Part shown: piece after piece, positions 1-38,677 of the stretch
How positions within the stretch are numbered: the stretch's first letter is position 1
Layout of the letters: the number at the start of each line of letters is the position of its first letter
Assembly: GCA_035688895.1 (NCBI GenBank)
Contig: DASSML010000169.1
Location: 1-38,677 of the forward strand
Source: Gemmatimonadales bacterium
GTDB lineage: Bacteria > Gemmatimonadota > Gemmatimonadetes > Gemmatimonadales > GWC2-71-9
DNA length: 38,677 nucleotides
Reading direction: 5' to 3'
Position numbers and translations under genes: made by a program
Notes under the pieces: generated by a model
Database searches by the model: none
Seen by the model: only the letters and a program-made list of their open reading frames with translations
Told to the model about the DNA's origin: nothing

Positions 1-1
1 G

Positions 2-187
2 CCCAAGCCCGGCGCCGAGGCGATCCCCGCGCTGGCCGGCAGCGACGGCCGCCGCGTGGTGAGCTACGACGACTGGATCGCCATCGACCAGGCGGAGATC
101 GGTCGCGGCGCCCCGAAGGGCAAACCCCGGGAGAAGTTCACTAGCGTAGATGAGATGCTCGACCTGCTGGGCGTCTCGCGACGCTGA
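2..187 (+). CDS. 3' fragment of an FAD/NAD(P)H oxidoreductase (FprA/adrenodoxin-reductase-like C-terminal tail); 5' end outside window
   Basis: Frame is open from the window edge to TGA 185-187. The 61 visible aa end ...VVSYDDWIAIDQAEIGRGAPKGKPREKFTSVDEMLDLLGVSRR. The tail pattern W..ID..E..RG...GK.R.KF....EML is recalled from FprA-type ferredoxin-NADP reductases. Too short for a firm call. Confidence 0.3.
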   Translation, partial: PKPGAEAIPALAGSDGRRVVSYDDWIAIDQAEIGRGAPKGKPREKFTSVDEMLDLLGVSRR

Positions 188-309
188 CCGGGGGACTATA
201 TCTTGAGCGCTGAGATGACCGCCCTCGCGCTCCATCGCCTCTCCGCTCCGCCCTGCGCCGGTTTCCGCCCGCCGGCTCGTTCGCTCGCGACCTTCCGTAC
301 CGACCGCTG

Positions 310-1602
310 ATGCCTTCACCTCGCCGAGGCGGGGCTGCCGCGCCGTCTCAGGTCGGCCATGTCACCTGTCTCGGGTGCGGCTGCGCCTGTGACGACATCG
401 TGCTCACCATCGCCAAGGGACGCATCACCGCGGCCGAGCGCGCCTGTCCGCTTGGCATCGCCTGGTTCGGCGATGGGCAGGTGCCGGACCGGGTACTGGT
501 CGACGGCAAGCCGACCGACGTCCAGCGGGCCGTCGACCGCGCGGCGGCTTTGCTGGGCGAGGCGCGCGGCCGTCTGGTGGTGGTGCTGGGGGCCGAGCTC
601 ACGGCGTCGGCGTACGGGGCTGCGCTCGCCCTGGCCGACGCGCTGGGCGCCGTAACGGACAGCGTCATCTCCGAGCCGGCTGCCGCCGGCATCCTGGCCG
701 CGCAGCGCCGTGGGCGCGCGACCGCGACGCTGGGCGAGATCCGGAACCGGGCCGACCTCATGGTCTACTGGGCAGTGGACCCCGACCGTCGGTATCCCCG
801 GTACCGCAGCCGGTACGCCGCCGCCTCTCGCGCCCTCCACCTGGCCGCCGGCGACCACCCCCGAACCGTCGTGTCGGTCACCGTTGGCGGCGACGCCGGT
901 CCGGCCGACGCCGATCTCCGGCTCGTCCTGACTCCGGACCAGGAGCTGCTCGCGCTGGCCGAGCTTCGCGCCGGACTGCAGGGCCGACACCTGGGCGGGG
1001 AGGCGCTGCCGCCCGGCGTAGCCGAGCTGGCGGGTCGCCTGACCCAGGCGAAGTACGTGGCCATCGTGCATGACGGCGAGCCGACCGCGGAGCGGCGTAC
1101 CCCGGAGCGGATCGAGGGGCTGATCGGGCTGACCCAGGCGCTCAACGGTCCAACCCGCGCGGCGCTCAGCACCCTGCGAGCCGGCGGCAATCGGAACGGG
1201 GCCGAAGCGGTGAGCACCTGGCAGACGGGGTTCCCCTTCGCGGTCGATTTCTCCCGCGGCGCGCCGCGCTATCAACCCCACCGGCGAGCCGGCGGCGCCG
1301 ATGGGTCCTCGCCCTCGGCCGTGCTGGTGGTCGGCGCCCCGGAGAGCCTGTCCGACCCGCTGCGCGCAAGCGTGCAGCGGGTCCCGGTGGTGGTGATCGG
1401 CCCCCGGGCGAGCGCCGCTCCGTTTCCCGCCACGATCGCCATCGACACCGGAGTCGCCGGAATTCACGAGGCCGGCATCGGCTACCGGCTGGACGACATC
1501 CCCCTGCCACTGCAGGCGCCTCTCCCGGGCCCGCGCTCGGCGGAAGCGTTGCTGCGCGACCTGTTGGCGCGGGTCGCCACCGCTTCGGGAGCGCCACGAT
1601 GA
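310..1602 (+). CDS. fhcB: Formyltransferase/hydrolase complex subunit B (FwdB/FhcB-like)
   Basis: 430-aa ORF with an N-terminal GHVTCLGCGCACDDIVL cysteine motif typical of FwdB/FhcB subunits. Its stop overlaps the next start (ATGA at 1599-1602). It is the first gene of the fhc cluster. The exact start is uncertain. Confidence 0.8.
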   Translation: MPSPRRGGAAAPSQVGHVTCLGCGCACDDIVLTIAKGRITAAERACPLGIAWFGDGQVPDRVLVDGKPTDVQRAVDRAAALLGEARGRLVVVLGAELTASAYGAALALADALGAVTDSVISEPAAAGILAAQRRGRATATLGEIRNRADLMVYWAVDPDRRYPRYRSRYAAASRALHLAAGDHPRTVVSVTVGGDAGPADADLRLVLTPDQELLALAELRAGLQGRHLGGEALPPGVAELAGRLTQAKYVAIVHDGEPTAERRTPERIEGLIGLTQALNGPTRAALSTLRAGGNRNGAEAVSTWQTGFPFAVDFSRGAPRYQPHRRAGGADGSSPSAVLVVGAPESLSDPLRASVQRVPVVVIGPRASAAPFPATIAIDTGVAGIHEAGIGYRLDDIPLPLQAPLPGPRSAEALLRDLLARVATASGAPR

Positions 1603-3257
1603 GCGGCGCGCGGCTCCGCATCGTCGGAGGCACGGTCCACGACCCCGCCAACGGCGTGGACGGCGAGGTGCGGGACATCTGCATCGACGACGGGCGGATC
1701 GTGGCCGAGCTGCCGTCCGGCACCCCGACGCTCGACGCCCGCGGCATGATCGTGATGCCCGGCGGCGTGGACATCCACAGCCACGTCGCCAGCTCGGCAT
1801 GCAATCACGCCCGGCGCCTGCTGGTGGAAGAGCACTCGGCGAGTCCGGTGGCGGCTCCGGCGCTGGAGCCGGGGATCTCACCCGGCCGCTCCGGCACCGG
1901 CGGCACCCTGCCCAGCACGTTCACCACCGGCTACCGCTACGCCGGGCTGGGCTACACCACCGTGTTCGACGCCGCGGTCGCGCCGAGCACCGCTCGGCAC
2001 ACCCACGCGGAGTTCGACGACACTCCGATCGTGGATGGCGGGTTCTACATCCTGTTGGGGAACGACGACTACCTGCTCCGCCAGGTTGACGCCGGCGAGC
2101 GCGACCGGGCCCGCGACTACGCGGCGTGGATGCTCGAAGCGACCGGCGGGTACGCCATCAAGATCGTGAATCCCGGCGGCGTGCAGGCGTGGAAGTCGGG
2201 GCAGCGGAACCTGACCGCCATCGACGAGGCGCTGGGCTCGAGCCGGGTGACGCCGCGAGCCATCCTGGAGACGCTCGCCGACGCCGCCAACACCCTCCGG
2301 CTGCCTCACCCGGTGCACATCCACTGCAACAACCTGGGCCAGCCGGGCAACTCGACGACCACGCTGGCGACGATGGATGCGCTGTCGGGGCGGCGGGCCC
2401 ACTTCACCCATCTGCAGTTTCACTGCTATGGCAGCGGTCCCGAGGGCAAGACCGGCGCCTGGAGCTCCGCGGCCAGGCAGGTCATCGAGCGGGTGAACGG
2501 CGATCCGCACGTCAGCGTGGACGTCGGCCAGGTGATGTTCGGGCCGGCCACCACGCTCAGCGCGGATGGCCCCGCGCAGTACCTGCTCCAGGCCAGCAGC
2601 GGGCGGAAGTGGACCAATATCGACGTGGAGCTGGAAACCGGGTGCGGGATCATCCCCTACCGCTACGAGGAGCGGGCCGCCGTGTCCTCGCTCCAATGGG
2701 CGGTCGGGCTCGAGCTCTTCCTCCTGGCGACCGATCCGTGGCGGGTGGTGCTGTCCACCGACTCGCCCAACGGCGGCTCGTTCGAGGCATATCCCGCGCT
2801 GATTCAGCTGCTAATGGACCGGACCGTCCGCGACGAGCAGCTCAAGCGGGTGAACCAGCGGCTCCTGGCCGGAAGCGCGCTGGCCGACGGCCTCGCTCGG
2901 GAGTACACCCTCAACGAGATCGCCATCATCACCCGCGCCGGCCCGGCCCGGCTGCTCGGGCTCAGGCACAAAGGCCACCTCGGCGTGGGCGCGGATGCCG
3001 ACGTGACGGTGTACTCGCGCGAGGCCGACCTGGCCCGGATGTTCTCGCTGCCCCGCTACGTCATCAAGGGGGGCACGCTGGTGGTGGAGGAAGGGCAGCT
3101 CCGCCGCGCGCCAGCCGGACGCCGCCTGCGCCTGGCACCGAAACACGACGACGCCGTGGTGTCGGACCTGCGCCGATTCTACGACGACTACGGTACGGTC
3201 GCCTTCGACAATTTCCCGGTGCGGGGGCTGCGCGATGCCCCGCTGGAGTTGGGCTGA
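1599..3257 (+). CDS. fhcA: Formyltransferase/hydrolase complex subunit A (FwdA/FhcA, amidohydrolase fold)
   Basis: 552 aa with the amidohydrolase metal-site pattern MPGGVDIHSHV. Length and layout match FwdA/FhcA. It is translationally coupled to fhcB. Confidence 0.85.
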   Translation: MSGARLRIVGGTVHDPANGVDGEVRDICIDDGRIVAELPSGTPTLDARGMIVMPGGVDIHSHVASSACNHARRLLVEEHSASPVAAPALEPGISPGRSGTGGTLPSTFTTGYRYAGLGYTTVFDAAVAPSTARHTHAEFDDTPIVDGGFYILLGNDDYLLRQVDAGERDRARDYAAWMLEATGGYAIKIVNPGGVQAWKSGQRNLTAIDEALGSSRVTPRAILETLADAANTLRLPHPVHIHCNNLGQPGNSTTTLATMDALSGRRAHFTHLQFHCYGSGPEGKTGAWSSAARQVIERVNGDPHVSVDVGQVMFGPATTLSADGPAQYLLQASSGRKWTNIDVELETGCGIIPYRYEERAAVSSLQWAVGLELFLLATDPWRVVLSTDSPNGGSFEAYPALIQLLMDRTVRDEQLKRVNQRLLAGSALADGLAREYTLNEIAIITRAGPARLLGLRHKGHLGVGADADVTVYSREADLARMFSLPRYVIKGGTLVVEEGQLRRAPAGRRLRLAPKHDDAVVSDLRRFYDDYGTVAFDNFPVRGLRDAPLELG

Positions 3258-4167
3258 GGTGGAGATCCGCGGCGTCGCGATCGAGGACACCTTCGCCGAG
3301 GCGTTCACCATGCGGGTCTCCCGGGTGGTGATCACCGCCCGGAGCCCCCGCTGGGCGCGTGAGGCGGCGCTCAAGATGACCGGCTTCGCGACCTCGGTCA
3401 TCGGCTGCAAGTGCGAGGCAGGGATCGAGCGCGAGCTCGCGCCCGACGAGACGCCCGACAACCGTCCGGGCATGAGCGTCCTGCTGCTCACGATGTCCAA
3501 GGACGACCTTCCGGTCCGGCTGATCGAGCGGGTCGGGCAGACCATCCTGACCTGCCCCACCACCGCCTGCTTCGACGGCCTGCCCGACGCGCCGGACCGG
3601 GTCGGCGTCGGCTCCGCGCTCCGGGTGTTCGGCGACGGATTCCAGGGAAGCAAGATGGTCGGCGGGCGCCGCTTCTGGCGCATTCCCGTGATGGAAGGCG
3701 AGTTCCTGGTCGAGGACAAGTTCGGGTTGCAGAAGGGTATCGGCGGCGGCAACTTCTTGATCCTCGCCACCTCGGCGGACGCGGCGCTGGCCGCCGCCGA
3801 GGCGGCGGTGGATGCAATGGCGGGCCTGCCGGGCGTCATCCTTCCATTCCCCGGCGGGGTCGTGCGGAGCGGCAGCAAGGTGGGCTCGCGGCGGACCAAG
3901 GGGATGATCGCGTCCACCAACGACGCCTTCTGCCCCACCCTGCGCGCGGTGACATCCACCGCCCTGCCCGAATCGGTCAACTCGGTGCTCGAGATCGTGC
4001 TCGACGGCATGGATGCGCCGGCCATCTCTCGCGCCATGCGCGTGGGCATCGACGCCGCGTGCCGCCAGGGGGTCGTCGGGATCACGGCGGGCAACTACGG
4101 CGGCAAGCTCGGTCCCCACCACTTCCACCTGCGCCAGATCATGAGCGGCGACGGGCCGGCCAAGTGA
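3235..4167 (+). CDS. fhcD: Formylmethanofuran:tetrahydromethanopterin N-formyltransferase (Ftr/FhcD)
   Basis: VEIRGVAIEDTFAEAF, IPVMEGEFLVED, GGGNFLILA, ASTNDAFCPTL and AGNYGGKLG align by eye along the whole length of archaeal and bacterial Ftr. An alternative GTG start at 3259 lies just after the fhcA stop. Confidence 0.9.
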   Translation: MPRWSWAEVEIRGVAIEDTFAEAFTMRVSRVVITARSPRWAREAALKMTGFATSVIGCKCEAGIERELAPDETPDNRPGMSVLLLTMSKDDLPVRLIERVGQTILTCPTTACFDGLPDAPDRVGVGSALRVFGDGFQGSKMVGGRRFWRIPVMEGEFLVEDKFGLQKGIGGGNFLILATSADAALAAAEAAVDAMAGLPGVILPFPGGVVRSGSKVGSRRTKGMIASTNDAFCPTLRAVTSTALPESVNSVLEIVLDGMDAPAISRAMRVGIDAACRQGVVGITAGNYGGKLGPHHFHLRQIMSGDGPAK

Positions 4168-4928
4168 GCGGCGAGACCACCCTCACGCTGCGTCGCGCGC
4201 TGACGCAGCGGGTGGACGCGAGCACCGTCGCCTGGGACGCCCTCCGTGGACTGGAGGCCGCCGCCATCGAGGGCCAGGAGATCTGGGTCGATGGAACGGG
4301 ACGGGCTCGGCTGGGGGATCTTTTCAAGGTCGCCGCCGCGCCCGGCGAGCGGATCCGTCTGGTGGGCGACCTCGGCCGGATGGACGGAATCGGCGCCGGT
4401 CTCGCGGGTGGCGCGCTGGTGGTCGAGGGTGACGCCGGCGAGTACGTCGGCCAGGGGATGCGGGGCGGCTCGATCGAAGTCAAAGGCCGCGCCGGTCCCC
4501 AGGCGGGTGCCGCGCTGCCGGGGGCCAAGCGCGGGATGACCGGCGGCGAGATCGTGGTGCGCGGGTCGGCCGGCGCCGGCGCCGGATCGGGCCTTCGCCG
4601 CGGGCTCATCGCGGTCGAAGGCGACGTGGCCGAGGGTGCCGGGCGCGCGATGCTCGCCGGATCGATCGTGGTCTTCGGCGCGGTCGGCGCCGAGCCCGGG
4701 CTCTGGTCGAAGCGCGGCTCGGTGGTGGCGCTCGGCACGGTGACACCACCGGCCACCTACCGCTACGCCTGCACCTATCGGCCGTCGTATCTGCCCGTGA
4801 CATTGGGCTACTTGAAGCGCCGGTACGGATGTCCGGTGACTCCGGACCATCTGTCCGGCCTGTATCGGCGGTACAGCGGCGACCTCGCCGAGCTGGGCGC
4901 CGGGGAGATTCTGGAATGGACACCGTGA
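4164..4928 (+). CDS. fhcC: Formyltransferase/hydrolase complex subunit C (FwdC/FhcC, beta-helix)
   Basis: Only the last 254 codons of track ORF 3411..4928 are credited. GTG 4164 overlaps the fhcD stop (GTGA). Repeated glycine-rich beta-helix turns (GDAGEYVGQGMRGGSIEVKGRAG, GGEIVVRGSAGAGAG, IAVEGDVAEGAG) are typical of FwdC. Confidence 0.8.
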   Translation: MSGETTLTLRRALTQRVDASTVAWDALRGLEAAAIEGQEIWVDGTGRARLGDLFKVAAAPGERIRLVGDLGRMDGIGAGLAGGALVVEGDAGEYVGQGMRGGSIEVKGRAGPQAGAALPGAKRGMTGGEIVVRGSAGAGAGSGLRRGLIAVEGDVAEGAGRAMLAGSIVVFGAVGAEPGLWSKRGSVVALGTVTPPATYRYACTYRPSYLPVTLGYLKRRYGCPVTPDHLSGLYRRYSGDLAELGAGEILEWTP

Positions 4929-5890
4929 CGACCGCGCTGGGCATGAACGAGCTCGCCTCCGAGATCGCCGACCGGCTGGCCGAGCAGGAGGACCGCTACC
5001 GGGTTCGGCTCGCCACCCTCGGAAGCGGGGCGCGGGTGATCGACGCCGGGGTCGACGCAGCCGGCGGGCTCGACGCCGGCCTCGCCCTGGCGCAAATCTG
5101 CATGGGCGGCCTCGGCAATGTCGTCTACGCGCCGCTCATCATCGGGGGGCAGACCCGGCCCGGTGTCACGGTGTGGACCGACCATCCCGCGGTCTCCTGC
5201 ATGGCGTCCCAGTACGCCGGCTGGGCGATCTCGGTCGGCAAGTATTTCGCGATGGGATCGGGCCCGCTCCGGGCCCACGCGCGGGTGGAACACGAGCTGT
5301 TCGAGAAGCTGAGCTATGAGGAGGAGGCGGGGCGCGGGATCCTGGTGCTGGAGACCCGTACCCTCCCCACCGACGAGGTGGCCGAGTACGTGGCCCAGAA
5401 GGCGCGGCTCCGGGCGTCGGCGCTCACCTTCGTCGTGGCGCCCACGGCGAGCCTGGCCGGCGGGGTGCAGATCTCGGCCCGGATCATCGAGACCGGTCTC
5501 CACAAGATGGAGACGCTGGGCTTCGACGTGCGCCGCGTGGTGAGCGCGATGGGCATGGCGCCGATCCCGCCGGTGGCCAAGAACGATCTGCGCGGCATCG
5601 GCCGCACCAACGACTGCATCCTCTACGGCGGCCAGGCACATTACACCATCCGCGCCGGCGACCAGGAGCTGGCCGAGCTGGCCGAAAAGGTGCCGGCGTC
5701 CGCCTCTCGGGATTACGGCACGCCGTTCTACGACATCTTCCAGCGGTACCAGGGGGACTTCTACAAGATCGACCCCCTCCTGTTCAGCCCGGCGGAGGTC
5801 TGGCTGACCAGCGCCGAGTCGGGGCGAACCTTCCACGCCGGCCGGCTCAATCCCGAGGTGCTGGACGCGAGCCTCTACCCCGCCCCGTGA
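4916..5890 (+). CDS. mch: Methenyl-tetrahydromethanopterin cyclohydrolase
   Basis: ATG 4916 overlaps the fhcC stop at 4926-4928, giving ~324 aa. LATLGSGARVIDAGVDAAGGLDAGLALAQICMGGLG matches the conserved Mch N-terminal region as recalled. Confidence 0.8.
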   Translation: MDTVTTALGMNELASEIADRLAEQEDRYRVRLATLGSGARVIDAGVDAAGGLDAGLALAQICMGGLGNVVYAPLIIGGQTRPGVTVWTDHPAVSCMASQYAGWAISVGKYFAMGSGPLRAHARVEHELFEKLSYEEEAGRGILVLETRTLPTDEVAEYVAQKARLRASALTFVVAPTASLAGGVQISARIIETGLHKMETLGFDVRRVVSAMGMAPIPPVAKNDLRGIGRTNDCILYGGQAHYTIRAGDQELAELAEKVPASASRDYGTPFYDIFQRYQGDFYKIDPLLFSPAEVWLTSAESGRTFHAGRLNPEVLDASLYPAP

Positions 5891-5920
5891 GTCCGTCCCT
5901 AACCCCCGAGGAGCATTCCC

Positions 5921-6715
5921 ATGCGGCGTGTCCCCAGCTGGTGGCTGATTCCATCCATCGCGCTCAGCGCGGCCTGCAGCAAGCCGGCCGAGAAGGCTCC
6001 CGAGGCGCCGGCCGACACGGCCCCGGCTCCCCAGGCCGCTGCGCCGGCCGCCGGTCCCAAGGCGATCGTCACCGTCATCTATAAGACCCCCAAGGACACG
6101 GCCAAGTTCGAGAAGTACTACCGGGAGACTCACCTGCCGCTGGTGTCGGCCAACCAGGACCAGAGCGGCTTCGTGAAGGCGGATCTGACCCGTTTCCAGG
6201 CCAACCTCGACGGCTCCAAGCCCACTTTCTACCGTCAGGCGGAGCTCTACTTCAACTCGATGGACGACCTGAAGAAGGGCACCGCCACCGAGGGCTTCAA
6301 GAAGGTGGCGGACGACCTCAAGAACTTCGCCGATGGCGGCCTGGTGGGCATGATCGCGGTGGAGACCAACGAGCCGGCGACGGTCGGCAGCGACGAGTCG
6401 ATGGCCATCGTGACGGTGATCTACAAGGAGCCCAAGGACACCGCGAAGTTCGAGAAGTACTACGCCGAGACGCACCTGCCGCTGGTCAGCGCCAACCAGG
6501 CTGAGATCGGCTTCGTGAAGGCGGATCTCACCCGCTTCGAGTCCAACCTCGACGGCTCCAAGCCCACCTTCTACCGCCAGGCGGAGCTGTACTTCAAGTC
6601 GATGGCGGACCTCAAGAAGGGCGTCGCCACGCCGGGCTTCAAGAAGGTGGCCGACGACCTCAAGAACTTCGCCGACGGCGGCCTGGTGGGCATGACCGCG
6701 GTCGAAACCAAGTAG
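5921..6715 (+). CDS. Lipoprotein with two tandem EthD-family domains
   Basis: Signal peptide plus lipobox (IALSAAC, Cys19), then an Ala/Pro linker. Two ~103-aa units follow with the EthD/TIGR02118-like pattern (VIYK.PKD...FEKYY.ETHLPLV...ELYF.S...L......F..V..DL.NFA.GG). Confidence 0.75.
   Translation: MRRVPSWWLIPSIALSAACSKPAEKAPEAPADTAPAPQAAAPAAGPKAIVTVIYKTPKDTAKFEKYYRETHLPLVSANQDQSGFVKADLTRFQANLDGSKPTFYRQAELYFNSMDDLKKGTATEGFKKVADDLKNFADGGLVGMIAVETNEPATVGSDESMAIVTVIYKEPKDTAKFEKYYAETHLPLVSANQAEIGFVKADLTRFESNLDGSKPTFYRQAELYFKSMADLKKGVATPGFKKVADDLKNFADGGLVGMTAVETK
6062..6712 (+). repeat. Intragenic tandem duplication: two 309-nt EthD-domain units (6062-6370, 6404-6712), period 342 nt
   Basis: Manual alignment of the two units shows 13 amino-acid differences over 103 positions. 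Long identical nucleotide runs are shared, e.g. ggcttcgtgaaggcggatct and aacctcgacggctccaagccca. Confidence 0.9.
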
Positions 6716-6718
6716 CGT

Positions 6719-7588
6719 GTGTACGCCGTCATCCTCGCCTCGCGGGAGGGGTGGCACACCCAGGAGCTGACCCGGGCGCTCACCGCCCGCGGGCACTCCT
6801 GGGACCTGGTGCCCTACGAGGGACTGACGGCGTCGCTGGGCGGCCGCCCCGGCCTCAGGAGCGGGGCGGCCGAGCTGGACCGGGCGGACGTCGTGCTGCC
6901 CCGGATCATTCCCGCCGGCTCCCTGGAACAGATCGTCTTCCGCATGGACGCCCTCCACCGGCTCTCGGAGCGCGGCATCCGGGTCGTGAACCCGGCGCGC
7001 GCCATCGAGCGCACGGTGGACAAGTTCTGGACCTCGGCGCTGCTGGAGCAGTGCGGCCTTCCCACCCCCGAGACCATCGTCTGCGAGAGCGCCGAGGAGG
7101 CGATGGCGGCCTTCCGCGCGCTGGGCGACGTAATCGTCAAGCCGCTCTTCGGGTCCATGGGCCTCGGCATGGTCCGGGTGGCGGACGAGGAGATGGCCTA
7201 CCGGGTGGTGCAGACGATCGAGACGATCCGGGGCGTCTTCTACCTCCAGCGGACCATCGAGCACGACGGCCGGGACGTGCGGGTATTCGTGCTGGGCGGC
7301 CGGGTGCTGGCCGCAATCGAGCGACGGGCCCAAGGATGGCGCACCAACATCGCCCGGGGCGCCGTGGGACGACCGATCGCATTGTCGGAAGAGTGGGCAG
7401 GGATGGCGCTCAGGGCCGCGGCCGCGGTCGGGGCCGAGTACGCCGGGGTGGACCTGCTCCCGGCCCGCGACGGCACCGTGTATGTCCTGGAGGTGAACGG
7501 CGTGCCCGGCTGGGAAGGACTGCAGCAGGCCACCGGCATCGACGTCGCGGGCGCGCTGGTGGACCACATCGCAGCCCCGGCCCGGTGA
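6719..7588 (+). CDS. RimK-type ATP-grasp ligase (tetrahydromethanopterin:alpha-L-glutamate ligase MptN-like)
   Basis: GTG start. IVKPLFGSMGLGMVRV, DVRVFVLGGRVLAAIERRA.GWRTNIARG, GVDLLP and VYVLEVNGVPGWEGLQQATGIDVAG follow the RimK/ATP-grasp pattern. It sits among H4MPT genes. Confidence 0.7.
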   Translation: MYAVILASREGWHTQELTRALTARGHSWDLVPYEGLTASLGGRPGLRSGAAELDRADVVLPRIIPAGSLEQIVFRMDALHRLSERGIRVVNPARAIERTVDKFWTSALLEQCGLPTPETIVCESAEEAMAAFRALGDVIVKPLFGSMGLGMVRVADEEMAYRVVQTIETIRGVFYLQRTIEHDGRDVRVFVLGGRVLAAIERRAQGWRTNIARGAVGRPIALSEEWAGMALRAAAAVGAEYAGVDLLPARDGTVYVLEVNGVPGWEGLQQATGIDVAGALVDHIAAPAR

Positions 7589-8409
7589 CCGGCGCGGACG
7601 TCGCGGCGGCGGCGCAGCTCGCCTGCCTGCTCGAGGTGAGCGCGCCCAAGCCGGGCAACGTCTCGCCGGGCCGACATTTTCACGACACGTCCTACGAGGA
7701 CTTCGTCGCCAGCGCGGTGGCGATCGGCCCCGCGCTCGCGCTGGCCGGCGAGCGCCCCCTGGGCGCCACGATCCGGTCGGCCATCGAGGCCACCGCCCAT
7801 TGGACCAGGCACAACACCAACCTCGGCATCGTCCTCCTGCTCGCGCCGCTGGCGCGTGCCGCCTGTCGGAGCGGTGGCGGCTTGCGCCCGAGAGTGGAGC
7901 GGGTGCTGGCGGAAACCACCGTCGCCGATGCGGCCGAGGTCTACGAGGCCATTCGCCTGGCGCACCCCGGCGGTCTGGGCACCGCGAGCGCCGAGGATGT
8001 GGCCGGCGCCCCGACGGTCACGCTGACCGCGGCGATGGGCCTCGCGGCGGAGCGGGACAGCGTGGCCCGCGAGTACGTCACCGGGTTCGGCACCACCTTC
8101 GAGGTCGGCGTCCCCGCGCTCCGCGACGCCCGCTGGCGCGGCCTCCCCTGGGCGGATGCGACGGTGGAAGCGTACCTCGCCCTCCTCGCCGCGGTGCCGG
8201 ATACCCTCATCGCCCGGAAGCTGGGCCGGGCCGAGGCCGAGCGTATCTCGCGCCGCGCCGGCGAGGTGCGCGGAAGTGGCCCCGAGGCGCTGGCGGCGCT
8301 GGACGCGGAGCTGCGGGACGAGCGCAATACCCGGAACCCTGGCACCAGCGCCGACCTCACCTGCGCCTCGCTGTTCGCCGTTATACTAGAGGATGGCTGG
8401 AACCGCTGA
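7585..8409 (+). CDS. Triphosphoribosyl-dephospho-CoA synthase (CitG/MdcB)-family protein, C1-cofactor-cluster type
   Basis: GTG 7585 overlaps the upstream stop (GTGA). LLEVSAPKPGNVSPGRHFHDTSYEDF and NTNLGIVLLLAPLA match the CitG-family N-terminal pattern. Only the last 274 codons of track ORF 6751..8409 are credited. Confidence 0.65.
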   Translation: MTGADVAAAAQLACLLEVSAPKPGNVSPGRHFHDTSYEDFVASAVAIGPALALAGERPLGATIRSAIEATAHWTRHNTNLGIVLLLAPLARAACRSGGGLRPRVERVLAETTVADAAEVYEAIRLAHPGGLGTASAEDVAGAPTVTLTAAMGLAAERDSVAREYVTGFGTTFEVGVPALRDARWRGLPWADATVEAYLALLAAVPDTLIARKLGRAEAERISRRAGEVRGSGPEALAALDAELRDERNTRNPGTSADLTCASLFAVILEDGWNR

Positions 8410-8926
8410 CGGGAGAGACCGCGTGCAGAGCCGCTTCCGCGTCGAGGTGAGCAAGGACTACCTGGTGTTCGCCTCCGCCCATTTCATCACCTTCCGCGGC
8501 CACCAGTGTGAGTCGCTGCACGGGCACAACTACCGGGTCGGCGTGGCCGTAGAGGGCACGGTCGATCCCGAGACGTACTTCGTCCTGGACTTCAGCGTCC
8601 TCAAGCAGATCACCCGCCAGCTGGTCGACCAGATCGACCATAAGGTGCTGCTGCCGAACCAGAACCCGAAGCTCGCCTTCCGCGAAGAAGGTGACCGGCT
8701 GGCGGTGGACTATTTCGGCAAGCCGACCTACGTCTTCCCCCGCACCGACTGCGCCCTGCTTCCGATCCAGAACAGCACGGCGGAGATGCTGGCGCAGCAC
8801 CTGGGCACCCAGGTCCGCGACGAGCTGAACGCCCGGGGCTACCGGCATCTCACGCTGCTGGAGCTGGAAGTCGAAGAGAACTACGGGCAGGCCGCGACTT
8901 ACCGCGAGGCGTTGGCGTCCGACTGA
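8393..8926 (+). CDS. 6-pyruvoyl-tetrahydropterin synthase (PTPS/QueD)-family protein
   Basis: FASAHFITFRGHQCESLHGHNYRVGVAVEG carries the PTPS His-triad-type motif. An alternative GTG start lies at 8423. Confidence 0.75.
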   Translation: MAGTADGRDRVQSRFRVEVSKDYLVFASAHFITFRGHQCESLHGHNYRVGVAVEGTVDPETYFVLDFSVLKQITRQLVDQIDHKVLLPNQNPKLAFREEGDRLAVDYFGKPTYVFPRTDCALLPIQNSTAEMLAQHLGTQVRDELNARGYRHLTLLELEVEENYGQAATYREALASD

Positions 8927-9672
8927 GGATCGGCCTCCAGCGCGGCGACGTCGGCCGCGCCGATCTCTCCGGCGTGGAGCGCACTCGCCACCAGCACGCC
9001 GTCACATCCCACATCGCGCATCCGATCGAGATCGCGCCGCGTCCGCACCCCGCCGCCGGCAAGGAGCTCGGTCGATCCCACGGCGCGCCGCAGCACGGCC
9101 AGAAGCCGGAGATCGACCCCGCCCCCGGTACCGACCCGGCCGAGATCCAGCACCAGGACGGCTCCAGCACCGGCTTCGACCGCCCGGACCGCCAGCGACT
9201 CCGCGTCGGACGCGGCGAGCGCCTGCAGCCCCGCCTGCACCACCGGCCGCCCGTGGCGCAGGTCGAGACTGAAGACAACCCGGTCGCCGCCTACGGCCGT
9301 CACCACGGCGGCGAGGTCGCCCACCCCGCGCAGAGTCTCGAGCCCGACCACGACGCGGGTCGCGCCGCGCCGGAGCAGTGCCTGAGCCATCTCCGGCTCC
9401 GTGACGGCTCCGTCCACCAGCAGCATCCCGGCGAGCGGAGCCAGCTCCTCGATCGACTTGAGCTGCGGTGCTTCGCCCTGGATGGCATCGAGGTCGGCCA
9501 GATAACATTCCCGCGCGCCCAGCCGCTCACGATAGCCCTGCAGCAGGGCCCGCGGATCCCCCAGTGAGCGCGGCGCGAGCGCCGAGCGAACCGGCTGGTA
9601 GCGCGCCCGATCGCCGGCACGGGCGTGCACGGCGACGCCGTGCGAAAGGTCGAGCACTGGAATGATCCGCAT
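8899..9672 (-). CDS. HisA/HisF-family (beta/alpha)8-barrel protein of the H4MPT-biosynthesis cluster
   Basis: Start is taken at the ATG giving MRIIPVLDLSHGVAVHA, the canonical HisA/HisF N-terminus. The C-terminal LLAGGGVRTRRDLDRM phosphate-binding pattern is present. The 41 upstream codons of the track ORF are not credited. Confidence 0.65.
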   Translation of the reverse strand: MRIIPVLDLSHGVAVHARAGDRARYQPVRSALAPRSLGDPRALLQGYRERLGARECYLADLDAIQGEAPQLKSIEELAPLAGMLLVDGAVTEPEMAQALLRRGATRVVVGLETLRGVGDLAAVVTAVGGDRVVFSLDLRHGRPVVQAGLQALAASDAESLAVRAVEAGAGAVLVLDLGRVGTGGGVDLRLLAVLRRAVGSTELLAGGGVRTRRDLDRMRDVGCDGVLVASALHAGEIGAADVAALEADPQSDANASR

Positions 9673-10270
9673 GCCGCATTCTACTCCCCACCCCGCGCCG
9701 CCGACCAGAGTGCCCGAGGCCGGCGGCCCGATCGTGGTGAAGGTCGGCGGCGGGCTCCTGGCCTCCCCGGGCGCACTGGGCCATGTCTGTGACACCCTCG
9801 CCCGCGCGGCGCGCGGTCGCGCGGTGGTAGTCGTGCCGGGGGGCGGCCCCTTCGCCGATGCGGTGCGGGAGTTCGAGCGCCGGTTCGGCTTGTCCGCCGA
9901 CGCGGGACACTGGATGGCACTCCTGGCGATGGATCAGTACGCGCACGTTCTGGCGGAGCGGATCCTTGACGCCGACCTGGTGGAGGACGTCGGCGGGATC
10001 GGCGCGGCGCTGGGCCGCGGACGGATGGCGATCCTGGCGCCCTATCGCTGGCTCCGGAACGCCGACGTGCTGCCCCACGGCTGGGAGGCCACCAGTGACA
10101 GCGTCGCCGCTTTCGTCGCCGGGGCGCTGGACGCCTCACGGCTCGTTCTGGTGAAGCCGGCGGACGACCTGGCCGAGCCGGTGGATCGGGCCTTCGCGAG
10201 CGTGGTGCCGGCGGGACTGCCGGTGGCGATCGTGGGATGGGAGCGGCTGGAGGCGGCGCTCTCGCCCTGA
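9662..10270 (+). CDS. Amino-acid-kinase-fold protein (aspartate/glutamate/uridylate kinase family; possibly MfnE-like)
   Basis: PIVVKVGGGLL and VVVVPGGGPFAD are the N-terminal nucleotide-binding motifs of the AA-kinase fold. The start is uncertain: ATG 9662, ATG 9671 or GTG 9710. Confidence 0.55.
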   Translation: MIRMPHSTPHPAPPTRVPEAGGPIVVKVGGGLLASPGALGHVCDTLARAARGRAVVVVPGGGPFADAVREFERRFGLSADAGHWMALLAMDQYAHVLAERILDADLVEDVGGIGAALGRGRMAILAPYRWLRNADVLPHGWEATSDSVAAFVAGALDASRLVLVKPADDLAEPVDRAFASVVPAGLPVAIVGWERLEAALSP

Positions 10271-10271
10271 G

Positions 10272-13200
10272 CTACGCGGCCCCGCTGCCGCGAGCTCGGC
10301 GGCCGGCGGTGGTCGCGGCAGCCAGGTAGGCCGCAAACCGCTCGGCCGGGACCGGCCGGCTGAAGTGATACCCCTGCAGCTCGTCACATCCCTGGCGCCG
10401 GAGCACCGCCTGGTGCGCCGCGGTCTCCACCCCTTCGCCCACCACCCGCAGACCCAGCGCATGGCCCATGGCGATGATCGCCGTGGTGATCGCCGCGTCG
10501 TCCGGATCGGTGGTGATCTCTCGGACGAAGGTGCGGTCGATCTTGAGAGCATCGAGCGGAAAGTGCTTCAGGTAGCTGAACGACGAGTACCCGGTGCCGA
10601 AGTCGTCCACCGAGAGATGCAGCCCCATCGCGCGCAGGGCGTGCAGGACGACCACGCCCTCCTTCTGGTGGTTCACCAGCACGCTCTCGGTGAGCTCGAG
10701 GCCGAGGTACCGGGCATCGAGCCCCGTGGTCTGCAGGATCCGGGCGACCGTCTCGGTCATCCCCCGGCGGAGCTGGCGGCTGGAGAGGTTCACCACCACC
10801 CGCAACGCCGGAAGTCCCTCCATCTGCCAGGCCCGGTTCTGGAGACAGGCCCGCTGGATGACCCACTCGCCCAGCGGTACGATGAGGCCGTTCTCCTCCG
10901 CGAGGGGCACAAACTCGGAGGGCATGAGGAGCCCCAGATCGGGGTGGCGCCACCGCACCAGCGCCTCGGCGGCCACGGGCCGCCCGGTCCGGGCCTCGAC
11001 GATCGGCTGATAGTGGACCTCGAACTCCTCTCGCTCCAGCCCCCGACGGAGGGAGTGCTCCAACGTCAGCCGCTGCAGCGCCGAAGCGTTCATGGCCCGG
11101 GAATAGGCCTGATAGCTGCCGCCTCCCTGCTCCTTCGCCTTGTACATCGCGGTGTCGGCGTGCATCAGCAGCATCTCGAGGTCTTCCCCGTCGTAGGGGT
11201 AGATGGCGATGCCGATGCTGGCGTTGACGAAGATCTCCCGTCCCTCCAGCCGGAACGGGTGGGCCAGGCTGGAGAGAATGCGGCGGGCCAGCTTGGCGGC
11301 GTCCTCCGGATCGGCGAGCCCCGGCATGATCACGGTGAACTCGTCGCCGCCGAGGCGGGCGACCTCCGGATCCAGCGCGGACGAAGCGGGGACGACTTCG
11401 TCCTCCCGCTCGCGGCACGACGCGCGGAGGCGCCCCGCGACCAGCTGTAGCAGGTGGTCGCCTGCCTCGTGCCCGAGGGTATCGTTGATGCGGCTGAAGT
11501 GGTCCAGGTCGATGAACAGCGCCGCCACCAGCCGGCCGTGACGCCCGGCCTCCTCGAGCGAGCTGGCCAGCCTGTCCTTGTAGGAGAGCCGGTTGGGCAG
11601 GCCGGTGAGGCTGTCCACGTACGCAAGGGTGCGCACCTGCTGCAGCATGCGCGCGTTGGCCAGGGCGATGGCGACCTGGTCGGCCACCCGGCGCGCCTGA
11701 ATCCGAGCGTCCTCGTCGGCCGGGCTTACCCCGCGGTCGCCCAGCGCCACGACCCCGACCAGCTGGTGCTGGTAGCGCAGCGGGAGGACGCAGAACGAGG
11801 CGGCTCCCAGCGCGCCCAGCGGGGCGAGATAGGCGGGCAGCCGATTCTCTTCGGTGCGCTGCACCAGTCGGACCTCCGCTCCCTCGAGGAGATCCTGCAC
11901 ATCCTCGGCGTGCAGGTCGATCCGGGCGTCGTGGCGAATGTTGGCGGCGTAGTCGATCGTCACCGCGGGAAGGGACTTGGCTCCGTCCGGCGCCATCAGG
12001 ATCACGCCCACGATATCGCAGGGGTAGATGTCGGGCATCCGGCAGAGCAGCGTACCCACGATCTCGTCGGCGTCGGTCGCCGCCAGCACCGCCCGGTCGA
12101 TCTCCGCGGCGGTCGAGAGCGCCTGGAACTGGCGGTCGAGGCGGCCGGCCATGGAATTGAACGACTCGGCCAGCTCTTCCAGCTCGTCCCCGCTCCGCAC
12201 CGTGATCCGGCTGGAGAAGTCGCGCTCGGCGATCCGACGGGTGCCCTGCTGCAGCGCCTGGAGCGGCACCAGGCTGCGCCGGATCTGGTCATTGCTCACG
12301 ATCAGCACCAGCAGGCTCGCCAGTACGACGACGAGCAGGAACATCCGGGTGAAGCTCACCATCGGACCGAGCACGTCATCGCGCGACTGGCTCAGGATGA
12401 GGGTCCAGACGGGCCCCGAGAAGACCTCATCCAGATAGATCACCTGGGTGGACGAGATGTACGGATCGGGCGACACCGCGGCCGCTGCCGACGGGGGCGT
12501 CGCCATTTGGGCGTCCGGCTCCCAACCGGCCTCGGCGGCGGTCTTGGCGAACAGCAGGTGCCCCGAATCGTCCCGGATGGTGATCCGGGTGTCGCGCGAC
12601 GGCAGGCTCAGATCGAGCGAGCCCCAGAGGAACTCAGGTCTGACCTCGCCGACCAGCATTCCTTCCGCCTCCCCGGCTCGGCCGATCCGGCGGATCAGGT
12701 AGACCTGTCGTTCGCCCCGCGGCCCGGGTCGGGTAACGATCAAGGGAACGCCGGCCGCGAGGTCGGCCCGTTCGGCGGTGGCCACCGGCGGAAGCTCTTC
12801 CATCTGGCCGAACACCGGCGTGCGCCGGCCATTGTCCGCCACGAACTCGAGGGCGACGAAGCGCCGGCTCGCCAGGAGGTCGAGGCCGGTGCTCAACCAG
12901 CGTCCGGCGTCCAAGTCGGTCTGGCGCTCGGCCCCGAGTCGGGTCCGCGTCCTGCTTCCGTGCGGGAGACGGGTCTGCGGAGCCGGCTCGGTGCTAGTCG
13001 GCGGTAGGGTGCGCGGGTCGAGCAGTTGTTTGACCGCAATGGGGGGGATGCTCTTCAGGGTAGCGTCAAGCAGGAGCAACCGCTCGAACATGGCCTGCGC
13101 CAACGCCTCGGAGGCGTGATCGAGACGGCTACTGCTTTGCGCTTCGAGATATCGGGTGACATGGCGGTAGGAGATCGACGCGACCAGCGCGATCGGTACG

Positions 13201-13349
13201 ACGGCACAGCCGACGAACAGCATGAGCAGGCGGCGACCGAACCTGCTCCTTAGCGGCCGGGGCTGTAGCGTCACGAAATCTTCCAGGCACGAGTAGCCGA
13301 TCAGACCCGCGGGACCGCGACCGAGGTCGCCTCCCGGCTGCGGAGGCAA
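10272..13349 (-). CDS. Membrane sensor diguanylate cyclase/phosphodiesterase (TM - periplasmic domain - TM - HAMP - GAF - GGDEF - EAL)
   Basis: Two hydrophobic segments (LLMLFVGCAVVPIALVASISY and MFLLVVVLASLLVLIV) flank ~270 aa. A HAMP-like RRIAERDFSSRITVRSGDELEELAESFNSM follows. The GGDEF motif is intact (RLGGDEFTVI). EAL-domain signatures are intact (EALVRW, DDFGTGYSS, LKIDRTF, EGVET, QGY). The N-terminal start (TTG 13349) is uncertain. Confidence 0.85.
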   Translation of the reverse strand: MPPQPGGDLGRGPAGLIGYSCLEDFVTLQPRPLRSRFGRRLLMLFVGCAVVPIALVASISYRHVTRYLEAQSSSRLDHASEALAQAMFERLLLLDATLKSIPPIAVKQLLDPRTLPPTSTEPAPQTRLPHGSRTRTRLGAERQTDLDAGRWLSTGLDLLASRRFVALEFVADNGRRTPVFGQMEELPPVATAERADLAAGVPLIVTRPGPRGERQVYLIRRIGRAGEAEGMLVGEVRPEFLWGSLDLSLPSRDTRITIRDDSGHLLFAKTAAEAGWEPDAQMATPPSAAAAVSPDPYISSTQVIYLDEVFSGPVWTLILSQSRDDVLGPMVSFTRMFLLVVVLASLLVLIVSNDQIRRSLVPLQALQQGTRRIAERDFSSRITVRSGDELEELAESFNSMAGRLDRQFQALSTAAEIDRAVLAATDADEIVGTLLCRMPDIYPCDIVGVILMAPDGAKSLPAVTIDYAANIRHDARIDLHAEDVQDLLEGAEVRLVQRTEENRLPAYLAPLGALGAASFCVLPLRYQHQLVGVVALGDRGVSPADEDARIQARRVADQVAIALANARMLQQVRTLAYVDSLTGLPNRLSYKDRLASSLEEAGRHGRLVAALFIDLDHFSRINDTLGHEAGDHLLQLVAGRLRASCREREDEVVPASSALDPEVARLGGDEFTVIMPGLADPEDAAKLARRILSSLAHPFRLEGREIFVNASIGIAIYPYDGEDLEMLLMHADTAMYKAKEQGGGSYQAYSRAMNASALQRLTLEHSLRRGLEREEFEVHYQPIVEARTGRPVAAEALVRWRHPDLGLLMPSEFVPLAEENGLIVPLGEWVIQRACLQNRAWQMEGLPALRVVVNLSSRQLRRGMTETVARILQTTGLDARYLGLELTESVLVNHQKEGVVVLHALRAMGLHLSVDDFGTGYSSFSYLKHFPLDALKIDRTFVREITTDPDDAAITTAIIAMGHALGLRVVGEGVETAAHQAVLRRQGCDELQGYHFSRPVPAERFAAYLAAATTAGRRARGSGAA

Positions 13350-13376
13350 CTCCCGTGCCCTTCAGCGATTGCATCG

Positions 13377-14162
13377 TTAGGGGGACAGCGGAGCGATGTG
13401 GGCGGCGGGCTCTGGCATTTCGCGACTGGACGGTAGGCCGGACTGCCCACCTTCCTGGTCGAAAGTCGCGCGAAGTTGGTGCAGGCGGTGGGGATCCAGA
13501 CTCCCGGACCGGCCACCTCGACACACGGCACCCCGGACGCCGATCACGTCGGGCCCGATGTTCCGCAGGACGTTGAGGTCGTCCGCGACGATGCTCCCCG
13601 CCAGTGCCGTCAACAGGCCGGCGCGTCGCGCCCGGAGCACCCACACGGTCAGCGCATCCACCGACAGGTGCCGCAGCAACCCGCGCCCGTCCTTGATCCA
13701 GGTATCGATCAGGACTCCGTTGGCACCGGCACCGATCGCGGCGTCGAGAATGCCGTCGGGAGACAGGGCTTCGGCGCGCCCGAAGTCGGCGTACGATGCC
13801 GCGATCACCGCGACCGACGGGCCGAGTTCGCCGGCCTGCTCCACCGCCCGGCGAAGGACGGCCGAGACCTGCTCCGGCCGGGAGACCCCGGCGAAACCGA
13901 TCTTGAGGAAGGTGCCGCCCGCATGCACCGGCGGAGCGAGGCGATCGAGCACGTCCGCCAGCTCAGCGGGCACGGTCGCATCGCCTAGCGCGACGCCGAG
14001 GGGCACGTGGGGCGGGAGTGTCTGCTCGATGGCGCGGAGAACCGACCTCGACACCGGGCCGAGAGGGCCGGCGTCCGGCTCCTTGGCATCCACGATGTCG
14101 GCCCCGTTGTTCGCAGCCAGCACCGCTTCGTCGGCCGACCGGACACTCACCAGCAGTCGCAT
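13377..14162 (-). CDS. mfnB: MfnB-like 4-(hydroxymethyl)-2-furancarboxaldehyde-phosphate synthase family protein (DUF556)
   Basis: Start is taken at the ATG giving MRLLVSVRSADEAVLAANNGADIVDAKEP.GPLG. This matches the MfnB/DUF556 N-terminus (LLVS....EA......GADIIDVKNP..GSLG) as recalled. Confidence 0.65.
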   Translation of the reverse strand: MRLLVSVRSADEAVLAANNGADIVDAKEPDAGPLGPVSRSVLRAIEQTLPPHVPLGVALGDATVPAELADVLDRLAPPVHAGGTFLKIGFAGVSRPEQVSAVLRRAVEQAGELGPSVAVIAASYADFGRAEALSPDGILDAAIGAGANGVLIDTWIKDGRGLLRHLSVDALTVWVLRARRAGLLTALAGSIVADDLNVLRNIGPDVIGVRGAVCRGGRSGSLDPHRLHQLRATFDQEGGQSGLPSSREMPEPAAHIAPLSP

Positions 14163-14180
14163 GCGACTCCCTTGTGAGAA

Positions 14181-14202
14181 GCTAACGCGCTGATATGTTA
14201 GC
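14181..14202. promoter_or_regulatory. Operator-like inverted repeat GCTAAC-N10-GTTAGC in the divergent mfnB-like/SDR intergenic region
   Basis: Perfect 6-bp arms at 14181-14186 and 14197-14202 lie in the AT-richest part of the 82-nt divergent spacer. A related GCTAGC palindrome sits at 14212-14217. A possible TTGTGA-N16-TATGTT promoter (14172-14199) overlaps the repeat. Confidence 0.3.
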
Positions 14203-14244
14203 ATTTATGAAGCTAGCGCAGACTGGGCAGCCGCGGGAGGCGAG

Positions 14245-14997
14245 GTGAGCTTGGCAGGCAAGGTCGCTGTGGTGACCGGCGCCTCCAGCGGGATCGGTCA
14301 GGCCATCGCTCTGGCGTGTGCTAACGCGGGCGCGGATCTGGTCGTGAGCTACCAGCACAACCGGCAGGGAATCGACGAGACGGTCCGGCGGGTGGGCGAG
14401 GCCGGCCGCGTCGCCGTTCCCGTCCAGGTCGACATCAGCCGCGAAGCGGATGTCGAGCGTCTGTCTCAGACAGTCCAGGAGCGCTTCGGCCGGGTGGACG
14501 TCTGGATCAACAACGCAGGCGCCGACATCCTCACCGGTCGCGGAGCCAAGCTGTCCCGCGCGGAAAAGCTCGAGCTGCTGCTCGCCGTCGACGTCCGGGG
14601 CACCGTGGTGGCCTCGTGGGCGGCGGTCGGACTGATGCGAGCGGGCGCGGGCGGCGTGATCCTCAACATGTCCTGGGATCACGTGACCCAGGGAATGAAG
14701 GGGGAGAACCCCATCCTCTATTCGGTCGCGAAGGGCGCGATCGCGAGCTTCAGCCGCTCCCTCGCGCGCGAGGTGGCCCCTTCCATACGGGTAAACATTC
14801 TGGCCCCGGGCTTCATCGAGACCGCCTTCGGCGAGGAAGCCGACCCGACCTGGCGGGAGGAAGTGGTGGCCCGGACCCCGATGGCCCGTTGGGGTGTTCC
14901 CGAAGATGTGGCGCAGGCGGCGGTATTCCTCGCTTCCGACGCCGCCGGATTTCTTACCGGGCAGACCCTCGCCGTGAACGGCGGCGTGGTGATGTGA
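14245..14997 (+). CDS. Short-chain dehydrogenase/reductase (FabG/pteridine-reductase-like SDR)
   Basis: GTG start. VTGASSGIGQAIA Rossmann motif, NNAG, and the catalytic Y-x-x-x-K (YSVAKGA). 250 aa. Confidence 0.85.
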   Translation: MSLAGKVAVVTGASSGIGQAIALACANAGADLVVSYQHNRQGIDETVRRVGEAGRVAVPVQVDISREADVERLSQTVQERFGRVDVWINNAGADILTGRGAKLSRAEKLELLLAVDVRGTVVASWAAVGLMRAGAGGVILNMSWDHVTQGMKGENPILYSVAKGAIASFSRSLAREVAPSIRVNILAPGFIETAFGEEADPTWREEVVARTPMARWGVPEDVAQAAVFLASDAAGFLTGQTLAVNGGVVM

Positions 14998-15040
14998 CCC
15001 GGACACGATGGACAATGGCAGCACGCACAAGGAGATGTAT

Positions 15041-15403
15041 ATGCCGGCAACCAAGGAAAAGACCTACTCCGATGCGGAGATCGCCGAGCGGCTGAAGGAG
15101 CTGCCGGGCTGGTATTACGAGGACGGCTGGATCCGGCGGGTGTACAAGACCGACGGCTGGCCGACCACGCTCATGCTGGTGAACTCGGTCGCGTACCTGG
15201 CGGAGGCCGCGTATCACCACCCCGACCTCACGGTCACCTGGGGCCGCATCATCGTGAAGCTGCAGAACCACGCGGCCGGTGGGATCACGGACAAGGATTT
15301 CGAGCTCGCCCGGAAGATCGAGGAAGTGGCGCTCTGGCGGCCCCAGGGCGGTGCGCTCGAGGGAACCCCGAACAAGTGGGTCCGGTCGGGGGATCCACGG
15401 TAG
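15041..15403 (+). CDS. Pterin-4a-carbinolamine dehydratase
   Basis: LPGW...DGW.IRRVYKTDGW, AAYHHPDL and the ~120-aa size match the PCD/PhhB family. AAGGAG at 15029-15034 is best spaced for ATG 15041. The track ORF starts at 15008. Confidence 0.8.
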   Translation: MPATKEKTYSDAEIAERLKELPGWYYEDGWIRRVYKTDGWPTTLMLVNSVAYLAEAAYHHPDLTVTWGRIIVKLQNHAAGGITDKDFELARKIEEVALWRPQGGALEGTPNKWVRSGDPR

Positions 15404-16806
15404 AGCCGGAGCGGCGCCGGATCCTTTTCGTCACCGGCAAGCTCGCCGAGCCCGCGCTTCGCGAGGTCCTGCGGGAGATGGATCCGCCGTTCGAAGCGCG
15501 GGTGGCGGTGCTCAAGATTACGGTGGCGGCGCTGATGACCACCAGCTGGATCGCCCGGTTCCTCGAAGTCCCCGAGGGCACCGACCTCGTCCTCATCCCT
15601 GGTTTGTGCGAGGGCGATCCCCGGGTGATCCAGGAGCGGGTCGGGGTACCGGTCGAGAAGGGCCCCAAAGACCTGCGGGAGATTCCCCGCTACTTCGGTC
15701 AGGCGGCCGTACGCGCGGAGTACGGCGCCTTCACCGTCGAAATTCTCGCCGAGATCAACAACGCCCCCCGGCTCACCCGCGAGGCGGTCCGCGCCGCCGC
15801 CGACTATTACCGGGCCAGCGGTGCCGACCTCATCGACGTCGGATGCACCCCGGGCCTCGCCTACCCCGACCTGGGCGCGGTGGTGCGGGAGCTCCGCGCG
15901 GCGGGAATGCGGGTCAGCATCGACAGTTTCGAGCCGGACGAGATCCGCACCGCGGTCGAGGCCGGCGCGGAGCTGGTGCTGAGCGTCAACCGTAGCAACC
16001 TGACCGTCGCCCGCGAGCTGGCAGGCACCTCGGCTCGGGTAGTGGTGATCCCCGACCTCGGCGAGGGCCTCGACAGCCTGGAGCCCAGCCTCTCGGCGCT
16101 CGAGGGCTGGGGAGTCGGGTATCTGATCGACCCGGTCATCGAGCCCATCGGCTTCGGCTTCATGGCCTCGCTCGAGCGGTACGCCGAAGTCCGCCGCCGG
16201 TACCCCGACGCCTCCCAGCTCATGGGGATCGGGAACATCACCGAGCTCACCAGCGCCGACACCACCGGCGTCCACGCGGTGCTCCTCGCGATCTGTGAGG
16301 AGCTGGGCGTCAAGGCGGTGCTCACGACGGAAGTGATCCCGTGGGCCCGCGGCGCCGTCCGCGAGATCGACATCGCCCGCCGGCTGATGCATCACGCCGT
16401 GAGCCGCCGGACCATCCCCAAAGGGGTGGACGACCGGCTGGTGACGGTCAAGGATCCGGCGATCCTCGAGTACGATGAGGCCGAGCTTCGTCGCCTGCAC
16501 GAGGCAGTGACGGACCCCAACTTCCGGATCTTCACCGATCGGACGACCATCACCGTCTTCAACCACGAGATCTTCGTACGCGGCACCGACCCGCAGGAGA
16601 TCTTCAGCCAGCTCGGGGTGGATGAAGCGACTCACGCCTTCTATCTCGGACGCGAGCTCATGAAGGCGCGGCTGGCCATCACGCTGGGCAAAACCTACCG
16701 CCAGGAAGGCGCGCTGGCCTGGGGGTACCTGACGCCGCCGGACGACGTCAAGTCCGACCACGTGACCTTGACACAGCGGAAGCGGCGCGGCGGCCGCGCT
16801 CGGTGA
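15376..16806 (+). CDS. Dihydropteroate-synthase-like protein of H4MPT biosynthesis (pterin-binding domain plus C-terminal extension)
   Basis: 476 aa. ASGADLIDVGCTPG and SIDSF follow the DHPS pterin-binding barrel pattern. The long C-terminal domain is as seen in methanopterin-type DHPS homologues. The stop overlaps the pabB start (GTGA). Confidence 0.65.
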   Translation: MGPVGGSTVEPERRRILFVTGKLAEPALREVLREMDPPFEARVAVLKITVAALMTTSWIARFLEVPEGTDLVLIPGLCEGDPRVIQERVGVPVEKGPKDLREIPRYFGQAAVRAEYGAFTVEILAEINNAPRLTREAVRAAADYYRASGADLIDVGCTPGLAYPDLGAVVRELRAAGMRVSIDSFEPDEIRTAVEAGAELVLSVNRSNLTVARELAGTSARVVVIPDLGEGLDSLEPSLSALEGWGVGYLIDPVIEPIGFGFMASLERYAEVRRRYPDASQLMGIGNITELTSADTTGVHAVLLAICEELGVKAVLTTEVIPWARGAVREIDIARRLMHHAVSRRTIPKGVDDRLVTVKDPAILEYDEAELRRLHEAVTDPNFRIFTDRTTITVFNHEIFVRGTDPQEIFSQLGVDEATHAFYLGRELMKARLAITLGKTYRQEGALAWGYLTPPDDVKSDHVTLTQRKRRGGRAR

Positions 16807-18275
16807 GCGGCACCGCGCCGCTGGTCGTGCGCCTGGAGCCCCTTCCCGACCCCGCCGATGTCGCGGCGGCGTTCCTCGACCTGCCCTACCCGATCTTCCT
16901 CGACAGTGCGACCGGCCTCGCCGCGGGTGAGCCCCACCAGCTCGGCCGCTATTCCTTCGTCTCGGCCGACCCCGTGCTGGTGGTCCGCAGCAAGGGGCTT
17001 CTCACCGAGGTGCTCGAGAGCGGCCGATTGCGCCGCGTCGATGGAGATGCGCTGGGAGTCGTGCGGGAGGCCCTGCGGGACTGGGCGGCTCTTGCCCTGC
17101 CGGACCTTCCTCCCTTTCAAGGTGGTGCGGCGGGGTACATCGGCTACGACTATGGAGCCGTCCTGGAGCGGGTGCCGCCCACCCGGTATGACGACCTCGC
17201 CGTCCCCGACGTGGTGCTCGGCCTCTACGACTGGGTCATCGCCTGGGACCACGTTCGGCGGGAGGCGTGGCTGATCTCGACCGGCCTCGGCGCCGGTGGA
17301 TCGCCGAGCGAGCGTCGGGCGCGGGATCGTGCGGCACAGGTCCGGGAGCGGTTGTCCCGCGCTGGGCCCGTCGCACCCCAGGCATCTTCGGCGGATCCGC
17401 GAGATGCGGTGGCGCCTTCCTACCCGGTGACCGCGCTCGAGGCGGCGCCCGAGGGCCTCCGGTCCACCTTTACCCACCGCGGCTACCTCGACGCCGTGGC
17501 CCGGGTGCGCGAGTACATCGTGGCCGGCGACATCTTCCAAGCCAATCTGTCCCAGCGTCTGCAGGCGCCGCTGCACGAAGCGCCTTTCGATCTGTACCGC
17601 CGGCTCCGCCGGCGGAACCCCGCCCCATTCGCCGCCTACTTCGACTGCGGCGACCTCACGGTCCTGAGTGCCTCTCCCGAGCGATTTCTCCGGCTCGACG
17701 AGCACGGATCGGTCGAGACCCGCCCCATCAAGGGCACCCGACCCCGGGGATTGGGTCCCATGCACGACGCGGCCCTGGGCCGGGCCCTGGCCGAGAGCGA
17801 GAAGGACCGGGCGGAGAACGTGATGATCGTGGACCTCCTGCGGAACGATCTCTCCCGGGTCTGCCGCCCCGGCAGTGTCCGGGTGCCCGAGCTGTTCGCG
17901 CTGGAGCACCATCCGACTGTCCACCATCTGGTCTCGACCGTCGTGGGCGAGCTTACGCCCGGCGCGGACGCCGTGGACCTGGTACGGGCGACCTTTCCGG
18001 GCGGCTCCATCACCGGCGCGCCCAAGGTGCGCGCGATGGAGATCATCGCCGAGCTGGAGCCGACCCGGCGGGGGGTCTACTGCGGCTCGGTGGGATACCT
18101 GAGCCGAACCGGGGCGATGGACACCAGCATCGTGATCCGCACCTTCGTACGGGTGGGGCACCAGCTCTACTTCCAGGCCGGCGGCGGCATCGTCGCCGAC
18201 TCCGACCCCGAGCTGGAGTATCGGGAAACCCTGGACAAGGCGCGGGGCCTGGTGCTCGCGTTGGAGGCGGAATAG
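16803..18275 (+). CDS. pabB: Aminodeoxychorismate synthase component I (chorismate-binding enzyme, PabB/TrpE family)
   Basis: SPERFL, PIKGT.PRG, AENVMIVDLLRNDLSRV, FPGGSITGAPKVRAMEII.ELE and RG.Y.GS.GY are the family signatures. The pabB rather than trpE call rests on context next to beta-RFAP synthase. Confidence 0.8.
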   Translation: MSGTAPLVVRLEPLPDPADVAAAFLDLPYPIFLDSATGLAAGEPHQLGRYSFVSADPVLVVRSKGLLTEVLESGRLRRVDGDALGVVREALRDWAALALPDLPPFQGGAAGYIGYDYGAVLERVPPTRYDDLAVPDVVLGLYDWVIAWDHVRREAWLISTGLGAGGSPSERRARDRAAQVRERLSRAGPVAPQASSADPRDAVAPSYPVTALEAAPEGLRSTFTHRGYLDAVARVREYIVAGDIFQANLSQRLQAPLHEAPFDLYRRLRRRNPAPFAAYFDCGDLTVLSASPERFLRLDEHGSVETRPIKGTRPRGLGPMHDAALGRALAESEKDRAENVMIVDLLRNDLSRVCRPGSVRVPELFALEHHPTVHHLVSTVVGELTPGADAVDLVRATFPGGSITGAPKVRAMEIIAELEPTRRGVYCGSVGYLSRTGAMDTSIVIRTFVRVGHQLYFQAGGGIVADSDPELEYRETLDKARGLVLALEAE

Positions 18276-18279
18276 GGAA

Positions 18280-18322
18280 CTTCCCCTTTCCCCTTTCGCC
18301 TTTCCCCTTTCACTTTCCCCCC
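18280..18322 (+). repeat. 43-nt polypyrimidine tract with ~7-nt periodic CCCTTTC-like units filling the pabB-pabA spacer
   Basis: cttcccctttcccctttcgcctttcccctttcactttcccccc directly abuts ATG 18323. 41 of 43 bases are pyrimidines, in an otherwise G+C-balanced high-GC genome. Confidence 0.9.
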
Positions 18323-19000
18323 ATGATCCTCCTGATCGACAACTACGACTCGTTCGTCCACAACCTGGCGCGGTACGTCCACGAGCTCGGGGAGACCCCG
18401 CTCGTCCGGCGGCACGACGCGCTGACGGTCGATCAGGTGCTGGACCTCTCGCCCTCGCGGATCATCATCTCTCCCGGCCCTTGCTCGCCGGCCGAGGCGG
18501 GGATCTCCACCGAGCTGGTCCGGCGGGCCGGGCCTACGATCCCGATCCTGGGCGTCTGCCTCGGTCATCAGTGCATCGGGGCCGCCTACGGAGGAGAGAT
18601 CGTGCGCGCCGGCCGGCCGATGCACGGGAAGACCTCCCGAATCCACCACGACGGGACCGGCCTGTTCGCCGGCTTTCCGTCGCCGTTCCTGGCCACGCGC
18701 TACCACTCCCTGGTGATCTCGCCGGGCTCGGTGCCGCCGGAGCTGCTGGTGACCGCGAAGTCGGAGGATGGGGAGATCATGGCGGTGCGCCACCGGAGCC
18801 ATCCGGTCTACGGCGTGCAGTTCCACCCCGAGTCGGTGCTCACCGAGCACGGCTATCGGCTCATCGATCACTTCCTCCATGGCCCGCAGGCGGAGCTCAG
18901 GTCCGGCGTCCCGGCCGGCGCGGACGGTGCCCCGGCTCCGCGACCGGCGGAGGCCGCCTCGCTGGCCGACGCCCCGCCACCGGTGGATCTGGTCCGGTGA
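18323..19000 (+). CDS. pabA: Aminodeoxychorismate/anthranilate synthase component II (class-I glutamine amidotransferase)
   Basis: MILLIDNYDSFVHNL, ILGVCLGHQ (catalytic Cys) and GVQFHPES (His/Glu). Only the last 225 codons of track ORF 17267..19000 are credited. Confidence 0.85.
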   Translation: MILLIDNYDSFVHNLARYVHELGETPLVRRHDALTVDQVLDLSPSRIIISPGPCSPAEAGISTELVRRAGPTIPILGVCLGHQCIGAAYGGEIVRAGRPMHGKTSRIHHDGTGLFAGFPSPFLATRYHSLVISPGSVPPELLVTAKSEDGEIMAVRHRSHPVYGVQFHPESVLTEHGYRLIDHFLHGPQAELRSGVPAGADGAPAPRPAEAASLADAPPPVDLVR

Positions 19001-19542
19001 TCATCGAGTGCATCGTCACCACCCTCGATCCGGCGGGCGCGGCGAACTTCGCCCCCATGGGGGTGGAGTGGGGAGAGGATCACATCGTCCTCAAGCCCTT
19101 TCTCGAGACTACGACCTTTCGCAACGTGGTCGCGAGCCGCTCGGCGGTGGTCAACCTGACCGATGATGCCATGCTGCTCGCCCAGGGCGCGATCTCGAGT
19201 CCGCAATTCCCTGCCTTCCCGGCCGAAGTGGTGCGGGGCGTCGTCCTGGAAGCGGCGTGCTCCTGGCGCGAGCTCGAGATCGTGTCCATCGACGACACGC
19301 CGCCCCGCTCACGGGTGGAGACCCGGGTGGTGCACCGGGGCTTCCGCCGCGAGTTCATCGGGTTCAACCGGGCCCGCCACGCGGTGCTGGAGGCGGCCAT
19401 TCTGGCGACCCGGACTCACCTCATTCCCAAAGCCGAGATCGCGGCAGACTTCGCCCGCCTTCAGGTGATCGTGGAGAAGACGGCCGGTCCGCGCGAGCGG
19501 GAGGCGATGGCGATGCTCGCGGAGTATGTCGCCGGCAAATAG
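18997..19542 (+). CDS. DUF447-family protein (H4MPT-biosynthesis-associated)
   Basis: GTG 18997 overlaps the pabA stop (GTGA). IIECIVTT.D..G..N.APMGV and TTFRN fit the DUF447 pattern as recalled. Context is conserved with mptG. Confidence 0.55.
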   Translation: MIIECIVTTLDPAGAANFAPMGVEWGEDHIVLKPFLETTTFRNVVASRSAVVNLTDDAMLLAQGAISSPQFPAFPAEVVRGVVLEAACSWRELEIVSIDDTPPRSRVETRVVHRGFRREFIGFNRARHAVLEAAILATRTHLIPKAEIAADFARLQVIVEKTAGPREREAMAMLAEYVAGK

Positions 19543-20500
19543 CGTCTTCGTCGAGGCCGCCGCGCGACTGCACTTCGGAGTACTCGATCTCCGGGGCAGT
19601 CTGGGGCGGCGATTCGGCGGGCTCGGCGCCGCCATTCCGTCCCCATCGCTGCTGCTCGAGGCGGCCCCCGCTTCGGCGGTGAGCGCGACGGGGCCCGACG
19701 CCGAGCGGGTAGACGAGTTCGCCCGGCGATTCCTGGCGCACCATGGCCTGAGCGGGGGTGCCCGCCTCACGCTCCACCGAGCCATCCCGCCGCACAGCGG
19801 TCTCGGGTCGGGGACCCAGCTGGGGCTGTCGGTCGCGCGGGCACTGGCCGAGCTGCACGGGCTCCCGATCGACGCTCCGACCCTGGCCACGGCAGTATCC
19901 CGAGGCCGCAGGTCGGCTATCGGGACCTGGTGCTTCGCCTATGGCGGGTTCATCGTCGAGGGGGGGCACCGTCCTCAGAAGGGGACAGTCGCGCCGTTAT
20001 TGGGACGCTACGAGGTCCCGGAGAGCTGGCGCTCCGTGGTCGCGGTGCCGCCCGGCGAGCCCGGATTGAGCGGCGAGGCCGAATCTGCCGCCTTCGAGCA
20101 GCTTCCCGCTCCTCCCGAGCGCGACCCCGAGCGGGTGGCCCACTTGGTGCTCATGCAGTTGCTACCGTCCCTGGTCGAGGGAGACCTGGCCGGATTCGGG
20201 GCGGCACTAACGGCGATTCAGCGACTTACCGGCGCGTGGTTCGCACCCTCGCAGGGCGGGATCTTCGCCCCGGGCCTGGGGCCCGAGTTGATCGCACGAA
20301 TGGCGGAGTGGGGCGCGGCCGGCGTGGGCCAGAGCTCGTGGGGGCCTGCGGTCTATGGGCTGGTCGATGGCATCGATCAGAGCCGGGCGCTGGCCGAGCG
20401 CGTCCGCGCGTCGCTCGGGGGGCGAGGGCAGGTTTTCGAGGGGGGATTCGCCCGGCACGGGGCCCGTGTCGGGTGGGGTGGACCCCCCACCCAACCCTGA
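19526..20500 (+). CDS. mptG: Beta-ribofuranosylaminobenzene 5'-phosphate (beta-RFAP) synthase, GHMP-kinase fold
   Basis: RLHFGVLDL.G..GRRFGGLG near the N-terminus and HSGLGSGTQLGL (GHMP motif) are typical of MptG. 324 aa. Confidence 0.8.
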   Translation: MSPANSVFVEAAARLHFGVLDLRGSLGRRFGGLGAAIPSPSLLLEAAPASAVSATGPDAERVDEFARRFLAHHGLSGGARLTLHRAIPPHSGLGSGTQLGLSVARALAELHGLPIDAPTLATAVSRGRRSAIGTWCFAYGGFIVEGGHRPQKGTVAPLLGRYEVPESWRSVVAVPPGEPGLSGEAESAAFEQLPAPPERDPERVAHLVLMQLLPSLVEGDLAGFGAALTAIQRLTGAWFAPSQGGIFAPGLGPELIARMAEWGAAGVGQSSWGPAVYGLVDGIDQSRALAERVRASLGGRGQVFEGGFARHGARVGWGGPPTQP

Positions 20501-20529
20501 TTGACAGTTCAATTTTGGGGCTGTATACT
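20501..20529 (+). promoter_or_regulatory. Near-consensus sigma70-type promoter TTGACA-N17-TATACT
   Basis: TTGACA at 20501-20506, an exact 17-nt spacer, and TATACT at 20524-20529. It begins on the base after the mptG stop codon. The expected TSS is near 20535-20537. Confidence 0.6.
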
Positions 20530-20535
20530 GGCCCA

Positions 20536-21179
20536 CCTAAGCCTCCCGTAATCGGCGACTTGGCCGGTTTCCGATTGGGAGCTTCGCGCTCGAAGTAGCA
20601 AGCGCGCTGCGATACCCAGAAGGATCCGGTAGTGGCTCAGGTGGTTTCACCAGGGTGTGAACCGCCTCCCCAGCAGCAGTCCTTTACAGACACACATTGC
20701 TGTGCAGCGGCGTCGCTGAGGGGTTTGATGGGCCTATTCCCGCTGGCCGACACCAATACTTGGCATTCTCCCGATCCGTGGGGCGGTCGCGCGGTCGCAG
20801 TGCGCGCGCGAGCCTGCCGCACGGATATCGTCTGGTGGTGGCGTACCGCCCTGCCGATCGTACACCCGACCGCTGGCTTGCCCACTCCATCCGACGACAT
20901 TTCCCACTTCCATCATCAGGCGCGGCGCCCCCGCACCCAACCGCAGGCTCGCTTGGCGAGCGCGGCTCGGTGCATCCGGCGGGCGGCGGCCCAGCGTAAC
21001 TCCCGTTGGACCGTCGCCGCAATCGCCGAACGCGGGCCCCCGCCCGCCGCCTCACGCTTCACGTAGTCGGCGCCTCCCGGCCCGCGGCACTCGTGGTCCC
21101 GTCGCCGAACCGGCGTCCGCAGCAGGTGGCACCCGAATGCAGTAGAGCAGTAGAACCACCCTTCATCCTGAGGTCAGTT
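20536..21179 (+). other. ~645-nt apparently non-coding leader or candidate structured RNA upstream of xoxF
   Basis: No convincing ORF. Track ORFs here are low-complexity with weaker third-position GC than neighbouring genes. Local hairpins include 20543-20581 (CTCCC/GGGAG plus AATCGG/CCGATT) and 20582-20595 (CTTCG-cgct-CGAAG). No Rfam family was recognised by eye. Confidence 0.35.
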
Positions 21180-23060
21180 ATGAACCGCTTTACCCAGAAG
21201 GTGCTGTCCGGCGGTATTGCGGCGGGGCTGAGCGTAGCCTTCGCCGTGTCCGCCAACGCCCAGGCGGCTCGTACAGGGGCATGGACCCTGGACGGGAAAG
21301 AGGGCGAATGGACGATGACCGGCCGTGACTACAGCCTGCAGCGGTTCAGCCCGCTCAAGCAGATCACGACCTCCAACGTCGCCGAGCTGCGGCCGGTCTG
21401 GTCCTTCTCCACCGGCACGCTCCGGGGCCACGAGGGCAACCCCCTGGTGGTCGGGAACGTGATGTACGTCAACACGTCCTTCCCGAACATCGTGTACGCG
21501 CTCGACCTGTCGAAGCCCGGCGCGCCGCAGATCTGGAAGTACGTGCCCAACCAGTCGCCCGACGCGATTCCAATCGCCTGCTGCGACCTGGTGAACCGCG
21601 GCACCGCGTACAGCCCGAGCGGGAAGGTCTACATCCAGGCCCTCCAGGGCGAGCTGATCGCGCTCGACGCGAAGACCGGCAAGGAGCTGTGGAAGGCCAA
21701 GCACCCGGATAAGTCCAACGCCGGTGTCGAGGCCAACGGCTACAAGCAGGGCGCTACCATGACCAACGCCCCGATCTACATCAAGACCAAGTCGGGCAAG
21801 GAAATGGTCATCGCGGGCATCTCCGGCGGTGAGTTCGGCGTTCGCGGCCGCGTCTCGGCCTTCGACGCCAACAGCGGCGCGCACCTGTGGACCGCCTACA
21901 GCACTGGTCCGGACAGCGAAGTCCTGATCGACGGCGACGCGAATGCCAACTATCCGTCGCACAAGGGCAAGGACCTCGGCGTCAGCACCTGGCAGGGCGA
22001 CGAGTGGAAGCGGGGCGGCGGCACCACCTGGGGCTGGTACTCCTACGACCCCGAGCTCGACCTCTTCTACTACAGCGTCGGCAACCCGGGCACCTGGAAC
22101 CCCGATCAGCGGCCGGGCGACAACAAGTGGTCGATGACCATCTTCGCGCGCCACCCGGACAACGGTCACGCCGCCTGGGCGTACCAGATGACCCCGCACG
22201 ATGAGTGGGACTATGACGGCGTGAACGAGAACGTCCTGTTCGAGAACGGCGGCAAGAAGCTGCTCGCCCACTTCGACCGGAACGGCATCGCCTACACCGT
22301 CGACCGCACCAACGGTAAGGTCCTCGTCGGCAACGCGTACGGCCCGATCAACTGGGCCAAGAACGGCGGCACCGGCACCCCGGTTGAGGGCGTCGTGTCG
22401 ACCGGCGTCCCGGTCAAGGATCCGAAGTACGGCACCTCCTCGAAGAAGAACGGCGAGGGCATCTGCCCGGCCGCCATCGGCTTCAAGGATCAGCAGCCCT
22501 CGGCGTACTCGCCGATCACCGGCCTCTTCTACGTCCCGGCGAACCACATCTGCATGGACTATGAGGGCGTCGAAGTGAAGTACACCGCCGGTCAGCCGTA
22601 CGTCGGCGCGATCGTGCGGATGTTCCCGGGCCCCGGCGGCCACCGTGGCCGGTTCATCGCCTGGGATCCGATGAAGGGTTCCGTGGTGTGGGAGATCAAG
22701 GAGAACCTCGCGGCGTACGGCGGGGCGCTCACCACGGCCGGCGGGCTCGTCTTCTACGGCACCATGGAAGGCTGGCTCAAGGGCGTCGATGCGAAGTCGG
22801 GCAAGGTCCTCTGGCAGTTCAAGACCCCGTCCGGCATCATCGGCAACCCGATGACCTACACCGGTCCCGACGGCAACCAGTACGTCGCCGTCTACTCCGG
22901 CATCGGTGGCTGGGCCGGCATCGGCGTAGCCGCTGGTATCGGCGCTGAAGATCCGACCGCCGGTCTCGGCGCGCTCGGCGCCTTCGGCGACGCGGGCAAC
23001 TTCTCGACCCAGGGCGGCGTCATGACCGTCTTCGGGCTCAAGAACATGGCCATGAAGTAA
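21180..23060 (+). CDS. xoxF: Lanthanide-type PQQ-dependent methanol dehydrogenase (XoxF)
   Basis: ATG 21180 has GAGG 7 nt upstream, and a signal peptide ends ...VSANAQA. The protein aligns by eye along its whole length to MxaF/XoxF: FSTG.LRGHEGNPLVV, vicinal ACCDLVNRG, GGGTTWGWYSYDP, DNKWSMTIFA, ICMDYEG and DPTAGLGALGAF. TPHDEWDYDGVNE carries Asp (22215-22217) where Ca-type MxaF has Ala. No mxaI follows. Confidence 0.92.
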   Translation: MNRFTQKVLSGGIAAGLSVAFAVSANAQAARTGAWTLDGKEGEWTMTGRDYSLQRFSPLKQITTSNVAELRPVWSFSTGTLRGHEGNPLVVGNVMYVNTSFPNIVYALDLSKPGAPQIWKYVPNQSPDAIPIACCDLVNRGTAYSPSGKVYIQALQGELIALDAKTGKELWKAKHPDKSNAGVEANGYKQGATMTNAPIYIKTKSGKEMVIAGISGGEFGVRGRVSAFDANSGAHLWTAYSTGPDSEVLIDGDANANYPSHKGKDLGVSTWQGDEWKRGGGTTWGWYSYDPELDLFYYSVGNPGTWNPDQRPGDNKWSMTIFARHPDNGHAAWAYQMTPHDEWDYDGVNENVLFENGGKKLLAHFDRNGIAYTVDRTNGKVLVGNAYGPINWAKNGGTGTPVEGVVSTGVPVKDPKYGTSSKKNGEGICPAAIGFKDQQPSAYSPITGLFYVPANHICMDYEGVEVKYTAGQPYVGAIVRMFPGPGGHRGRFIAWDPMKGSVVWEIKENLAAYGGALTTAGGLVFYGTMEGWLKGVDAKSGKVLWQFKTPSGIIGNPMTYTGPDGNQYVAVYSGIGGWAGIGVAAGIGAEDPTAGLGALGAFGDAGNFSTQGGVMTVFGLKNMAMK

Positions 23061-23077
23061 GCGCCAACCCGGACGGG

Positions 23078-23097
23078 CCGGAGGGTCTCCCCTCCGG
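23078..23097 (+). terminator. GC-rich hairpin 18 nt after the xoxF stop (CCGGAGGG-tctc-CCCTCCGG)
   Basis: Perfect 8-bp stem with a 4-nt loop, followed by TTCGG. Probably an mRNA-stabilising or partial-termination element rather than a full terminator. Confidence 0.4.
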
Positions 23098-23127
23098 TTC
23101 GGACGGGGCTAGATTACGAAAGAGCAG

Positions 23128-23167
23128 AGCGCCGGGGCGCCGTCAGCTCCGGCGCTTTGCCTTTCTC
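23128..23167 (+). terminator. Second xoxF-xoxJ intercistronic hairpin with T-rich tail (AGCGCCGG-N13-CCGGCGCT TTGCCTTTCT)
   Basis: 8-bp stem (23128-23135 and 23149-23156) followed by a pyrimidine/T-rich run. It lies upstream of the preferred xoxJ start at 23184. Confidence 0.4.
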
Positions 23168-23183
23168 CCAGAAGGGGTTGTCC

Positions 23184-24059
23184 ATGCAGCGCTGTGTCTC
23201 GCTCCGTCGCGTCGCCACCCTCGCCGGACTCGGCCTCGTCGGCTTCGTCCTCCCCGCCCGGGCCCAGCGGCCCGCGCCGCTCGACCCGGAAAAAATTCGG
23301 GTCTGCGCCGATCCGGACAACATGCCCTCCTCCAACGACAAGCTCGAGGGCTACGAGAACAAGCTGGCGACGCTGATCAGCCAGGAGCTCAAGGCCAAGC
23401 TGGAGTACGTCTGGTATCCCACCCGCCGAGGCTACTTCCGGATCCTCAACGGGATGTACTGCGACCTCGCCATGGAGGTCCCCGCCGGGCTCGACATGGC
23501 CGGCGCCACCAAGGCCTACTTCCGCTCCGGCTACGTCTTCGTGACCCGCAAGGGGAGCGGCCTCGACGACATCAACAGTCTGGCCGATCCCCGGCTCAAG
23601 AAGGTCAAGATCGGGGTCAACATCTACACCTCCGACGCCGAGAATTCCCCGCCCGCCATGGCGCTGAGCCACTACGGCGTGGTGGGGAACCTGGTCGGCT
23701 TCAGTACCTTCTTCGATGAGAACAATCGCCCGGAGGACATCGTCAACGCCGTCGCCAAGAAGGACGTCGACCTGGCGATCGCCTGGGGCCCGCTGGCGGG
23801 GTTCTACGCCAAGAGTGCCACCGTCCCGCTGGTCCTGACCGTCCTCCCTGCCAAGGACTCGCTCAGCGACTTCCCCTTCCAGTACAACATCGGGATCGCC
23901 GTGCGCCGAAGCGACAAGGAGTTCAAGGACAGCCTGAACGCGGTGCTCACCCGGCGCCAGTCGGACGTCCAGGCCATTCTGAAGGAGTATGCCGTCCCCC
24001 TGCTGCCCATCGAGCAGGGTCATGGCGGTGAGAAGGGCGAGGCCAAGGCCTCGAGCTGA
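23184..24059 (+). CDS. xoxJ: XoxJ/MoxJ-like periplasmic solute-binding-fold protein
   Basis: Start is taken at ATG 23184 (GAAGGGG upstream), giving a signal peptide ending ...LPARAQ. IRVCADPDNMPSSN and DLAIAWGPLAGFYA resemble the quinoprotein-dehydrogenase-associated family-3 binding proteins. Confidence 0.75.
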   Translation: MQRCVSLRRVATLAGLGLVGFVLPARAQRPAPLDPEKIRVCADPDNMPSSNDKLEGYENKLATLISQELKAKLEYVWYPTRRGYFRILNGMYCDLAMEVPAGLDMAGATKAYFRSGYVFVTRKGSGLDDINSLADPRLKKVKIGVNIYTSDAENSPPAMALSHYGVVGNLVGFSTFFDENNRPEDIVNAVAKKDVDLAIAWGPLAGFYAKSATVPLVLTVLPAKDSLSDFPFQYNIGIAVRRSDKEFKDSLNAVLTRRQSDVQAILKEYAVPLLPIEQGHGGEKGEAKASS

Positions 24060-24171
24060 CCCCCGTCCTGGCGGCACGGCGGTTGCGGAGAACGCCCGGC
24101 AGCGGTATTACAAGTTCAGATCCAGCATCCGAAACCCGTTCCGCCGGCCCCTCCTCCCGAGGGGCCTCGGC

Positions 24172-24651
24172 ATGACTTCCTCATTGTCCCCGAAAGGATC
24201 GTCCGCCAGCATGTGCATGCCGCTTCTCGCCGTTTTCCGCCGAGCGGTCCTGGGGACCGGCATCGTCGTCGGCGTTCTCGCAGTCGCTCCCCGGGTCCAG
24301 GCGCAGGAGCTCCGCGACGCCTATCACCAGGCGCCCCGGGACACCGTGTCTCAGGAAGTGTACGACGGGTGGAAGCAGTTCAACCTCAACTGCGCCCGCT
24401 GCCATGGCGAGGACGTGTTGGGAACCACCATCGCCCCCCACCTGATCCTGTCACTCAAGCCCGACGGTCCGATCAACACCAAGGAGCTGTTCATCCAGAC
24501 GGTGTGCGCGGGACGGCCGACCAAGGGGATGCCGTCGTGGTGTGCCCTCGGCATGGACATGGACAAGATCCAGAGCATCTACGACTACGTGAAGGGCAGA
24601 AGCGACGCGAAGATCGGCCCGGGACGACCGGCGGTCAAACCGACGGGCTGA
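24172..24651 (+). CDS. xoxG: Mono-haem c-type cytochrome (XoxG-like electron acceptor)
   Basis: Single CARCHG haem-binding motif, a GMPSW candidate Met ligand, and a signal peptide ending ...APRVQAQ. It sits after xoxJ. The start is ATG 24172 or 24211. Confidence 0.75.
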   Translation: MTSSLSPKGSSASMCMPLLAVFRRAVLGTGIVVGVLAVAPRVQAQELRDAYHQAPRDTVSQEVYDGWKQFNLNCARCHGEDVLGTTIAPHLILSLKPDGPINTKELFIQTVCAGRPTKGMPSWCALGMDMDKIQSIYDYVKGRSDAKIGPGRPAVKPTG

Positions 24652-24672
24652 ACCCGGCGAACGTATGAGTGC

Positions 24673-24710
24673 AGGCCCCCGGCGGACGCGGGGGCCTTTT
24701 CGTTTGGTTT
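24673..24710 (+). terminator. Rho-independent terminator after xoxG
   Basis: 9-bp stem AGGCCCCCG / CGGGGGCCT (24673-24681 and 24689-24697) with a 7-nt loop, followed by TTTTCGTTTGGTTT. Confidence 0.75.
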
Positions 24711-24833
24711 CCCCATCCGGGTGCCCCCCGACCGACGCGCATCTCTTCGGTAGCACCCGCCCCAGGGCGGGGATATGTTCCCGGTATGGGCCCGCCTTCC
24801 GGGCGTGGTCCACCACCTTAGGCAGGGAGACAG

Positions 24834-25691
24834 ATGCCCGCCTTCTTGAGCCCCGGTCGCAGCCTCGCGATCCTCGCGCTGCTGGTCCTGCCGTCGGGGG
24901 CGTGGGCCAGCCCAACCGCCGACGCGCTCCGCACCGCGGCCCCCATCGACACGCCGACCGTCCGCCTCGACCTGGCCACGCTCAAGCAGCGGCTGGAGAG
25001 CGGCGGCAGCGACGGGCCCAACCTGGCTGGGGTAGACCTGAGCGGAATGGACCTCGCGGGGCTCGACTTCCGCCGGGCCAATCTGACCGGGTCCCGGCTC
25101 GCGGGCGCCAAGCTCCCGGGCGCGAACCTCTTCAGCTGCGACCTCACCGACGCCGACCTCTCGGGCGCCGATCTCACCAAGGCCAACATGGACGGGACCG
25201 TCCTTCGCCGGGCGGTGCTCAAACAGGCCAATCTCGCCGGGGCCAGCCTGTTCGCCACCATCATCGAGGCGGCCGACCTGAGCGGTGCGAACCTCTCCGG
25301 CACCCGGATCATCGGCTACCTGCGGAGCGCCAAGCTCCCCGGGGCCAGCCTGCAGAACAGCAACGCCGGAGCCGACCCCGGGAATCAGTCTATGGGGGTC
25401 ATGCGCGCCACCTTCGTCGGCGCCGACCTGAAGGGCGCCGACCTCAGCGGCGCCAACCTCTACAAGGCCGACTTCTCCCACGCCGACCTGACCGGGGCCA
25501 AGCTGCGGCGCGCCAACCTGGAGAACGCCGACCTGCTGCAGACCGACTTCACTCGGGCCGATCTGACCGGCGCCAAGCTGGCCAAGGCCGACATCGACGG
25601 GGCCATCTTCACCGGCGCGGTCGGCGTGTCTCAGATCCAGGGCCTGGATCAGGCCCGCAACCGTGACAAGGCAACCTTCGATGCCCACTGA
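24834..25691 (+). CDS. Secreted pentapeptide-repeat protein
   Basis: Signal peptide MPAFLSPGRSLAILALLVLPSGAWA. About 200 aa of A(D/N)LXX repeats follow (ADLSGADLTKANMDG, ANLSGTRI, ADLKGADLSGANLYKADFSHADLTGAKLRRANLENADLLQTDFTRADLTGAKLAKADIDGAIF). Confidence 0.85.
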   Translation: MPAFLSPGRSLAILALLVLPSGAWASPTADALRTAAPIDTPTVRLDLATLKQRLESGGSDGPNLAGVDLSGMDLAGLDFRRANLTGSRLAGAKLPGANLFSCDLTDADLSGADLTKANMDGTVLRRAVLKQANLAGASLFATIIEAADLSGANLSGTRIIGYLRSAKLPGASLQNSNAGADPGNQSMGVMRATFVGADLKGADLSGANLYKADFSHADLTGAKLRRANLENADLLQTDFTRADLTGAKLAKADIDGAIFTGAVGVSQIQGLDQARNRDKATFDAH

Positions 25692-26766
25692 TGCCCGAGG
25701 CGGGAGCGCACTGCTCCTGCTTGCCCTGCTTGCCTGCGGCGGCAGCGAAAAGCCTCCCGCAACCCAGGCCGCTGCCGACACGACCCCGCCGGCCGCCTCC
25801 ACTACTCCGGCCCTGATGGCCTACGTCCCCAACGAAGGCTCGGGCGAGGTCACGATCATCGACGTCGCGCTCGACAGCGCGGTCGGCACGATCCCGGTCG
25901 GTACCCGTCCGCGCGGCTCACGGGTGAGTCCGGACGGCACCAAGCTCTACGTAGCCTTGAGCGGCTCACCGCGCTGCCCGCCGACCATGCCCGACGAGGA
26001 GTGCGCGAAGCTCCGGGCCGACAAGAGCAAGGATGGCATCGGCGAGATCGATCTGGCCACACGGAAGGTCGTCCGTGTGCTCCCCGGCGGGTCCGACCCT
26101 GAGAACTTCGACATCAGCCAGGACGGCACCAAGCTCTTCATCTCCAACGAGGACGCGGGCGAAGCCACCTTCGTGGATATCGCCAGCGGCAAGGTGGAGA
26201 AGACGATCAAGGTGGGAGAGGAGCCCGAGGGCGTGAAGCTGGCGCCGGACGGTCACGAGGTGTGGGTCACCGCGGAAACCGCGCATGACGTGTCCGTGCT
26301 CGACACCCGGAGCGGCAAGGTGCTGGCCAAGATCGAGACCGGCAAGCGCCCCCGCAGCCTGGTCTTCAATCAAAACGGCACCCGGGCCTACGTGAGCTCG
26401 GAGGTCGGCGGCACGGTGGACATCATGGACGCCAAGACCTATAAGGTCCTCAAGACCTTGAAGATGCCGGAGGGAGCCAAGCCGATGGGCGTGGCCCTCT
26501 CGCCGGATGGCACGCGGCTCTACGTCGCCAACGGGCGGGCAGGTACCGTCTCGCTGGTGGATCTCGCCACCGACTCGGTGGTCACGAGCACCAAGGTGGG
26601 AACCCGGCCTTGGGGCATCGCGCTCACCCCGGATGGCAAGAAACTCTACGCCGCCAACGGTCCCTCGAACAACGTGAGCGTGCTCGACGCCGAGAACATG
26701 CAGGTGACGAAGACCGTGCCCGCGGGTGAGCTCCCCTGGGGCGTCACCCTCGGCAAGGCCCCGTGA
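25681..26766 (+). CDS. YVTN-family seven-bladed beta-propeller lipoprotein (PQQ-dependent-catabolism-associated type)
   Basis: Start is taken at ATG 25681, giving MPTDARGGSALLLLALLAC with a lipobox LLAC. The motif P.G...SPDG.KLYV.N....V.V.D recurs about 7 times. The track ORF starts at GTG 25663. Confidence 0.8.
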   Translation: MPTDARGGSALLLLALLACGGSEKPPATQAAADTTPPAASTTPALMAYVPNEGSGEVTIIDVALDSAVGTIPVGTRPRGSRVSPDGTKLYVALSGSPRCPPTMPDEECAKLRADKSKDGIGEIDLATRKVVRVLPGGSDPENFDISQDGTKLFISNEDAGEATFVDIASGKVEKTIKVGEEPEGVKLAPDGHEVWVTAETAHDVSVLDTRSGKVLAKIETGKRPRSLVFNQNGTRAYVSSEVGGTVDIMDAKTYKVLKTLKMPEGAKPMGVALSPDGTRLYVANGRAGTVSLVDLATDSVVTSTKVGTRPWGIALTPDGKKLYAANGPSNNVSVLDAENMQVTKTVPAGELPWGVTLGKAP

Positions 26767-27245
26767 TACGACCGACGGTCGCGTTCCTGCTCGCCGCCGC
26801 GGCCGGCGCCGGCAGCGCGGCGGGACCGAGCGGGTTCCGCTTCGAGCCCTACGCCCAGGTGGAGCTCCGCAAGCTCTGGAGCGACAGCCGGGAGAGCGGC
26901 CAGGAGCGGGTCGCCTGCCTGGCGGGGGTGATGGACGACGACTCGGTGCGGGTGACCGGCATGCGTGCCCTCGATACCTGGGCCGACTCCCTGATGATCT
27001 CGGCCAGCCAATCGCTCGAGGAGTGCCATCCGCCGGAGTGGGTCGGCACCGTCCATACCCACATCGCGCTCCGGGGCGGCCGGCCCTACAGCACCTTCTC
27101 GGGAGCCGACCGGGGCGTGAATACCCTCTGGTGGCGCCGGTGGAGCGTAGACGGCACTTTCTGCGTGCTCTTCACCGAGCAGGACGCCTACTGCGAGGTC
27201 GACGGCCCGCACGGACTCCGCATCTTCCCCCATGCCAGCTACTGA
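26763..27245 (+). CDS. Secreted JAB/MPN (JAMM-motif)-like protein, paralogue 1
   Basis: GTG 26763 overlaps the propeller stop (GTGA), and a signal-like N-terminus is present (VAFLLAAAAGAGSA). QERVACLAG (Glu), GTVHTH (HxH) and FSGAD (SxxD) resemble the E...HxH...SxxD JAMM signature, e.g. EACGVLAG / HSHT...PSRTD of Mec-type enzymes. The HxH-to-S spacer is longer than the usual 7 residues. Confidence 0.5.
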   Translation: MIRPTVAFLLAAAAGAGSAAGPSGFRFEPYAQVELRKLWSDSRESGQERVACLAGVMDDDSVRVTGMRALDTWADSLMISASQSLEECHPPEWVGTVHTHIALRGGRPYSTFSGADRGVNTLWWRRWSVDGTFCVLFTEQDAYCEVDGPHGLRIFPHASY

Positions 27246-27762
27246 GGGTCGGCGCCGCACCCTCGTCACCCTGGTCGCCTCGCTGCTCCTCGCCGCCAAC
27301 GCGTCGGCCCAGGACAGCCTCCCCCACCGGGCCACTCCCACCTTCCGCTTTGCCCCCGAAGCCGGTCGCACCCTCCGGAGCCTCTGGGAGGCCAGCGTCG
27401 CCGCCCAGCAGGAGCGGGTCGCCTGCCTGGCCGCCGAGGTCCGGAACGATTCCGTCTTCGTACTCCGCGTGCTCCCGCTGGAGACCTCCGGCGCCGACTC
27501 GATGACCATCGCATCCGACGAGTCGATCGAGCGGTGCGGACCGCCCTCCTGGTCCGGAACGGTCCACAGCCACGTGGCGGAGTACAGCGATGGACTCCCG
27601 TCCACCACCTTCTCGGCTCAGGATCGCGGCGTGATGCGTCGGTGGTACGAGCGCTGGCGGACCGACGGCGTCTTCTGCGTGGTATACAGTCGGCGGGATG
27701 CCCACTGCGAAGCCGACGGCGTGGTCGGAGGGATCCGCTCCCAGCCCAGCGTCACCCGCTGA
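27232..27762 (+). CDS. Secreted JAB/MPN (JAMM-motif)-like protein, paralogue 2
   Basis: Clear Sec signal (LVTLVASLLLAANASAQ). It has the same motif set as paralogue 1 (QERVACLAA, GTVHSH, FSAQD, DGVFCVV, AHCEADG), with about 40% identity by manual alignment. It overlaps the paralogue 1 stop by 14 nt. Confidence 0.5.
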   Translation: MPATEGRRRTLVTLVASLLLAANASAQDSLPHRATPTFRFAPEAGRTLRSLWEASVAAQQERVACLAAEVRNDSVFVLRVLPLETSGADSMTIASDESIERCGPPSWSGTVHSHVAEYSDGLPSTTFSAQDRGVMRRWYERWRTDGVFCVVYSRRDAHCEADGVVGGIRSQPSVTR

Positions 27763-27770
27763 GCCGGAGC

Positions 27771-27792
27771 CGGCCGCTCAGCTGAGCGGCCG
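27771..27792. terminator. Perfect 22-nt palindrome between convergent operons (CGGCCGCTCAG/CTGAGCGGCCG)
   Basis: It lies 9 nt after the JAB-like paralogue 2 stop and covers the DoxX-like stop codon. It can form the same hairpin on both strands. There is no U-tract. Confidence 0.4.
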
Positions 27793-28320
27793 TCGGGTCA
27801 GCGGCGACTTGGGTCGGTTCTCGGCGAGGCGGCCATCGATGCCCCAGGTCCGCCCGGCGCGAGCAAAGAAGAAGGTGATCATCAGCAGCGTGAGCAGCAA
27901 GTGGAAGCCCTGCTGCCCCGGCGACATCCACTGCGTGGCCAGGCCGTAGTTGATCACCAGCACGAGCCCCACGATGGACGCGACACCGGTCAGGAGGCCG
28001 AGCGTGAGTCCCAGGCCGGCCACCGTCTCGCCCCACGCCGTCAGATGCGCGAACAGACTGGCGTGCGTCAGCACGGTGTTCTCGAGGAAGTGCTTGTAGA
28101 AGAGGATCGGGTTGTCCGAGGCCTGCTTCGTGACGATCGCCGGCATCACGTTGATCCACCGGTCCGATACCGCCGGAAACGGGAGGAAGCCACCCAGCAG
28201 TGCGATGCTCATCTTGGTCACCAGGGACTTCACGAAATAGAGTCCCACGCCGATTCGGATGATCGCGAGCCATTGAGGGGCATGTTCGATGCTGACGGGC
28301 GAGCGGGCACGATAGGCCAT
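27778..28320 (-). CDS. DoxX/DoxD-like integral membrane protein
   Basis: Start is taken at the ATG giving MAYRARSPVSIEHAPQWLAIIRIGVGLYF, 28 nt after the oligopeptidase stop. Four hydrophobic segments are present, and the WGETVAGLGLTLGLLT pattern is typical of DoxX/DoxD proteins. Confidence 0.55.
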   Translation of the reverse strand: MAYRARSPVSIEHAPQWLAIIRIGVGLYFVKSLVTKMSIALLGGFLPFPAVSDRWINVMPAIVTKQASDNPILFYKHFLENTVLTHASLFAHLTAWGETVAGLGLTLGLLTGVASIVGLVLVINYGLATQWMSPGQQGFHLLLTLLMITFFFARAGRTWGIDGRLAENRPKSPLTRRPLS

Positions 28321-28348
28321 TTGGCGGAGCTCCCGGTGTTCGGTTGCC

Positions 28349-30400
28349 TTAAACCTCCACCCCCAACTGCCAAAACACAAACGTCCAGGTATCGGTGAGC
28401 TCGTCCAGCACCTTGTTGAGCGGCTTGCCCGCACCGTGGCCCGCCCGGGCCTCCAGGCGGAGCAGCACCGGCCGGTCCGACGATGTGGCCGCCTGCAGCC
28501 GGGCCGTCATCTTGCGGGCGTGCATCGGATCGACCCGGGTGTCGCTCTCGGCGGTCGCGAGCAGCACCGCCGGGTAGGCCACGCCGTCGCGCACATGCTG
28601 ATAGGGTGAGTAGGCGCGCAGCCAGCGGAACTGCTCCGGGTCCTCGGCCGATCCGTACTCCGGGATCCACAGCCGGGCGATGAGAAACCGATGGTACCGC
28701 AGCATGTCGAGCAGCGGCACCTGAATCACCACCGCGCCGAACAGCTCGGGGCGCTGGGTCAGCACCGCCCCCATCAGCAGCCCGCCGTTGCTCCCGCCCG
28801 CCGCCGCGAGGCGCTCCGGCCTGGTATACCCTTCCCGGATCAGCCACTCCGCGGCCGCGATGAAGTCGTCGAAGCTGTTCTGCTTGTGTCCCAGCATTCC
28901 GCCCTGGTGCCAGGCCTCGCCATACTCGCCGCCGCCCCGAATGTTTGGAATGGCGACGACGCCGCCTTGCTCCAGCCACAAGAGCAGCGAGCGGGAGAAC
29001 GCCGGCGTCATGCTGATGTTGAACCCGCCGTATCCGCTCAGGTAGACCGGATTGGCCCCGTTGCGCGACAGCCCCGTCCGGTGGATGACGAACATCGTCA
29101 CCTCGGTCCCGTCCTTCGAGCGATAAGCGACCTGCCGCACCTCGTAGCGGCTCGGATCCAGGTCGGCGGCCACCCGCCGCCAGAGCGTGCTGGTGCCGGC
29201 CGGCAGCTCCAGCCGATAGACCGTCGGCGGCACGGTGTACGAAGTGAAGCCGTAAAACACCTCGTCGCCGTCCCACTCGCCGGTGAGACCGAAGAGCGAG
29301 CCGATCGTGGGAAGGGCCACGTCCCGGACCTCGTTTCCGTCGAGGTCCGCCAGACGGAGCCGCGACGAGGCTCGCTCCAGATAGCTCAGCGCCAGCGCCG
29401 AGCCGGCGACCTTGAATCCATCGAGCACGGCGTCGGCGCTCGGCGGGACGATCTCTCGCCAACCCGCGCGCGCCGGCCGCTCGGGGTCCACCAGGTAGAG
29501 TCGGTAGGTCGGCGCGTCGAGATTGGTCCGGAGATACAGCCGGCCGCGCACGACCTCGCCGTCGAAGGTGGCCGGCAGGTCCTTCGCGACGGGCACCGGC
29601 GGCGTACCAGCCACACGGTCCTGCAGGTAGAGATCGGTCTGGTCGAACGTGCGCGCGACGCCGATCACCAGCCATCGCCCGTCGGGACTCAGCCCGACCC
29701 CCGGCCAGTGCTCCTTTTCCTCCGGGCGGAAGACCAGCGAATCGGCCTCGGGATCGGTGCGGAGCCGGTGAAAGAACACCGAGCGGTGATAGTGCTCCTC
29801 GCCCTCGGGCACCTCGCCGGGCGCAGGATAGCGGGTGTAGTAGAAGCCGCTGCCGTCGGGAAGCCACGCCAGATCCGCCGCTCGCGTCCGCGGGATCCGA
29901 TCCGGCAGCGGCGCGCCCGAGCTTACCTCCAGCAGGTGCAGCACGCTCTGCTCGCTGCCGTTTTCCGAGAGCCCGTATGCGAGGAGGCGCCCGTCGTCGC
30001 TGGGGTAGAACCAGTCGAGCGCGGTGGTGCCCTGGGCATCGAGGGAGTTCGGGTCGATCAGGACCCGGTCCTCGCCCTCGCGGCCCTCCCGCACATAGAG
30101 CACCGGTTGATTCTGCCGGCCGTCGCGCCGCTGGTAGAAGTAACGTCCGGCCACCGGTTCCGGCGTGCTCAGGGCGCCGATCGAGAGGAGCTCATCGAGG
30201 CGGCCGCGGAGGCGGGCCCGCCCCGGCACCGCCGCGAGCAGCGACTCGGTCAGCGCGTTCTGGCTCGCGGTCCATGCCTGGGTGCGCGGGTCGTCCCCCT
30301 GCTCCAGCCAGCGGTAGGGATCGGGAATCGACTCGCCATGGAGGACTTCGACCTCCTCACCGGCGGAGGTCGGCGGATAGGGCGGGCGGGACGACATCAC
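28349..30400 (-). CDS. Prolyl oligopeptidase (S9A family serine peptidase)
   Basis: 683 aa with an N-terminal beta-propeller region (DPYRWLE). The catalytic domain has GGSNGGLL (nucleophile Ser), later Asp/His regions (ESDTRVDP, GHGAGK). Confidence 0.9.
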   Translation of the reverse strand: MMSSRPPYPPTSAGEEVEVLHGESIPDPYRWLEQGDDPRTQAWTASQNALTESLLAAVPGRARLRGRLDELLSIGALSTPEPVAGRYFYQRRDGRQNQPVLYVREGREGEDRVLIDPNSLDAQGTTALDWFYPSDDGRLLAYGLSENGSEQSVLHLLEVSSGAPLPDRIPRTRAADLAWLPDGSGFYYTRYPAPGEVPEGEEHYHRSVFFHRLRTDPEADSLVFRPEEKEHWPGVGLSPDGRWLVIGVARTFDQTDLYLQDRVAGTPPVPVAKDLPATFDGEVVRGRLYLRTNLDAPTYRLYLVDPERPARAGWREIVPPSADAVLDGFKVAGSALALSYLERASSRLRLADLDGNEVRDVALPTIGSLFGLTGEWDGDEVFYGFTSYTVPPTVYRLELPAGTSTLWRRVAADLDPSRYEVRQVAYRSKDGTEVTMFVIHRTGLSRNGANPVYLSGYGGFNISMTPAFSRSLLLWLEQGGVVAIPNIRGGGEYGEAWHQGGMLGHKQNSFDDFIAAAEWLIREGYTRPERLAAAGGSNGGLLMGAVLTQRPELFGAVVIQVPLLDMLRYHRFLIARLWIPEYGSAEDPEQFRWLRAYSPYQHVRDGVAYPAVLLATAESDTRVDPMHARKMTARLQAATSSDRPVLLRLEARAGHGAGKPLNKVLDELTDTWTFVFWQLGVEV

Positions 30401-30415
30401 CGGAGCGGACGCGGC

Positions 30416-31498
30416 TCAGTCACCGAGGCTGATGCCCAGCTCCCGGGCGGTCGCGATGATGTCGCTGTCCAGCGGGATGTTCTTGGCGCGCCCCACCACC
30501 TGGTCGAGAGGCACGCGGGTGATGTCCGCGCCGTTGAGCCCCACCATGGTACCGAACGCGCGGTCGGCGATCGCCCGCACGGCGGCGCCGCCGAAGCGCA
30601 GCGCCAGCAGGCGGTCGTAGGTCGTGGGCGACCCTCCCCGCTGCAGGTGCCCCAGGACCAGGGTCCGGGTCTCCTTCCCGGTGCGATGCTCGATGGCGCG
30701 GGCCACCTTGCTGCCGATGCCACCCAGCCGGTCCACCGTGCCGACGCCCCGCCGCTCGACCAGCTCGATCGCGCCGTCGCGCGGCCGGGCGCCTTCCGCG
30801 ACCACCACGATGCTGAATCGGCGCCCCGCCGCTTCGCGGGTGAGGATCTTCTGGCACACCCTTTCGATGTCGAACGGAATCTCGGGCAGCAGGATCACGT
30901 CGGCGCTGCCCGACAGTCCGCTGTACAGCGCGATCCAGCCGGCGTAGCGCCCCATCAGCTCCACCACCATCACCCTGTCGTGGCTCTCGGCGGTGCTGTG
31001 CACCTTGTCGAGCGCCTCGGTGGCGGTGCTCACGGCACTGTCGAAGCCGAAGCTCCGCTGGGTGCCGGCGACGTCGTTGTCGATCGTCTTGGGCACGCAG
31101 ACCACCGGCAGGCCCTTGCACCAGAGCTGGTGGGAGATCTGCAGGCTGCCGTCGCCGCCGATCGACACCAGCGCGTCGAAGCCGCTGGCGTGAAACGCCG
31201 CGACCAGGTCGTCCGAGCGATCGACCTCGTATTCCTTGCCCTCGGGGTCCCGCATGACGTAGCGGAACGGATTGCCTCGATTGGTGGTCCCGAGGATGGT
31301 GCCGCCGAGATGGGTGATGCCGCGGACCGAGTCGGGACCGAGTCGAACCACCCCGTTGAAGGAGAGCAGCCCCTCGTAACCACGCTGGATTCCGTACGCC
31401 TGCCACCCCCGGGACTGCGCCGAGAGCACCACCGCCCGGATCACGGCATTGAGACCCGGGGCGTCCCCGCCGCCGGTGGAGAGGGCAATTCGCATCAC
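30416..31498 (-). CDS. pfk: 6-phosphofructokinase (phosphoryl-donor specificity unresolved)
   Basis: MRIALSTGGGDAPGLNAVIR, SIGGDGSL, PKTIDNDV and MGRYAGW. Gly in GGDG is ATP-type, but Lys in PKTIDND is seen in PPi-type and actinobacterial-type enzymes. The GTG start overlaps the stop of the upstream selenoprotein gene. Confidence 0.9.
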   Translation of the reverse strand: MMRIALSTGGGDAPGLNAVIRAVVLSAQSRGWQAYGIQRGYEGLLSFNGVVRLGPDSVRGITHLGGTILGTTNRGNPFRYVMRDPEGKEYEVDRSDDLVAAFHASGFDALVSIGGDGSLQISHQLWCKGLPVVCVPKTIDNDVAGTQRSFGFDSAVSTATEALDKVHSTAESHDRVMVVELMGRYAGWIALYSGLSGSADVILLPEIPFDIERVCQKILTREAAGRRFSIVVVAEGARPRDGAIELVERRGVGTVDRLGGIGSKVARAIEHRTGKETRTLVLGHLQRGGSPTTYDRLLALRFGGAAVRAIADRAFGTMVGLNGADITRVPLDQVVGRAKNIPLDSDIIATARELGISLGD

Positions 31499-31722
31499 CT
31501 GGAGCTCTGGAGTATCCGCACTACCTCTCCCGGTTCGGCGTGCCGGCGGACGGCCTTCTTGGAGAAGACCACCTTGCCATCGACCGAGACGTCGAACACG
31601 CCGCCGGACGACGGAATCAGCCGCACGTCCACTTCAGGGAACGACTGCTTCAGCTCGGCGGCCAGACTGGCTGCCCTCGGCTGGTAGTTTCAGACGACGC
31701 AGTAGGTAATGGTGGCGATCAC
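31495..31722 (-). CDS. Rdx/SelW-like selenoprotein (CxxU), 75 codons with in-frame TGA = Sec at codon 11
   Basis: GTG 31722 has AGGAGG 8 nt upstream. Translation is VIATITYCVV[TGA 31690-31692]NYQPRAASLAAELKQSFPEVDVRLIPSSGGVFDVSVDGKVVFSKKAVRRHAEPGEVVRILQSSR, ending at TGA 31495-31497. This follows the Rdx-family pattern (I.YC..C.W..RA..LA.EL...F......L.P...G.F.V.VDG..V.SK), with U replacing the second redox Cys. It is absent from the ORF track because of the TGA. Confidence 0.75.
31651..31683 (-). promoter_or_regulatory. Candidate bacterial SECIS stem-loop
   Basis: The mRNA sequence CAGCCGAGGGCAGCCAGUCUGGCCGCCGAGCUG begins 6 nt after the UGA. Pairings are CAGC/GCUG, GGC/GCC and GCCA/UGGC, with a GUC apical loop. 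The loop G is 23 nt past the UGA, within the range described for bacterial SECIS elements. Confidence 0.45.
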
Positions 31723-31815
31723 GCCGCTTTCCTCCTGGTTTGTGGGGACCGCCGCGAATCGTAGTCCTCCCGGGGGGAGATGCCAAGGGACGCCGGGCGG
31801 GTGTGACGGCGCTCC

Positions 31816-31844
31816 TTGTCAGCCCGACCGGTGCGTCGTATCTA
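31816..31844 (+). promoter_or_regulatory. Sigma70-type promoter TTGTCA-N17-TATCTA for the OmpA/TSP3 gene (predicts a leaderless or near-leaderless mRNA)
   Basis: -35 at 31816-31821, a 17-nt spacer, and -10 at 31839-31844. The ATG at 31853 is only 8 nt downstream, and no Shine-Dalgarno sequence intervenes. Confidence 0.45.
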
Positions 31845-31852
31845 TTTGATCC

Positions 31853-33532
31853 ATGCGAACCTACCGAGATGGTACCGGCGGCCGGGGGCTGGCGCTTCTG
31901 GCCTTGGTGGTCTGCGTCGCGTCTCCGCTGGTCGCTCAGGAACGTCGCTACCTTGTCGAGCTCGGCGCGGCGGGAACGTATCAGTCCTTCGACAGCTTAG
32001 CCGGGCTCAAGAGCGCCCCGGGCTGGCTGCTACGAGGGGGTGTCTGGCTCCCGCTCAACTTCTCGGTAGAGGGGGAGTACACCTCCGCCACGCCCAAGGC
32101 CAAGGCTGACGACGTTGGGACCTCCTACCACGCTCTGTTTCTCTCATTGCTCTACAACATCCCAGTTGGACGGAGCAACTGGCTCTATCTCAAGGCCGGT
32201 GGCGGGTCCAACAGCTACGCAGGCAATAGGTACGATGAATGCCCACCACCGGGCGGGCCGACCCCCGGCGCGAACACCGCATGCGGTAGAGCGGGGGCCC
32301 TGGCCGGCGGTGCAGGCTTTCGGGTCGGAATTACCCCAATCCTCTTTGCACGGGGCGAGGCGTTGATTTCCGGCTACAAGTCAACAGCCAAGGGCTGCGA
32401 CACCGCGTGCCCATCGGACAAGACCCTCACCAACTTCGGCCTTAACGTCGGCCTGAGCGTCATGCTCGGCAGCAAGCCGATCCCCGACTCCGACAACGAC
32501 GGCATCCTCGACAACAAGGATCGCTGCCCCGACACCCCCGCCGGTGCCCAGGTGGACGGCCAGGGCTGCAGCGGCGACTCGGACACCGACGGCGTCCCCG
32601 ACGGTGTAGATCGGTGCGCCGGCACGCCGCTCGGCGCCACGGTAGATGCAAAAGGTTGCACTCGCGACTCCGACGGGGACAACATCCCCGACGGCATCGA
32701 TCGCTGCCCGGACACTCCCGCCGGCGTCCTGGTCGACCCCAACGGCTGCGCCAAGGACAGCGACGGCGACTCCATCCCGGACGGCCTCGACCGCTGCTCC
32801 GAGACCCCACGCGGCGCCACCGTGGACGCCCTGGGCTGCCCCGGCGACGAGGATGGGGACGGTGTCCTCGACGGCCTCGACCGGTGCCCCCGGACCACGC
32901 CCGGCGCCACGGTGAATCCCTCGGGCTGCGCCGCCGGCCAGGCGCCGGCACGGAACGCCCCGACGGGACAACCTGCTCCTACCGGACAGGCGAACCCGCC
33001 GGCGCAAGCGACCCCGTCGGGAGCGCCGGTGGCACCGGTGCCTCCACCGGGTGGGATACGATCGCCCCAACCGGTTCCCAAGCCTGCGGTGAAGGACTCC
33101 GTGAATCTCAAGCCCGGCGCGGCGGCAGCAGCAGTGCCCGGTGCAGCGGCCGCCGCGGGCAAGCCCAGAGCGAGCATGATCGTGGCGGGAGTCATTCCCG
33201 GTGTGGTGTTCGATGAGGGTTCAGCCCGGCTGCGTCCCGAGTCCTACGTGCCGCTCGACTCGATCGCCGACATCCTGCAGGCCGACACCACGATTCGAGT
33301 CGAGATCGGAGCGTACACCGACACCAGCACGCCGACGGCGGACGCCCAGCGTCTCACCAGCCTCCAGGCCGACGCCGTGCGCACCTATCTGGTGACCAAG
33401 GGTGTAAAGTTCCAGCAGGTGGTTCCCCAGGGCTACGGATCGACCGTTCCCATCACGCCCGATACCAGCCCCCGAGGACGTGCCGCCAATCGTCGAGTCG
33501 AGATCAGACCAGTGACAGGCACGGGCCCCTGA
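31853..33532 (+). CDS. OmpA-family outer-membrane protein with thrombospondin type-3 (Ca-binding) repeats
   Basis: Signal peptide (LALLALVVCVASPLVAQ) and an N-terminal beta-barrel-like region. Five DxDxDG..D..DRCP repeats follow, then a Pro/Ala-rich linker. The C-terminal OmpA_C domain has GAYTDTS, ADAVRTYLV and ANRRVEI. Confidence 0.85.
   Translation: MRTYRDGTGGRGLALLALVVCVASPLVAQERRYLVELGAAGTYQSFDSLAGLKSAPGWLLRGGVWLPLNFSVEGEYTSATPKAKADDVGTSYHALFLSLLYNIPVGRSNWLYLKAGGGSNSYAGNRYDECPPPGGPTPGANTACGRAGALAGGAGFRVGITPILFARGEALISGYKSTAKGCDTACPSDKTLTNFGLNVGLSVMLGSKPIPDSDNDGILDNKDRCPDTPAGAQVDGQGCSGDSDTDGVPDGVDRCAGTPLGATVDAKGCTRDSDGDNIPDGIDRCPDTPAGVLVDPNGCAKDSDGDSIPDGLDRCSETPRGATVDALGCPGDEDGDGVLDGLDRCPRTTPGATVNPSGCAAGQAPARNAPTGQPAPTGQANPPAQATPSGAPVAPVPPPGGIRSPQPVPKPAVKDSVNLKPGAAAAAVPGAAAAAGKPRASMIVAGVIPGVVFDEGSARLRPESYVPLDSIADILQADTTIRVEIGAYTDTSTPTADAQRLTSLQADAVRTYLVTKGVKFQQVVPQGYGSTVPITPDTSPRGRAANRRVEIRPVTGTGP
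32486..32935 (+). repeat. Five tandem 90-nt (30-aa) TSP3 coding repeats
   Basis: DSDNDGILDNKDRCPDTPAGAQVDGQGCSG, DSDTDGVPDGVDRCAGTPLGATVDAKGCTR, DSDGDNIPDGIDRCPDTPAGVLVDPNGCAK, DSDGDSIPDGLDRCSETPRGATVDALGCPG and DEDGDGVLDGLDRCPRTTPGATVNPSGCAA. Confidence 0.9.
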
Positions 33533-33537
33533 TTTGC

Positions 33538-33587
33538 AGAGTTGCCGGAATGTGGGCGTCGCATCGCACCCGCGTTCCGGCAACTCT
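33538..33587 (+). terminator. Long hairpin after the ompA-like gene (13-bp perfect stem AGAGTTGCCGGAA / TTCCGGCAACTCT, 24-nt loop)
   Basis: Arms lie at 33538-33550 and 33575-33587, starting 6 nt after the stop. There is no U-tract, so the function (terminator or processing/stability element) is uncertain. Confidence 0.4.
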
Positions 33588-33601
33588 CACTTCAGGGCCA
33601 C

Positions 33602-34831
33602 ATGTCTCGGTCGCTCGCCTGCGGCGTTCTGTTCGTTCTTCTGCACATTGCACCGCCGAACATTGCACCATTGGCCGCTCAGCAACCGGAGCGGTGGGGC
33701 GACGAGCTTCCCCCCGCGCCGGAGCTCTCCGCCATGCCGGTGGCACCGGTGCTCGACTCGGTCCGCTGGCCGGCCCCGCCGTTGAACCGACCGCCGGCGC
33801 AGGTTCGTGCGGTGTACGTGAATGCCTGGGCCTTCGGCGGCCGCCGCTTCCGCGAGCTCGTCGCCCTGGCCGACCGCACCGAGATCAACGCCTTCGTGAT
33901 CGACGTGAAGGACGACACCGGCTACCTGACCTACCGGTCCACCGTCCCGACCGCGGTCCAGATCGGCGCCAACCAACAGCTCCGTGCCCGGGACACCGAG
34001 GCGCGCCTCCGGCTCCTCCGCGAGCACGGCATTCATCCGATCGCCCGGATCGTCGTGGCCAAGGATCCGCTGCTGGCCTCGCGCAAGCCGGAGTGGTCGG
34101 TTCGCCACGTGAACGGCGGCCTCTGGCGCGATCGGCTGGACTTCGCCTGGGTCGATGCCTTCAACGACTCGGTCTGGATCTACGCCTCCCAGCTTGCCGC
34201 CGAGGCGGTTCGCATGGGCTTCGCCGAGGTGCAGTACGACTACGTGCGCTTTCCCGACGAGCCCGAGAGCCGCCTGGCCAACGCCGTCTTCGCCTCCCGC
34301 CGCGACGGCGAGACCAAGCGGCAGGGTGTCGCCCGCAATCTCAAGCTCCTCGGTGACCGTACCCGCCCGCTCGGTGTCCCGTTCACCATCGACGTCTTTG
34401 GTCTGACCACCAGCGCCCGCACCGACATGGGGATCGGGCAGTACTGGGAGGATCTCGTCACCACCGCCGACGTGGTGCTGCCGATGGTCTACCCCAGCCA
34501 CTACGTCCATGGGGTGTACAACCTGAAGCGCCCGAACGACGAGCCCTACCAGCTCATCCGCCGTGCGATGCAGGACGCCTTGCGTCGCTCCGCCCCTCTC
34601 GGCAAGACCGCCGAGGTCCGGCCCTACCTGCAAGCCTTTACCCTGGGGGCCCCCCGGTACACTCCGGCGCTGGTGCGTGAGCAGATCCGCGCCGCCGAGG
34701 AGCTGGGGCTCAAGTCCTGGGTGCTCTGGAATCCCCGGAGCGCGTATGATCAGGGCATCTTCCGACCCGAGCCCGCCGCGGTGGGAATGACCCCGGAGGA
34801 CACCAGGCGTCCTGATTCGGGGACGGAATGA
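33602..34831 (+). CDS. Putative secreted glycoside hydrolase-like TIM-barrel protein (DUF4015/GHL type)
   Basis: Start is taken at ATG 33602, giving a signal-like MSRSLACGVLFVLLHIA. RAVYVNAWAFGG..F.ELV.LADRTEINAFVIDVKDDTGYLTY and EVQYDYVRFPDE fit the DUF4015 pattern as recalled. Confidence 0.55.
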   Translation: MSRSLACGVLFVLLHIAPPNIAPLAAQQPERWGDELPPAPELSAMPVAPVLDSVRWPAPPLNRPPAQVRAVYVNAWAFGGRRFRELVALADRTEINAFVIDVKDDTGYLTYRSTVPTAVQIGANQQLRARDTEARLRLLREHGIHPIARIVVAKDPLLASRKPEWSVRHVNGGLWRDRLDFAWVDAFNDSVWIYASQLAAEAVRMGFAEVQYDYVRFPDEPESRLANAVFASRRDGETKRQGVARNLKLLGDRTRPLGVPFTIDVFGLTTSARTDMGIGQYWEDLVTTADVVLPMVYPSHYVHGVYNLKRPNDEPYQLIRRAMQDALRRSAPLGKTAEVRPYLQAFTLGAPRYTPALVREQIRAAEELGLKSWVLWNPRSAYDQGIFRPEPAAVGMTPEDTRRPDSGTE

Positions 34832-34936
34832 CCCGGACCTCACCTGGCTCCGATCACCACCAACCAGTTCAATTAGTTGACTGACAAGCGTTTAGCTCAG
34901 TAGGCCCCAGGCGGCCCGCCCCTTGCCCCACCTGCC

Positions 34937-34964
34937 TTGACCGGCTTCGTGCCGGCTGTATTCT
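34937..34964 (+). promoter_or_regulatory. Candidate promoter TTGACC-N16-TATTCT upstream of the cytochrome c gene
   Basis: -35 at 34937-34942 and -10 at 34959-34964, in the lower-GC 217-nt spacer. This would give a ~78-nt leader. Confidence 0.35.
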
Positions 34965-35048
34965 CAATCATCGCTGCGAGATTCCATTCAGGAGTGGCCT
35001 TCCCGCCGTCCGGCCAGGAAGCCCGCTCCTTCTACGTCACAGGAGCGC

Positions 35049-35438
35049 ATGATGCACATCGGTTCTCGCCTCGGCCTGGTGCTCGCCGTCGCCGTTCTCG
35101 TCGGGGCCACCCCCGCGGCGGCCCAGGGCAAGGCTCCGGCCGGTCCCACCCCGGCGCTGGCCCAGAAAGGCGATTCGATCTTCCACGGCCCGGGGCTGTG
35201 CTACGCCTGCCATGGGGCCAACGCCCAGGGCGCCGTGGGGCCGAACCTCACCGACTCGGAGTGGATCCACGGCGACGGCTCCTACGACTTCATCGTGGCG
35301 ACCGTGACCTCCGGCATCCCCAAGGAGAAGGCCAAGGGCGGCGTCCCGATGCCGGCCAAGGGTGGAAGCAGCATCAGCGATGACGACGTGAAGGCGGTCG
35401 CAGCCTACGTCTATTCGTTGAGCCACAAGCTCCAGTAA
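35049..35438 (+). CDS. Periplasmic class-I c-type cytochrome
   Basis: AGGAG at 35041-35045 and a signal peptide ending ...ATPAAAQG. A single CYACHG haem motif is present, with MPAKGG as a candidate Met ligand. 129 aa. Confidence 0.8.
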   Translation: MMHIGSRLGLVLAVAVLVGATPAAAQGKAPAGPTPALAQKGDSIFHGPGLCYACHGANAQGAVGPNLTDSEWIHGDGSYDFIVATVTSGIPKEKAKGGVPMPAKGGSSISDDDVKAVAAYVYSLSHKLQ

Positions 35439-35459
35439 TCCGCCGTTACCGTCCGTCCT

Positions 35460-35488
35460 GCGGGGGCGCACCGATGGGGCGCCCCCGC
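35460..35488 (+). terminator. Hairpin terminator after the cytochrome c gene (GCGGGGGCGC-N9-GCGCCCCCGC)
   Basis: 10-bp perfect GC stem at 35460-35469 and 35479-35488, followed by TGCGTTTCC (weak T-tract). Confidence 0.55.
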
Positions 35489-35513
35489 TGCGTTTCCGGA
35501 CTACCTTCCGCAC

Positions 35514-37586
35514 ATGACCAGCAACCGTCTCGGGACGGCCAGCTCCTCTTACCTCCGCTCGGCCGCCCATCAGCCGATCCACTGGTATCCCTGGAGTGAA
35601 GAGGCGTTCGCCGCCGCTCGGTGCGCCGACAAGCCCGTGCTCCTCGACATCGGCGCGGTCTGGTGCCACTGGTGCCACGTGATGGACGGGGAGTCGTACG
35701 AGGATCCCGCCCTGGCCGAGTACCTCAACCAGCACTTCGTCTGCATCAAGGTGGATCGGGATGAGCGGCCCGACGTCGACGCCCGCTACCAGCACGCCGT
35801 CCAGGCGATCACTCGCCAGGGCGGCTGGCCGCTCACCGCTTTTCTCACTCCGACCGGCGACGTGTTCTACGGCGGGACCTACTTCCCACCCGACGGGAGG
35901 TACGGTCGGCCGGGCTTTCACACGGTACTGGCCGGAGTCCTGGACGCGTATCACTCCCGGCGCGATCAGGTGACCGCCCAGGCGGACGCCATTCGGCGGA
36001 TCCTGGACGCCGCCCTCGACGAAGCCGCTCCCGGTGAGGCCTCACCGGCGCTGCTCGCCGGCGCGGTGCGCCAGATGGCCGCGGTGTTCGATCGGATCCA
36101 TGGCGGCTTCGGGAGTCAGCCCAAGTTCCCCCATCCGGGCGCGATCACCGTGCTGCTGCACCGGTGGTACGACGCACCCGATGCGGAAACGCGTCGGATC
36201 ATCGATCGGACCCTGGAGGGGATGGGCCGGGGCGGTGTCTACGACCAGCTCGGAGGCGGCTTCCATCGCTACAGCGTGGACGCGGAGTGGGTCGTGCCCC
36301 ACTTCGAGAAGATGTCCTACGACAACTCCGAGCTGCTCAAGGCCTACCTCGACGCGTATGCCCTGTTCGGCACCGAGGAATACGCCGAGGTGGCGCGGGG
36401 CATCGTCCGCTGGGTGCGTGAGGTGATGGCGGATCCGGAAGGCGGCTACGCGGCGAGCCAGGACGCCGACGTGGGCCTCGACGACGATGGCGACTATTTC
36501 ACCTGGACCCGGGACGAGGCCGCCGAGGCGCTGACGCCGGAGGAACTGGCGGTGGTCGGTGAGTACTACGATATCGGCACCGCCGGGGAGATGCACCACC
36601 ATCCCGGCAAGAACGTGCTCTTCGTCGCGGTCGACCTGCCCCAGCTGGCTCGCCGCCTCGGACGTGCCGAGTCGGAGGTCCGGGTACTCCTCGATTCCGG
36701 CCGCGCCAAGCTCCTGGCCGCGCGAGCGCGGCGGACCGCGCCTTTCGTTGACCGGACCCGGTACGCCAACTGGAACGCGATGATGGCCTCCGCGCTGCTC
36801 CGGGCCGGCGAGGTCCTGGGCGACGAATGGGCCCGCGAGCACGCCCTGCGGACCCTCGAGCGTCTGCGCCGCGAGGCGGACGAGCCCGACGCGCTCCGCC
36901 ACACCCCGGGCGGCGTCACCGGCCTCCTCGAGGACCAGGTGCACGCCGCGGCCGCGGCCCTCGACGCCTACGAGGTCACCGCGGACGCCGGCTGGCTGCG
37001 CTGGGCCGAAGCGCTGATGGAGCGGGTCTGGCGTGAGTACCGCGATGAAGCTCGCGGAGGGCTGTTCGACACGGTGCCGAGCCGACAGGGCGAAGGCCTC
37101 CTCCCCACCCGGCTCAAGCCGATCCAGGACACCCCCACTCCGAGCCCGAATGGAGTGGCCGGCGTCGTCTGCGCCCGGCTGCATGCCTTCACCGAAGACG
37201 TGCGCTGGGCCGATCGCCGGGAGGAGCTGGTGGCGGCCTTCGCAGGCGGCGCCGCGACACTGGGCCTCCATGGCGCGGCCTACCTGCTGGCGCTCGATTG
37301 GCAGCTCAACCCGCCCACTCACCTGGTGGTGACCGGTCCCGCCGGCGATCCCACGGCGGAGGCCTTCCACCGGGCCGCCCTCGCCGGCTTCGCGCCGCGC
37401 CGGGTGGTCCGGCGCCTGCTCCCCGAGCCCACCGGAACGCCCCTGCCCCCTCCCCTCCGCGCGATGCTTCGGACCGGCTCCGAGCCGCGCGGCTACGCCT
37501 GCCGCGGGATGGCCTGCAGCCTTCCGGCCGAGTCGATCGATGCCTGGCGCGAGACGCTCGCGTCGCTGGTGCCGCCGAGGGATTAG
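35514..37586 (+). CDS. Thioredoxin-domain protein of the DUF255/YyaL family (thioredoxin fold plus alpha/alpha six-hairpin domain)
   Basis: HWYPWSEEAF..A...DKPVLLDIGAVWCHWCHVMD.ESYED and FVCIKVDRDERPDVD are the hallmark N-terminal DUF255 pattern. 690 aa. Confidence 0.85.
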   Translation: MTSNRLGTASSSYLRSAAHQPIHWYPWSEEAFAAARCADKPVLLDIGAVWCHWCHVMDGESYEDPALAEYLNQHFVCIKVDRDERPDVDARYQHAVQAITRQGGWPLTAFLTPTGDVFYGGTYFPPDGRYGRPGFHTVLAGVLDAYHSRRDQVTAQADAIRRILDAALDEAAPGEASPALLAGAVRQMAAVFDRIHGGFGSQPKFPHPGAITVLLHRWYDAPDAETRRIIDRTLEGMGRGGVYDQLGGGFHRYSVDAEWVVPHFEKMSYDNSELLKAYLDAYALFGTEEYAEVARGIVRWVREVMADPEGGYAASQDADVGLDDDGDYFTWTRDEAAEALTPEELAVVGEYYDIGTAGEMHHHPGKNVLFVAVDLPQLARRLGRAESEVRVLLDSGRAKLLAARARRTAPFVDRTRYANWNAMMASALLRAGEVLGDEWAREHALRTLERLRREADEPDALRHTPGGVTGLLEDQVHAAAAALDAYEVTADAGWLRWAEALMERVWREYRDEARGGLFDTVPSRQGEGLLPTRLKPIQDTPTPSPNGVAGVVCARLHAFTEDVRWADRREELVAAFAGGAATLGLHGAAYLLALDWQLNPPTHLVVTGPAGDPTAEAFHRAALAGFAPRRVVRRLLPEPTGTPLPPPLRAMLRTGSEPRGYACRGMACSLPAESIDAWRETLASLVPPRD

Positions 37587-37622
37587 ATTAGGCCGACGAC
37601 CAACCGACCCGAGAGGATTTGC

Positions 37623-38072
37623 GTGACCAAGACCGCCACTATCGAAACCAGCAAGGGCACCATCGTCGCCGAGCTGTTCGACAACGAGACGCCCAACACC
37701 GTCGCCAACTTCGAGAAGCTCGCCAACAGCTCGTTCTACGATGGCACCCGCTTCCACCGGGTCATCGCGAACTTCATGATCCAGGGTGGCGATCCCCTAT
37801 CGAAGGAGCCGGGCAACTCCCGTGTCGGCACCGGCGGCCCCGGGTACAAGATCAAGTGCGAGACGCACCTCAACACCCACAGGCACGTGGCCGGGACCCT
37901 GTCCATGGCCCACGCCGGCAAGGACACGGGCGGCAGTCAGTTCTTCATCTGTCACTCGCCCCAGGCGCACCTCGACAAGGTGCACACGGTGTTCGGTCAG
38001 GTGCGTGAAGGGATGAACGTGGTCAACGACATCCGGCAGAATGATGTGATCAACAGCATCCGGGTGTCCTGA
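37623..38072 (+). CDS. ppiB: Cyclophilin-type peptidyl-prolyl cis-trans isomerase
   Basis: GTG start with GAGAGGA upstream. [28 protein letters not shown] and HTVFGQV are cyclophilin signatures. Confidence 0.9.
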
Positions 38073-38073
38073 G

Positions 38074-38469
38074 CTGCATCTCGACTTCGCACTGGTCTCC
38101 GACTACGCCCTGATCGACCAGCAGGGCAAGCTGAGCGTACTGGGAATCTTCCAGCATGTCTGGCTGACCAAGTTCCCGGCCGTCTGCCCCCGCACCCACC
38201 TGGTGCTTCGGGTGCGGGGGCGGCGCACCGAGATCGGCGTCCACACCATCCGGATCCGGTTCGTGGACGAGGCGGGCACCGAGCTGCTGGGCGGCGAGGG
38301 GACGGTGCAGTTCGGCGAGCCGCCCGCTGGCGTGGTCGATGTCGAAGCGGGAGCCGTGCTGGTGTTCGACATCCCCCTGCCCCGCCCCGGCCTCTACGCC
38401 TTCGAGATCTCGCTCGATGGCGAGCTCGGCAGCCGGGTGCCCCTTACCGCCGCCCAGGTCGAGAACTAG
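38074..38469 (+). CDS. Conserved-looking hypothetical protein with no canonical start for its N-terminal 43 codons
   Basis: The frame is open from 38050. From 38074 (CTG) the translation is LHLDFALVSDYALIDQQGKLSVLGIFQHVWLTKFPAVCPRTHLVLRVRG..., with third-position GC ~39/44 like real coding sequence. The first ATG/GTG/TTG in frame is GTG 38203, which is the track ORF. Confidence 0.45.
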   Translation: MHLDFALVSDYALIDQQGKLSVLGIFQHVWLTKFPAVCPRTHLVLRVRGRRTEIGVHTIRIRFVDEAGTELLGGEGTVQFGEPPAGVVDVEAGAVLVFDIPLPRPGLYAFEISLDGELGSRVPLTAAQVEN

Positions 38470-38507
38470 CTCCTCTTTCCCCTTCACCTTCGACGCTGCC
38501 CGGATCC

Positions 38508-38677
38508 ATGGCCCTCGACCGTCCCGCCGCCCTCGCCCTCATGCAGCAGTACACCGCGTCCGACGCGCTCCGGAAGCACATGTACGCCGTTGAGCTCGCC
38601 ATGCGGGCCATGGCGGCACAGGCCGGGGAGGATCCCGACGCGTGGGGAATCGTCGGGCTGTTGCACGACTTCGATTA
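38508..38677 (+). CDS. HD-domain (HDIG-type) metal-dependent phosphohydrolase, 5' fragment running off the window
   Basis: MALDRPAALALMQQYTASDALRKHMYAVELAMRAMAAQAGEDPDAWGIVGLLHDFD matches the N-terminal pattern of small HD/HDIG proteins (....H...VE..MR..A...GED...WG..GLLHDFDY). Confidence 0.65.
   Translation, partial: MALDRPAALALMQQYTASDALRKHMYAVELAMRAMAAQAGEDPDAWGIVGLLHDFD

Follow-up and report, generated by a model that had tools for sequence, protein, structure and literature searches.

A conserved upstream open reading frame with a candidate RGPP arrest motif in the probable mRNA leader of xoxF in Gemmatimonadales

Among methanol dehydrogenases, the product of xoxF is the most widespread, and it serves as the flagship of the lanthanide enzymes; to our knowledge, the regulation of the gene has been described almost exclusively in Proteobacteria, where it operates via two-component systems. 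The Gemmatimonadales are an abundant and barely studied group of soil bacteria. In the window analysed here (the whole stretch of 38,677 nucleotides from a Gemmatimonadales bacterium), xoxF is separated from the preceding gene by 680 bases, which a first-pass annotation described as gene-free and interpreted as a long structured leader of xoxF, an independent non-coding RNA or a decayed gene. The question raised by this locus is what this interval encodes and whether it controls xoxF. The genes bordering the gap and the promoter at its beginning are as follows:

19526–20500, + strand: mptG, beta-ribofuranosylaminobenzene 5'-phosphate synthase (beta-RFAP synthase), with Pfam GHMP kinase N and C domains and a match to NCBIfam TIGR00144.
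20501–20529, + strand: sigma-70-type promoter TTGACA-N17-TATACT, an 11/12 match, with a predicted transcription start site near 20536.
21180–23060, + strand: xoxF, lanthanide-type PQQ methanol dehydrogenase, the presumed controlled gene, identified by TIGR03075 and PDB matches.

The TIGR00144 score of mptG (158 bits) is above the NCBIfam cut-off, and xoxF matches TIGR03075 at 632 bits, its top PDB matches being the XoxF structures 4MAE, 6OC5, and 6DAM. The coordinates and the promoter reported in the first-pass annotation are correct: the −35 element begins on the base that follows the mptG stop codon at 20500, and xoxF starts at 21180. The lower GC content described for the 5' end of the gap is likewise present (0.565 at 20500–20699 vs. 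~0.70 in the flanks). The promoter is the sole promoter-like match within 2.5 kb (0.1 expected) and one of 2 sites of this kind in the entire 3.47-Mb assembly. Its elements TGATTGACAG...TGTATACT are invariant across ~33 related loci; genus g19 has the identical TGATTGACAG core, but its −10 box is TATAAC, and genera g13 and g26 have a TTGACAG core with different −10 boxes.

Several lines of evidence connect this promoter with xoxF. The promoter, the gap and xoxF are kept together in 20 of the 24 genomes of genus g1, and likewise in other genera; a search of the genome for a second copy of the gap returned the gap alone. No intrinsic terminator was found in the window between xoxF and the upstream open reading frame (uORF) described below, and a terminator scan of this interval in 34 g1 loci detected 1 weak site. 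In genus g19, the promoter is only ~190 nt from xoxF and there is therefore no room for a second promoter; judged from this arrangement, one promoter alone can serve both xoxF and the very short uORF (mini-uORF) that precedes it in this genus. Because promoter, gap and xoxF stay together, no terminator lies between them, and g19 has room for only one promoter, the interpretation of the gap as a leader of xoxF is favoured, and we infer that a single transcript carries both the uORF and xoxF. The earlier proposal of a xoxF leader is thus upheld in part: its main functional element appears to be a translated uORF with an arrest motif and not a structured RNA or riboswitch. Nothing was found in support of an independent non-coding RNA.

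The region immediately upstream of xoxF contains the following features:

21067–21179, + strand: spacer of 113 nt from the uORF stop to xoxF, nearly identical in close relatives and without a terminator-like site.
~21120–21179, + strand: block C, conserved across genera, which includes the xoxF translation-initiation region.
21139–21154, + strand: tandem octamer within block C.
21160–21163, + strand: CCUU within block C, facing the Shine-Dalgarno (SD) sequence GAGG at 21170–21173.

The spacer is nearly identical among close relatives even where the synonymous sites of xoxF differ. The very strong conservation of block C, its direct repeats and a −10-like box (TAGAAC/TAGAAT) are the features that would be expected if the transcript from 20536 were an independent sRNA or mRNA ending before xoxF, and xoxF were transcribed from an activator-dependent promoter of its own in block C, with the tandem octamer or the CACCC repeats as the regulator site; response-regulator control of xoxF is indeed known in other methylotrophs. 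We consider this explanation very unlikely, in view of the lack of a promoter-like site in block C and of a terminator after the uORF, and of the distance of 43–60 nt between the mini-uORF and xoxF in g19, which is too short for a promoter. A candidate sigma-54 promoter in block C (21127–21141) was rejected, as its sequence TGGCAC-N5-TGCA has the spacing GG-N9-GC and not GG-N10-GC, and the sequence is missing from the L009, L016, and L018 clades.

The central part of the gap contains an open reading frame that is co-directional with xoxF:

20718–20723, + strand: SD sequence GAGGGG of the uORF.
20728–21066, + strand: uORF of 112 codons plus TAG, MGLFPLADT...VWWW...RWTVAAIAERGPPPAASRFT*, indicated by its SD sequence, frame conservation, pN/pS and public matches.
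21028–21042, + strand: Glu-Arg-Gly-Pro-Pro (ERGPP), codons 101–105, the predicted arrest site and the sole invariant columns of the family.

The statement that the gap is gene-free and holds no credible ORF is contradicted by this frame-preserved ORF, whose SD sequence and ATG at 20728 are conserved across loci. The motif is in frame with the conserved ATG in 30 of 32 loci, across 18 distinct ATG-to-motif distances, and the indels among relatives are multiples of 3 within the uORF, whereas those outside it are 1, 2, 7, or 8 nt long. The pN/pS value is 0.74 in the uORF frame, which indicates only weak constraint, vs. 0.82–1.11 in the other five frames (~1 in four of them and 0.82 in one antisense frame). 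These observations establish that the uORF is maintained as a coding sequence; the maintained frame, together with the lack of any match for the ORFs of the gap in Pfam and NCBIfam, also disposes of the suggestion of a decayed gene. A minus-strand ORF (20684–21055) was rejected, as it lacks a conserved start and its open stretches move between loci; a pN/pS as low as that of the minus strand (0.82) would be expected for a frame antisense to a coding region. The codon-position GC pattern of the uORF (GC2 ~0.67) is atypical for genes. The product, predicted to be disordered, is a basic polypeptide with a high content of Pro, Arg, Ser, and Trp, and the 123 public proteins that match it at E ≤ 1e-3 are unnamed "hypothetical proteins."

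The ERGPP motif stands out within a family of 95 uORF products (median length 110 aa, mean column identity 25%). E101, R102, P104, and P105 are its only invariant columns and G103 is conserved in at least 90%; 91 of the 95 members have ERGPP and 4 have ERSPP, and the median distance from the end of the motif to the stop is 7 residues (2–12 residues in ~89 members). All five codons vary synonymously between loci, the sole replacement being Gly/Ser, and the core is thus selected at the amino-acid level and not at the nucleotide level. The same motif is avoided in the proteome of this genome: in 2201 confident ORFs the observed/expected ratio is 0.35 for RGPP and 0.38 for RAPP, vs. 1.49 for GRPP and 1.22 for PPGR. 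Of the 22 motif occurrences in confident ORFs, 13 fall within the N-terminal ~40 residues of over-long ORF calls, where they probably precede the true starts. A six-frame count of ERGPP over the genome gives only 34 occurrences. In the upstream regions of 24 xoxF genes from outside genus g1, ~0.1 ERGPP occurrences are expected and 5 were observed, plus one RAPP. About 5 of 34 genus loci (L004, L005, L006, L037, and L041) lack the motif or have it out of frame, and genera g16, g17, g33, and g36 have decayed versions only; the device is therefore dispensable.

In other genera of the family, mini-uORFs of 10–23 codons (MVVACWERGPP...; MTLTSCRAPP*) are found behind the same promoter and before xoxF, and in g19 the mini-uORF is followed by a hairpin and a T-run ahead of xoxF. 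The recurrence of the motif in these otherwise unrelated mini-uORFs bears upon the possibility that the uORF encodes a free-standing small basic protein (e.g., an RNA- or DNA-binding or chaperone-like partner in methylotrophy), with ERGPP as a functional C-terminal motif and xoxF merely as the next gene. Such a protein would account for the maintenance of the ORF, for an N-terminus (MGLFP(L/F)A) conserved with synonymous codon variation, for the nearly invariant W37, R75, and I83, and for the retention of the 112-aa length down to 58% identity. However, even with 95 sequences the AF2 model of the product has no secondary structure (pLDDT 58, pTM 0.12), the middle of the uORF evolves almost neutrally, the only invariant residues spell a motif avoided by the proteome, and the 10–23 codons that the sister genera retain around this motif cannot constitute a folded protein. 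A free-standing function for the product is thus improbable in our view.

The region between the promoter and the uORF contains the following features:

20536–20727, + strand: 5' untranslated region (UTR) of the uORF, ~190 nt, with conserved blocks in an 18-locus alignment.
20530–20572, + strand: conserved block A of the 18-locus alignment.
20640–20666, + strand: helix P1, indicated by covariation.
20664–20670, + strand: anti-SD-like sequence CCUCCCC.
20705–20718, + strand: hairpin CAGCG-GCGU-CGCUG.

Blocks A and B include the best-conserved nucleotides of the gap, and in P1 three pairs are changed on both sides, with 85.8% of cells paired vs. 37–57% in slid controls; this is the only helix for which covariation was seen among the related upstream regions. 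The uORF SD sequence can in addition pair with the upstream CCUCCCC or with codons 4–5, which would permit a switch. It could thus be argued that the control element is a structured or riboswitch-like leader RNA (blocks A and B, 20536–20727), with the uORF as a passive passenger or an RNA-gated translational coupler. This explanation is unlikely. A scan of 20300–21400 against Rfam gave GP_knot1 as the sole listed match (15 bits vs. a gathering threshold of 67.7, E = 6), in agreement with the earlier statement that no known RNA family is present, and the several stable hairpins noted in the gap are not beyond chance, the folding energy being no better than that of dinucleotide shuffles (z = −0.60 for 20536–20745 and −0.64 for 21020–21210). 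The anti-SD pairing is broken in 9–13 of 27 sequences; a three-way junction in which CCUCCCC pairs with the uORF SD was likewise weakly supported, with two of its four pairs lost in these sequences. The long 5' UTR is moreover specific for genus g1, whereas the ERGPP frame is common to genera with a 5' UTR of just ~45 nt. A structured RNA is compatible with an arrest-peptide uORF as an added layer.

A compositional feature spans the junction between the uORF and the spacer:

20841–21098, + strand: C>G "bubble" of rut-like composition (78-nt windows), running through the middle and the 3' portion of the uORF and into the first part of the spacer.

The excess of C over G in 78-nt windows is +0.28 at 20841–20948 (99.8th percentile of the genome) and +0.20 at 20991–21098 (98th percentile). 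In 19 of 22 loci the bubble reaches at least the 99th percentile, despite poor sequence conservation in this region, and Rho is encoded in the genome.

On the basis of the above observations, we consider it reasonably probable that the gap is the mRNA leader of xoxF and contains a uORF for an RGPP arrest peptide, upon which a stalled ribosome gates xoxF. The conserved, strong promoter at the mptG stop would start a transcript near 20536, and after the ~190-nt 5' UTR ribosomes would translate the 112-codon uORF. With ...Glu-Arg-Gly-Pro on the P-site tRNA (predicted codon CCC, 21037–21039) and Pro-tRNA occupying the A site (CCG, 21040–21042), a geometry borrowed from the RAP-P structures (PMC10951233), peptide-bond formation would be blocked as in arrest peptides of the RAPP/RGPP/SecM type, and the ribosome would park seven codons before the uORF stop. 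The parked and queued ribosomes would cover the 3' part of the uORF, which is rich in C and poor in G, and this coverage would decide whether transcription or mRNA stability continues into xoxF, 113 nt downstream; the direction of this effect and a modulating signal, if any, are presumptive. Transcription would most likely be affected through Rho-dependent termination. Hence, a ribosome that parks in the leader of the mRNA is the probable switch of xoxF in these soil Gemmatimonadales. An arrest leader before xoxF would add a post-initiation layer of control in this group, and it would bring central C1 metabolism, as well as cytosolic peptides that lack an export signal, into the range of the RGPP/RAPP arrest peptides. 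The gap between mptG and xoxF should not be treated as non-coding by annotation pipelines or readers.

The closest parallel for this arrangement is CruR (Bp2923, DUF2946) of Bordetella pertussis, a uORF before bfrG in which RAPP stalling gates Rho termination via a C>G bubble (Roy et al. 2022, PMC9426467). The two uORF products are alike in size (~110–145 aa), in their poor structure and in an R-x-P-P motif shortly before the stop codon. In each case a C>G bubble extends from the uORF's 3' part into the intergenic region, the genome encodes Rho, and the gene that follows has a metal-dependent periplasmic or outer-membrane function. By analogy with CruR, the uORF described here probably acts on Rho-dependent read-through. 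The xoxF uORF differs in lacking DUF2946 (PF11162) or any other Pfam match, a CXXC motif and an export signal, and its motif is RGPP and not RAPP.

RGPP is the most robust known arrest motif refractory to EF-P, and it is enriched near the C-terminus of uORF proteins of 100–200 aa upstream of diverse genes (Fujiwara 2025, PMC12992588). The xoxF-uORF family has four features of this RAPP/RGPP class, viz. a conserved R-(A/G)-P-P core, C-terminal placement in a small ORF (<300 aa), selection at the amino-acid level and avoidance by the proteome. It resembles ApdA, ApdP, ApcA, and seven Streptomyces lividans peptides (Sakiyama 2021, PMC7897499; Morici 2024, PMC10951233; Fujiwara 2025, PMC12992588) in that the core follows a variable sequence in small proteins encoded directly upstream of, and co-directionally with, the regulated gene, with the motif excluded from the remaining proteome. 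However, a signal peptide or transmembrane segment is present in most of those peptides, which monitor Sec/YidC or metal factors, whereas the xoxF-uORF family is cytosolic: no 19-residue window in its 95 members reaches a KD value of 1.6, a signal-like h-region is found in just 2 of them, and the alignment contains no conserved Cys/His sensor motif or Cys pair. The N-terminal signal or transmembrane segment that characterizes the Sec/YidC "monitoring substrates" (SecM, MifM, VemP, ApdA/P) is thus not a feature of this family. Its invariant Glu before the Arg is specific for the xoxF-uORF family, and its downstream gene, unlike those of the peptides above, is a PQQ methanol dehydrogenase. Downstream genes of the PQQ, methanol, or lanthanide classes were not found in the main text of PMC12992588 or in the part of its supplements that was searched, and a full-text literature search for xoxF with a uORF or an arrest peptide gave no paper containing "xoxF" among the matches listed.

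SecM of Escherichia coli, which controls secA, arrests at RAGP, unmasks the secA SD sequence, and is released when Sec pulls on its signal peptide. Like SecM, the xoxF uORF has a Trp that precedes the arrest point by ~8–9 residues (RRWMLPTVERGPP; in the window, RWTVAAIAERGPP), but neither SD unmasking nor a signal peptide is seen. A SecM-like unmasking is not supported by the folding of 30 loci, in which the predicted accessibility of the xoxF SD was ~0.38 with and without a ribosome footprint. It is doubtful that arrest and its release serve as an in-ribosome nascent-peptide sensor for cytoplasmic lanthanide, PQQ, or a metabolite derived from methanol or formaldehyde; if true, this would be the first translational "lanthanide/methylotrophy switch," and the 10–23-codon versions would require sensing inside the exit tunnel, as in TnaC. 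As leader peptides of this size, the sister-genus elements resemble short leader peptides such as TnaC, which gate Rho-dependent or intrinsic terminators, although the core here is RGPP and TnaC depends upon W12/D16/P24 and free Trp. The natural series from the 112-codon uORF to the 10-codon MTLTSCRAPP* would provide a ready dissection of the nascent-chain length needed for arrest.

Comparative sequence analyses indicate that the gap between mptG and xoxF (20501-21179), described in the first-pass annotation as gene-free with no credible ORF, contains a coding uORF, which is opened by a Shine-Dalgarno (SD) sequence and the ATG at 20728 and whose frame is preserved in relatives. By function, this is a predicted arrest-peptide uORF of the RAPP/RGPP type, and its chief value lies in opening xoxF regulation beyond the Proteobacteria to concrete tests. 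The features of the region are as follows:

19526-20500, forward strand: mptG, beta-RFAP synthase by its GHMP-kinase domains and TIGR00144; stop TGA at 20498-20500
20501-20529, forward strand: promoter TTGACA-N17-TATACT, 11/12 matches in the consensus scan
Promoter plus first 45 transcribed bases: conserved island 1 of the alignment
About 20640-20760: conserved island 2
20705-20718: small hairpin abutting the uORF SD
20728-21066, forward strand: uORF, 112 codons; codons 101-105 (ERGPP) are the predicted arrest site
Around 21025-21045: conserved island 3 (short)
Last 60 nt ahead of xoxF: conserved island 4
21139-21154: tandem octamer GCAGTAGA, two copies, conserved in the genus
From 21180, forward strand: xoxF (TIGR03075, 632 bits); best-matching solved structures: lanthanide enzymes 4MAE, 6OC5, and 6DAM

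The promoter previously proposed to abut mptG ahead of xoxF is confirmed: it starts right after the mptG TGA and is the sole promoter-like site in 19500-22000, where shuffles predict 0.1 (consensus scan). The string TGATTGACAG...TGTATACT is unchanged in about 33 loci. The reduced GC content noted earlier at the 5' end of the gap also holds (0.565 at 20500-20699 vs. 0.66-0.76 in the surroundings), and the expected conservation in relatives was borne out, as the gap was found in 20 of 24 same-genus genomes (DNA search of 40 relatives), all soil Gemmatimonadales MAGs, without exception in the mptG-xoxF position and with a length of 450-795 nt. The pattern TTGACA-N17-TATA[ACT]T has 2 sites in the entire 3.47-Mb assembly, the other being G000:C436:22646 (forward strand; TTGACACTGGTGCACTCGGTGCATATACT).

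The SD and start codon of the uORF, GAGG(G/A)(G/A)-N4-6-ATG, lie in island 2, and in every relative this ATG opens a frame of about 100-140 codons. Because open frames arise easily at 70% GC, coding was tested in four ways. Among nine close relatives, drawn from collections of genomes and metagenomes, all indels within the uORF are multiples of 3, and indels of 1, 2, 7, and 8 nt occur in the 5' UTR and past the uORF stop. The DNA motif GAR-CGN-(GGN/AGY)-CCN-CYN shares the reading frame of the ATG, uninterrupted by stops, in 30 of the 32 motif-bearing loci (from 34 non-identical genus loci), across 18 different ATG-to-motif distances. The pN/pS ratio in the uORF frame is 0.74 and below 1 in 10/10 close pairs (Nei-Gojobori), vs. 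0.96-1.11 in four of the five other frames; the fifth, an antisense frame, gives 0.82. Lastly, a uORF profile retrieved 123 predicted proteins (E<=1e-3) from 5.8 billion, all "hypothetical", mostly 100-122 aa long and none with a Pfam domain; within the window's own clade the length is exactly 112-113 aa down to 58% identity.

In an alignment of 95 family members, the sole invariant columns are E101, R102, P104, and P105, with G103 in at least 90%; 91 members carry ERGPP and 4 ERSPP, the motif ending a median of 7 residues ahead of the stop (range 2-12 in about 89/95). All five motif codons vary synonymously (viz. GAA/GAG; CGC/CGG/CGA/CGT; GGG/GGC/GGT/GGA or AGT/AGC; CCN; CCN), which places the constraint on the peptide rather than on the nucleotides. 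Outside the motif the peptide evolves fast and has a basic composition with much Pro, Ser, Arg, and Trp, and AlphaFold2 run on the 95-row alignment gave no secondary structure (pLDDT 58, pTM 0.12). No TM-grade hydrophobic window was found in any of the 95 members and a signal-like h-region in just 2, and the peptide has no CXXC motif, His cluster, or export signal.

Among RAPP-like cores, RGPP gives the most robust, EF-P-refractory arrest, works with many N-terminal contexts, is excluded more than any other tetrapeptide in many bacterial phyla, and is over-represented close to the C-terminus of small proteins (100-200 aa) upstream of functionally diverse genes; seven such Streptomyces peptides stall ribosomes (Fujiwara et al., EMBO J 2025, PMC12992588). 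In the 2201 ORFs of this genome (0.79 M residues; a crude but conservative set), observed/expected ratios are 0.35 for RGPP and 0.38 for RAPP vs. 1.49 for GRPP, 1.22 for PPGR, and 1.46 for AAPP. The N-terminal ~40 residues of over-long ORF calls hold more than half of the 22 RGPP/RAPP matches, which probably precede the genuine starts. Hence, the organism behaves as if the motif were costly, yet it is invariant in the uORF family. At the sequence level, the family shows these characteristics of arrest peptides: a core motif near the C-terminus, preceded by a variable N-terminal part; selection on the amino acids; placement upstream of the target in the same direction; and avoidance of the motif in the proteome. 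The family falls outside CruR/DUF2946, the family of the RAPP-motif uORF CruR of Bordetella pertussis, as it lacks a Pfam match and CXXC; CruR stalls at RAPP three residues before its stop, and the motif here is RGPP. It is also outside the class of Sec/YidC monitoring substrates, having no localisation signal. PQQ or methanol dehydrogenases were not found among the downstream classes in the available portions of PMC12992588 (main text and supplements), and a full-text literature search for xoxF with uORF or arrest peptide gave no paper containing xoxF among the matches listed.

When 300 genomes of the order were searched in six frames with a profile, the long uORF turned up in 15 of 21 sampled genomes of the window's genus, with one marginal match elsewhere. 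In the 900 nt upstream of xoxF orthologues, several other genera of the same family have the TGATTGACAG promoter at the mptG stop and a gap of just ~200 nt with a mini-uORF inside. The forms seen in other genera (g-numbers) are:

g19, mini-uORFs: MVVACWERGPPAVARVSGF, then stop; MAVACWERGPPDVHG..., running to a stop; MAVARWERGPP...
g13, mini-uORF: MTLVSCSERGPPMRR...
g26, mini-uORF: MTLTSCRAPP, then stop
g30, long form: ...VFPFAATTW...APIERGPPAHCS, then stop

With just 34 ERGPP occurrences in the 3.47-Mb genome over all six frames, 24 other-genus upstream regions should contain about 0.1; five were observed, plus the RAPP of g26. The g26 leader (L064, genome G098) is the shortest version among the loci seen, with ten codons terminating exactly at RAPP 72 nt ahead of xoxF. 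In g19 (L063, L065, L073), the mini-uORFs have 19-23 codons, M(V/A)VA(C/R)WERGPP..., behind the TGATTGACAG promoter in the last 200 nt before xoxF. L063 and L065 carry a small terminator-like hairpin and T-run after the mini-uORF, 40-60 nt before the xoxF ATG, and L073 only a short T-run; in L063 a larger hairpin spans the mini-ORF, and its 3' arm shares bases with the 5' arm of the terminator.

Only decayed versions (WMVVERSSG, PLVERLRD) are present in g16, g17, g33, and g36, none was found upstream of the xoxF genes of a second family, and in about five genus loci the motif is lost or out of frame. From this distribution, the device is judged widespread in the family but dispensable. L037/L047 (G163) and L005 (G009) keep ERGPP-coding DNA 2 nt off the frame of the conserved ATG; for L037/L047, a homopolymer sequencing error could be as likely as real loss (G163 is a 6-contig assembly). 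In the same-genus L044 (G125), the uORF (...LTFERSPPLCVS...) lacks a stop codon, continuing in frame into xoxF (MNRFAQKVV...), so that a ribosome escaping the stall would translate across the xoxF start. One g30 genome (G115:C28:163253-168072; L057, L058) has two xoxF copies ~4 kb apart, with ERRTP rather than ERGPP at the motif position upstream of copy b.

Two models for the output of the stall were compared. SecM-type SD unmasking was rejected because the predicted accessibility of the xoxF SD is unchanged (~0.38) when the ribosome-covered stretch is forced single-stranded (partition-function folding, 30 loci). In the MFE structure this SD pairs locally (GAGG 21170-73 with CCUU 21160-63), and 21142-21148 pairs with xoxF codons 4-6 (21187-21193) in a long imperfect hairpin, the two jointly giving a weak hairpin around the start region. 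In CruR, arrest keeps Rho off a C>G bubble that runs out of the uORF into intergenic sequence; copper relieves the arrest, leading to termination (PMC9426467). The CruR model fits better: an RGPP-stalled ribosome on the uORF would similarly block Rho from the bubble. C-minus-G peaks in 78-nt windows are +0.28 at 20841-20948 (99.8th genome percentile) and +0.20 at 20991-21098 (98th percentile), and in 19 of the 22 loci examined the bubble reaches the 99th percentile or higher at a matching relative position, even though the sequence there can barely be aligned. Rho is encoded in the genome (684 bits, contig C173); a second Rho-like ORF (G000:C144:1464-2588, reverse strand; 453 bits, below the TIGR00767 cut-off) sits in a 645-aa open frame. 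The hairpin and T-run after the g19 mini-uORF suggest the same logic with an intrinsic terminator, each such site being only weakly above shuffle expectation. Equally possible is a constitutive role, such as countering polarity or stabilising the 5' end of the mRNA of a very highly expressed gene; in the 10-codon forms any sensing would have to occur within the exit tunnel.

The 190-nt UTR preceding the uORF in the window's genus may be a second control layer acting on uORF initiation. Within the structured leader suggested earlier, one helix covaries (20640-20666, GGYGG.../...CCRCC; compensatory changes at three pairs); 85.8% of cells are paired in the proposed fold vs. 37-57% with partners slid. 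The "stable hairpins" did not hold up, as MFEs of 20536-20745 and 21020-21210 are not beyond dinucleotide shuffles (z -0.60 and -0.64), and the failure to recognize a known RNA family by eye agrees with an Rfam search without match in the gap even at E<=10. The UTR is rated secondary because it is genus-specific and lacks both an Rfam match and a thermodynamic signal. Alternative partners of the uORF SD are an upstream CCUCCCC or codons 4-5.

Indirect evidence suggests that the uORF and xoxF may share one transcript. Between them, no terminator-like site was found in the window and a single weak one among 34 genus loci, and the conserved xoxF-proximal block of the window has no promoter-like site. 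A candidate sigma-54 promoter (TGGCAC-N5-TGCA, 21127-21141) was rejected, its GG-N9-GC spacing being one base short; it is also not conserved in the L009, L016, and L018 clades. In g19 the mini-uORF stop and the xoxF ATG are 43-60 nt apart, too close to hold a further promoter. The string CACCC(T)TCAT...GAGGTCAG is kept across genera.

Follow-up and report, generated by a model that had tools for sequence, protein, structure and literature searches.

The closest described counterpart of the locus analysed here is the ped cluster of Pseudomonas, in which an exported pentapeptide-repeat protein and a YVTN beta-propeller are likewise encoded beside a PQQ alcohol dehydrogenase, a MoxJ-like protein and a cytochrome c; the lut cluster of M. 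extorquens is a similar case. The pentapeptide-repeat protein adjoining the Pseudomonas dehydrogenase is PedD (PP_2673/PA1981) (PMC12997753, PMC7188995), and the propeller, PedA2 (pedA2, PP_2669), is the TIGR03866 beta-propeller of the PedA1A2BC lanthanide-uptake system (PMC12997753; PedA2 is likewise described in PMC7188995). In xoxF3-type clusters of Acidobacteria and Gemmatimonadetes from weathered granite, NRAMP, TonB receptors and hypothetical proteins of ~110-130 aa have been highlighted (PMC10875860). The granite clusters share with our locus both the phylum and a core of XoxF, XoxJ, XoxG, a 'YncE'/PQQ-associated propeller and conserved hypotheticals, but pentapeptide proteins and DoxX are unmentioned, and the highlighted hypotheticals differ in size from the JAB-like proteins of 160-176 aa described below (PMC10875860).

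The window (the whole stretch of 38,677 nucleotides that was analysed) comes from a soil Gemmatimonadales genome. Its relevant features are as follows.

21180..23060, + strand: xoxF (626 aa), PQQ methanol dehydrogenase of the lanthanide type (TIGR03075, PDB relatives, D-Y-D)
23184..24059, + strand: periplasmic binding protein in the xoxJ position (TIGR03871)
24172..24651, + strand: c-type cytochrome in the xoxG position (CARCH haem motif)
24673..24707, + strand: terminator-like hairpin with a T-rich tail, separating the accessory block from the cytochrome gene
24834..25691, + strand: predicted exported pentapeptide-repeat protein (PedD-like), 285 aa (PF00805)
25681..26766, + strand: YVTN beta-propeller lipoprotein (PedA2/LutB-like), ~361 aa (TIGR03866, TIGR02276)
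26763..27245, + strand: JABa, predicted exported JAB/MPN+ (JAMM-like) protein, 160 aa (motif, paralogy with JABb)
27232..27762, + strand: JABb, predicted exported JAB/MPN+ (JAMM-like) protein, 176 aa (AlphaFold/Foldseek, motif)
27771..27792, no strand: perfect 22-nt palindrome CGGCCGCTCAGCTGAGCGGCCG, between the convergent JABb and DoxD genes
27778..28320, - strand: DoxD/DoxX-family membrane protein, ~180 aa, no cysteine (PF04173, PF07681)

A reading of the sequence alone had proposed that 24834-27762 holds four genes for exported proteins, overlapping by 11, 4 and 14 nt and lying 3' of xoxF, xoxJ and a cytochrome c gene. This layout is borne out: the ORFs (24834-25691, 25663/25681-26766, 26763-27245 and 27232-27762) are co-directional on the + strand and have these overlaps when the ATG at 25681 is taken as the propeller start, and the position relative to the xox genes is as described. 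The family assignments also stand (pentapeptide repeats by PF00805, YVTN by TIGR02276, JAB-like by fold and motif), and the N-termini of all four proteins look signal-peptide-like by inspection, in agreement with their proposed export. XoxF, JABa and JABb are residue-for-residue identical to NCBI HET7423143.1, HET7423148.1 and HET7423149.1 from a Gemmatimonadales MAG, and the gene models therefore agree with PGAP; the latter two are both annotated 'hypothetical protein'. The four proteins are kept at 50-93% identity across 80 species-level genomes, so the block is not a product of chance. We consider it probable, if not strongly so, that the block is a composite, lineage-specific extension of the Gemmatimonadota xoxF-xoxJ-cytochrome c cluster, in which the JAB pair would be hydrolases serving XoxF.

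The product of 21180..23060 is a XoxF: it scores 631.8 bits against TIGR03075 (cut-off 480), as a PQQ dehydrogenase of the methanol/ethanol family, and the extra Asp (D-Y-D) can be read from the alignment in WDYDGVNE. Its closest solved structures are the Ln-dependent XoxF 4mae (E 2e-204) and 6oc5. The protein in the xoxJ position scores 256.8 bits against TIGR03871 (quinoprotein-dehydrogenase-associated substrate-binding, cut-off 212) and only 115.6 bits, under cut-off, against the MoxJ model TIGR03870. The best matches of the cytochrome are weak and both under cut-off (TIGR03874, methanol-metabolism-related cytochrome, E 2.6e-8; PedF, E 2.7e-6); its orthologue in a related locus, L001, has PF13442.

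The propeller is of the PedA2/TIGR03866 kind, a known companion of PQQ alcohol dehydrogenases. TIGR03866 is by far its best family (251.3 bits, E 1.1e-74), yet the score is below the cut-off of 287.3; TIGR02276 (YVTN) repeats occupy six stretches, and a lipobox, A-L-L-A-C, is recognizable by inspection. The gene lies 2.6 kb 3' of xoxF, an arrangement that is conserved. The pentapeptide-repeat protein matches PF00805 with an E value of 1.7e-50, and its N-terminus, by inspection, is signal-peptide-like and ends AWA/SP. With its repeats, its signal-like N-terminus and its conserved adjacency to a PQQ dehydrogenase gene, it is predicted to be of the PedD type. The earlier description of this protein as a new addition to such loci is not upheld: an exported protein of this kind beside a PQQ alcohol dehydrogenase is already known in Pseudomonas as PedD (PMC12997753, PMC7188995), and on an Azospirillum plasmid, too, a pentapeptide gene is directly 3' of one for a PQQ dehydrogenase. 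A tblastn search of plasmids with the pentapeptide protein gave 2360 matches, which reflect generic repeat similarity.

The window differs from the ped cluster in several respects. A Pfam scan of window ORFs, covering a selection of the larger ones, revealed no ABC-transporter domain (ABC_tran, permease), and for these ORFs the proposed absence of ABC components holds. No two-component regulators are adjacent to the block, and the propeller is under the TIGR03866 cut-off. Conversely, the published gene table of the ped cluster has no JAB-like or DoxD gene (PMC12997753). The new element of the block is the tandem JAB pair, a family so far without a name.

JABa and JABb are tandem paralogues with 46% identity. 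An AlphaFold model of JABb (pLDDT 83.8; core >90) was based on an alignment of 49 diverse members that are 22-63% identical to it. In a Foldseek search with this model, the top 50 PDB matches are all JAB/MPN proteins (E 8e-6 to 2e-4, probability 1.00, TM ~0.5), including Rpn11, CSN5/CSN6, Rpn8, BubCD, Cap3 and PfJAMM1, and the top matches in a viral structure library are MPN/JAB proteins too. The order of secondary-structure elements in the model agrees with that of the JAB fold. As modelled, the tandem pair belongs to the JAB/MPN fold; together with an intact JAMM-type motif, this justifies the 'JAB-like' label that the pair had been given. At the sequence level, membership is weak: neither protein matches any Pfam model (and hence neither JAB model, PF01398 or PF14464) or any NCBIfam, PADLOC or PHROG model. 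Among the 49 members, only one matches Prok-JAB, at an E value of 0.005, such that there is no significant HMM match to JAB models, and a sequence-profile search of the PDB with the family found nothing. In a set of 1.84 billion representative proteins, the family makes up only 131 clusters (50% identity), and all of its named members are called 'hypothetical protein'.

The hallmark residues of JABa are E48, C52, C88, H98, H100, S113, D116, C134 and C144. The full set of nine is preserved in 105/106 JABa orthologues, 106/106 JABb orthologues and 62/62 single-copy genes, so that E…HxH…SxxD and four cysteines are kept in 273/274 copies overall. In the 49-member alignment, JABb E61, C65, C102, H112, H114, D131, C149 and C159 are invariant, and S128 is nearly so (at least 90% conserved). 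The fold, as modelled, and the E…HxH…SxxD motif are shared with JAMM/MPN+ metalloproteases (Rpn11, CSN5, archaeal JAMM1, a Caldiarchaeum Rpn11 homologue, and bacterial Cap3 [CBASS] and BubCD), whose MPN-MPN dimers the tandem paralogues recall. Unlike characterised JAMM enzymes, which as far as is known are cytoplasmic or nuclear, the JAB pair has a predicted signal peptide, four invariant cysteines and a longer HxH-to-SxxD spacer (12-13 residues in this family, as compared to the canonical 7). The pair also differs from the SAMP, CysO/Mec, CBASS Cap3 and Bub systems in having no ubiquitin-like, E1/E2 or CD-NTase partner nearby: no ubiquitin-like, E1/E2-like or CD-NTase genes are annotated within ~9 kb in L001, L002, L083-L090 and L176, and PADLOC gives no match for the window proteins. 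Characterised JAB peptidases target ubiquitin-like proteins at their tails (PMC3239186); that no such partner or E1-like gene occurs in the neighbourhoods read speaks against the hydrolase reading.

Their signal-like N-termini, together with the four invariant cysteines, imply a periplasmic location for the JAB proteins. From the sequences we infer that they are exported via Sec, stabilised by two disulfides and able to bind zinc. Their substrate, an extended peptide or amide, would be hydrolysed in the periplasm on behalf of the XoxF system. It could be a protein of this system that has to be clipped or turned over, or a lanthanide chelator with an amide linkage. In the window clade, the two catalytically intact paralogues probably form an MPN-MPN dimer. 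The JAB proteins might instead be non-enzymatic, acting as a periplasmic metal-binding protein or scaffold (perhaps a metal chaperone, or a platform on which XoxF, XoxJ or the propeller is assembled). MPN domains often are scaffolds that pair as dimers, the genes are tandem paralogues, and Rpn8 and CSN6 are among the Foldseek matches; however, scaffold-type MPN proteins are typically without the E/HxH/SxxD residues, which here are retained in both paralogues throughout nearly all copies. His-rich sites are also poor lanthanide ligands. We regard this alternative as very improbable.

The sequence-only reading had staked its proposal on synteny with xoxF in other genomes. In nearly all of the 80 Gemmatimonadales species genomes the order GHMP-xoxF-xoxJ-cytochrome-PRP-propeller-JABa-JABb/DoxD-S9-PFK is found, and elsewhere in the phylum the association persists in rearranged form. 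Across ~170 Gemmatimonadota loci the JAB gene stays near xoxF in at least six gene orders, which include xoxFJ(G)-PRP-/DoxD/-JAB-/GHMP, xoxFJG-propeller-JAB-/PFK, xoxFJ-cytochrome-binding protein-propeller-/DoxX/-JAB and JAB-xoxF-xoxJ, in which JAB is upstream of xoxF. A distinct four-gene module is not what these loci display: some relatives are without the pentapeptide gene, some are without the propeller, and some have one JAB gene. Nor is the block a fixed unit, as inserted genes of cytoplasmic type, for a CMAS-type methyltransferase and a Peptidase_M3, sit within it in some relatives.

The steadiest neighbours of the JAB gene are the propeller and the DoxD/DoxX membrane protein. In 89/100 loci a propeller gene lies no more than 1.6 kb from the JAB gene, and in 88/100 a DoxD gene lies no more than 1 kb away (convergent on the downstream side in 74, divergent on the upstream side in 14), making the two about equally frequent, and the DoxD adjacency survives the switch of side; a pentapeptide gene is within 3 kb in 76/83. 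The gene facing the block, which had been passed over as part of a convergent operon, is thus a recurrent member of the neighbourhood, and we propose that the DoxD/DoxX protein is a partner of the JAB genes.

Part of this conservation has another explanation. In the window clade the flanking genes (DoxD, S9 peptidase, PFK and GHMP kinase) show the same degree of synteny as the block, and vertical inheritance therefore explains much of it. JAB-DoxD could accordingly be a general module for envelope or periplasmic proteolysis, inherited beside the C1 island and not specific to methanol. All xox-linked JAB members are confined to one phylum, the flanks equally conserved in the window clade include housekeeping genes, unrelated genes are inserted in the block, and the terminator-like hairpin parts it from xoxFJG. 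More distant members occur away from xoxF: in two distinct loci, the JAB-like gene follows a PDZ-Peptidase_M48 gene (with a 4-nt overlap in L093 and 127 nt after it in L175), and another relative is on a phage-like contig. Against these points, the JAB gene is kept in the xox cluster or C1 island through all of the gene orders, some of which are without the S9/PFK flank, and xoxF is within 7.5 kb of it in 27/29 loci with enough flank. A point against a tie to XoxF is that loci L083 and L087/88 have DoxD-JAB without xoxF within 9 kb, although the pair still lies in a C1 island that also holds Fae and pab genes. We judge an inherited, general proteolysis module to be rather unlikely; the persistence of the JAB pair with the xox cluster is better read as pointing to a putative periplasmic processing step.

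A further alternative is lanthanide acquisition, in which JAB and the PedA2/LutB-like propeller would act together, periplasmic cleavage of a lanthanophore amide handing the metal to XoxF in place of the ABC-importer route. The propeller family functions in PedA1A2BC lanthanide uptake in Pseudomonas (PMC12997753), here without ABC partners among the scanned window ORFs, and long, extended substrates suit the JAB pocket (PMC3239186). In L087/88, JAB-DoxD has an ABC importer and a TonB-dependent receptor as neighbours, and two TonB-dependent receptors are near it in L084. On the other hand, the window revealed no genes for chelator biosynthesis, cleavage of a small-molecule chelator has no known JAB enzyme, and loci of the order xoxFJ(G)-PRP-/DoxD/-JAB have JAB without a propeller. 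This wholly inferential scheme seems to us improbable.

The preferred reading, hydrolases serving XoxF, leaves a place for the membrane protein, as DoxD may keep the JAB proteins at the membrane. The DoxD protein scores 30.2 bits against PF04173 (cut-off 22.7) and 23.9 against PF07681 (cut-off 23.6), and is cysteine-free when counted from its likely start, M39. A comparable arrangement is found in methylamine dehydrogenase clusters, where MauE and MauD likewise combine a small multi-pass membrane protein with an exported cysteine-bearing partner in a quinoprotein dehydrogenase cluster. MauE is a DoxX-related membrane protein and MauD its periplasmic partner, and both are required for maturation of the periplasmic quinoprotein. 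The window DoxD differs from MauE in having no cysteine and in matching Pfam DoxD/DoxX but not MauE, and its partner is of JAB rather than thioredoxin fold. Disulfide formation by MauE requires a CXC motif (bioRxiv 10.64898/2026.03.05.709764); the window protein has no such motif.

These observations bear on lanthanide supply to XoxF, on its periplasmic maturation and on the roles of PedD-type and PedA2/LutB-type companions, in a phylum of abundant, mostly uncultured soil bacteria in which xoxF is common. The most specific form of the proposal is that these are the first periplasmic JAMM-type hydrolases, docked to DoxX and dedicated to one step (clipping or quality control, or chelator cleavage without an ABC importer); in this full form we think it unlikely. 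The family would also extend the JAB/MPN superfamily to the bacterial periplasm, outside ubiquitin-like systems. A conserved exported hydrolase-like family tied to xox clusters is a concrete and inexpensive target, with 160-176 residues, clear catalytic residues and a candidate membrane partner; were the link to prove inherited gene order only, a defined new JAB family would still be available for annotation.

Two elements bordering the block had also been noted from the sequence. The terminator proposed ahead of it corresponds to a terminator-like hairpin at 24673-24697, with a stem of 9 bp (8 pairs G-C) followed by TTTCGTTTGG. By a lenient criterion, such a hairpin recurs between the cytochrome and pentapeptide genes in 50/87 related loci, as compared to 67/250 coding segments that are positive in a control. 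The 22-nt palindrome after the block is present and perfect as reported. Only 7/92 related loci have an inverted repeat whose arms reach 8 nt or more, and the palindrome is thus not conserved; in the window, it overlaps the stop codon of the DoxD gene that faces the block.

The window has a G+C content of approximately 70%, and its first 20 kb carry genes of the tetrahydromethanopterin/methanofuran C1 pathway. Among them are genes for an FhcA-like amidohydrolase, FTR, MCH, an EthD-domain protein, a RimK-type ligase, CitG-like and PTPS proteins, an amino-acid-kinase-like protein, 4-HFC-P synthase, a DUF6513/pterin-binding protein, PabB-like and DUF447 proteins and a GHMP kinase; the pathway in this C1 island upstream of xoxF (1-20500) is near-complete. 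A large HAMP-GAF-GGDEF-EAL signalling protein is also encoded inside the island (10272-13349, minus strand). An ORF 5' of xoxF (20632-21066, plus strand) is probably not a gene: it is Ala/Arg/Pro-rich, its composition looks non-coding and it has no family match. The features from xoxF onwards are as follows.

21180-23060, plus strand: xoxF
23184-24059, plus strand: MoxJ-like binding protein
24172-24651, plus strand: c-type cytochrome
24673-24697: hairpin of 9 pairs (8 G-C) with a T-rich tail
24834-25691, plus strand: putatively exported pentapeptide-repeat protein (PRP)
25681-26766, plus strand: YVTN beta-propeller lipoprotein (propeller)
26763-27245 and 27232-27762, plus strand: tandem JAB/MPN-like paralogues JABa and JABb (46% mutual identity)
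27771-27792: perfect 22-nt palindrome
27778-28320, minus strand: DoxD/DoxX-family membrane protein (Pfam DoxD and DoxX above threshold)

The dehydrogenase at 21180-23060 is XoxF, as determined from its TIGR03075 score (632 bits), its closest solved structures (the lanthanide-dependent XoxF enzymes 4mae [E 2e-204] and 6oc5) and its D-Y-D signature. The adjacent binding protein scores above the TIGR03871 cut-off, and the cytochrome has weak matches to methanol-related and PedF cytochromes. A long ORF lying off-frame over the cytochrome gene (24213-24668, plus strand) is probably no gene. The XoxF, JABa and JABb products are identical, residue for residue, to NCBI HET7423143.1, HET7423148.1 and HET7423149.1; the latter two are annotated there as 'hypothetical protein', and their status as real genes is established.

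The sequence-only reading had proposed that the four genes at 24834-27762 form a secreted module, a candidate periplasmic system associated with XoxF. Its description of the architecture was accurate: the ORF coordinates give overlaps of 11, 4 and 14 nt, the terminator-like hairpin with its T-rich tail precedes the block, the palindrome at the block's end is perfect, and the window ORFs scanned contain no ABC-transporter domain, in agreement with the proposed absence of ABC components. Under a lenient criterion for loci and controls, a terminator-like hairpin separates the cytochrome gene from the PRP gene in 50/87 related loci compared to 67/250 coding control segments; it is thus enriched in relatives, not universal. 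The palindrome covers the stop codon of the convergent DoxD gene and was ruled out as a conserved element, being present in just 7 of 92 related loci. No known RNA element was found by Rfam over 20000-29000.

Two of the four block genes, those for PRP and the propeller, belong to known companion kinds of PQQ dehydrogenase loci. PRP matches PF00805 (E 1.7e-50), and its N-terminus is signal-like. PedD (PP_2673/PA1981), an exported protein with such repeats, has been described beside a PQQ alcohol dehydrogenase; it is conserved in methylotrophs and non-methylotrophs and responds to alcohols and lanthanum, and its function is given as unknown (PMC12997753, PMC7188995). A pentapeptide-repeat gene also lies immediately 3' of a methanol/ethanol-family PQQ dehydrogenase gene on an Azospirillum brasilense plasmid. 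PRP can therefore not be regarded as an addition unique to this locus, as had been supposed. It is a possible orthologue of PedD; the search with PRP was swamped by generic repeat matches. The propeller has six YVTN-repeat matches and an ALLAC lipobox; its best family is TIGR03866 (251 bits, E 1e-74, below the cut-off of 287 bits), the family of PedA2, a component of the PedA1A2BC system for lanthanide uptake (PMC12997753).

The new element of the block is the tandem JAB pair. Neither protein has a match in Pfam, NCBIfam, PADLOC or PHROGs, and nothing usable was obtained from a PDB sequence profile or plasmid tblastn. The family has few members: 1117 proteins were returned by a word-indexed search (all those named are 'hypothetical', and the taxon names given are Gemmatimonadales) and 131 clusters at 50% identity by an exhaustive search of 1.84 billion representatives with a profile. 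Among 49 diverse members, E61, C65, C102, H112, H114, D131, C149 and C159 (JABb numbering) are invariant, S128 is nearly so, and nearly all start with a hydrophobic signal-like segment. A structure model built from a 16-sequence alignment was poor (pLDDT 56); with the 49-sequence alignment, pLDDT rose to 83.8, with a core above 90. The best 50 Foldseek matches of the PDB are all JAB/MPN proteins (E 8e-6 to 2e-4, TM approximately 0.5), including Rpn11, CSN5/CSN6, Rpn8, a Caldiarchaeum Rpn11 homologue, PfJAMM1, Cap3, BubCD and BRCC36, and MPN/JAB proteins likewise ranked first in the viral library. The motif E…HxH…SxxD is intact, with a spacer of 12-13 residues. The label 'JAB-like' is thus upheld by model fold and motif but not at the HMM level, where only 1/49 members matched Prok-JAB (E 0.005); the JAB/MPN fold, the motif with its four cysteines and the signal-like N-termini are established.

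All nine hallmark residues are kept in every JABb gene (106/106), in 105/106 JABa genes and in every single-copy gene (62/62); neither paralogue is degenerate. A defence-system reading (Cap3 or Bub-like) was rejected, since PADLOC gave no match and the genes annotated within approximately 9 kb at the loci read include none of the ubiquitin-like, E1/E2 or CD-NTase kinds. Four representative proteins (P0168, P0208, P0220 and P0240) carry a propeller C-terminus and a JAB domain in a single ORF, which may reflect genuine fusion or an artefact of read-through or a frameshift where the genes overlap by 4 nt.

A scan with a closer alignment, which recovers JABb-type genes only, placed a JAB-like gene in 80 species-level genomes; a single one bears a label other than Gemmatimonadales or Gemmatimonadota. 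A locus labelled Chloroflexota (L062, DASXTD010000476.1) has the standard Gemmatimonadales gene order, and its label is probably a binning error. Nearly all 80 genomes share the order GHMP-xoxF-xoxJ-cytochrome-PRP-propeller-JABa-JABb//DoxD-S9 peptidase-PFK (GHMP, GHMP kinase; S9, prolyl oligopeptidase; PFK, phosphofructokinase). Taken alone, this order reflects vertical inheritance, since the flanks are equally conserved. The sample was widened by a metagenome scan; 80 metagenome loci, together with family members at greater distance, gave other gene orders (throughout, the 'XoxG' label on tblastn matches is a position marker only).

Variant gene orders
standard order with one JAB gene
xoxFJ(G)-PRP-//DoxD//-JAB-//GHMP, without the propeller
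xoxFJG-propeller-JAB-//PFK, without PRP and DoxD
xoxFJ-cytochrome-binding protein-propeller-//DoxX//-JAB, beside a second PQQ dehydrogenase and TonB receptors
DUF3280-DoxD//-JAB-//pabC/pabA/pabB…Fae, without xoxF within 9 kb
JAB-xoxF-xoxJ

Among loci with enough flank, a propeller gene lies within 1.6 kb of the JAB gene in 89/100, DoxD within 1 kb in 88/100 (74 downstream convergent, 14 upstream divergent), PRP within 3 kb in 76/83 and xoxF within 7.5 kb in 27/29. From these counts and the rearranged orders, we conclude that the JAB gene keeps to the xox/C1 island despite rearrangements, in keeping with the proposed association with xoxF, and its linkage to xox, propeller and DoxD genes is established. 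Inherited synteny in place of a functional link to XoxF is a live alternative: the flanks in the window's clade are as conserved as the block, and the JAB-xox linkage is confined to one phylum. The block is interrupted in some relatives, by a CMAS-type SAM methyltransferase gene between the cytochrome and PRP genes (L007, 2542-4050) or between the propeller and JABa genes (L052, 6029-7486), or by a Peptidase_M3 gene, apparently frameshifted in the assembly, between JABb and DoxD (L013, 8428-10354). Many relatives have a gap of approximately 2 kb between JABb and DoxD. Genes 3' of the block (28349-31498 [-], 31853-34831 [+] and 35514-37586 [+]) include S9 and PFK, both syntenic with it in most relatives. 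Beyond these two, the products are an outer-membrane protein with OmpA/thrombospondin repeats, a glycosyl-hydrolase-like DUF4015 protein and a thioredoxin-like DsbH/DUF255 protein.

The steadiest partners of the JAB gene are the propeller and the DoxD/DoxX membrane protein. The sequence-only reading had left the convergent side, and with it DoxD, outside the module, a boundary at odds with the DoxD counts. A role for DoxD as a MauE/DsbB-like catalyst of JAB disulfides was rejected: MauE of methylamine dehydrogenase forms disulfides via a CXC motif on which its function depends (bioRxiv 10.64898/2026.03.05.709764), whereas the window DoxD lacks any cysteine. In some Gemmatimonadota, the DoxD-JAB pair has genes for a TonB-dependent receptor, an ABC importer and a DUF3280 protein as neighbours (L087/L088, 376-8852); in others, a SoxE-like protein, a second PQQ dehydrogenase and two TonB-dependent receptors are encoded nearby (L084, 10520-18141).

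As predicted from sequence, the JAB proteins would be exported via Sec. They would carry two structural disulfides, C149-C159 (placed by the model on neighbouring strands of one hairpin) and C65-C102, and may bind zinc. The JAB pocket is suited to extended peptide or amide substrates (PMC3239186), and we propose that they hydrolyse such a substrate, possibly as a dimer in genomes with both paralogues. The substrate may be a protein of the XoxF system, or else a lanthanide chelator with an amide linkage; the chelator is suggested by the lack of ABC partners for the PedA2-type propeller here and by the TonB receptor and ABC importer genes near the JAB gene in L084 and L087.

A survey of Gemmatimonadetes xoxF3 clusters reported a 'YncE' propeller, NRAMP, TonB receptors and hypothetical proteins of small size (110-130 aa); pentapeptide proteins and DoxX are unmentioned in it (PMC10875860). 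A full-text search for periplasmic or signal-peptide JAB domains surfaced a general JAB/deaminase-fold analysis alone. We classify the locus as a xox accessory cluster combining two known companion families with a new exported JAB/MPN branch coupled to a DoxX-family protein. An exported, predicted disulfide-bearing JAMM-like protein tied to XoxF would be unexpected to a specialist, a weight tempered by its putative function and one-phylum distribution.

The most distant family members have no xox linkage. In one such clade, with a lipoprotein-like N-terminus, the JAB gene directly follows a PDZ-Peptidase_M48 gene at two distinct loci (4-nt overlap in L093, 1770-3460; 127 nt apart in L175, 2466-4143), a setting consistent, by analogy, with a proteolytic envelope role. 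An ATP-grasp gene adjoins the pair at both loci, differing in position and orientation. Another distant member, with a signal peptide and intact motif, is found in a phage-like contig (L091, 9001-9600; L092, 3838-4437) that carries DNA polymerase B, clamp-loader, Gp23-like and macro-domain genes.

Follow-up and report, generated by a model that had tools for sequence, protein, structure and literature searches.

The window analysed here, a 38,677-nt stretch of DNA, comes from a soil Gemmatimonadales bacterium and contains two small overlapping ORFs, A and B, that adjoin a lanthanide-type methanol dehydrogenase cluster. In the methylotrophy island around them, XoxF occurs together with the tetrahydromethanopterin (H4MPT) C1 pathway. 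The features of this part of the window are as follows.

20501..20529, plus strand: sigma-70-like promoter match (TTGACA-17-TATACT, 11/12) upstream of xoxF; a consensus match only
21006..23060, plus strand: XoxF-type PQQ methanol/ethanol dehydrogenase (TIGR03075, 631 bits; WDYDG)
23157..24059, plus strand: XoxJ/MoxJ-like periplasmic binding protein (TIGR03871, 256.7 bits against a cutoff of 212)
23989..24651, plus strand: XoxG-like mono-haem cytochrome c (PF13442; weak TIGR03874 and PedF matches)
24673..24697, plus strand: terminator-like hairpin of 9 pairs (8 G-C) with a T-rich tail, between the cytochrome c and pentapeptide genes
24834..25691, plus strand: exported pentapeptide-repeat protein, PedD-like (PF00805, E 1.7e-50)
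25663..26766, plus strand: YVTN/YncE-type beta-propeller, PedA2-like, 'PQQ-dependent catabolism-associated' (PF21783, TIGR02276 repeats)
26763..27245, plus strand: A, predicted JAB/MPN+ paralogue of 160 aa (GTGA-overlap ORF; 225 homologues; AlphaFold2 model; GC3 0.91)
27232..27762, plus strand: B, predicted JAB/MPN+ paralogue of 176 aa (14-nt-overlap ORF; 1117 homologues; AlphaFold2 model; GC3 0.86)
27772..27791, no strand: GC-rich palindrome GGCCGCTCAGCTGAGCGGCC in the 15-nt spacer that separates the convergent B and DoxX genes; it overlaps the stop codon of DoxX
27778..28434, minus strand: DoxX/DoxD-family membrane protein, convergent with B (PF04173, PF07681)

The xox context given in the initial annotation was recovered: the genes upstream of A encode a PQQ dehydrogenase, a MoxJ-like protein, a cytochrome c, a protein of pentapeptide repeats and a YVTN propeller. 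The extra Asp in the WDYDG motif of the dehydrogenase is typical of lanthanide-dependent enzymes. Its likely start is M59, at ~21180, and the true start of the cytochrome c is probably 3' of 23989. The propeller, which has a lipobox-like N-terminus (LLAC), scored 251 bits against TIGR03866, under the 287-bit cutoff. An S9 prolyl oligopeptidase (POP) is encoded two genes downstream of B on the opposite strand. Domain searches of the window revealed no ubiquitin-like or other evident substrate gene near A and B.

The two ORFs and both overlaps were present as first described. ORF A starts with GTG at 26763-26765, within the GTGA that it shares with the propeller TGA stop (26764-26766), and the ATG of ORF B at 27232 lies in the 14 nt shared with ORF A, whose stop is at 27243-27245. 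Across related tandem loci, the 4-nt overlapping start for A was possible in 60 of 112, and 104 of 112 had a start codon between -50 and +60 nt from the propeller stop. BLASTP aligned A with B at 46% identity over 157 residues (E 8e-43, far beyond chance); the proposed paralogy therefore stands, and the original figure of about 40% identity was slightly low. The GC3 values of A and B compare with 0.87-0.92 for adjacent genes and 0.62-0.79 for alternative ORFs overlapping them. A and B are real genes and are paralogues of each other.

The pair had been described as translationally coupled to the xox accessory operon. The overlap with the propeller gene and the xox genes upstream agree with this, but the hairpin at 24673-24697 separates the A/B unit from xoxG. 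This hairpin is strong, and a comparable one followed by a T-rich tail was present in 36 of 60 related loci. The pentapeptide gene is probably the first of a pentapeptide-propeller-A-B unit, and the hairpin suggests that these four genes form their own transcription unit with A and B as its last two cistrons. Because the hairpin lies 3' of the cytochrome c gene, A and B are coupled to the pentapeptide-propeller unit and not demonstrably to the xoxF-J-G transcript. Beyond B, the 55-nt region of the palindrome folds at -31.9 kcal/mol (RNAfold), and the palindrome is a candidate bidirectional terminator.

Neither A nor B had a Pfam, NCBIfam, PHROG or PDB-sequence match at E<=10. At 90% identity, the JAB family to which they belong forms >1,100 clusters; an exhaustive search, which covered 1.84 billion representatives, returned only 136 clusters. 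Every named homologue is a 'hypothetical protein' from a Gemmatimonadales assembly. Since named members are confined to one bacterial order, much of the collinear synteny described below reflects vertical descent. Prok-JAB (PF14464) was the sole Pfam family matched by more than one member, always below threshold (E 0.005-0.03); the match of P0290 had an E-value of 0.005, and that of P0372 (E 0.014) spanned positions 10-113 of the 114 in the profile. When the most divergent members were built into a profile of their own, its top, though weak, PDB sequence match was Sst2/AMSH (4msd_A; E 0.31), with E, HxH and SxxD aligned in register.

We then considered the fold, for which the initial annotation had suggested a Foldseek comparison of predicted structures. 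The AlphaFold2 model of B had a mean pLDDT of 77, and values over 90 prevailed in its core; the model of A had a pLDDT of 75. For either model, the top 50 listed Foldseek matches in the PDB were exclusively MPN/JAB proteins. The best E-values of the two models were 4.5e-6 and 7e-7 at a probability of 1.00, with moderate TM scores of 0.45-0.61. The A model matched CSN5 (4f7o; E 7e-7, TM 0.61), the B model matched CSN6, Rpn11, Rpn8, BubCD and archaeal Rpn11, and the top PDB matches over both models included Rpn11, CSN5/6, Rpn8 and BRCC36. In a viral structure library, phage JAB proteins ranked first. In the B model, HxH closes strand 109-113, which carries H112, and S128 to D131 open the next helix, 129-142. 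This placement of HxH at a strand end and SxxD at a helix start is, in the model, the canonical JAMM layout. On these predicted structures, A and B have the MPN/JAB fold, and their family is a previously unannotated branch of the known JAB/MPN superfamily.

Scaffold MPN- domains typically lack JAMM residues. Both A and B keep the full set, at the following positions.

A, plus strand: E48 at 26904-26906; H98/H100 at 27054-27062; S113/D116 at 27099-27110
B, plus strand: E61 at 27412-27414; H112/H114 at 27565-27573; S128/D131 at 27613-27624

Each motif listed in the initial annotation was found, and the core residues were invariant among 52 close homologues. In B numbering, the invariant positions in this set were E61, C65, C102, P104, P105, W107, G109, H112, H114, S128, D131, R132, W138, R141, W142, F148, C149, C159, E160, D162 and G163. 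When 31 sequences down to ~20% identity were aligned, the only invariant columns were E61, H112, H114, S128 and D131, together with C65/C102. Conservation of the E/H/H/S/D positions, which had been named as a check on the JAMM assignment, therefore extends from close to deeply divergent members. The canonical JAMM motif is E-Xn-H-[S/T]-H-X7-S-X-X-D (PMC300881). As first noted, A has 12 and B has 13 residues between HxH and Ser, where H-[S/T]-H-x(7)-S-x-x-D has seven. The length of this spacer varies across homologues; in the most distant members (P0371, P0372 and P0374) the spacing is near canonical.

This spacer, the lack of a significant JAB profile match for A and B and TM scores of ~0.5 would be expected if the MPN fold were a modelling artefact, the true fold being an unrelated alpha/beta one and the likeness to JAMM coincidental. 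We regard this as hardly credible, since two separately built models agree, every one of the 50 listed PDB matches per model is an MPN protein, and the best matches in the viral library are phage JAB proteins. In addition, the five JAMM residues are ordered, invariant and on the expected secondary-structure elements, and the best sequence matches of divergent members, weak as they are, were independently to Prok-JAB and to AMSH.

A His2Asp site prefers Zn2+ to hard lanthanide ions on grounds of coordination chemistry, and judging from their residues A and B probably bind Zn2+. An improbable alternative is that they are non-catalytic metal binders, serving XoxF as a Zn/lanthanide chaperone or buffer, or else forming an MPN scaffold for the propeller and pentapeptide proteins. 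Many MPN proteins are non-catalytic, with Rpn8 and CSN6 among the best structural matches here, and the locus encodes a lanthanide enzyme. The mature proteins are acidic (pI 5.3 and 6.1), and the additional carboxylates D73, D89, E160 and D162 are invariant within the A/B clade. However, E160 and D162 are not conserved outside this clade in the deep alignment of 31 sequences, and a His2Asp site suits Zn2+ better than lanthanides. The invariance of E, H, H, S and D over deep divergence also argues against a non-catalytic role, as it includes the Glu and Ser, which have catalytic roles rather than metal ligation (PMC300881).

The N-termini of both proteins carry positive charges followed by a hydrophobic stretch. 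The signal-like segments and the four conserved Cys reported initially were both seen, as follows.

A, ~aa 1-20: signal-like N-terminus
B, ~aa 1-26: predicted signal peptide, ending ANASA and followed by QD
A: C52, C88, C134, C144
B: C65, C102, C149, C159

A hydrophobic N-terminal stretch, defined as a 9-residue hydropathy window of at least 2.0, was found family-wide in 316 of 336 full-length members, and some distant members have lipobox-like sites. Exactly four Cys follow the E..AC anchor in 293 of 346 members. The best reading of these sequence features is that A and B are Sec-exported, periplasmic proteins, probably stabilised by two disulfides.

We examined the surroundings of the family in 146 non-redundant groups of loci, comprising 104 tandem pairs and 42 single copies. 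Synteny with PQQ-dehydrogenase genes had been raised as a check, and xox-system genes were present on the same contig in 101/104 tandem and 23/42 single-copy groups, in at least five distinct gene arrangements. In L091, H4MPT genes are followed by PQQ-DH, MoxJ, cytochrome c, propeller and JAB; the next gene, PFK, has the opposite orientation, and neither DoxX nor POP is present. In L087, cytochrome c, pentapeptide and propeller precede an opposite-strand DoxX, after which comes JAB. JAB is immediately upstream of PQQ-DH in L117, adjoins the beta-RFAP synthase gene in L100, L105, L109 and L115, and in L116 pairs divergently with DoxX, after which come PabC, PabA, PabB and Fae (opposite strand) and then PQQ-DH. 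Seven single-copy groups had no xox or DoxX neighbour, and the same was true of all the most distant members examined; in both cases the contigs were mostly short. The best reading of this gene order is that A and B are lineage-specific accessories of the XoxF/H4MPT methylotrophy island.

DoxX is as recurrent a neighbour of JAB as the xox genes are, lying beside it in 86/104 tandem and 23/42 single-copy groups. The DoxX proteins near distant JAB homologues are 46-52% identical to that of the window across contexts. The adjacency persists in loci without a visible xox gene (L088, L093 and L124) and through changes of orientation, which is convergent in the window and divergent in L084, L087, L088, L093 and L107-L125. 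A TonB-dependent receptor accompanies the DoxX-JAB pair in four groups. These observations would fit a possible, if unlikely, reading in which A and B are still exported JAMM-fold proteins but work mainly with DoxX (say, in a role in the periplasm that involves thiols, quinones or envelope stress, or in the processing of something taken up by a TonB-dependent receptor) and are next to xox only because they share the methylotrophy island. Against this, the lineage of L091, L092, L094, L095 and L123 keeps propeller-JAB in the xox operon with no DoxX nearby, and many DoxX-linked loci have xox/H4MPT genes within a few kb (L087, L097, L102, L112, L115 and L116). In the lineage of the window, DoxX is encoded on the other strand and lies beyond a strong hairpin, so that it is not co-transcribed with A and B, which also counts against this reading. 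A role with DoxX and a role as XoxF accessories are not mutually exclusive.

The POP gene, present in 80/104 tandem groups, and the PFK gene, both unrelated, are equally syntenic with A and B. In 23 tandem groups, the gene after B, in the same orientation, encodes a Peptidase_M3 protein of 674 aa that has a signal-like N-terminus. With these peptidases as neighbours, A and B could be general periplasmic peptide degraders acting alongside a secreted M3 oligopeptidase and the S9 prolyl oligopeptidase, unrelated to methanol oxidation. This is very improbable, because POP, encoded on the opposite strand, lacks an evident signal peptide in its translation and is missing from L087, L091 and L116, the M3 gene is missing from the window and most loci, and the linkage of JAB to xox/H4MPT genes persists where both peptidases are absent.

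None of the three checks that the initial annotation had set, on fold, motif conservation and synteny, contradicted its interpretation. Collectively, these results favour the reading that A and B are periplasmic JAMM-type metallohydrolases that serve as accessories of the XoxF/H4MPT island, to which we assign a probability of roughly 0.6. In the exported proteins, His-x-His and Asp would bind the metal, Glu would activate water and Ser would stabilise the intermediate, as in AfJAMM and Rpn11. The bond cleaved would be an amide or isopeptide one, in a periplasmic substrate tied to the XoxF system. By analogy with many MPN proteins, A and B may form a heterodimer, though not an obligatory one, given that single-copy lineages exist. 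The DoxX membrane protein would be a likely partner. A stronger form of the proposal, which we consider distinctly unlikely, is that A and B constitute the first periplasmic JAMM amidase/isopeptidase system, with DoxX as membrane partner, and that lanthanide-dependent methanol oxidation in Gemmatimonadota requires them as a lineage-specific factor for maturation or metal supply. In that role they might cleave an amide-linked lanthanide chelator imported via a TonB-dependent receptor or, alternatively, strip an isopeptide or pro-peptide modification from XoxF, the propeller or the pentapeptide partner.

JAB/MPN metalloenzymes are textbook cytoplasmic or nuclear isopeptidases. An exported, apparently disulfide-bonded family with a conserved catalytic set would extend the superfamily to the periplasm, and if the stronger form of the proposal were true, isopeptide-type chemistry thought to be confined to the cytoplasm would also run in the bacterial periplasm. 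Gemmatimonadota are abundant soil bacteria, and we know of no experimental study of their XoxF systems. A and B are concrete candidate accessory factors of lanthanide methylotrophy, packed with enigmatic PedD-like and PedA2-like proteins and with a recurrent DoxX adjacent. Defining the family would also better annotate soil metagenomes, where its members are now 'hypothetical' without a Pfam or NCBIfam match.

Compared with known lanthanide systems, A and B share the neighbourhood, and probably the compartment, of the accessory genes XoxJ/PedG, XoxG/PedF, PedD and PedA2. The genes to which they are coupled directly are the PedD-like and PedA2-like ones, and PedD, an uncharacterised accessory gene in a review of the ped cluster, and PedA2 are likewise without an assigned function (PMC12997753). 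As the initial annotation held, a JAB module is not a described xox/mxa accessory: the Pseudomonas ped cluster table contains no JAB protein (PMC12997753), and the account of Acidobacteria/Gemmatimonadetes XoxF3 clusters mentions conserved hypotheticals of 110-130 aa and NRAMP but no JAB protein (PMC10875860). Among the papers listed in our literature search, none combined xoxF with a JAB/JAMM term.

The stand-alone prokaryotic and archaeal JAMM/MPN+ enzymes (AfJAMM, HvJAMM1, Mec+/CysO, DRJAMM and the Caldiarchaeum Rpn11 homologue; PF14464, M67) are, like A and B, single-domain proteins of 130-180 aa with an MPN fold and the complete E...H-x-H...S-x-x-D set, and the Caldiarchaeum homologue (6fjv, 6fnn) was among the structural matches of our models. 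Unlike these enzymes, A and B have predicted signal peptides and four conserved Cys, a spacer of 12-13 rather than 7 residues and no Ubl gene nearby, and they fall under every Pfam threshold. We rejected a Ubl-linked JAMM system of the CysO/Mec+, SAMP/JAMM1 or MoaD/DRJAMM kind, as such systems are cytoplasmic and A and B carry export signals. Among the neighbours in the window and related loci, there was no beta-grasp/ThiS/MoaD-like Gly-Gly protein or E1-like enzyme.

To our knowledge, the Tox-JAB domains of polymorphic toxins are the only JAB domains previously noted to exit the cytoplasm. The cytoplasmic or phage-associated location that the initial annotation gave as the norm for JAB proteins is the usual case, but Tox-JAB-1 and Tox-JAB-2 are secreted (PMC3482391), so exported JAB domains are not wholly unprecedented. 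Tox-JAB-2 also has the same residue pattern as A and B, namely E, H[ST]H, S and D (PMC3482391). Tox-JAB domains are, however, C-terminal modules of large RHS and other toxins with immunity genes and are predicted nucleases, whereas A and B are stand-alone Sec-type proteins. A toxin module of this type was rejected for A and B, given their stand-alone size of 160 and 176 aa, their metabolic context and a DUF4329 match in just 1 of 31 family members (E 0.065).

The best structural matches were to Rpn11-Rpn8, CSN5-CSN6 and BRCC36-KIAA0157, which are paired MPN paralogues, as A and B are adjacent overlapping paralogues. These eukaryotic pairs reside in large cytosolic or nuclear complexes. In their MPN+/MPN- arrangement one partner lacks the metal site, whereas A and B both keep the JAMM residues.

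Two ORFs, referred to here as A and B, are present as the initial annotation had described them, arranged in tandem with overlapping ends.

26763-27245, + strand: A, ORF of 160 aa, GTG start at 26763
27232-27762, + strand: B, ORF of 176 aa, ATG start

The TGA stop of the beta-propeller gene upstream and the start codon of A overlap as GTGA, and the start codon of B lies inside A, 14 nt before its end. GC3 was 0.91 for A and 0.86 for B, compared to 0.87-0.92 for the neighbouring genes and 0.62-0.79 for alternative overlapping ORFs. Alignment of A with B by BLASTP gave 46% identity over 157 residues (E 8e-43), slightly closer than the 40% or so first proposed; judged by sequence, the two are certainly paralogues. 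The motifs originally listed for the pair were all conserved in a 52-sequence alignment, with invariant core residues that include the four Cys. The junctions were tight across 112 tandem loci. An A start with a -4 overlap was possible in 60 of them, some A start codon lay -50 to +60 nt from the propeller stop in 104, and the gap between propeller and A exceeded 1 kb in five. The B stop was a median of 20 nt from the end of the DoxX gene that follows.

Database homologues numbered 225 for A and 1,117 for B, each unnamed or labelled 'hypothetical protein', and those with a named source organism were Gemmatimonadales without exception. No precomputed Pfam domain occurred among the homologue matches listed, and neither A nor B matched Pfam, NCBIfam or PHROGs at E<=10. 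Sequence searches of the PDB (B by phmmer, and the profiles A2 and A3) returned only noise, namely a PH domain and an apparent designed protein. Searched exhaustively with HMMER, a set of 1.84 billion representative proteins yielded just 136 clusters, indicating a narrow family. Some lipoprotein-type members with low GC fell outside the high-GC Gemmatimonadales setting (loci L082/L083, GC 0.39-0.41, and proteins P0345 and P0369), flanked by small ORFs without a Pfam match.

Structure search bore out the JAB/MPN assignment that had at first been made tentatively. AlphaFold2 models of B (mean pLDDT 77, with most 10-residue blocks in 41-160 at 89-95) and, built separately, of A (mean pLDDT 75) had a common topology of helix, two long strands, helix, strand, helix and beta-hairpin. 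When the models were compared with the PDB using Foldseek, MPN/JAB proteins made up all 50 of the matches listed for each, including Rpn11, Rpn8, CSN5, CSN6, eIF3f/h, BRCC36, a Caldiarchaeum Rpn11 homologue and bacterial BubCD (best E 4.5e-6 for B and 7e-7 for A; probability 1.00; TM 0.45-0.61). Among predicted viral structures, phage 'JAB domain-containing' proteins came out on top.

To locate the conserved positions, we used a deep alignment of A, B and 29 of the most divergent members, reaching down to about 20% identity. Exactly seven columns were invariant: E61, C65, C102, H112, H114, S128 and D131 (B numbering). The JAMM metal site of AfJAMM reads E-Xn-H-[S/T]-H-X7-S-X-X-D, in which zinc is bound by His, His and Asp, and Glu holds a water (PMC300881). 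On sequence grounds, E61, H112, H114, S128 and D131 make up the complete JAMM catalytic set as in AfJAMM. In the B model, H112 closes strand 109-113 and S128/D131 open helix 129-142, so that the predicted placing of HxH and SxxD is the canonical JAMM arrangement. The sole deviation from the canonical site is the HxH-to-Ser spacer, which measured 12 residues in A and 13 in B, as previously noted, compared to the canonical 7; the length of this loop varies across the family. We also weighed lanthanide binding of an EF-hand or lanmodulin-like type and dropped it: the family conserves His2Asp plus Glu as ligands, and the additional carboxylates E160 and D162 lose their conservation beyond the A/B clade.

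Two weak sequence bridges agree with the fold result. Of the Pfam families, only Prok-JAB (PF14464) matched two or more members, with the family protein P0372 aligning weakly to profile positions 10-113 of 114 (E 0.014). A profile of the most divergent members had as its top PDB match the JAMM deubiquitinase Sst2/AMSH (4msd_A), at a non-significant E of 0.31 and with E, HxH and SxxD in register. The phage lambda tail protein K annotated in J02459 contains just the last third of a Prok-JAB domain, followed by NlpC/P60, too little for an hhalign comparison with the family profile to be informative. Collectively, the fold and motif results argue strongly that A and B have an MPN fold with an intact JAMM constellation, to which we assign a probability of about 0.9. 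The A/B family is real, previously unannotated and narrowly distributed within the JAB/MPN+ superfamily.

Both proteins carry the signal-like segment claimed for them, a positively charged N-terminus followed by a hydrophobic stretch, with a cleavage-type site in B (ANASA|QD). A signal-like N-terminal feature was found in 316 of 336 full-length family members, and some low-GC distant members have lipobox-like sites instead, such as LVAC in P0345. A RadC-like nuclease was set aside as a candidate on account of these export signals. Exactly four Cys follow the E..AC anchor in 293 of the 346 members that bear it, and in the B model C149 and C159 lie on either side of the predicted C-terminal hairpin, making two periplasmic disulfides a reasonable inference. 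Since the upstream pentapeptide-repeat and propeller proteins also start with signal-like or lipobox-like sequences, the whole unit appears to be extracytoplasmic.

The window is a methylotrophy island, in which A and B stand at the end of a series of genes for H4MPT-dependent C1 metabolism and PQQ-dependent alcohol oxidation.

1599-3257: FhcA-like amidohydrolase
3235-4167: formylmethanofuran:H4MPT formyltransferase
4829-5890: methenyl-H4MPT cyclohydrolase
5921-6715: EthD-domain protein
6719-7588: RimK-like ATP-grasp protein
15376-20500: dihydropteroate-synthase-like, PabB-like, DUF447 and beta-RFAP synthase genes (H4MPT/pABA biosynthesis)
20501-20529, + strand: sigma-70-like promoter match, TTGACA-17-TATACT, 11/12, directly after the beta-RFAP synthase stop
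24673-24697, + strand: strong terminator-like hairpin, 9 pairs of which 8 are G-C, then the T-rich tail TTTCGTTTGG, between the xoxG-like cytochrome c and pentapeptide genes
25663-26766, + strand: propeller protein, starting MTRQPSMPTDARGGSALLLLALLACGG, with a lipobox-like LLAC
27772-27791: GC-rich palindrome, filling the 15-nt spacer between B and DoxX
27778-28434, - strand: DoxX/DoxD-family membrane protein
31853-33532, + strand: OmpA-family outer-membrane protein, N-terminal beta-barrel and thrombospondin type-3 (calcium-binding) repeats
33542-34831: DUF4015 putative glycosyl hydrolase, after the OmpA-family gene

The H4MPT genes are followed by a PQQ dehydrogenase of the methanol/ethanol family with the motif WDYDG, whose extra Asp marks lanthanide-dependent XoxF-type enzymes. 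Then come a MoxJ/XoxJ-like binding protein, cytochrome c, a pentapeptide-repeat protein, the YVTN propeller, A and B, and beyond B, on the opposite strand, DoxX, a prolyl oligopeptidase (POP) and a phosphofructokinase (PFK). The propeller protein may be a lipoprotein, judging from its lipobox-like site. It scored 251 bits against TIGR03866, under the 287-bit cutoff, which suggests a divergent PedA2-like subfamily. Elsewhere in the window, a 1025-aa minus-strand ORF (10272-13349) overlaps the plus-strand ORFs 10365-11450 and 11454-13007; these two, and ORF 310-1602, had no Pfam match. Over the stretch that runs from beta-RFAP synthase to POP, a public JGI metagenome contig (L140, Ga0310810_10005249) encodes proteins 97-100% identical to those of the window, and it is probably from the same population.

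The pair had been proposed to be translationally coupled to the xox accessory operon. Coupling to the propeller unit held; the hairpin after the cytochrome c gene argues for a unit separate from, or attenuated relative to, the xoxF transcript. About 650 nt, a long leader, separate the promoter match from the likely start of xoxF. The hairpin divides the apparent xox operon in two, with xoxF-J-G before it and pentapeptide-propeller-A-B after it, and 36 of 60 related loci have a comparable one. We therefore regard pentapeptide-propeller-A-B as a separate, tightly packed unit, into which, from the sequence, transcription of xoxF-J-G may read through. It is likely that A and B are exported and co-transcribed with the pentapeptide and propeller genes.

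Across 80 loci from species-representative genomes, almost all titled Gemmatimonadales, a single order was conserved: RFAP synthase, PQQ dehydrogenase, MoxJ, cytochrome c, pentapeptide, propeller, A and B, with DoxX, POP and PFK on the opposite strand. Because POP and PFK, which are unrelated, are conserved to the same degree, collinearity alone proves little; we set it aside as independent evidence and gave weight to rearranged loci instead. These were sought in contigs encoding distant homologues and by scanning metagenomes with the outgroup clade as seed, and near-identical loci were collapsed into 146 groups.

Groups of loci with a partner gene on the contig
Tandem A-B, 104 groups: xox-system gene, 101; xox or RFAP-synthase gene, 101; DoxX, 86; none of these, 2
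Single copy, 42 groups: xox-system gene, 23; xox or RFAP-synthase gene, 26; DoxX, 23; none of these, 7

Three loci (L091, L092, L123) have H4MPT genes, PQQ dehydrogenase, MoxJ, cytochrome c, propeller and a single JAB gene with opposite-strand PFK, and no pentapeptide, DoxX or POP gene; the shorter contigs L094/L095 show the MoxJ-to-PFK stretch of this order. In L087, cytochrome c, pentapeptide and propeller are followed by opposite-strand DoxX and then JAB, and in L117 JAB lies immediately 5' of PQQ dehydrogenase and MoxJ. L116 has a divergent DoxX-JAB pair, PabC-, PabA- and PabB-like genes and Fae on the opposite strand, and then PQQ dehydrogenase and MoxJ. JAB and beta-RFAP synthase are convergent in six further loci (L100, L101, L105, L106, L109, L115). 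The proposed synteny with PQQ-dehydrogenase genes thus survives rearrangement, and this is genuine evidence that the family is functionally connected to the methylotrophy module.

The link to DoxX is equally persistent. DoxX neighbours JAB in the window and likewise in L084, L087, L088, L093 and L107-L125; the adjacency is kept in convergent or divergent orientation and in loci without a visible xox gene, and the DoxX proteins share 46-52% identity across contexts. Four DoxX-JAB groups without a visible xox gene also contain a TonB-dependent receptor. L088 also carries an SBP56 gene (selenium-binding/methanethiol-oxidase-like). The most distant members (L081, L082/L083, L085, L090), on short contigs, had no recurrent partner, neither xox nor DoxX. 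The substrate of A and B has about an even chance of belonging to the XoxF system itself; the alternative would be a DoxX-centred envelope function within the methylotrophy island.

In a rough neighbour-joining tree, single-copy proteins encoded directly after the propeller (P0466, P0405) clustered with paralogue A, B formed a sister clade to the A group, and DoxX-adjacent forms branched outside both. A B-like gene stands alone after the propeller in some loci. As single-copy loci exist, an A-B heterodimer cannot be obligatory for the family; in the tandem lineage it would be plausible, given the overlapping cistrons and MPN precedent. A gene for a CFA-synthase-type SAM methyltransferase (PF02353, about 480 aa) separates propeller and A in L054, L058, L065 and L069, all four examined of the five loci with a gap above 1 kb, and breaks the translational coupling there. 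Between B and DoxX, immediately following B and on its strand, 23 tandem groups (e.g. L010, L011, L026-L028, L132, L145, L153, L175) carry a Peptidase_M3 gene, absent from the window; in L030 (10520-12544) it encodes 674 aa with a signal-like N-terminus (PF01432, E 2e-101), and the frame-split copy in L011 has an HEFGH zinc motif. An insert of about 750 nt occupies the interval between B and DoxX in L038, L050, L060 and L066; that of L038 holds a minus-strand gene for a YceI-like protein (PF04264), and the other three loci show a gap of equal size.

As to function, we infer at somewhat better than even odds that A and B are active metallohydrolases rather than scaffolds, since the catalytic Glu and Ser are as invariant as the metal ligands. 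Glu and Ser serve catalysis, not metal binding, and MPN- scaffolds typically lose JAMM residues. No ubiquitin-like gene lies near A and B. Speculatively, A and B could act on one of the cluster's periplasmic proteins, on a metal chelator with an amide linkage or on an isopeptide of the cell envelope.

The pentapeptide (PedD) and propeller (PedA2) genes count among the recognised but uncharacterised accessory genes of PQQ-dehydrogenase clusters, for which no JAB protein is listed (PMC12997753). For the XoxF3 clusters of Gemmatimonadetes and Acidobacteria, a published study reports conserved hypothetical proteins of 110-130 aa and NRAMP, and nothing resembling A or B (PMC10875860). Among the papers listed by our literature search, none pairs xoxF with a JAB or JAMM term. 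The original interpretation is supported overall and is refined by the unit boundary after cytochrome c, the DoxX association and the precedent of secreted toxin JAB domains. The statement that prokaryotic JAB proteins are normally cytoplasmic or phage-tail associated needs qualifying, as Tox-JAB-1 and Tox-JAB-2 are a partial precedent for secretion; these modules belong to large polymorphic toxins that have immunity genes as partners (PMC3482391), and A and B are not of this kind. A and B come closest to the stand-alone prokaryotic JAMM enzymes (Prok-JAB, MEROPS M67), with which they share the fold and catalytic residues. In contrast to these, A and B have no Ubl partner, reach no curated threshold, and differ in compartment, spacer length and Cys content. 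The A/B family is unusual both in its location, being probably exported, and in its setting within an XoxF/H4MPT methylotrophy island beside a DoxX partner.

Follow-up and report, generated by a model that had tools for sequence, protein, structure and literature searches.

A predicted Rdx/SelW-like selenoprotein gene adjacent to pfk in Gemmatimonadales and its shortened public records

Introduction

Bacterial SelW-like proteins with a CxxU motif are established selenoproteins (PMC1088965, PMC1794560, PMC2398784), have been known since 2004-05, and are among the commonest prokaryotic selenoproteins described (PMC1088965, PMC2398784). In GOS they are the most widespread selenoproteins, with 427 selenocysteine (Sec) against 56 Cys forms (PMC2398784), and Cys homologues are few in Sec-using organisms (PMC1794560). 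Members of this group, covered by the profiles PF10262, TIGR02174 and NF041051, have been described in Campylobacter, Geobacter, Desulfotalea and marine metagenomes. The gene analyzed here resembles them in a product of about 75 amino acids with the predicted order beta1-(CxxU)-alpha1-beta2-beta3-beta4-alpha2 and a predicted Sec at the position equivalent to the second Cys of CxxC, in a putative SECIS element located directly downstream inside the coding sequence, and in the excess of Sec over Cys forms.

Two other sets of proteins share this predicted fold. Solved Cys-type Rdx proteins, namely Atu0228 (2FA8), SAV_2001 (3DEX) and the proteins from PA (2OKA), P. fluorescens (2OBK) and V. cholerae (2P0G), are homologous to the protein studied here over residues 4-71; unlike it, they carry Cys instead of Sec and are about 25-30 residues longer. 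Mammalian selenoprotein W (2NPB) and MIEN1 (2LJK) belong to the same fold family and have CxxU or CxxC at the same position, whereas the eukaryotic SECIS is of a different type and lies in the 3' UTR, and the sequence similarity is weak (E = 4e-4).

The hosts of the present gene are Gemmatimonadales, known largely from soil metagenome-assembled genomes (MAGs). Our literature search found no paper documenting Sec decoding in Gemmatimonadota, and a survey of bacterial selenium utilization, including its supplements, does not mention this group. The window, by which we mean the whole analyzed stretch of 38,677 nucleotides from a Gemmatimonadales bacterium, carries on its minus strand, directly before the 6-phosphofructokinase gene pfk, a reading frame interrupted by a single TGA. 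Our main reading, to which we assign a probability of about 90%, is that this frame encodes a 75-residue thioredoxin-fold protein of the Rdx (SelW/SelT/SelH) family with the active site Cys8-Val-Val-Sec11, that its UGA is decoded as Sec via a SECIS element, and that the gene is coupled to pfk.

Results

Gene layout

The predicted gene comprises the following elements.

31495..31722, minus strand: coding sequence of the predicted Rdx/SelW-like selenoprotein, 75 codons plus stop with the motif C8-x-x-U11 (translation, Pfam and NCBIfam scores, frame conserved in 85/85 relatives)
31731..31736, minus strand: Shine-Dalgarno sequence AGGAGG, read directly from the sequence, with an 8-nt spacer to the start
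31720..31722, minus strand: start codon GTG (ATG or GTG stands exactly 10 codons before the TGA in nearly all orthologues, and the onset of conservation is sharp here)
31699..31701, minus strand: TGC encoding Cys8, the predicted resolving cysteine of CxxU (codon positions 1 and 2 invariant in 81 orthologues; matches the first Cys of CxxC in solved Rdx proteins)
31690..31692, minus strand: in-frame TGA, codon 11, predicted to be read as selenocysteine (TGA in 85/85 sequences, never TAA or TAG; TGC in a locus-matched orthologue)

The conceptual translation of minus-strand positions 31722..31495 is VIATITYCVV*NYQPRAASLAAELKQSFPEVDVRLIPSSGGVFDVSVDGKVVFSKKAVRRHAEPGEVVRILQSSR, with the terminal TGA at 31497-31495. 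These coordinates agree throughout with the initial annotation of this DNA, which had placed the start at GTG 31722 behind AGGAGG at a distance of 8 nt and had found 75 codons open apart from one TGA.

Protein family and fold

Family searches were run with U replaced by C. The product scores 74.8 bits against Pfam Rdx (PF10262; cut-off 22.6), 99.3 bits against NCBIfam NF041051, named 'SelT/SelW/SelH family (seleno)protein' (cut-off 88), and 64.6 bits against TIGR02174, CXXU_selWTH (cut-off 34.2), which bears out the earlier suggestion that the translation follows the Rdx pattern. In the PF10262 alignment residues 4-72 correspond to profile positions 3-73 of 74, and the match therefore crosses the TGA. 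The sequence matches in PDB are exclusively of the Rdx fold (2FA8, 3DEX, 2OKA, 2OBK, 2OJL, 2P0G, MIEN1 as 2LJK and mouse SelW as 2NPB). The CxxC of the solved homologues aligns to C8-V-V-U11 (YCTQCNW against YCVVUNY), so that the TGA does fall on the second Cys of CxxC, as had been claimed, and the locus-matched orthologue has TGC at this place.

A structural model was available for the Cys orthologue P0001, which is 72% identical to the window protein; the model is of low confidence (pLDDT 64.5). Its elements follow the order beta1-alpha1-beta2-beta3-beta4-alpha2, with beta-1 at residues 4-9 and alpha-1 at residues 15-28, and both this model and the alignment with 2FA8 and 3DEX place the CxxU motif at the end of beta-1, before alpha-1. 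When the low-confidence model was searched with Foldseek, the top 23 matches were all Rdx/SelW structures (TM 0.57-0.68), followed by thioredoxins; the Cys-type Rdx structures were its best structural matches (TM 0.64-0.68). Judged from its sequence, the product predicted from minus-strand positions 31722..31495 is a member of the Rdx/SelW-like family.

Conservation around the TGA

A scan of species-representative genomes yielded 557 relatives, from which the best 80, with 60-92% identity and nearly all of them Gemmatimonadales MAGs, were kept. Together with the window and four soil-metagenome contigs that carry an identical locus, they form a comparison set of 85 sequences. The motif [YF]-C-x-x-stop-[ND]-Y is in frame in 85/85 of these sequences, window included. 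The codon at the site itself is TGA in all 85, and the terminal stops of the same genes are a mixture of TGA, TAG and TAA. Column conservation is about 0.3-0.6 before the start codon and rises after it to 0.8-1.0 at codon positions 1 and 2 with wobble at the third, a periodic pattern of the coding type that runs from codon -10 through the end of the gene. Since this pattern begins at the start codon, the 10 codons before the TGA appear to be translated. The initial annotation had named lack of in-frame conservation downstream of the TGA as an argument against its proposal; in 80/80 orthologous genomes (the best 80 of 557) conservation of the frame extends to both sides.

Both predicted Sec-type and Cys-type orthologues, which it had suggested looking for, exist. 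In strain L087, whose PFK is almost identical to that of the window, the orthologue directly before pfk has TGC in the motif CTAC, and a TGA-containing paralogue with the motif CGMU lies upstream of this TGC orthologue. Locus L089 has CGA (Arg) at the Sec-site codon. A further database protein (P0112) seemed to carry Trp at the Sec site; its actual codon is TGA, mistranslated by the source.

The combination of a TGA, a hairpin with a G-U loop and an open frame of high GC3 was also used as a search pattern in 1.08 Mb of sequence on both strands. Apart from a single trivial false positive, its matches were 30 Rdx genes, and no other selenoprotein gene was found in this sequence.

SECIS-like hairpin downstream of the TGA

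Two nested structures are predicted behind the TGA.

31657..31675, minus strand: core of the SECIS-like hairpin, an 8-bp helix 31675-31668 / 31664-31657 with the apical loop G-U-C at 31667-31665 (RNAalifold, pairing and covariation)
31651..31683, minus strand: extended stem-loop with an outer 4-bp helix 31683-31680 / 31654-31651 (minimum-free-energy and centroid fold)

The core begins 14 nt past the UGA, its apical G-U lies 23-24 nt past the UGA, and one position of the core is mismatched in the window sequence itself (A31672 / C31660). We aligned the 60 nt from the TGA onward in 81 sequences, and RNAalifold placed the helix at columns 18-25/29-36 with the loop at 26-28. In this helix 94.9% of the cells are paired, against 13-54% when the partners are slid by 1-3 columns, and none of 500 shuffles attains this proportion. 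The strongest covariation concerns pair 18:36, which joins the third positions of an Arg codon and an Ala codon and is AU in 38 sequences, GC in 36, CG in 2 and unpaired in 5. Among 1,770 column pairs this one shares the most mutual information (0.914 bits), and neither column exceeds 0.37 bits with any other partner. Drift in GC3 was considered as a cause of this covariation and rejected: the AU and GC groups have much the same background GC3 (0.81 versus 0.78), and what either column shares with any other stays within 0.37 bits. A double compensatory change, from GCC...GGC to AUC...GAU, is present in locus L017, and an A/C mismatch at pair 22:32 occurs in 23 of the 81 orthologues.

Across orthologues the hairpin consists of the 8-bp helix and a loop of 3-5 nt, in which the base G26 is invariant in the 81 sequences and U27 is present in 89%. 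Third codon positions are 0.89-1.00 conserved at codons +6 to +10 past the TGA and about 0.4-0.7 elsewhere, and near-invariant third positions at these codons point to a constraint beyond that on the protein. The divergent CGMU paralogue of L087 carries the same GCCGCC-GGUCU-GGCGGC hairpin at the same distance.

The hairpin of the window alone is not significant in single-sequence folding, with z values against shuffles of 0.39 (66 nt) and -1.19 (42 nt). The proven SECIS of E. coli fdhF gives a z of only -1.6 in the same test, and the test is thus weak for real SECIS elements too. Rfam scans by gathering threshold and by E-value found no SECIS family, only weak chance matches to CRISPR-DR24 and CcsR1. 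The stem-loop that had been proposed at 31651-31683 is recovered at that place by the minimum-free-energy and centroid folds; the conserved core, however, is the inner helix 31675-31657 rather than the whole 33-nt stem, and the outer 4-bp helix, only 75.6% paired across orthologues, is weakly supported.

The fdhF element, which we read from the MG1655 genome, is likewise an intra-CDS hairpin 3' of the UGA, with an identical apical GGUCUG and a G-U in the loop. Counted from the U of UGA, the G-U is at nucleotides 26-27 in the present hairpin and at 23-24 in fdhF, that is, one codon nearer. The upper stem here is GC-rich (GCCGCC/GGCGGC) and the loop probably has 3 nt (GUC), closed by G.U or A-U. 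The fdhF SECIS has a bulged U17; no equivalent of this bulged U is evident in the window hairpin, to which SelB is predicted to bind. Covariation among the orthologues supports the presence of a SECIS-like hairpin whose loop G is conserved.

Genetic code and selenocysteine machinery

The window genes use a normal code: TGA ends 23 of the 34, and inside the reading frames there is one TGA, codon 11 of the Rdx gene, against 162 TGG. Reassignment of the codon was therefore rejected, TGA being the main stop codon of this genome.

Components of the Sec machinery were sought around the gene. Searches by tblastn with E. coli SelA, SelB and SelD gave 0 matches in the window and 84 flanking loci (about 0.5 Mb), tRNA scans of the same sequence found no tRNA gene, tRNA-Sec included, and SelD had no Gemmatimonadetes match among plasmid records. 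The lack of SelA, SelB and SelD matches in the window and these loci would suit Sec-independent read-through, in which a near-cognate Trp, Cys or Arg is inserted at the UGA, perhaps stimulated by the hairpin, and the full-length protein has no selenium; the CGA codon of L089 also indicates that a residue other than Sec or Cys has arisen at least once. We nevertheless consider read-through quite improbable. All 85 sequences keep the TGA even though TGG or TGC, which would specify the residue directly, is only one mutation away, and the site corresponds to the second, catalytic Cys of CxxC, at which redox function would not survive a Trp or Arg. Moreover, the hairpin has features of the SelB type (invariant loop G, GGUCUG identical to that of fdhF, fixed spacing), and the family is a documented selenoprotein family (PMC2398784). 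The interpretation of the UGA as a Sec codon, advanced from the single sequence, is supported by the invariant TGA, the conservation on both sides, the covarying hairpin, the Cys orthologue and the normal code taken together.

Public records of the gene

One further reading frame needs to be distinguished from the full gene.

31495..31632, minus strand: 45-aa C-terminal remnant ORF (ORF listing at a minimum of 30 aa), the sole portion of the gene in public gene calls

It had been stated that the interval between pfk and the ompA promoter holds no ORF of the track. The full frame is indeed absent from the ORF track, but this 45-aa ORF is present once the minimum is set to 30 aa. A database protein (P0015) is 100% identical to it and bears the JGI name 'selenoprotein W-related protein'. 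A protein search retrieved 201 relatives, nearly all of 43-67 aa and beginning with 'LAAELK' just past the expected position of the TGA, which is the signature of gene callers restarting past an internal stop. Their annotated start codons vary between TTG, CTG and GTG at differing positions. Public records of the gene are fragments of 43-67 aa without the active site, the truncation by automated callers that the initial annotation had anticipated.

If these records were right, the product would be a C-terminal piece of 45-57 aa, and the 10 upstream codons, either a separate leader ORF or untranslated, would end at a genuine stop. Every database gene call has this form and TGA is an ordinary stop in this genome; even so, we regard a short product as highly improbable. 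The 10 upstream codons show conservation of the coding type and encode part of the Rdx profile, namely its I-x-Y-C beta-strand with the first Cys. The shortened protein would lose strand beta-1 and the whole redox motif. The starts chosen in the databases are arbitrary, and the Cys orthologue is a single continuous ORF. Although the hairpin of a single sequence is not significantly stable, a pseudogene, a sequencing error or a chance open frame can be dismissed, because the same TGA recurs in 80 independent species-level assemblies and four metagenome contigs, hence in 85/85 sequences with the window, under purifying selection on both sides.

Association with pfk

The neighborhood of the gene contains two further features.

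30416..31498, minus strand: pfk, 6-phosphofructokinase (Pfam PFK; NCBIfam NF002872, ATP-dependent PFK, 365 bits, cut-off 253)
31758..31786, minus strand: weak candidate for a sigma-70-like promoter, TTGGCA-17-TACGAT (consensus scan, 1 site versus 0.1 expected)

The terminal TGA of the Rdx gene overlaps two possible starts of pfk, GTG at 31498 (GTGA) and ATG at 31495 (TGATG). Gene callers use the ATG, and the version on record is the ATG-start protein of 359 aa; an exact database look-up found no record of the 360-aa version with the GTG start. Among the best 80 of the 557 relatives, pfk directly follows the Rdx gene at distances of -4 to +43 nt in 68 genomes, 19 of which have the same 4-nt overlap, and one clade of 10 genomes is without pfk within 3 kb. 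A divergent OmpA gene is located upstream of the Rdx gene in 65 of these 80 genomes, and the window scan found no terminator-like site between Rdx and pfk. The coupling to pfk that had been proposed for this locus thus rests on a real stop/start overlap and on a pair conserved in 68/80 genomes (the best 80 of 557), and the two genes appear to form an operon-like pair. Locus L045 contains an apparent Rdx-PFK fusion, which results from an in-frame deletion removing the N-terminus of PFK and is probably a lesion or an artefact.

Discussion

The kind of gene described here is already known. The novelty lies in the lineage that hosts it, in its systematic mis-annotation and in the coupling to pfk, which is conserved: unlike the described bacterial SelW-like proteins, the present ones occur in Gemmatimonadales, are apparently translationally coupled to pfk in most species, and are shortened in public records.

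By the standard bacterial route, the UGA at 31692-31690 would be decoded as selenocysteine with the help of the SECIS hairpin inside the coding sequence (core 31675-31657, apical G-U 23-24 nt past the UGA). SelB carrying GTP and Sec-tRNA(Sec), presumably encoded elsewhere in this genome, would bind the hairpin and, competing with release factor 2, bring Sec to the ribosome. The product may be a small selenol/thiol oxidoreductase that cycles via a Cys8-Sec11 selenenylsulfide. The Rdx gene would be co-transcribed and translationally coupled with pfk, and a functional tie to PFK may follow. Our understanding of the mechanism of Sec recoding is unchanged by this gene.

The gene is present in at least 80 Gemmatimonadales genomes at species level and probably in the majority of the 557 relatives, and a corrected annotation restores a complete redox protein in place of the fragments. 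The gene implies the use of selenocysteine by an abundant soil order, a point on which we found no literature.

For the role of the SelW-like family, the conserved overlap with pfk offers a lead that can be tested; our literature search found no link between SelW-like proteins and PFK. As a tentative and rather unlikely proposal, the coupled PFK could be regulated by the Sec-containing Rdx protein or have it as a dedicated redox partner, with the corollary that Sec decoding is a near-universal and unreported trait of Gemmatimonadales, a soil order that is abundant and largely aerobic. If this were true, the bacterial SelW-like family would have in PFK its first concrete functional client, and glycolytic or gluconeogenic flux would be tied to redox or selenium status across Gemmatimonadales.

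Conservation of the Rdx-pfk Arrangement

The translational coupling between the Rdx/SelW-like gene, with its proposed selenocysteine (Sec) TGA, and the 6-phosphofructokinase gene pfk (30416-31498 in the window) is kept in 68 of 80 species genomes, which represent the best 80 of 557 relatives, and 19 of these 68 have the identical 4-nt overlap. In one 10-genome clade (L038, L049, L052, L056, L059, L060, L066, L067, L068, and L072), pfk is replaced downstream of Rdx by a large helicase-like ORF. In another genome (QHUC01000110.1, locus positions 3001-4170), an in-frame deletion fuses the Rdx C-terminus to a PFK shortened by ~48 N-terminal residues, the GGDAPG nucleotide-binding segment among them; the resulting single frame of 388 codons probably reflects a lesion or misassembly rather than a functional fusion. 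The sole record from outside the Gemmatimonadota among the 80 loci is a 1.7-kb contig from a 'Methylomirabilota' bin (JAKEHP010000462.1), which encodes an Rdx protein 73% identical to that of the window and is probably mis-binned. No link between a SelW-like protein and PFK was found in the published literature.

Genomic Surroundings in the Window

A further redox protein is encoded a few kb away from the window Rdx gene, and the same cytochrome/Thioredox_DsbH order is also present in two metagenome contigs (L001 and L002).

35049-35438: c-type cytochrome, just upstream of the Thioredox_DsbH gene
35514-37586: Thioredox_DsbH (DUF255) thioredoxin-domain protein, 690 aa

Positions 1599-24651, in a Gemmatimonadales genome with a GC content of 69.4%, look like a methylotrophy-type gene island, in which the PQQ dehydrogenase gene is followed by solute-binding protein and cytochrome c genes, an order resembling that of XoxF-J-G.

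1599-3257: amidohydrolase, grouped with the H4MPT-linked C1 genes
3235-4167: FTR, H4MPT-linked C1 gene
4829-5890: MCH, H4MPT-linked C1 gene
13377-14204, minus strand: MfnB/4-HFC-P synthase, cofactor biosynthesis
21006-23060: PQQ methanol/ethanol-family dehydrogenase (TIGR03075, 631 bits)

Also within 1599-24651, for cofactor biosynthesis:
RimK-like ATP-grasp protein
PTPS
DUF6513 protein with a pterin-binding domain
DUF447 protein
GHMP kinase

Variation at the Proposed Sec Codon

Additional loci carry other codons or readings at this site. An Rdx orthologue still followed by pfk (GCA_033612675.1, JAWMQY010417899.1, positions 698-922) has CGA (Arg) at the position of the Sec TGA, giving the motif CVTR; the change may inactivate the protein, it may be tolerated, or the 1-kb contig may contain an error here. 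For a copy that adjoins a sigma-70 family gene rather than pfk (JGI 3300006092, positions 754-975), the source record gives W at the Sec TGA and again at the terminal TGA; the gene call was apparently made with a TGA=Trp code.

A tandem Rdx arrangement occurs on a further contig (L087; ENA ERZ27257243 k141_1222465, positions 1-818), where a divergent paralogue with an in-frame TGA (motif CGM-U-GYQSRAAGLAATLK) and a SECIS-like hairpin of the same kind precedes a Cys-form orthologue (CTAC), followed in turn by pfk, whose product is nearly identical to the window PFK. Since the N-terminus MSELVIEYC is common to both Rdx genes, the sequences suggest that a recent recombination converted Sec to Cys.
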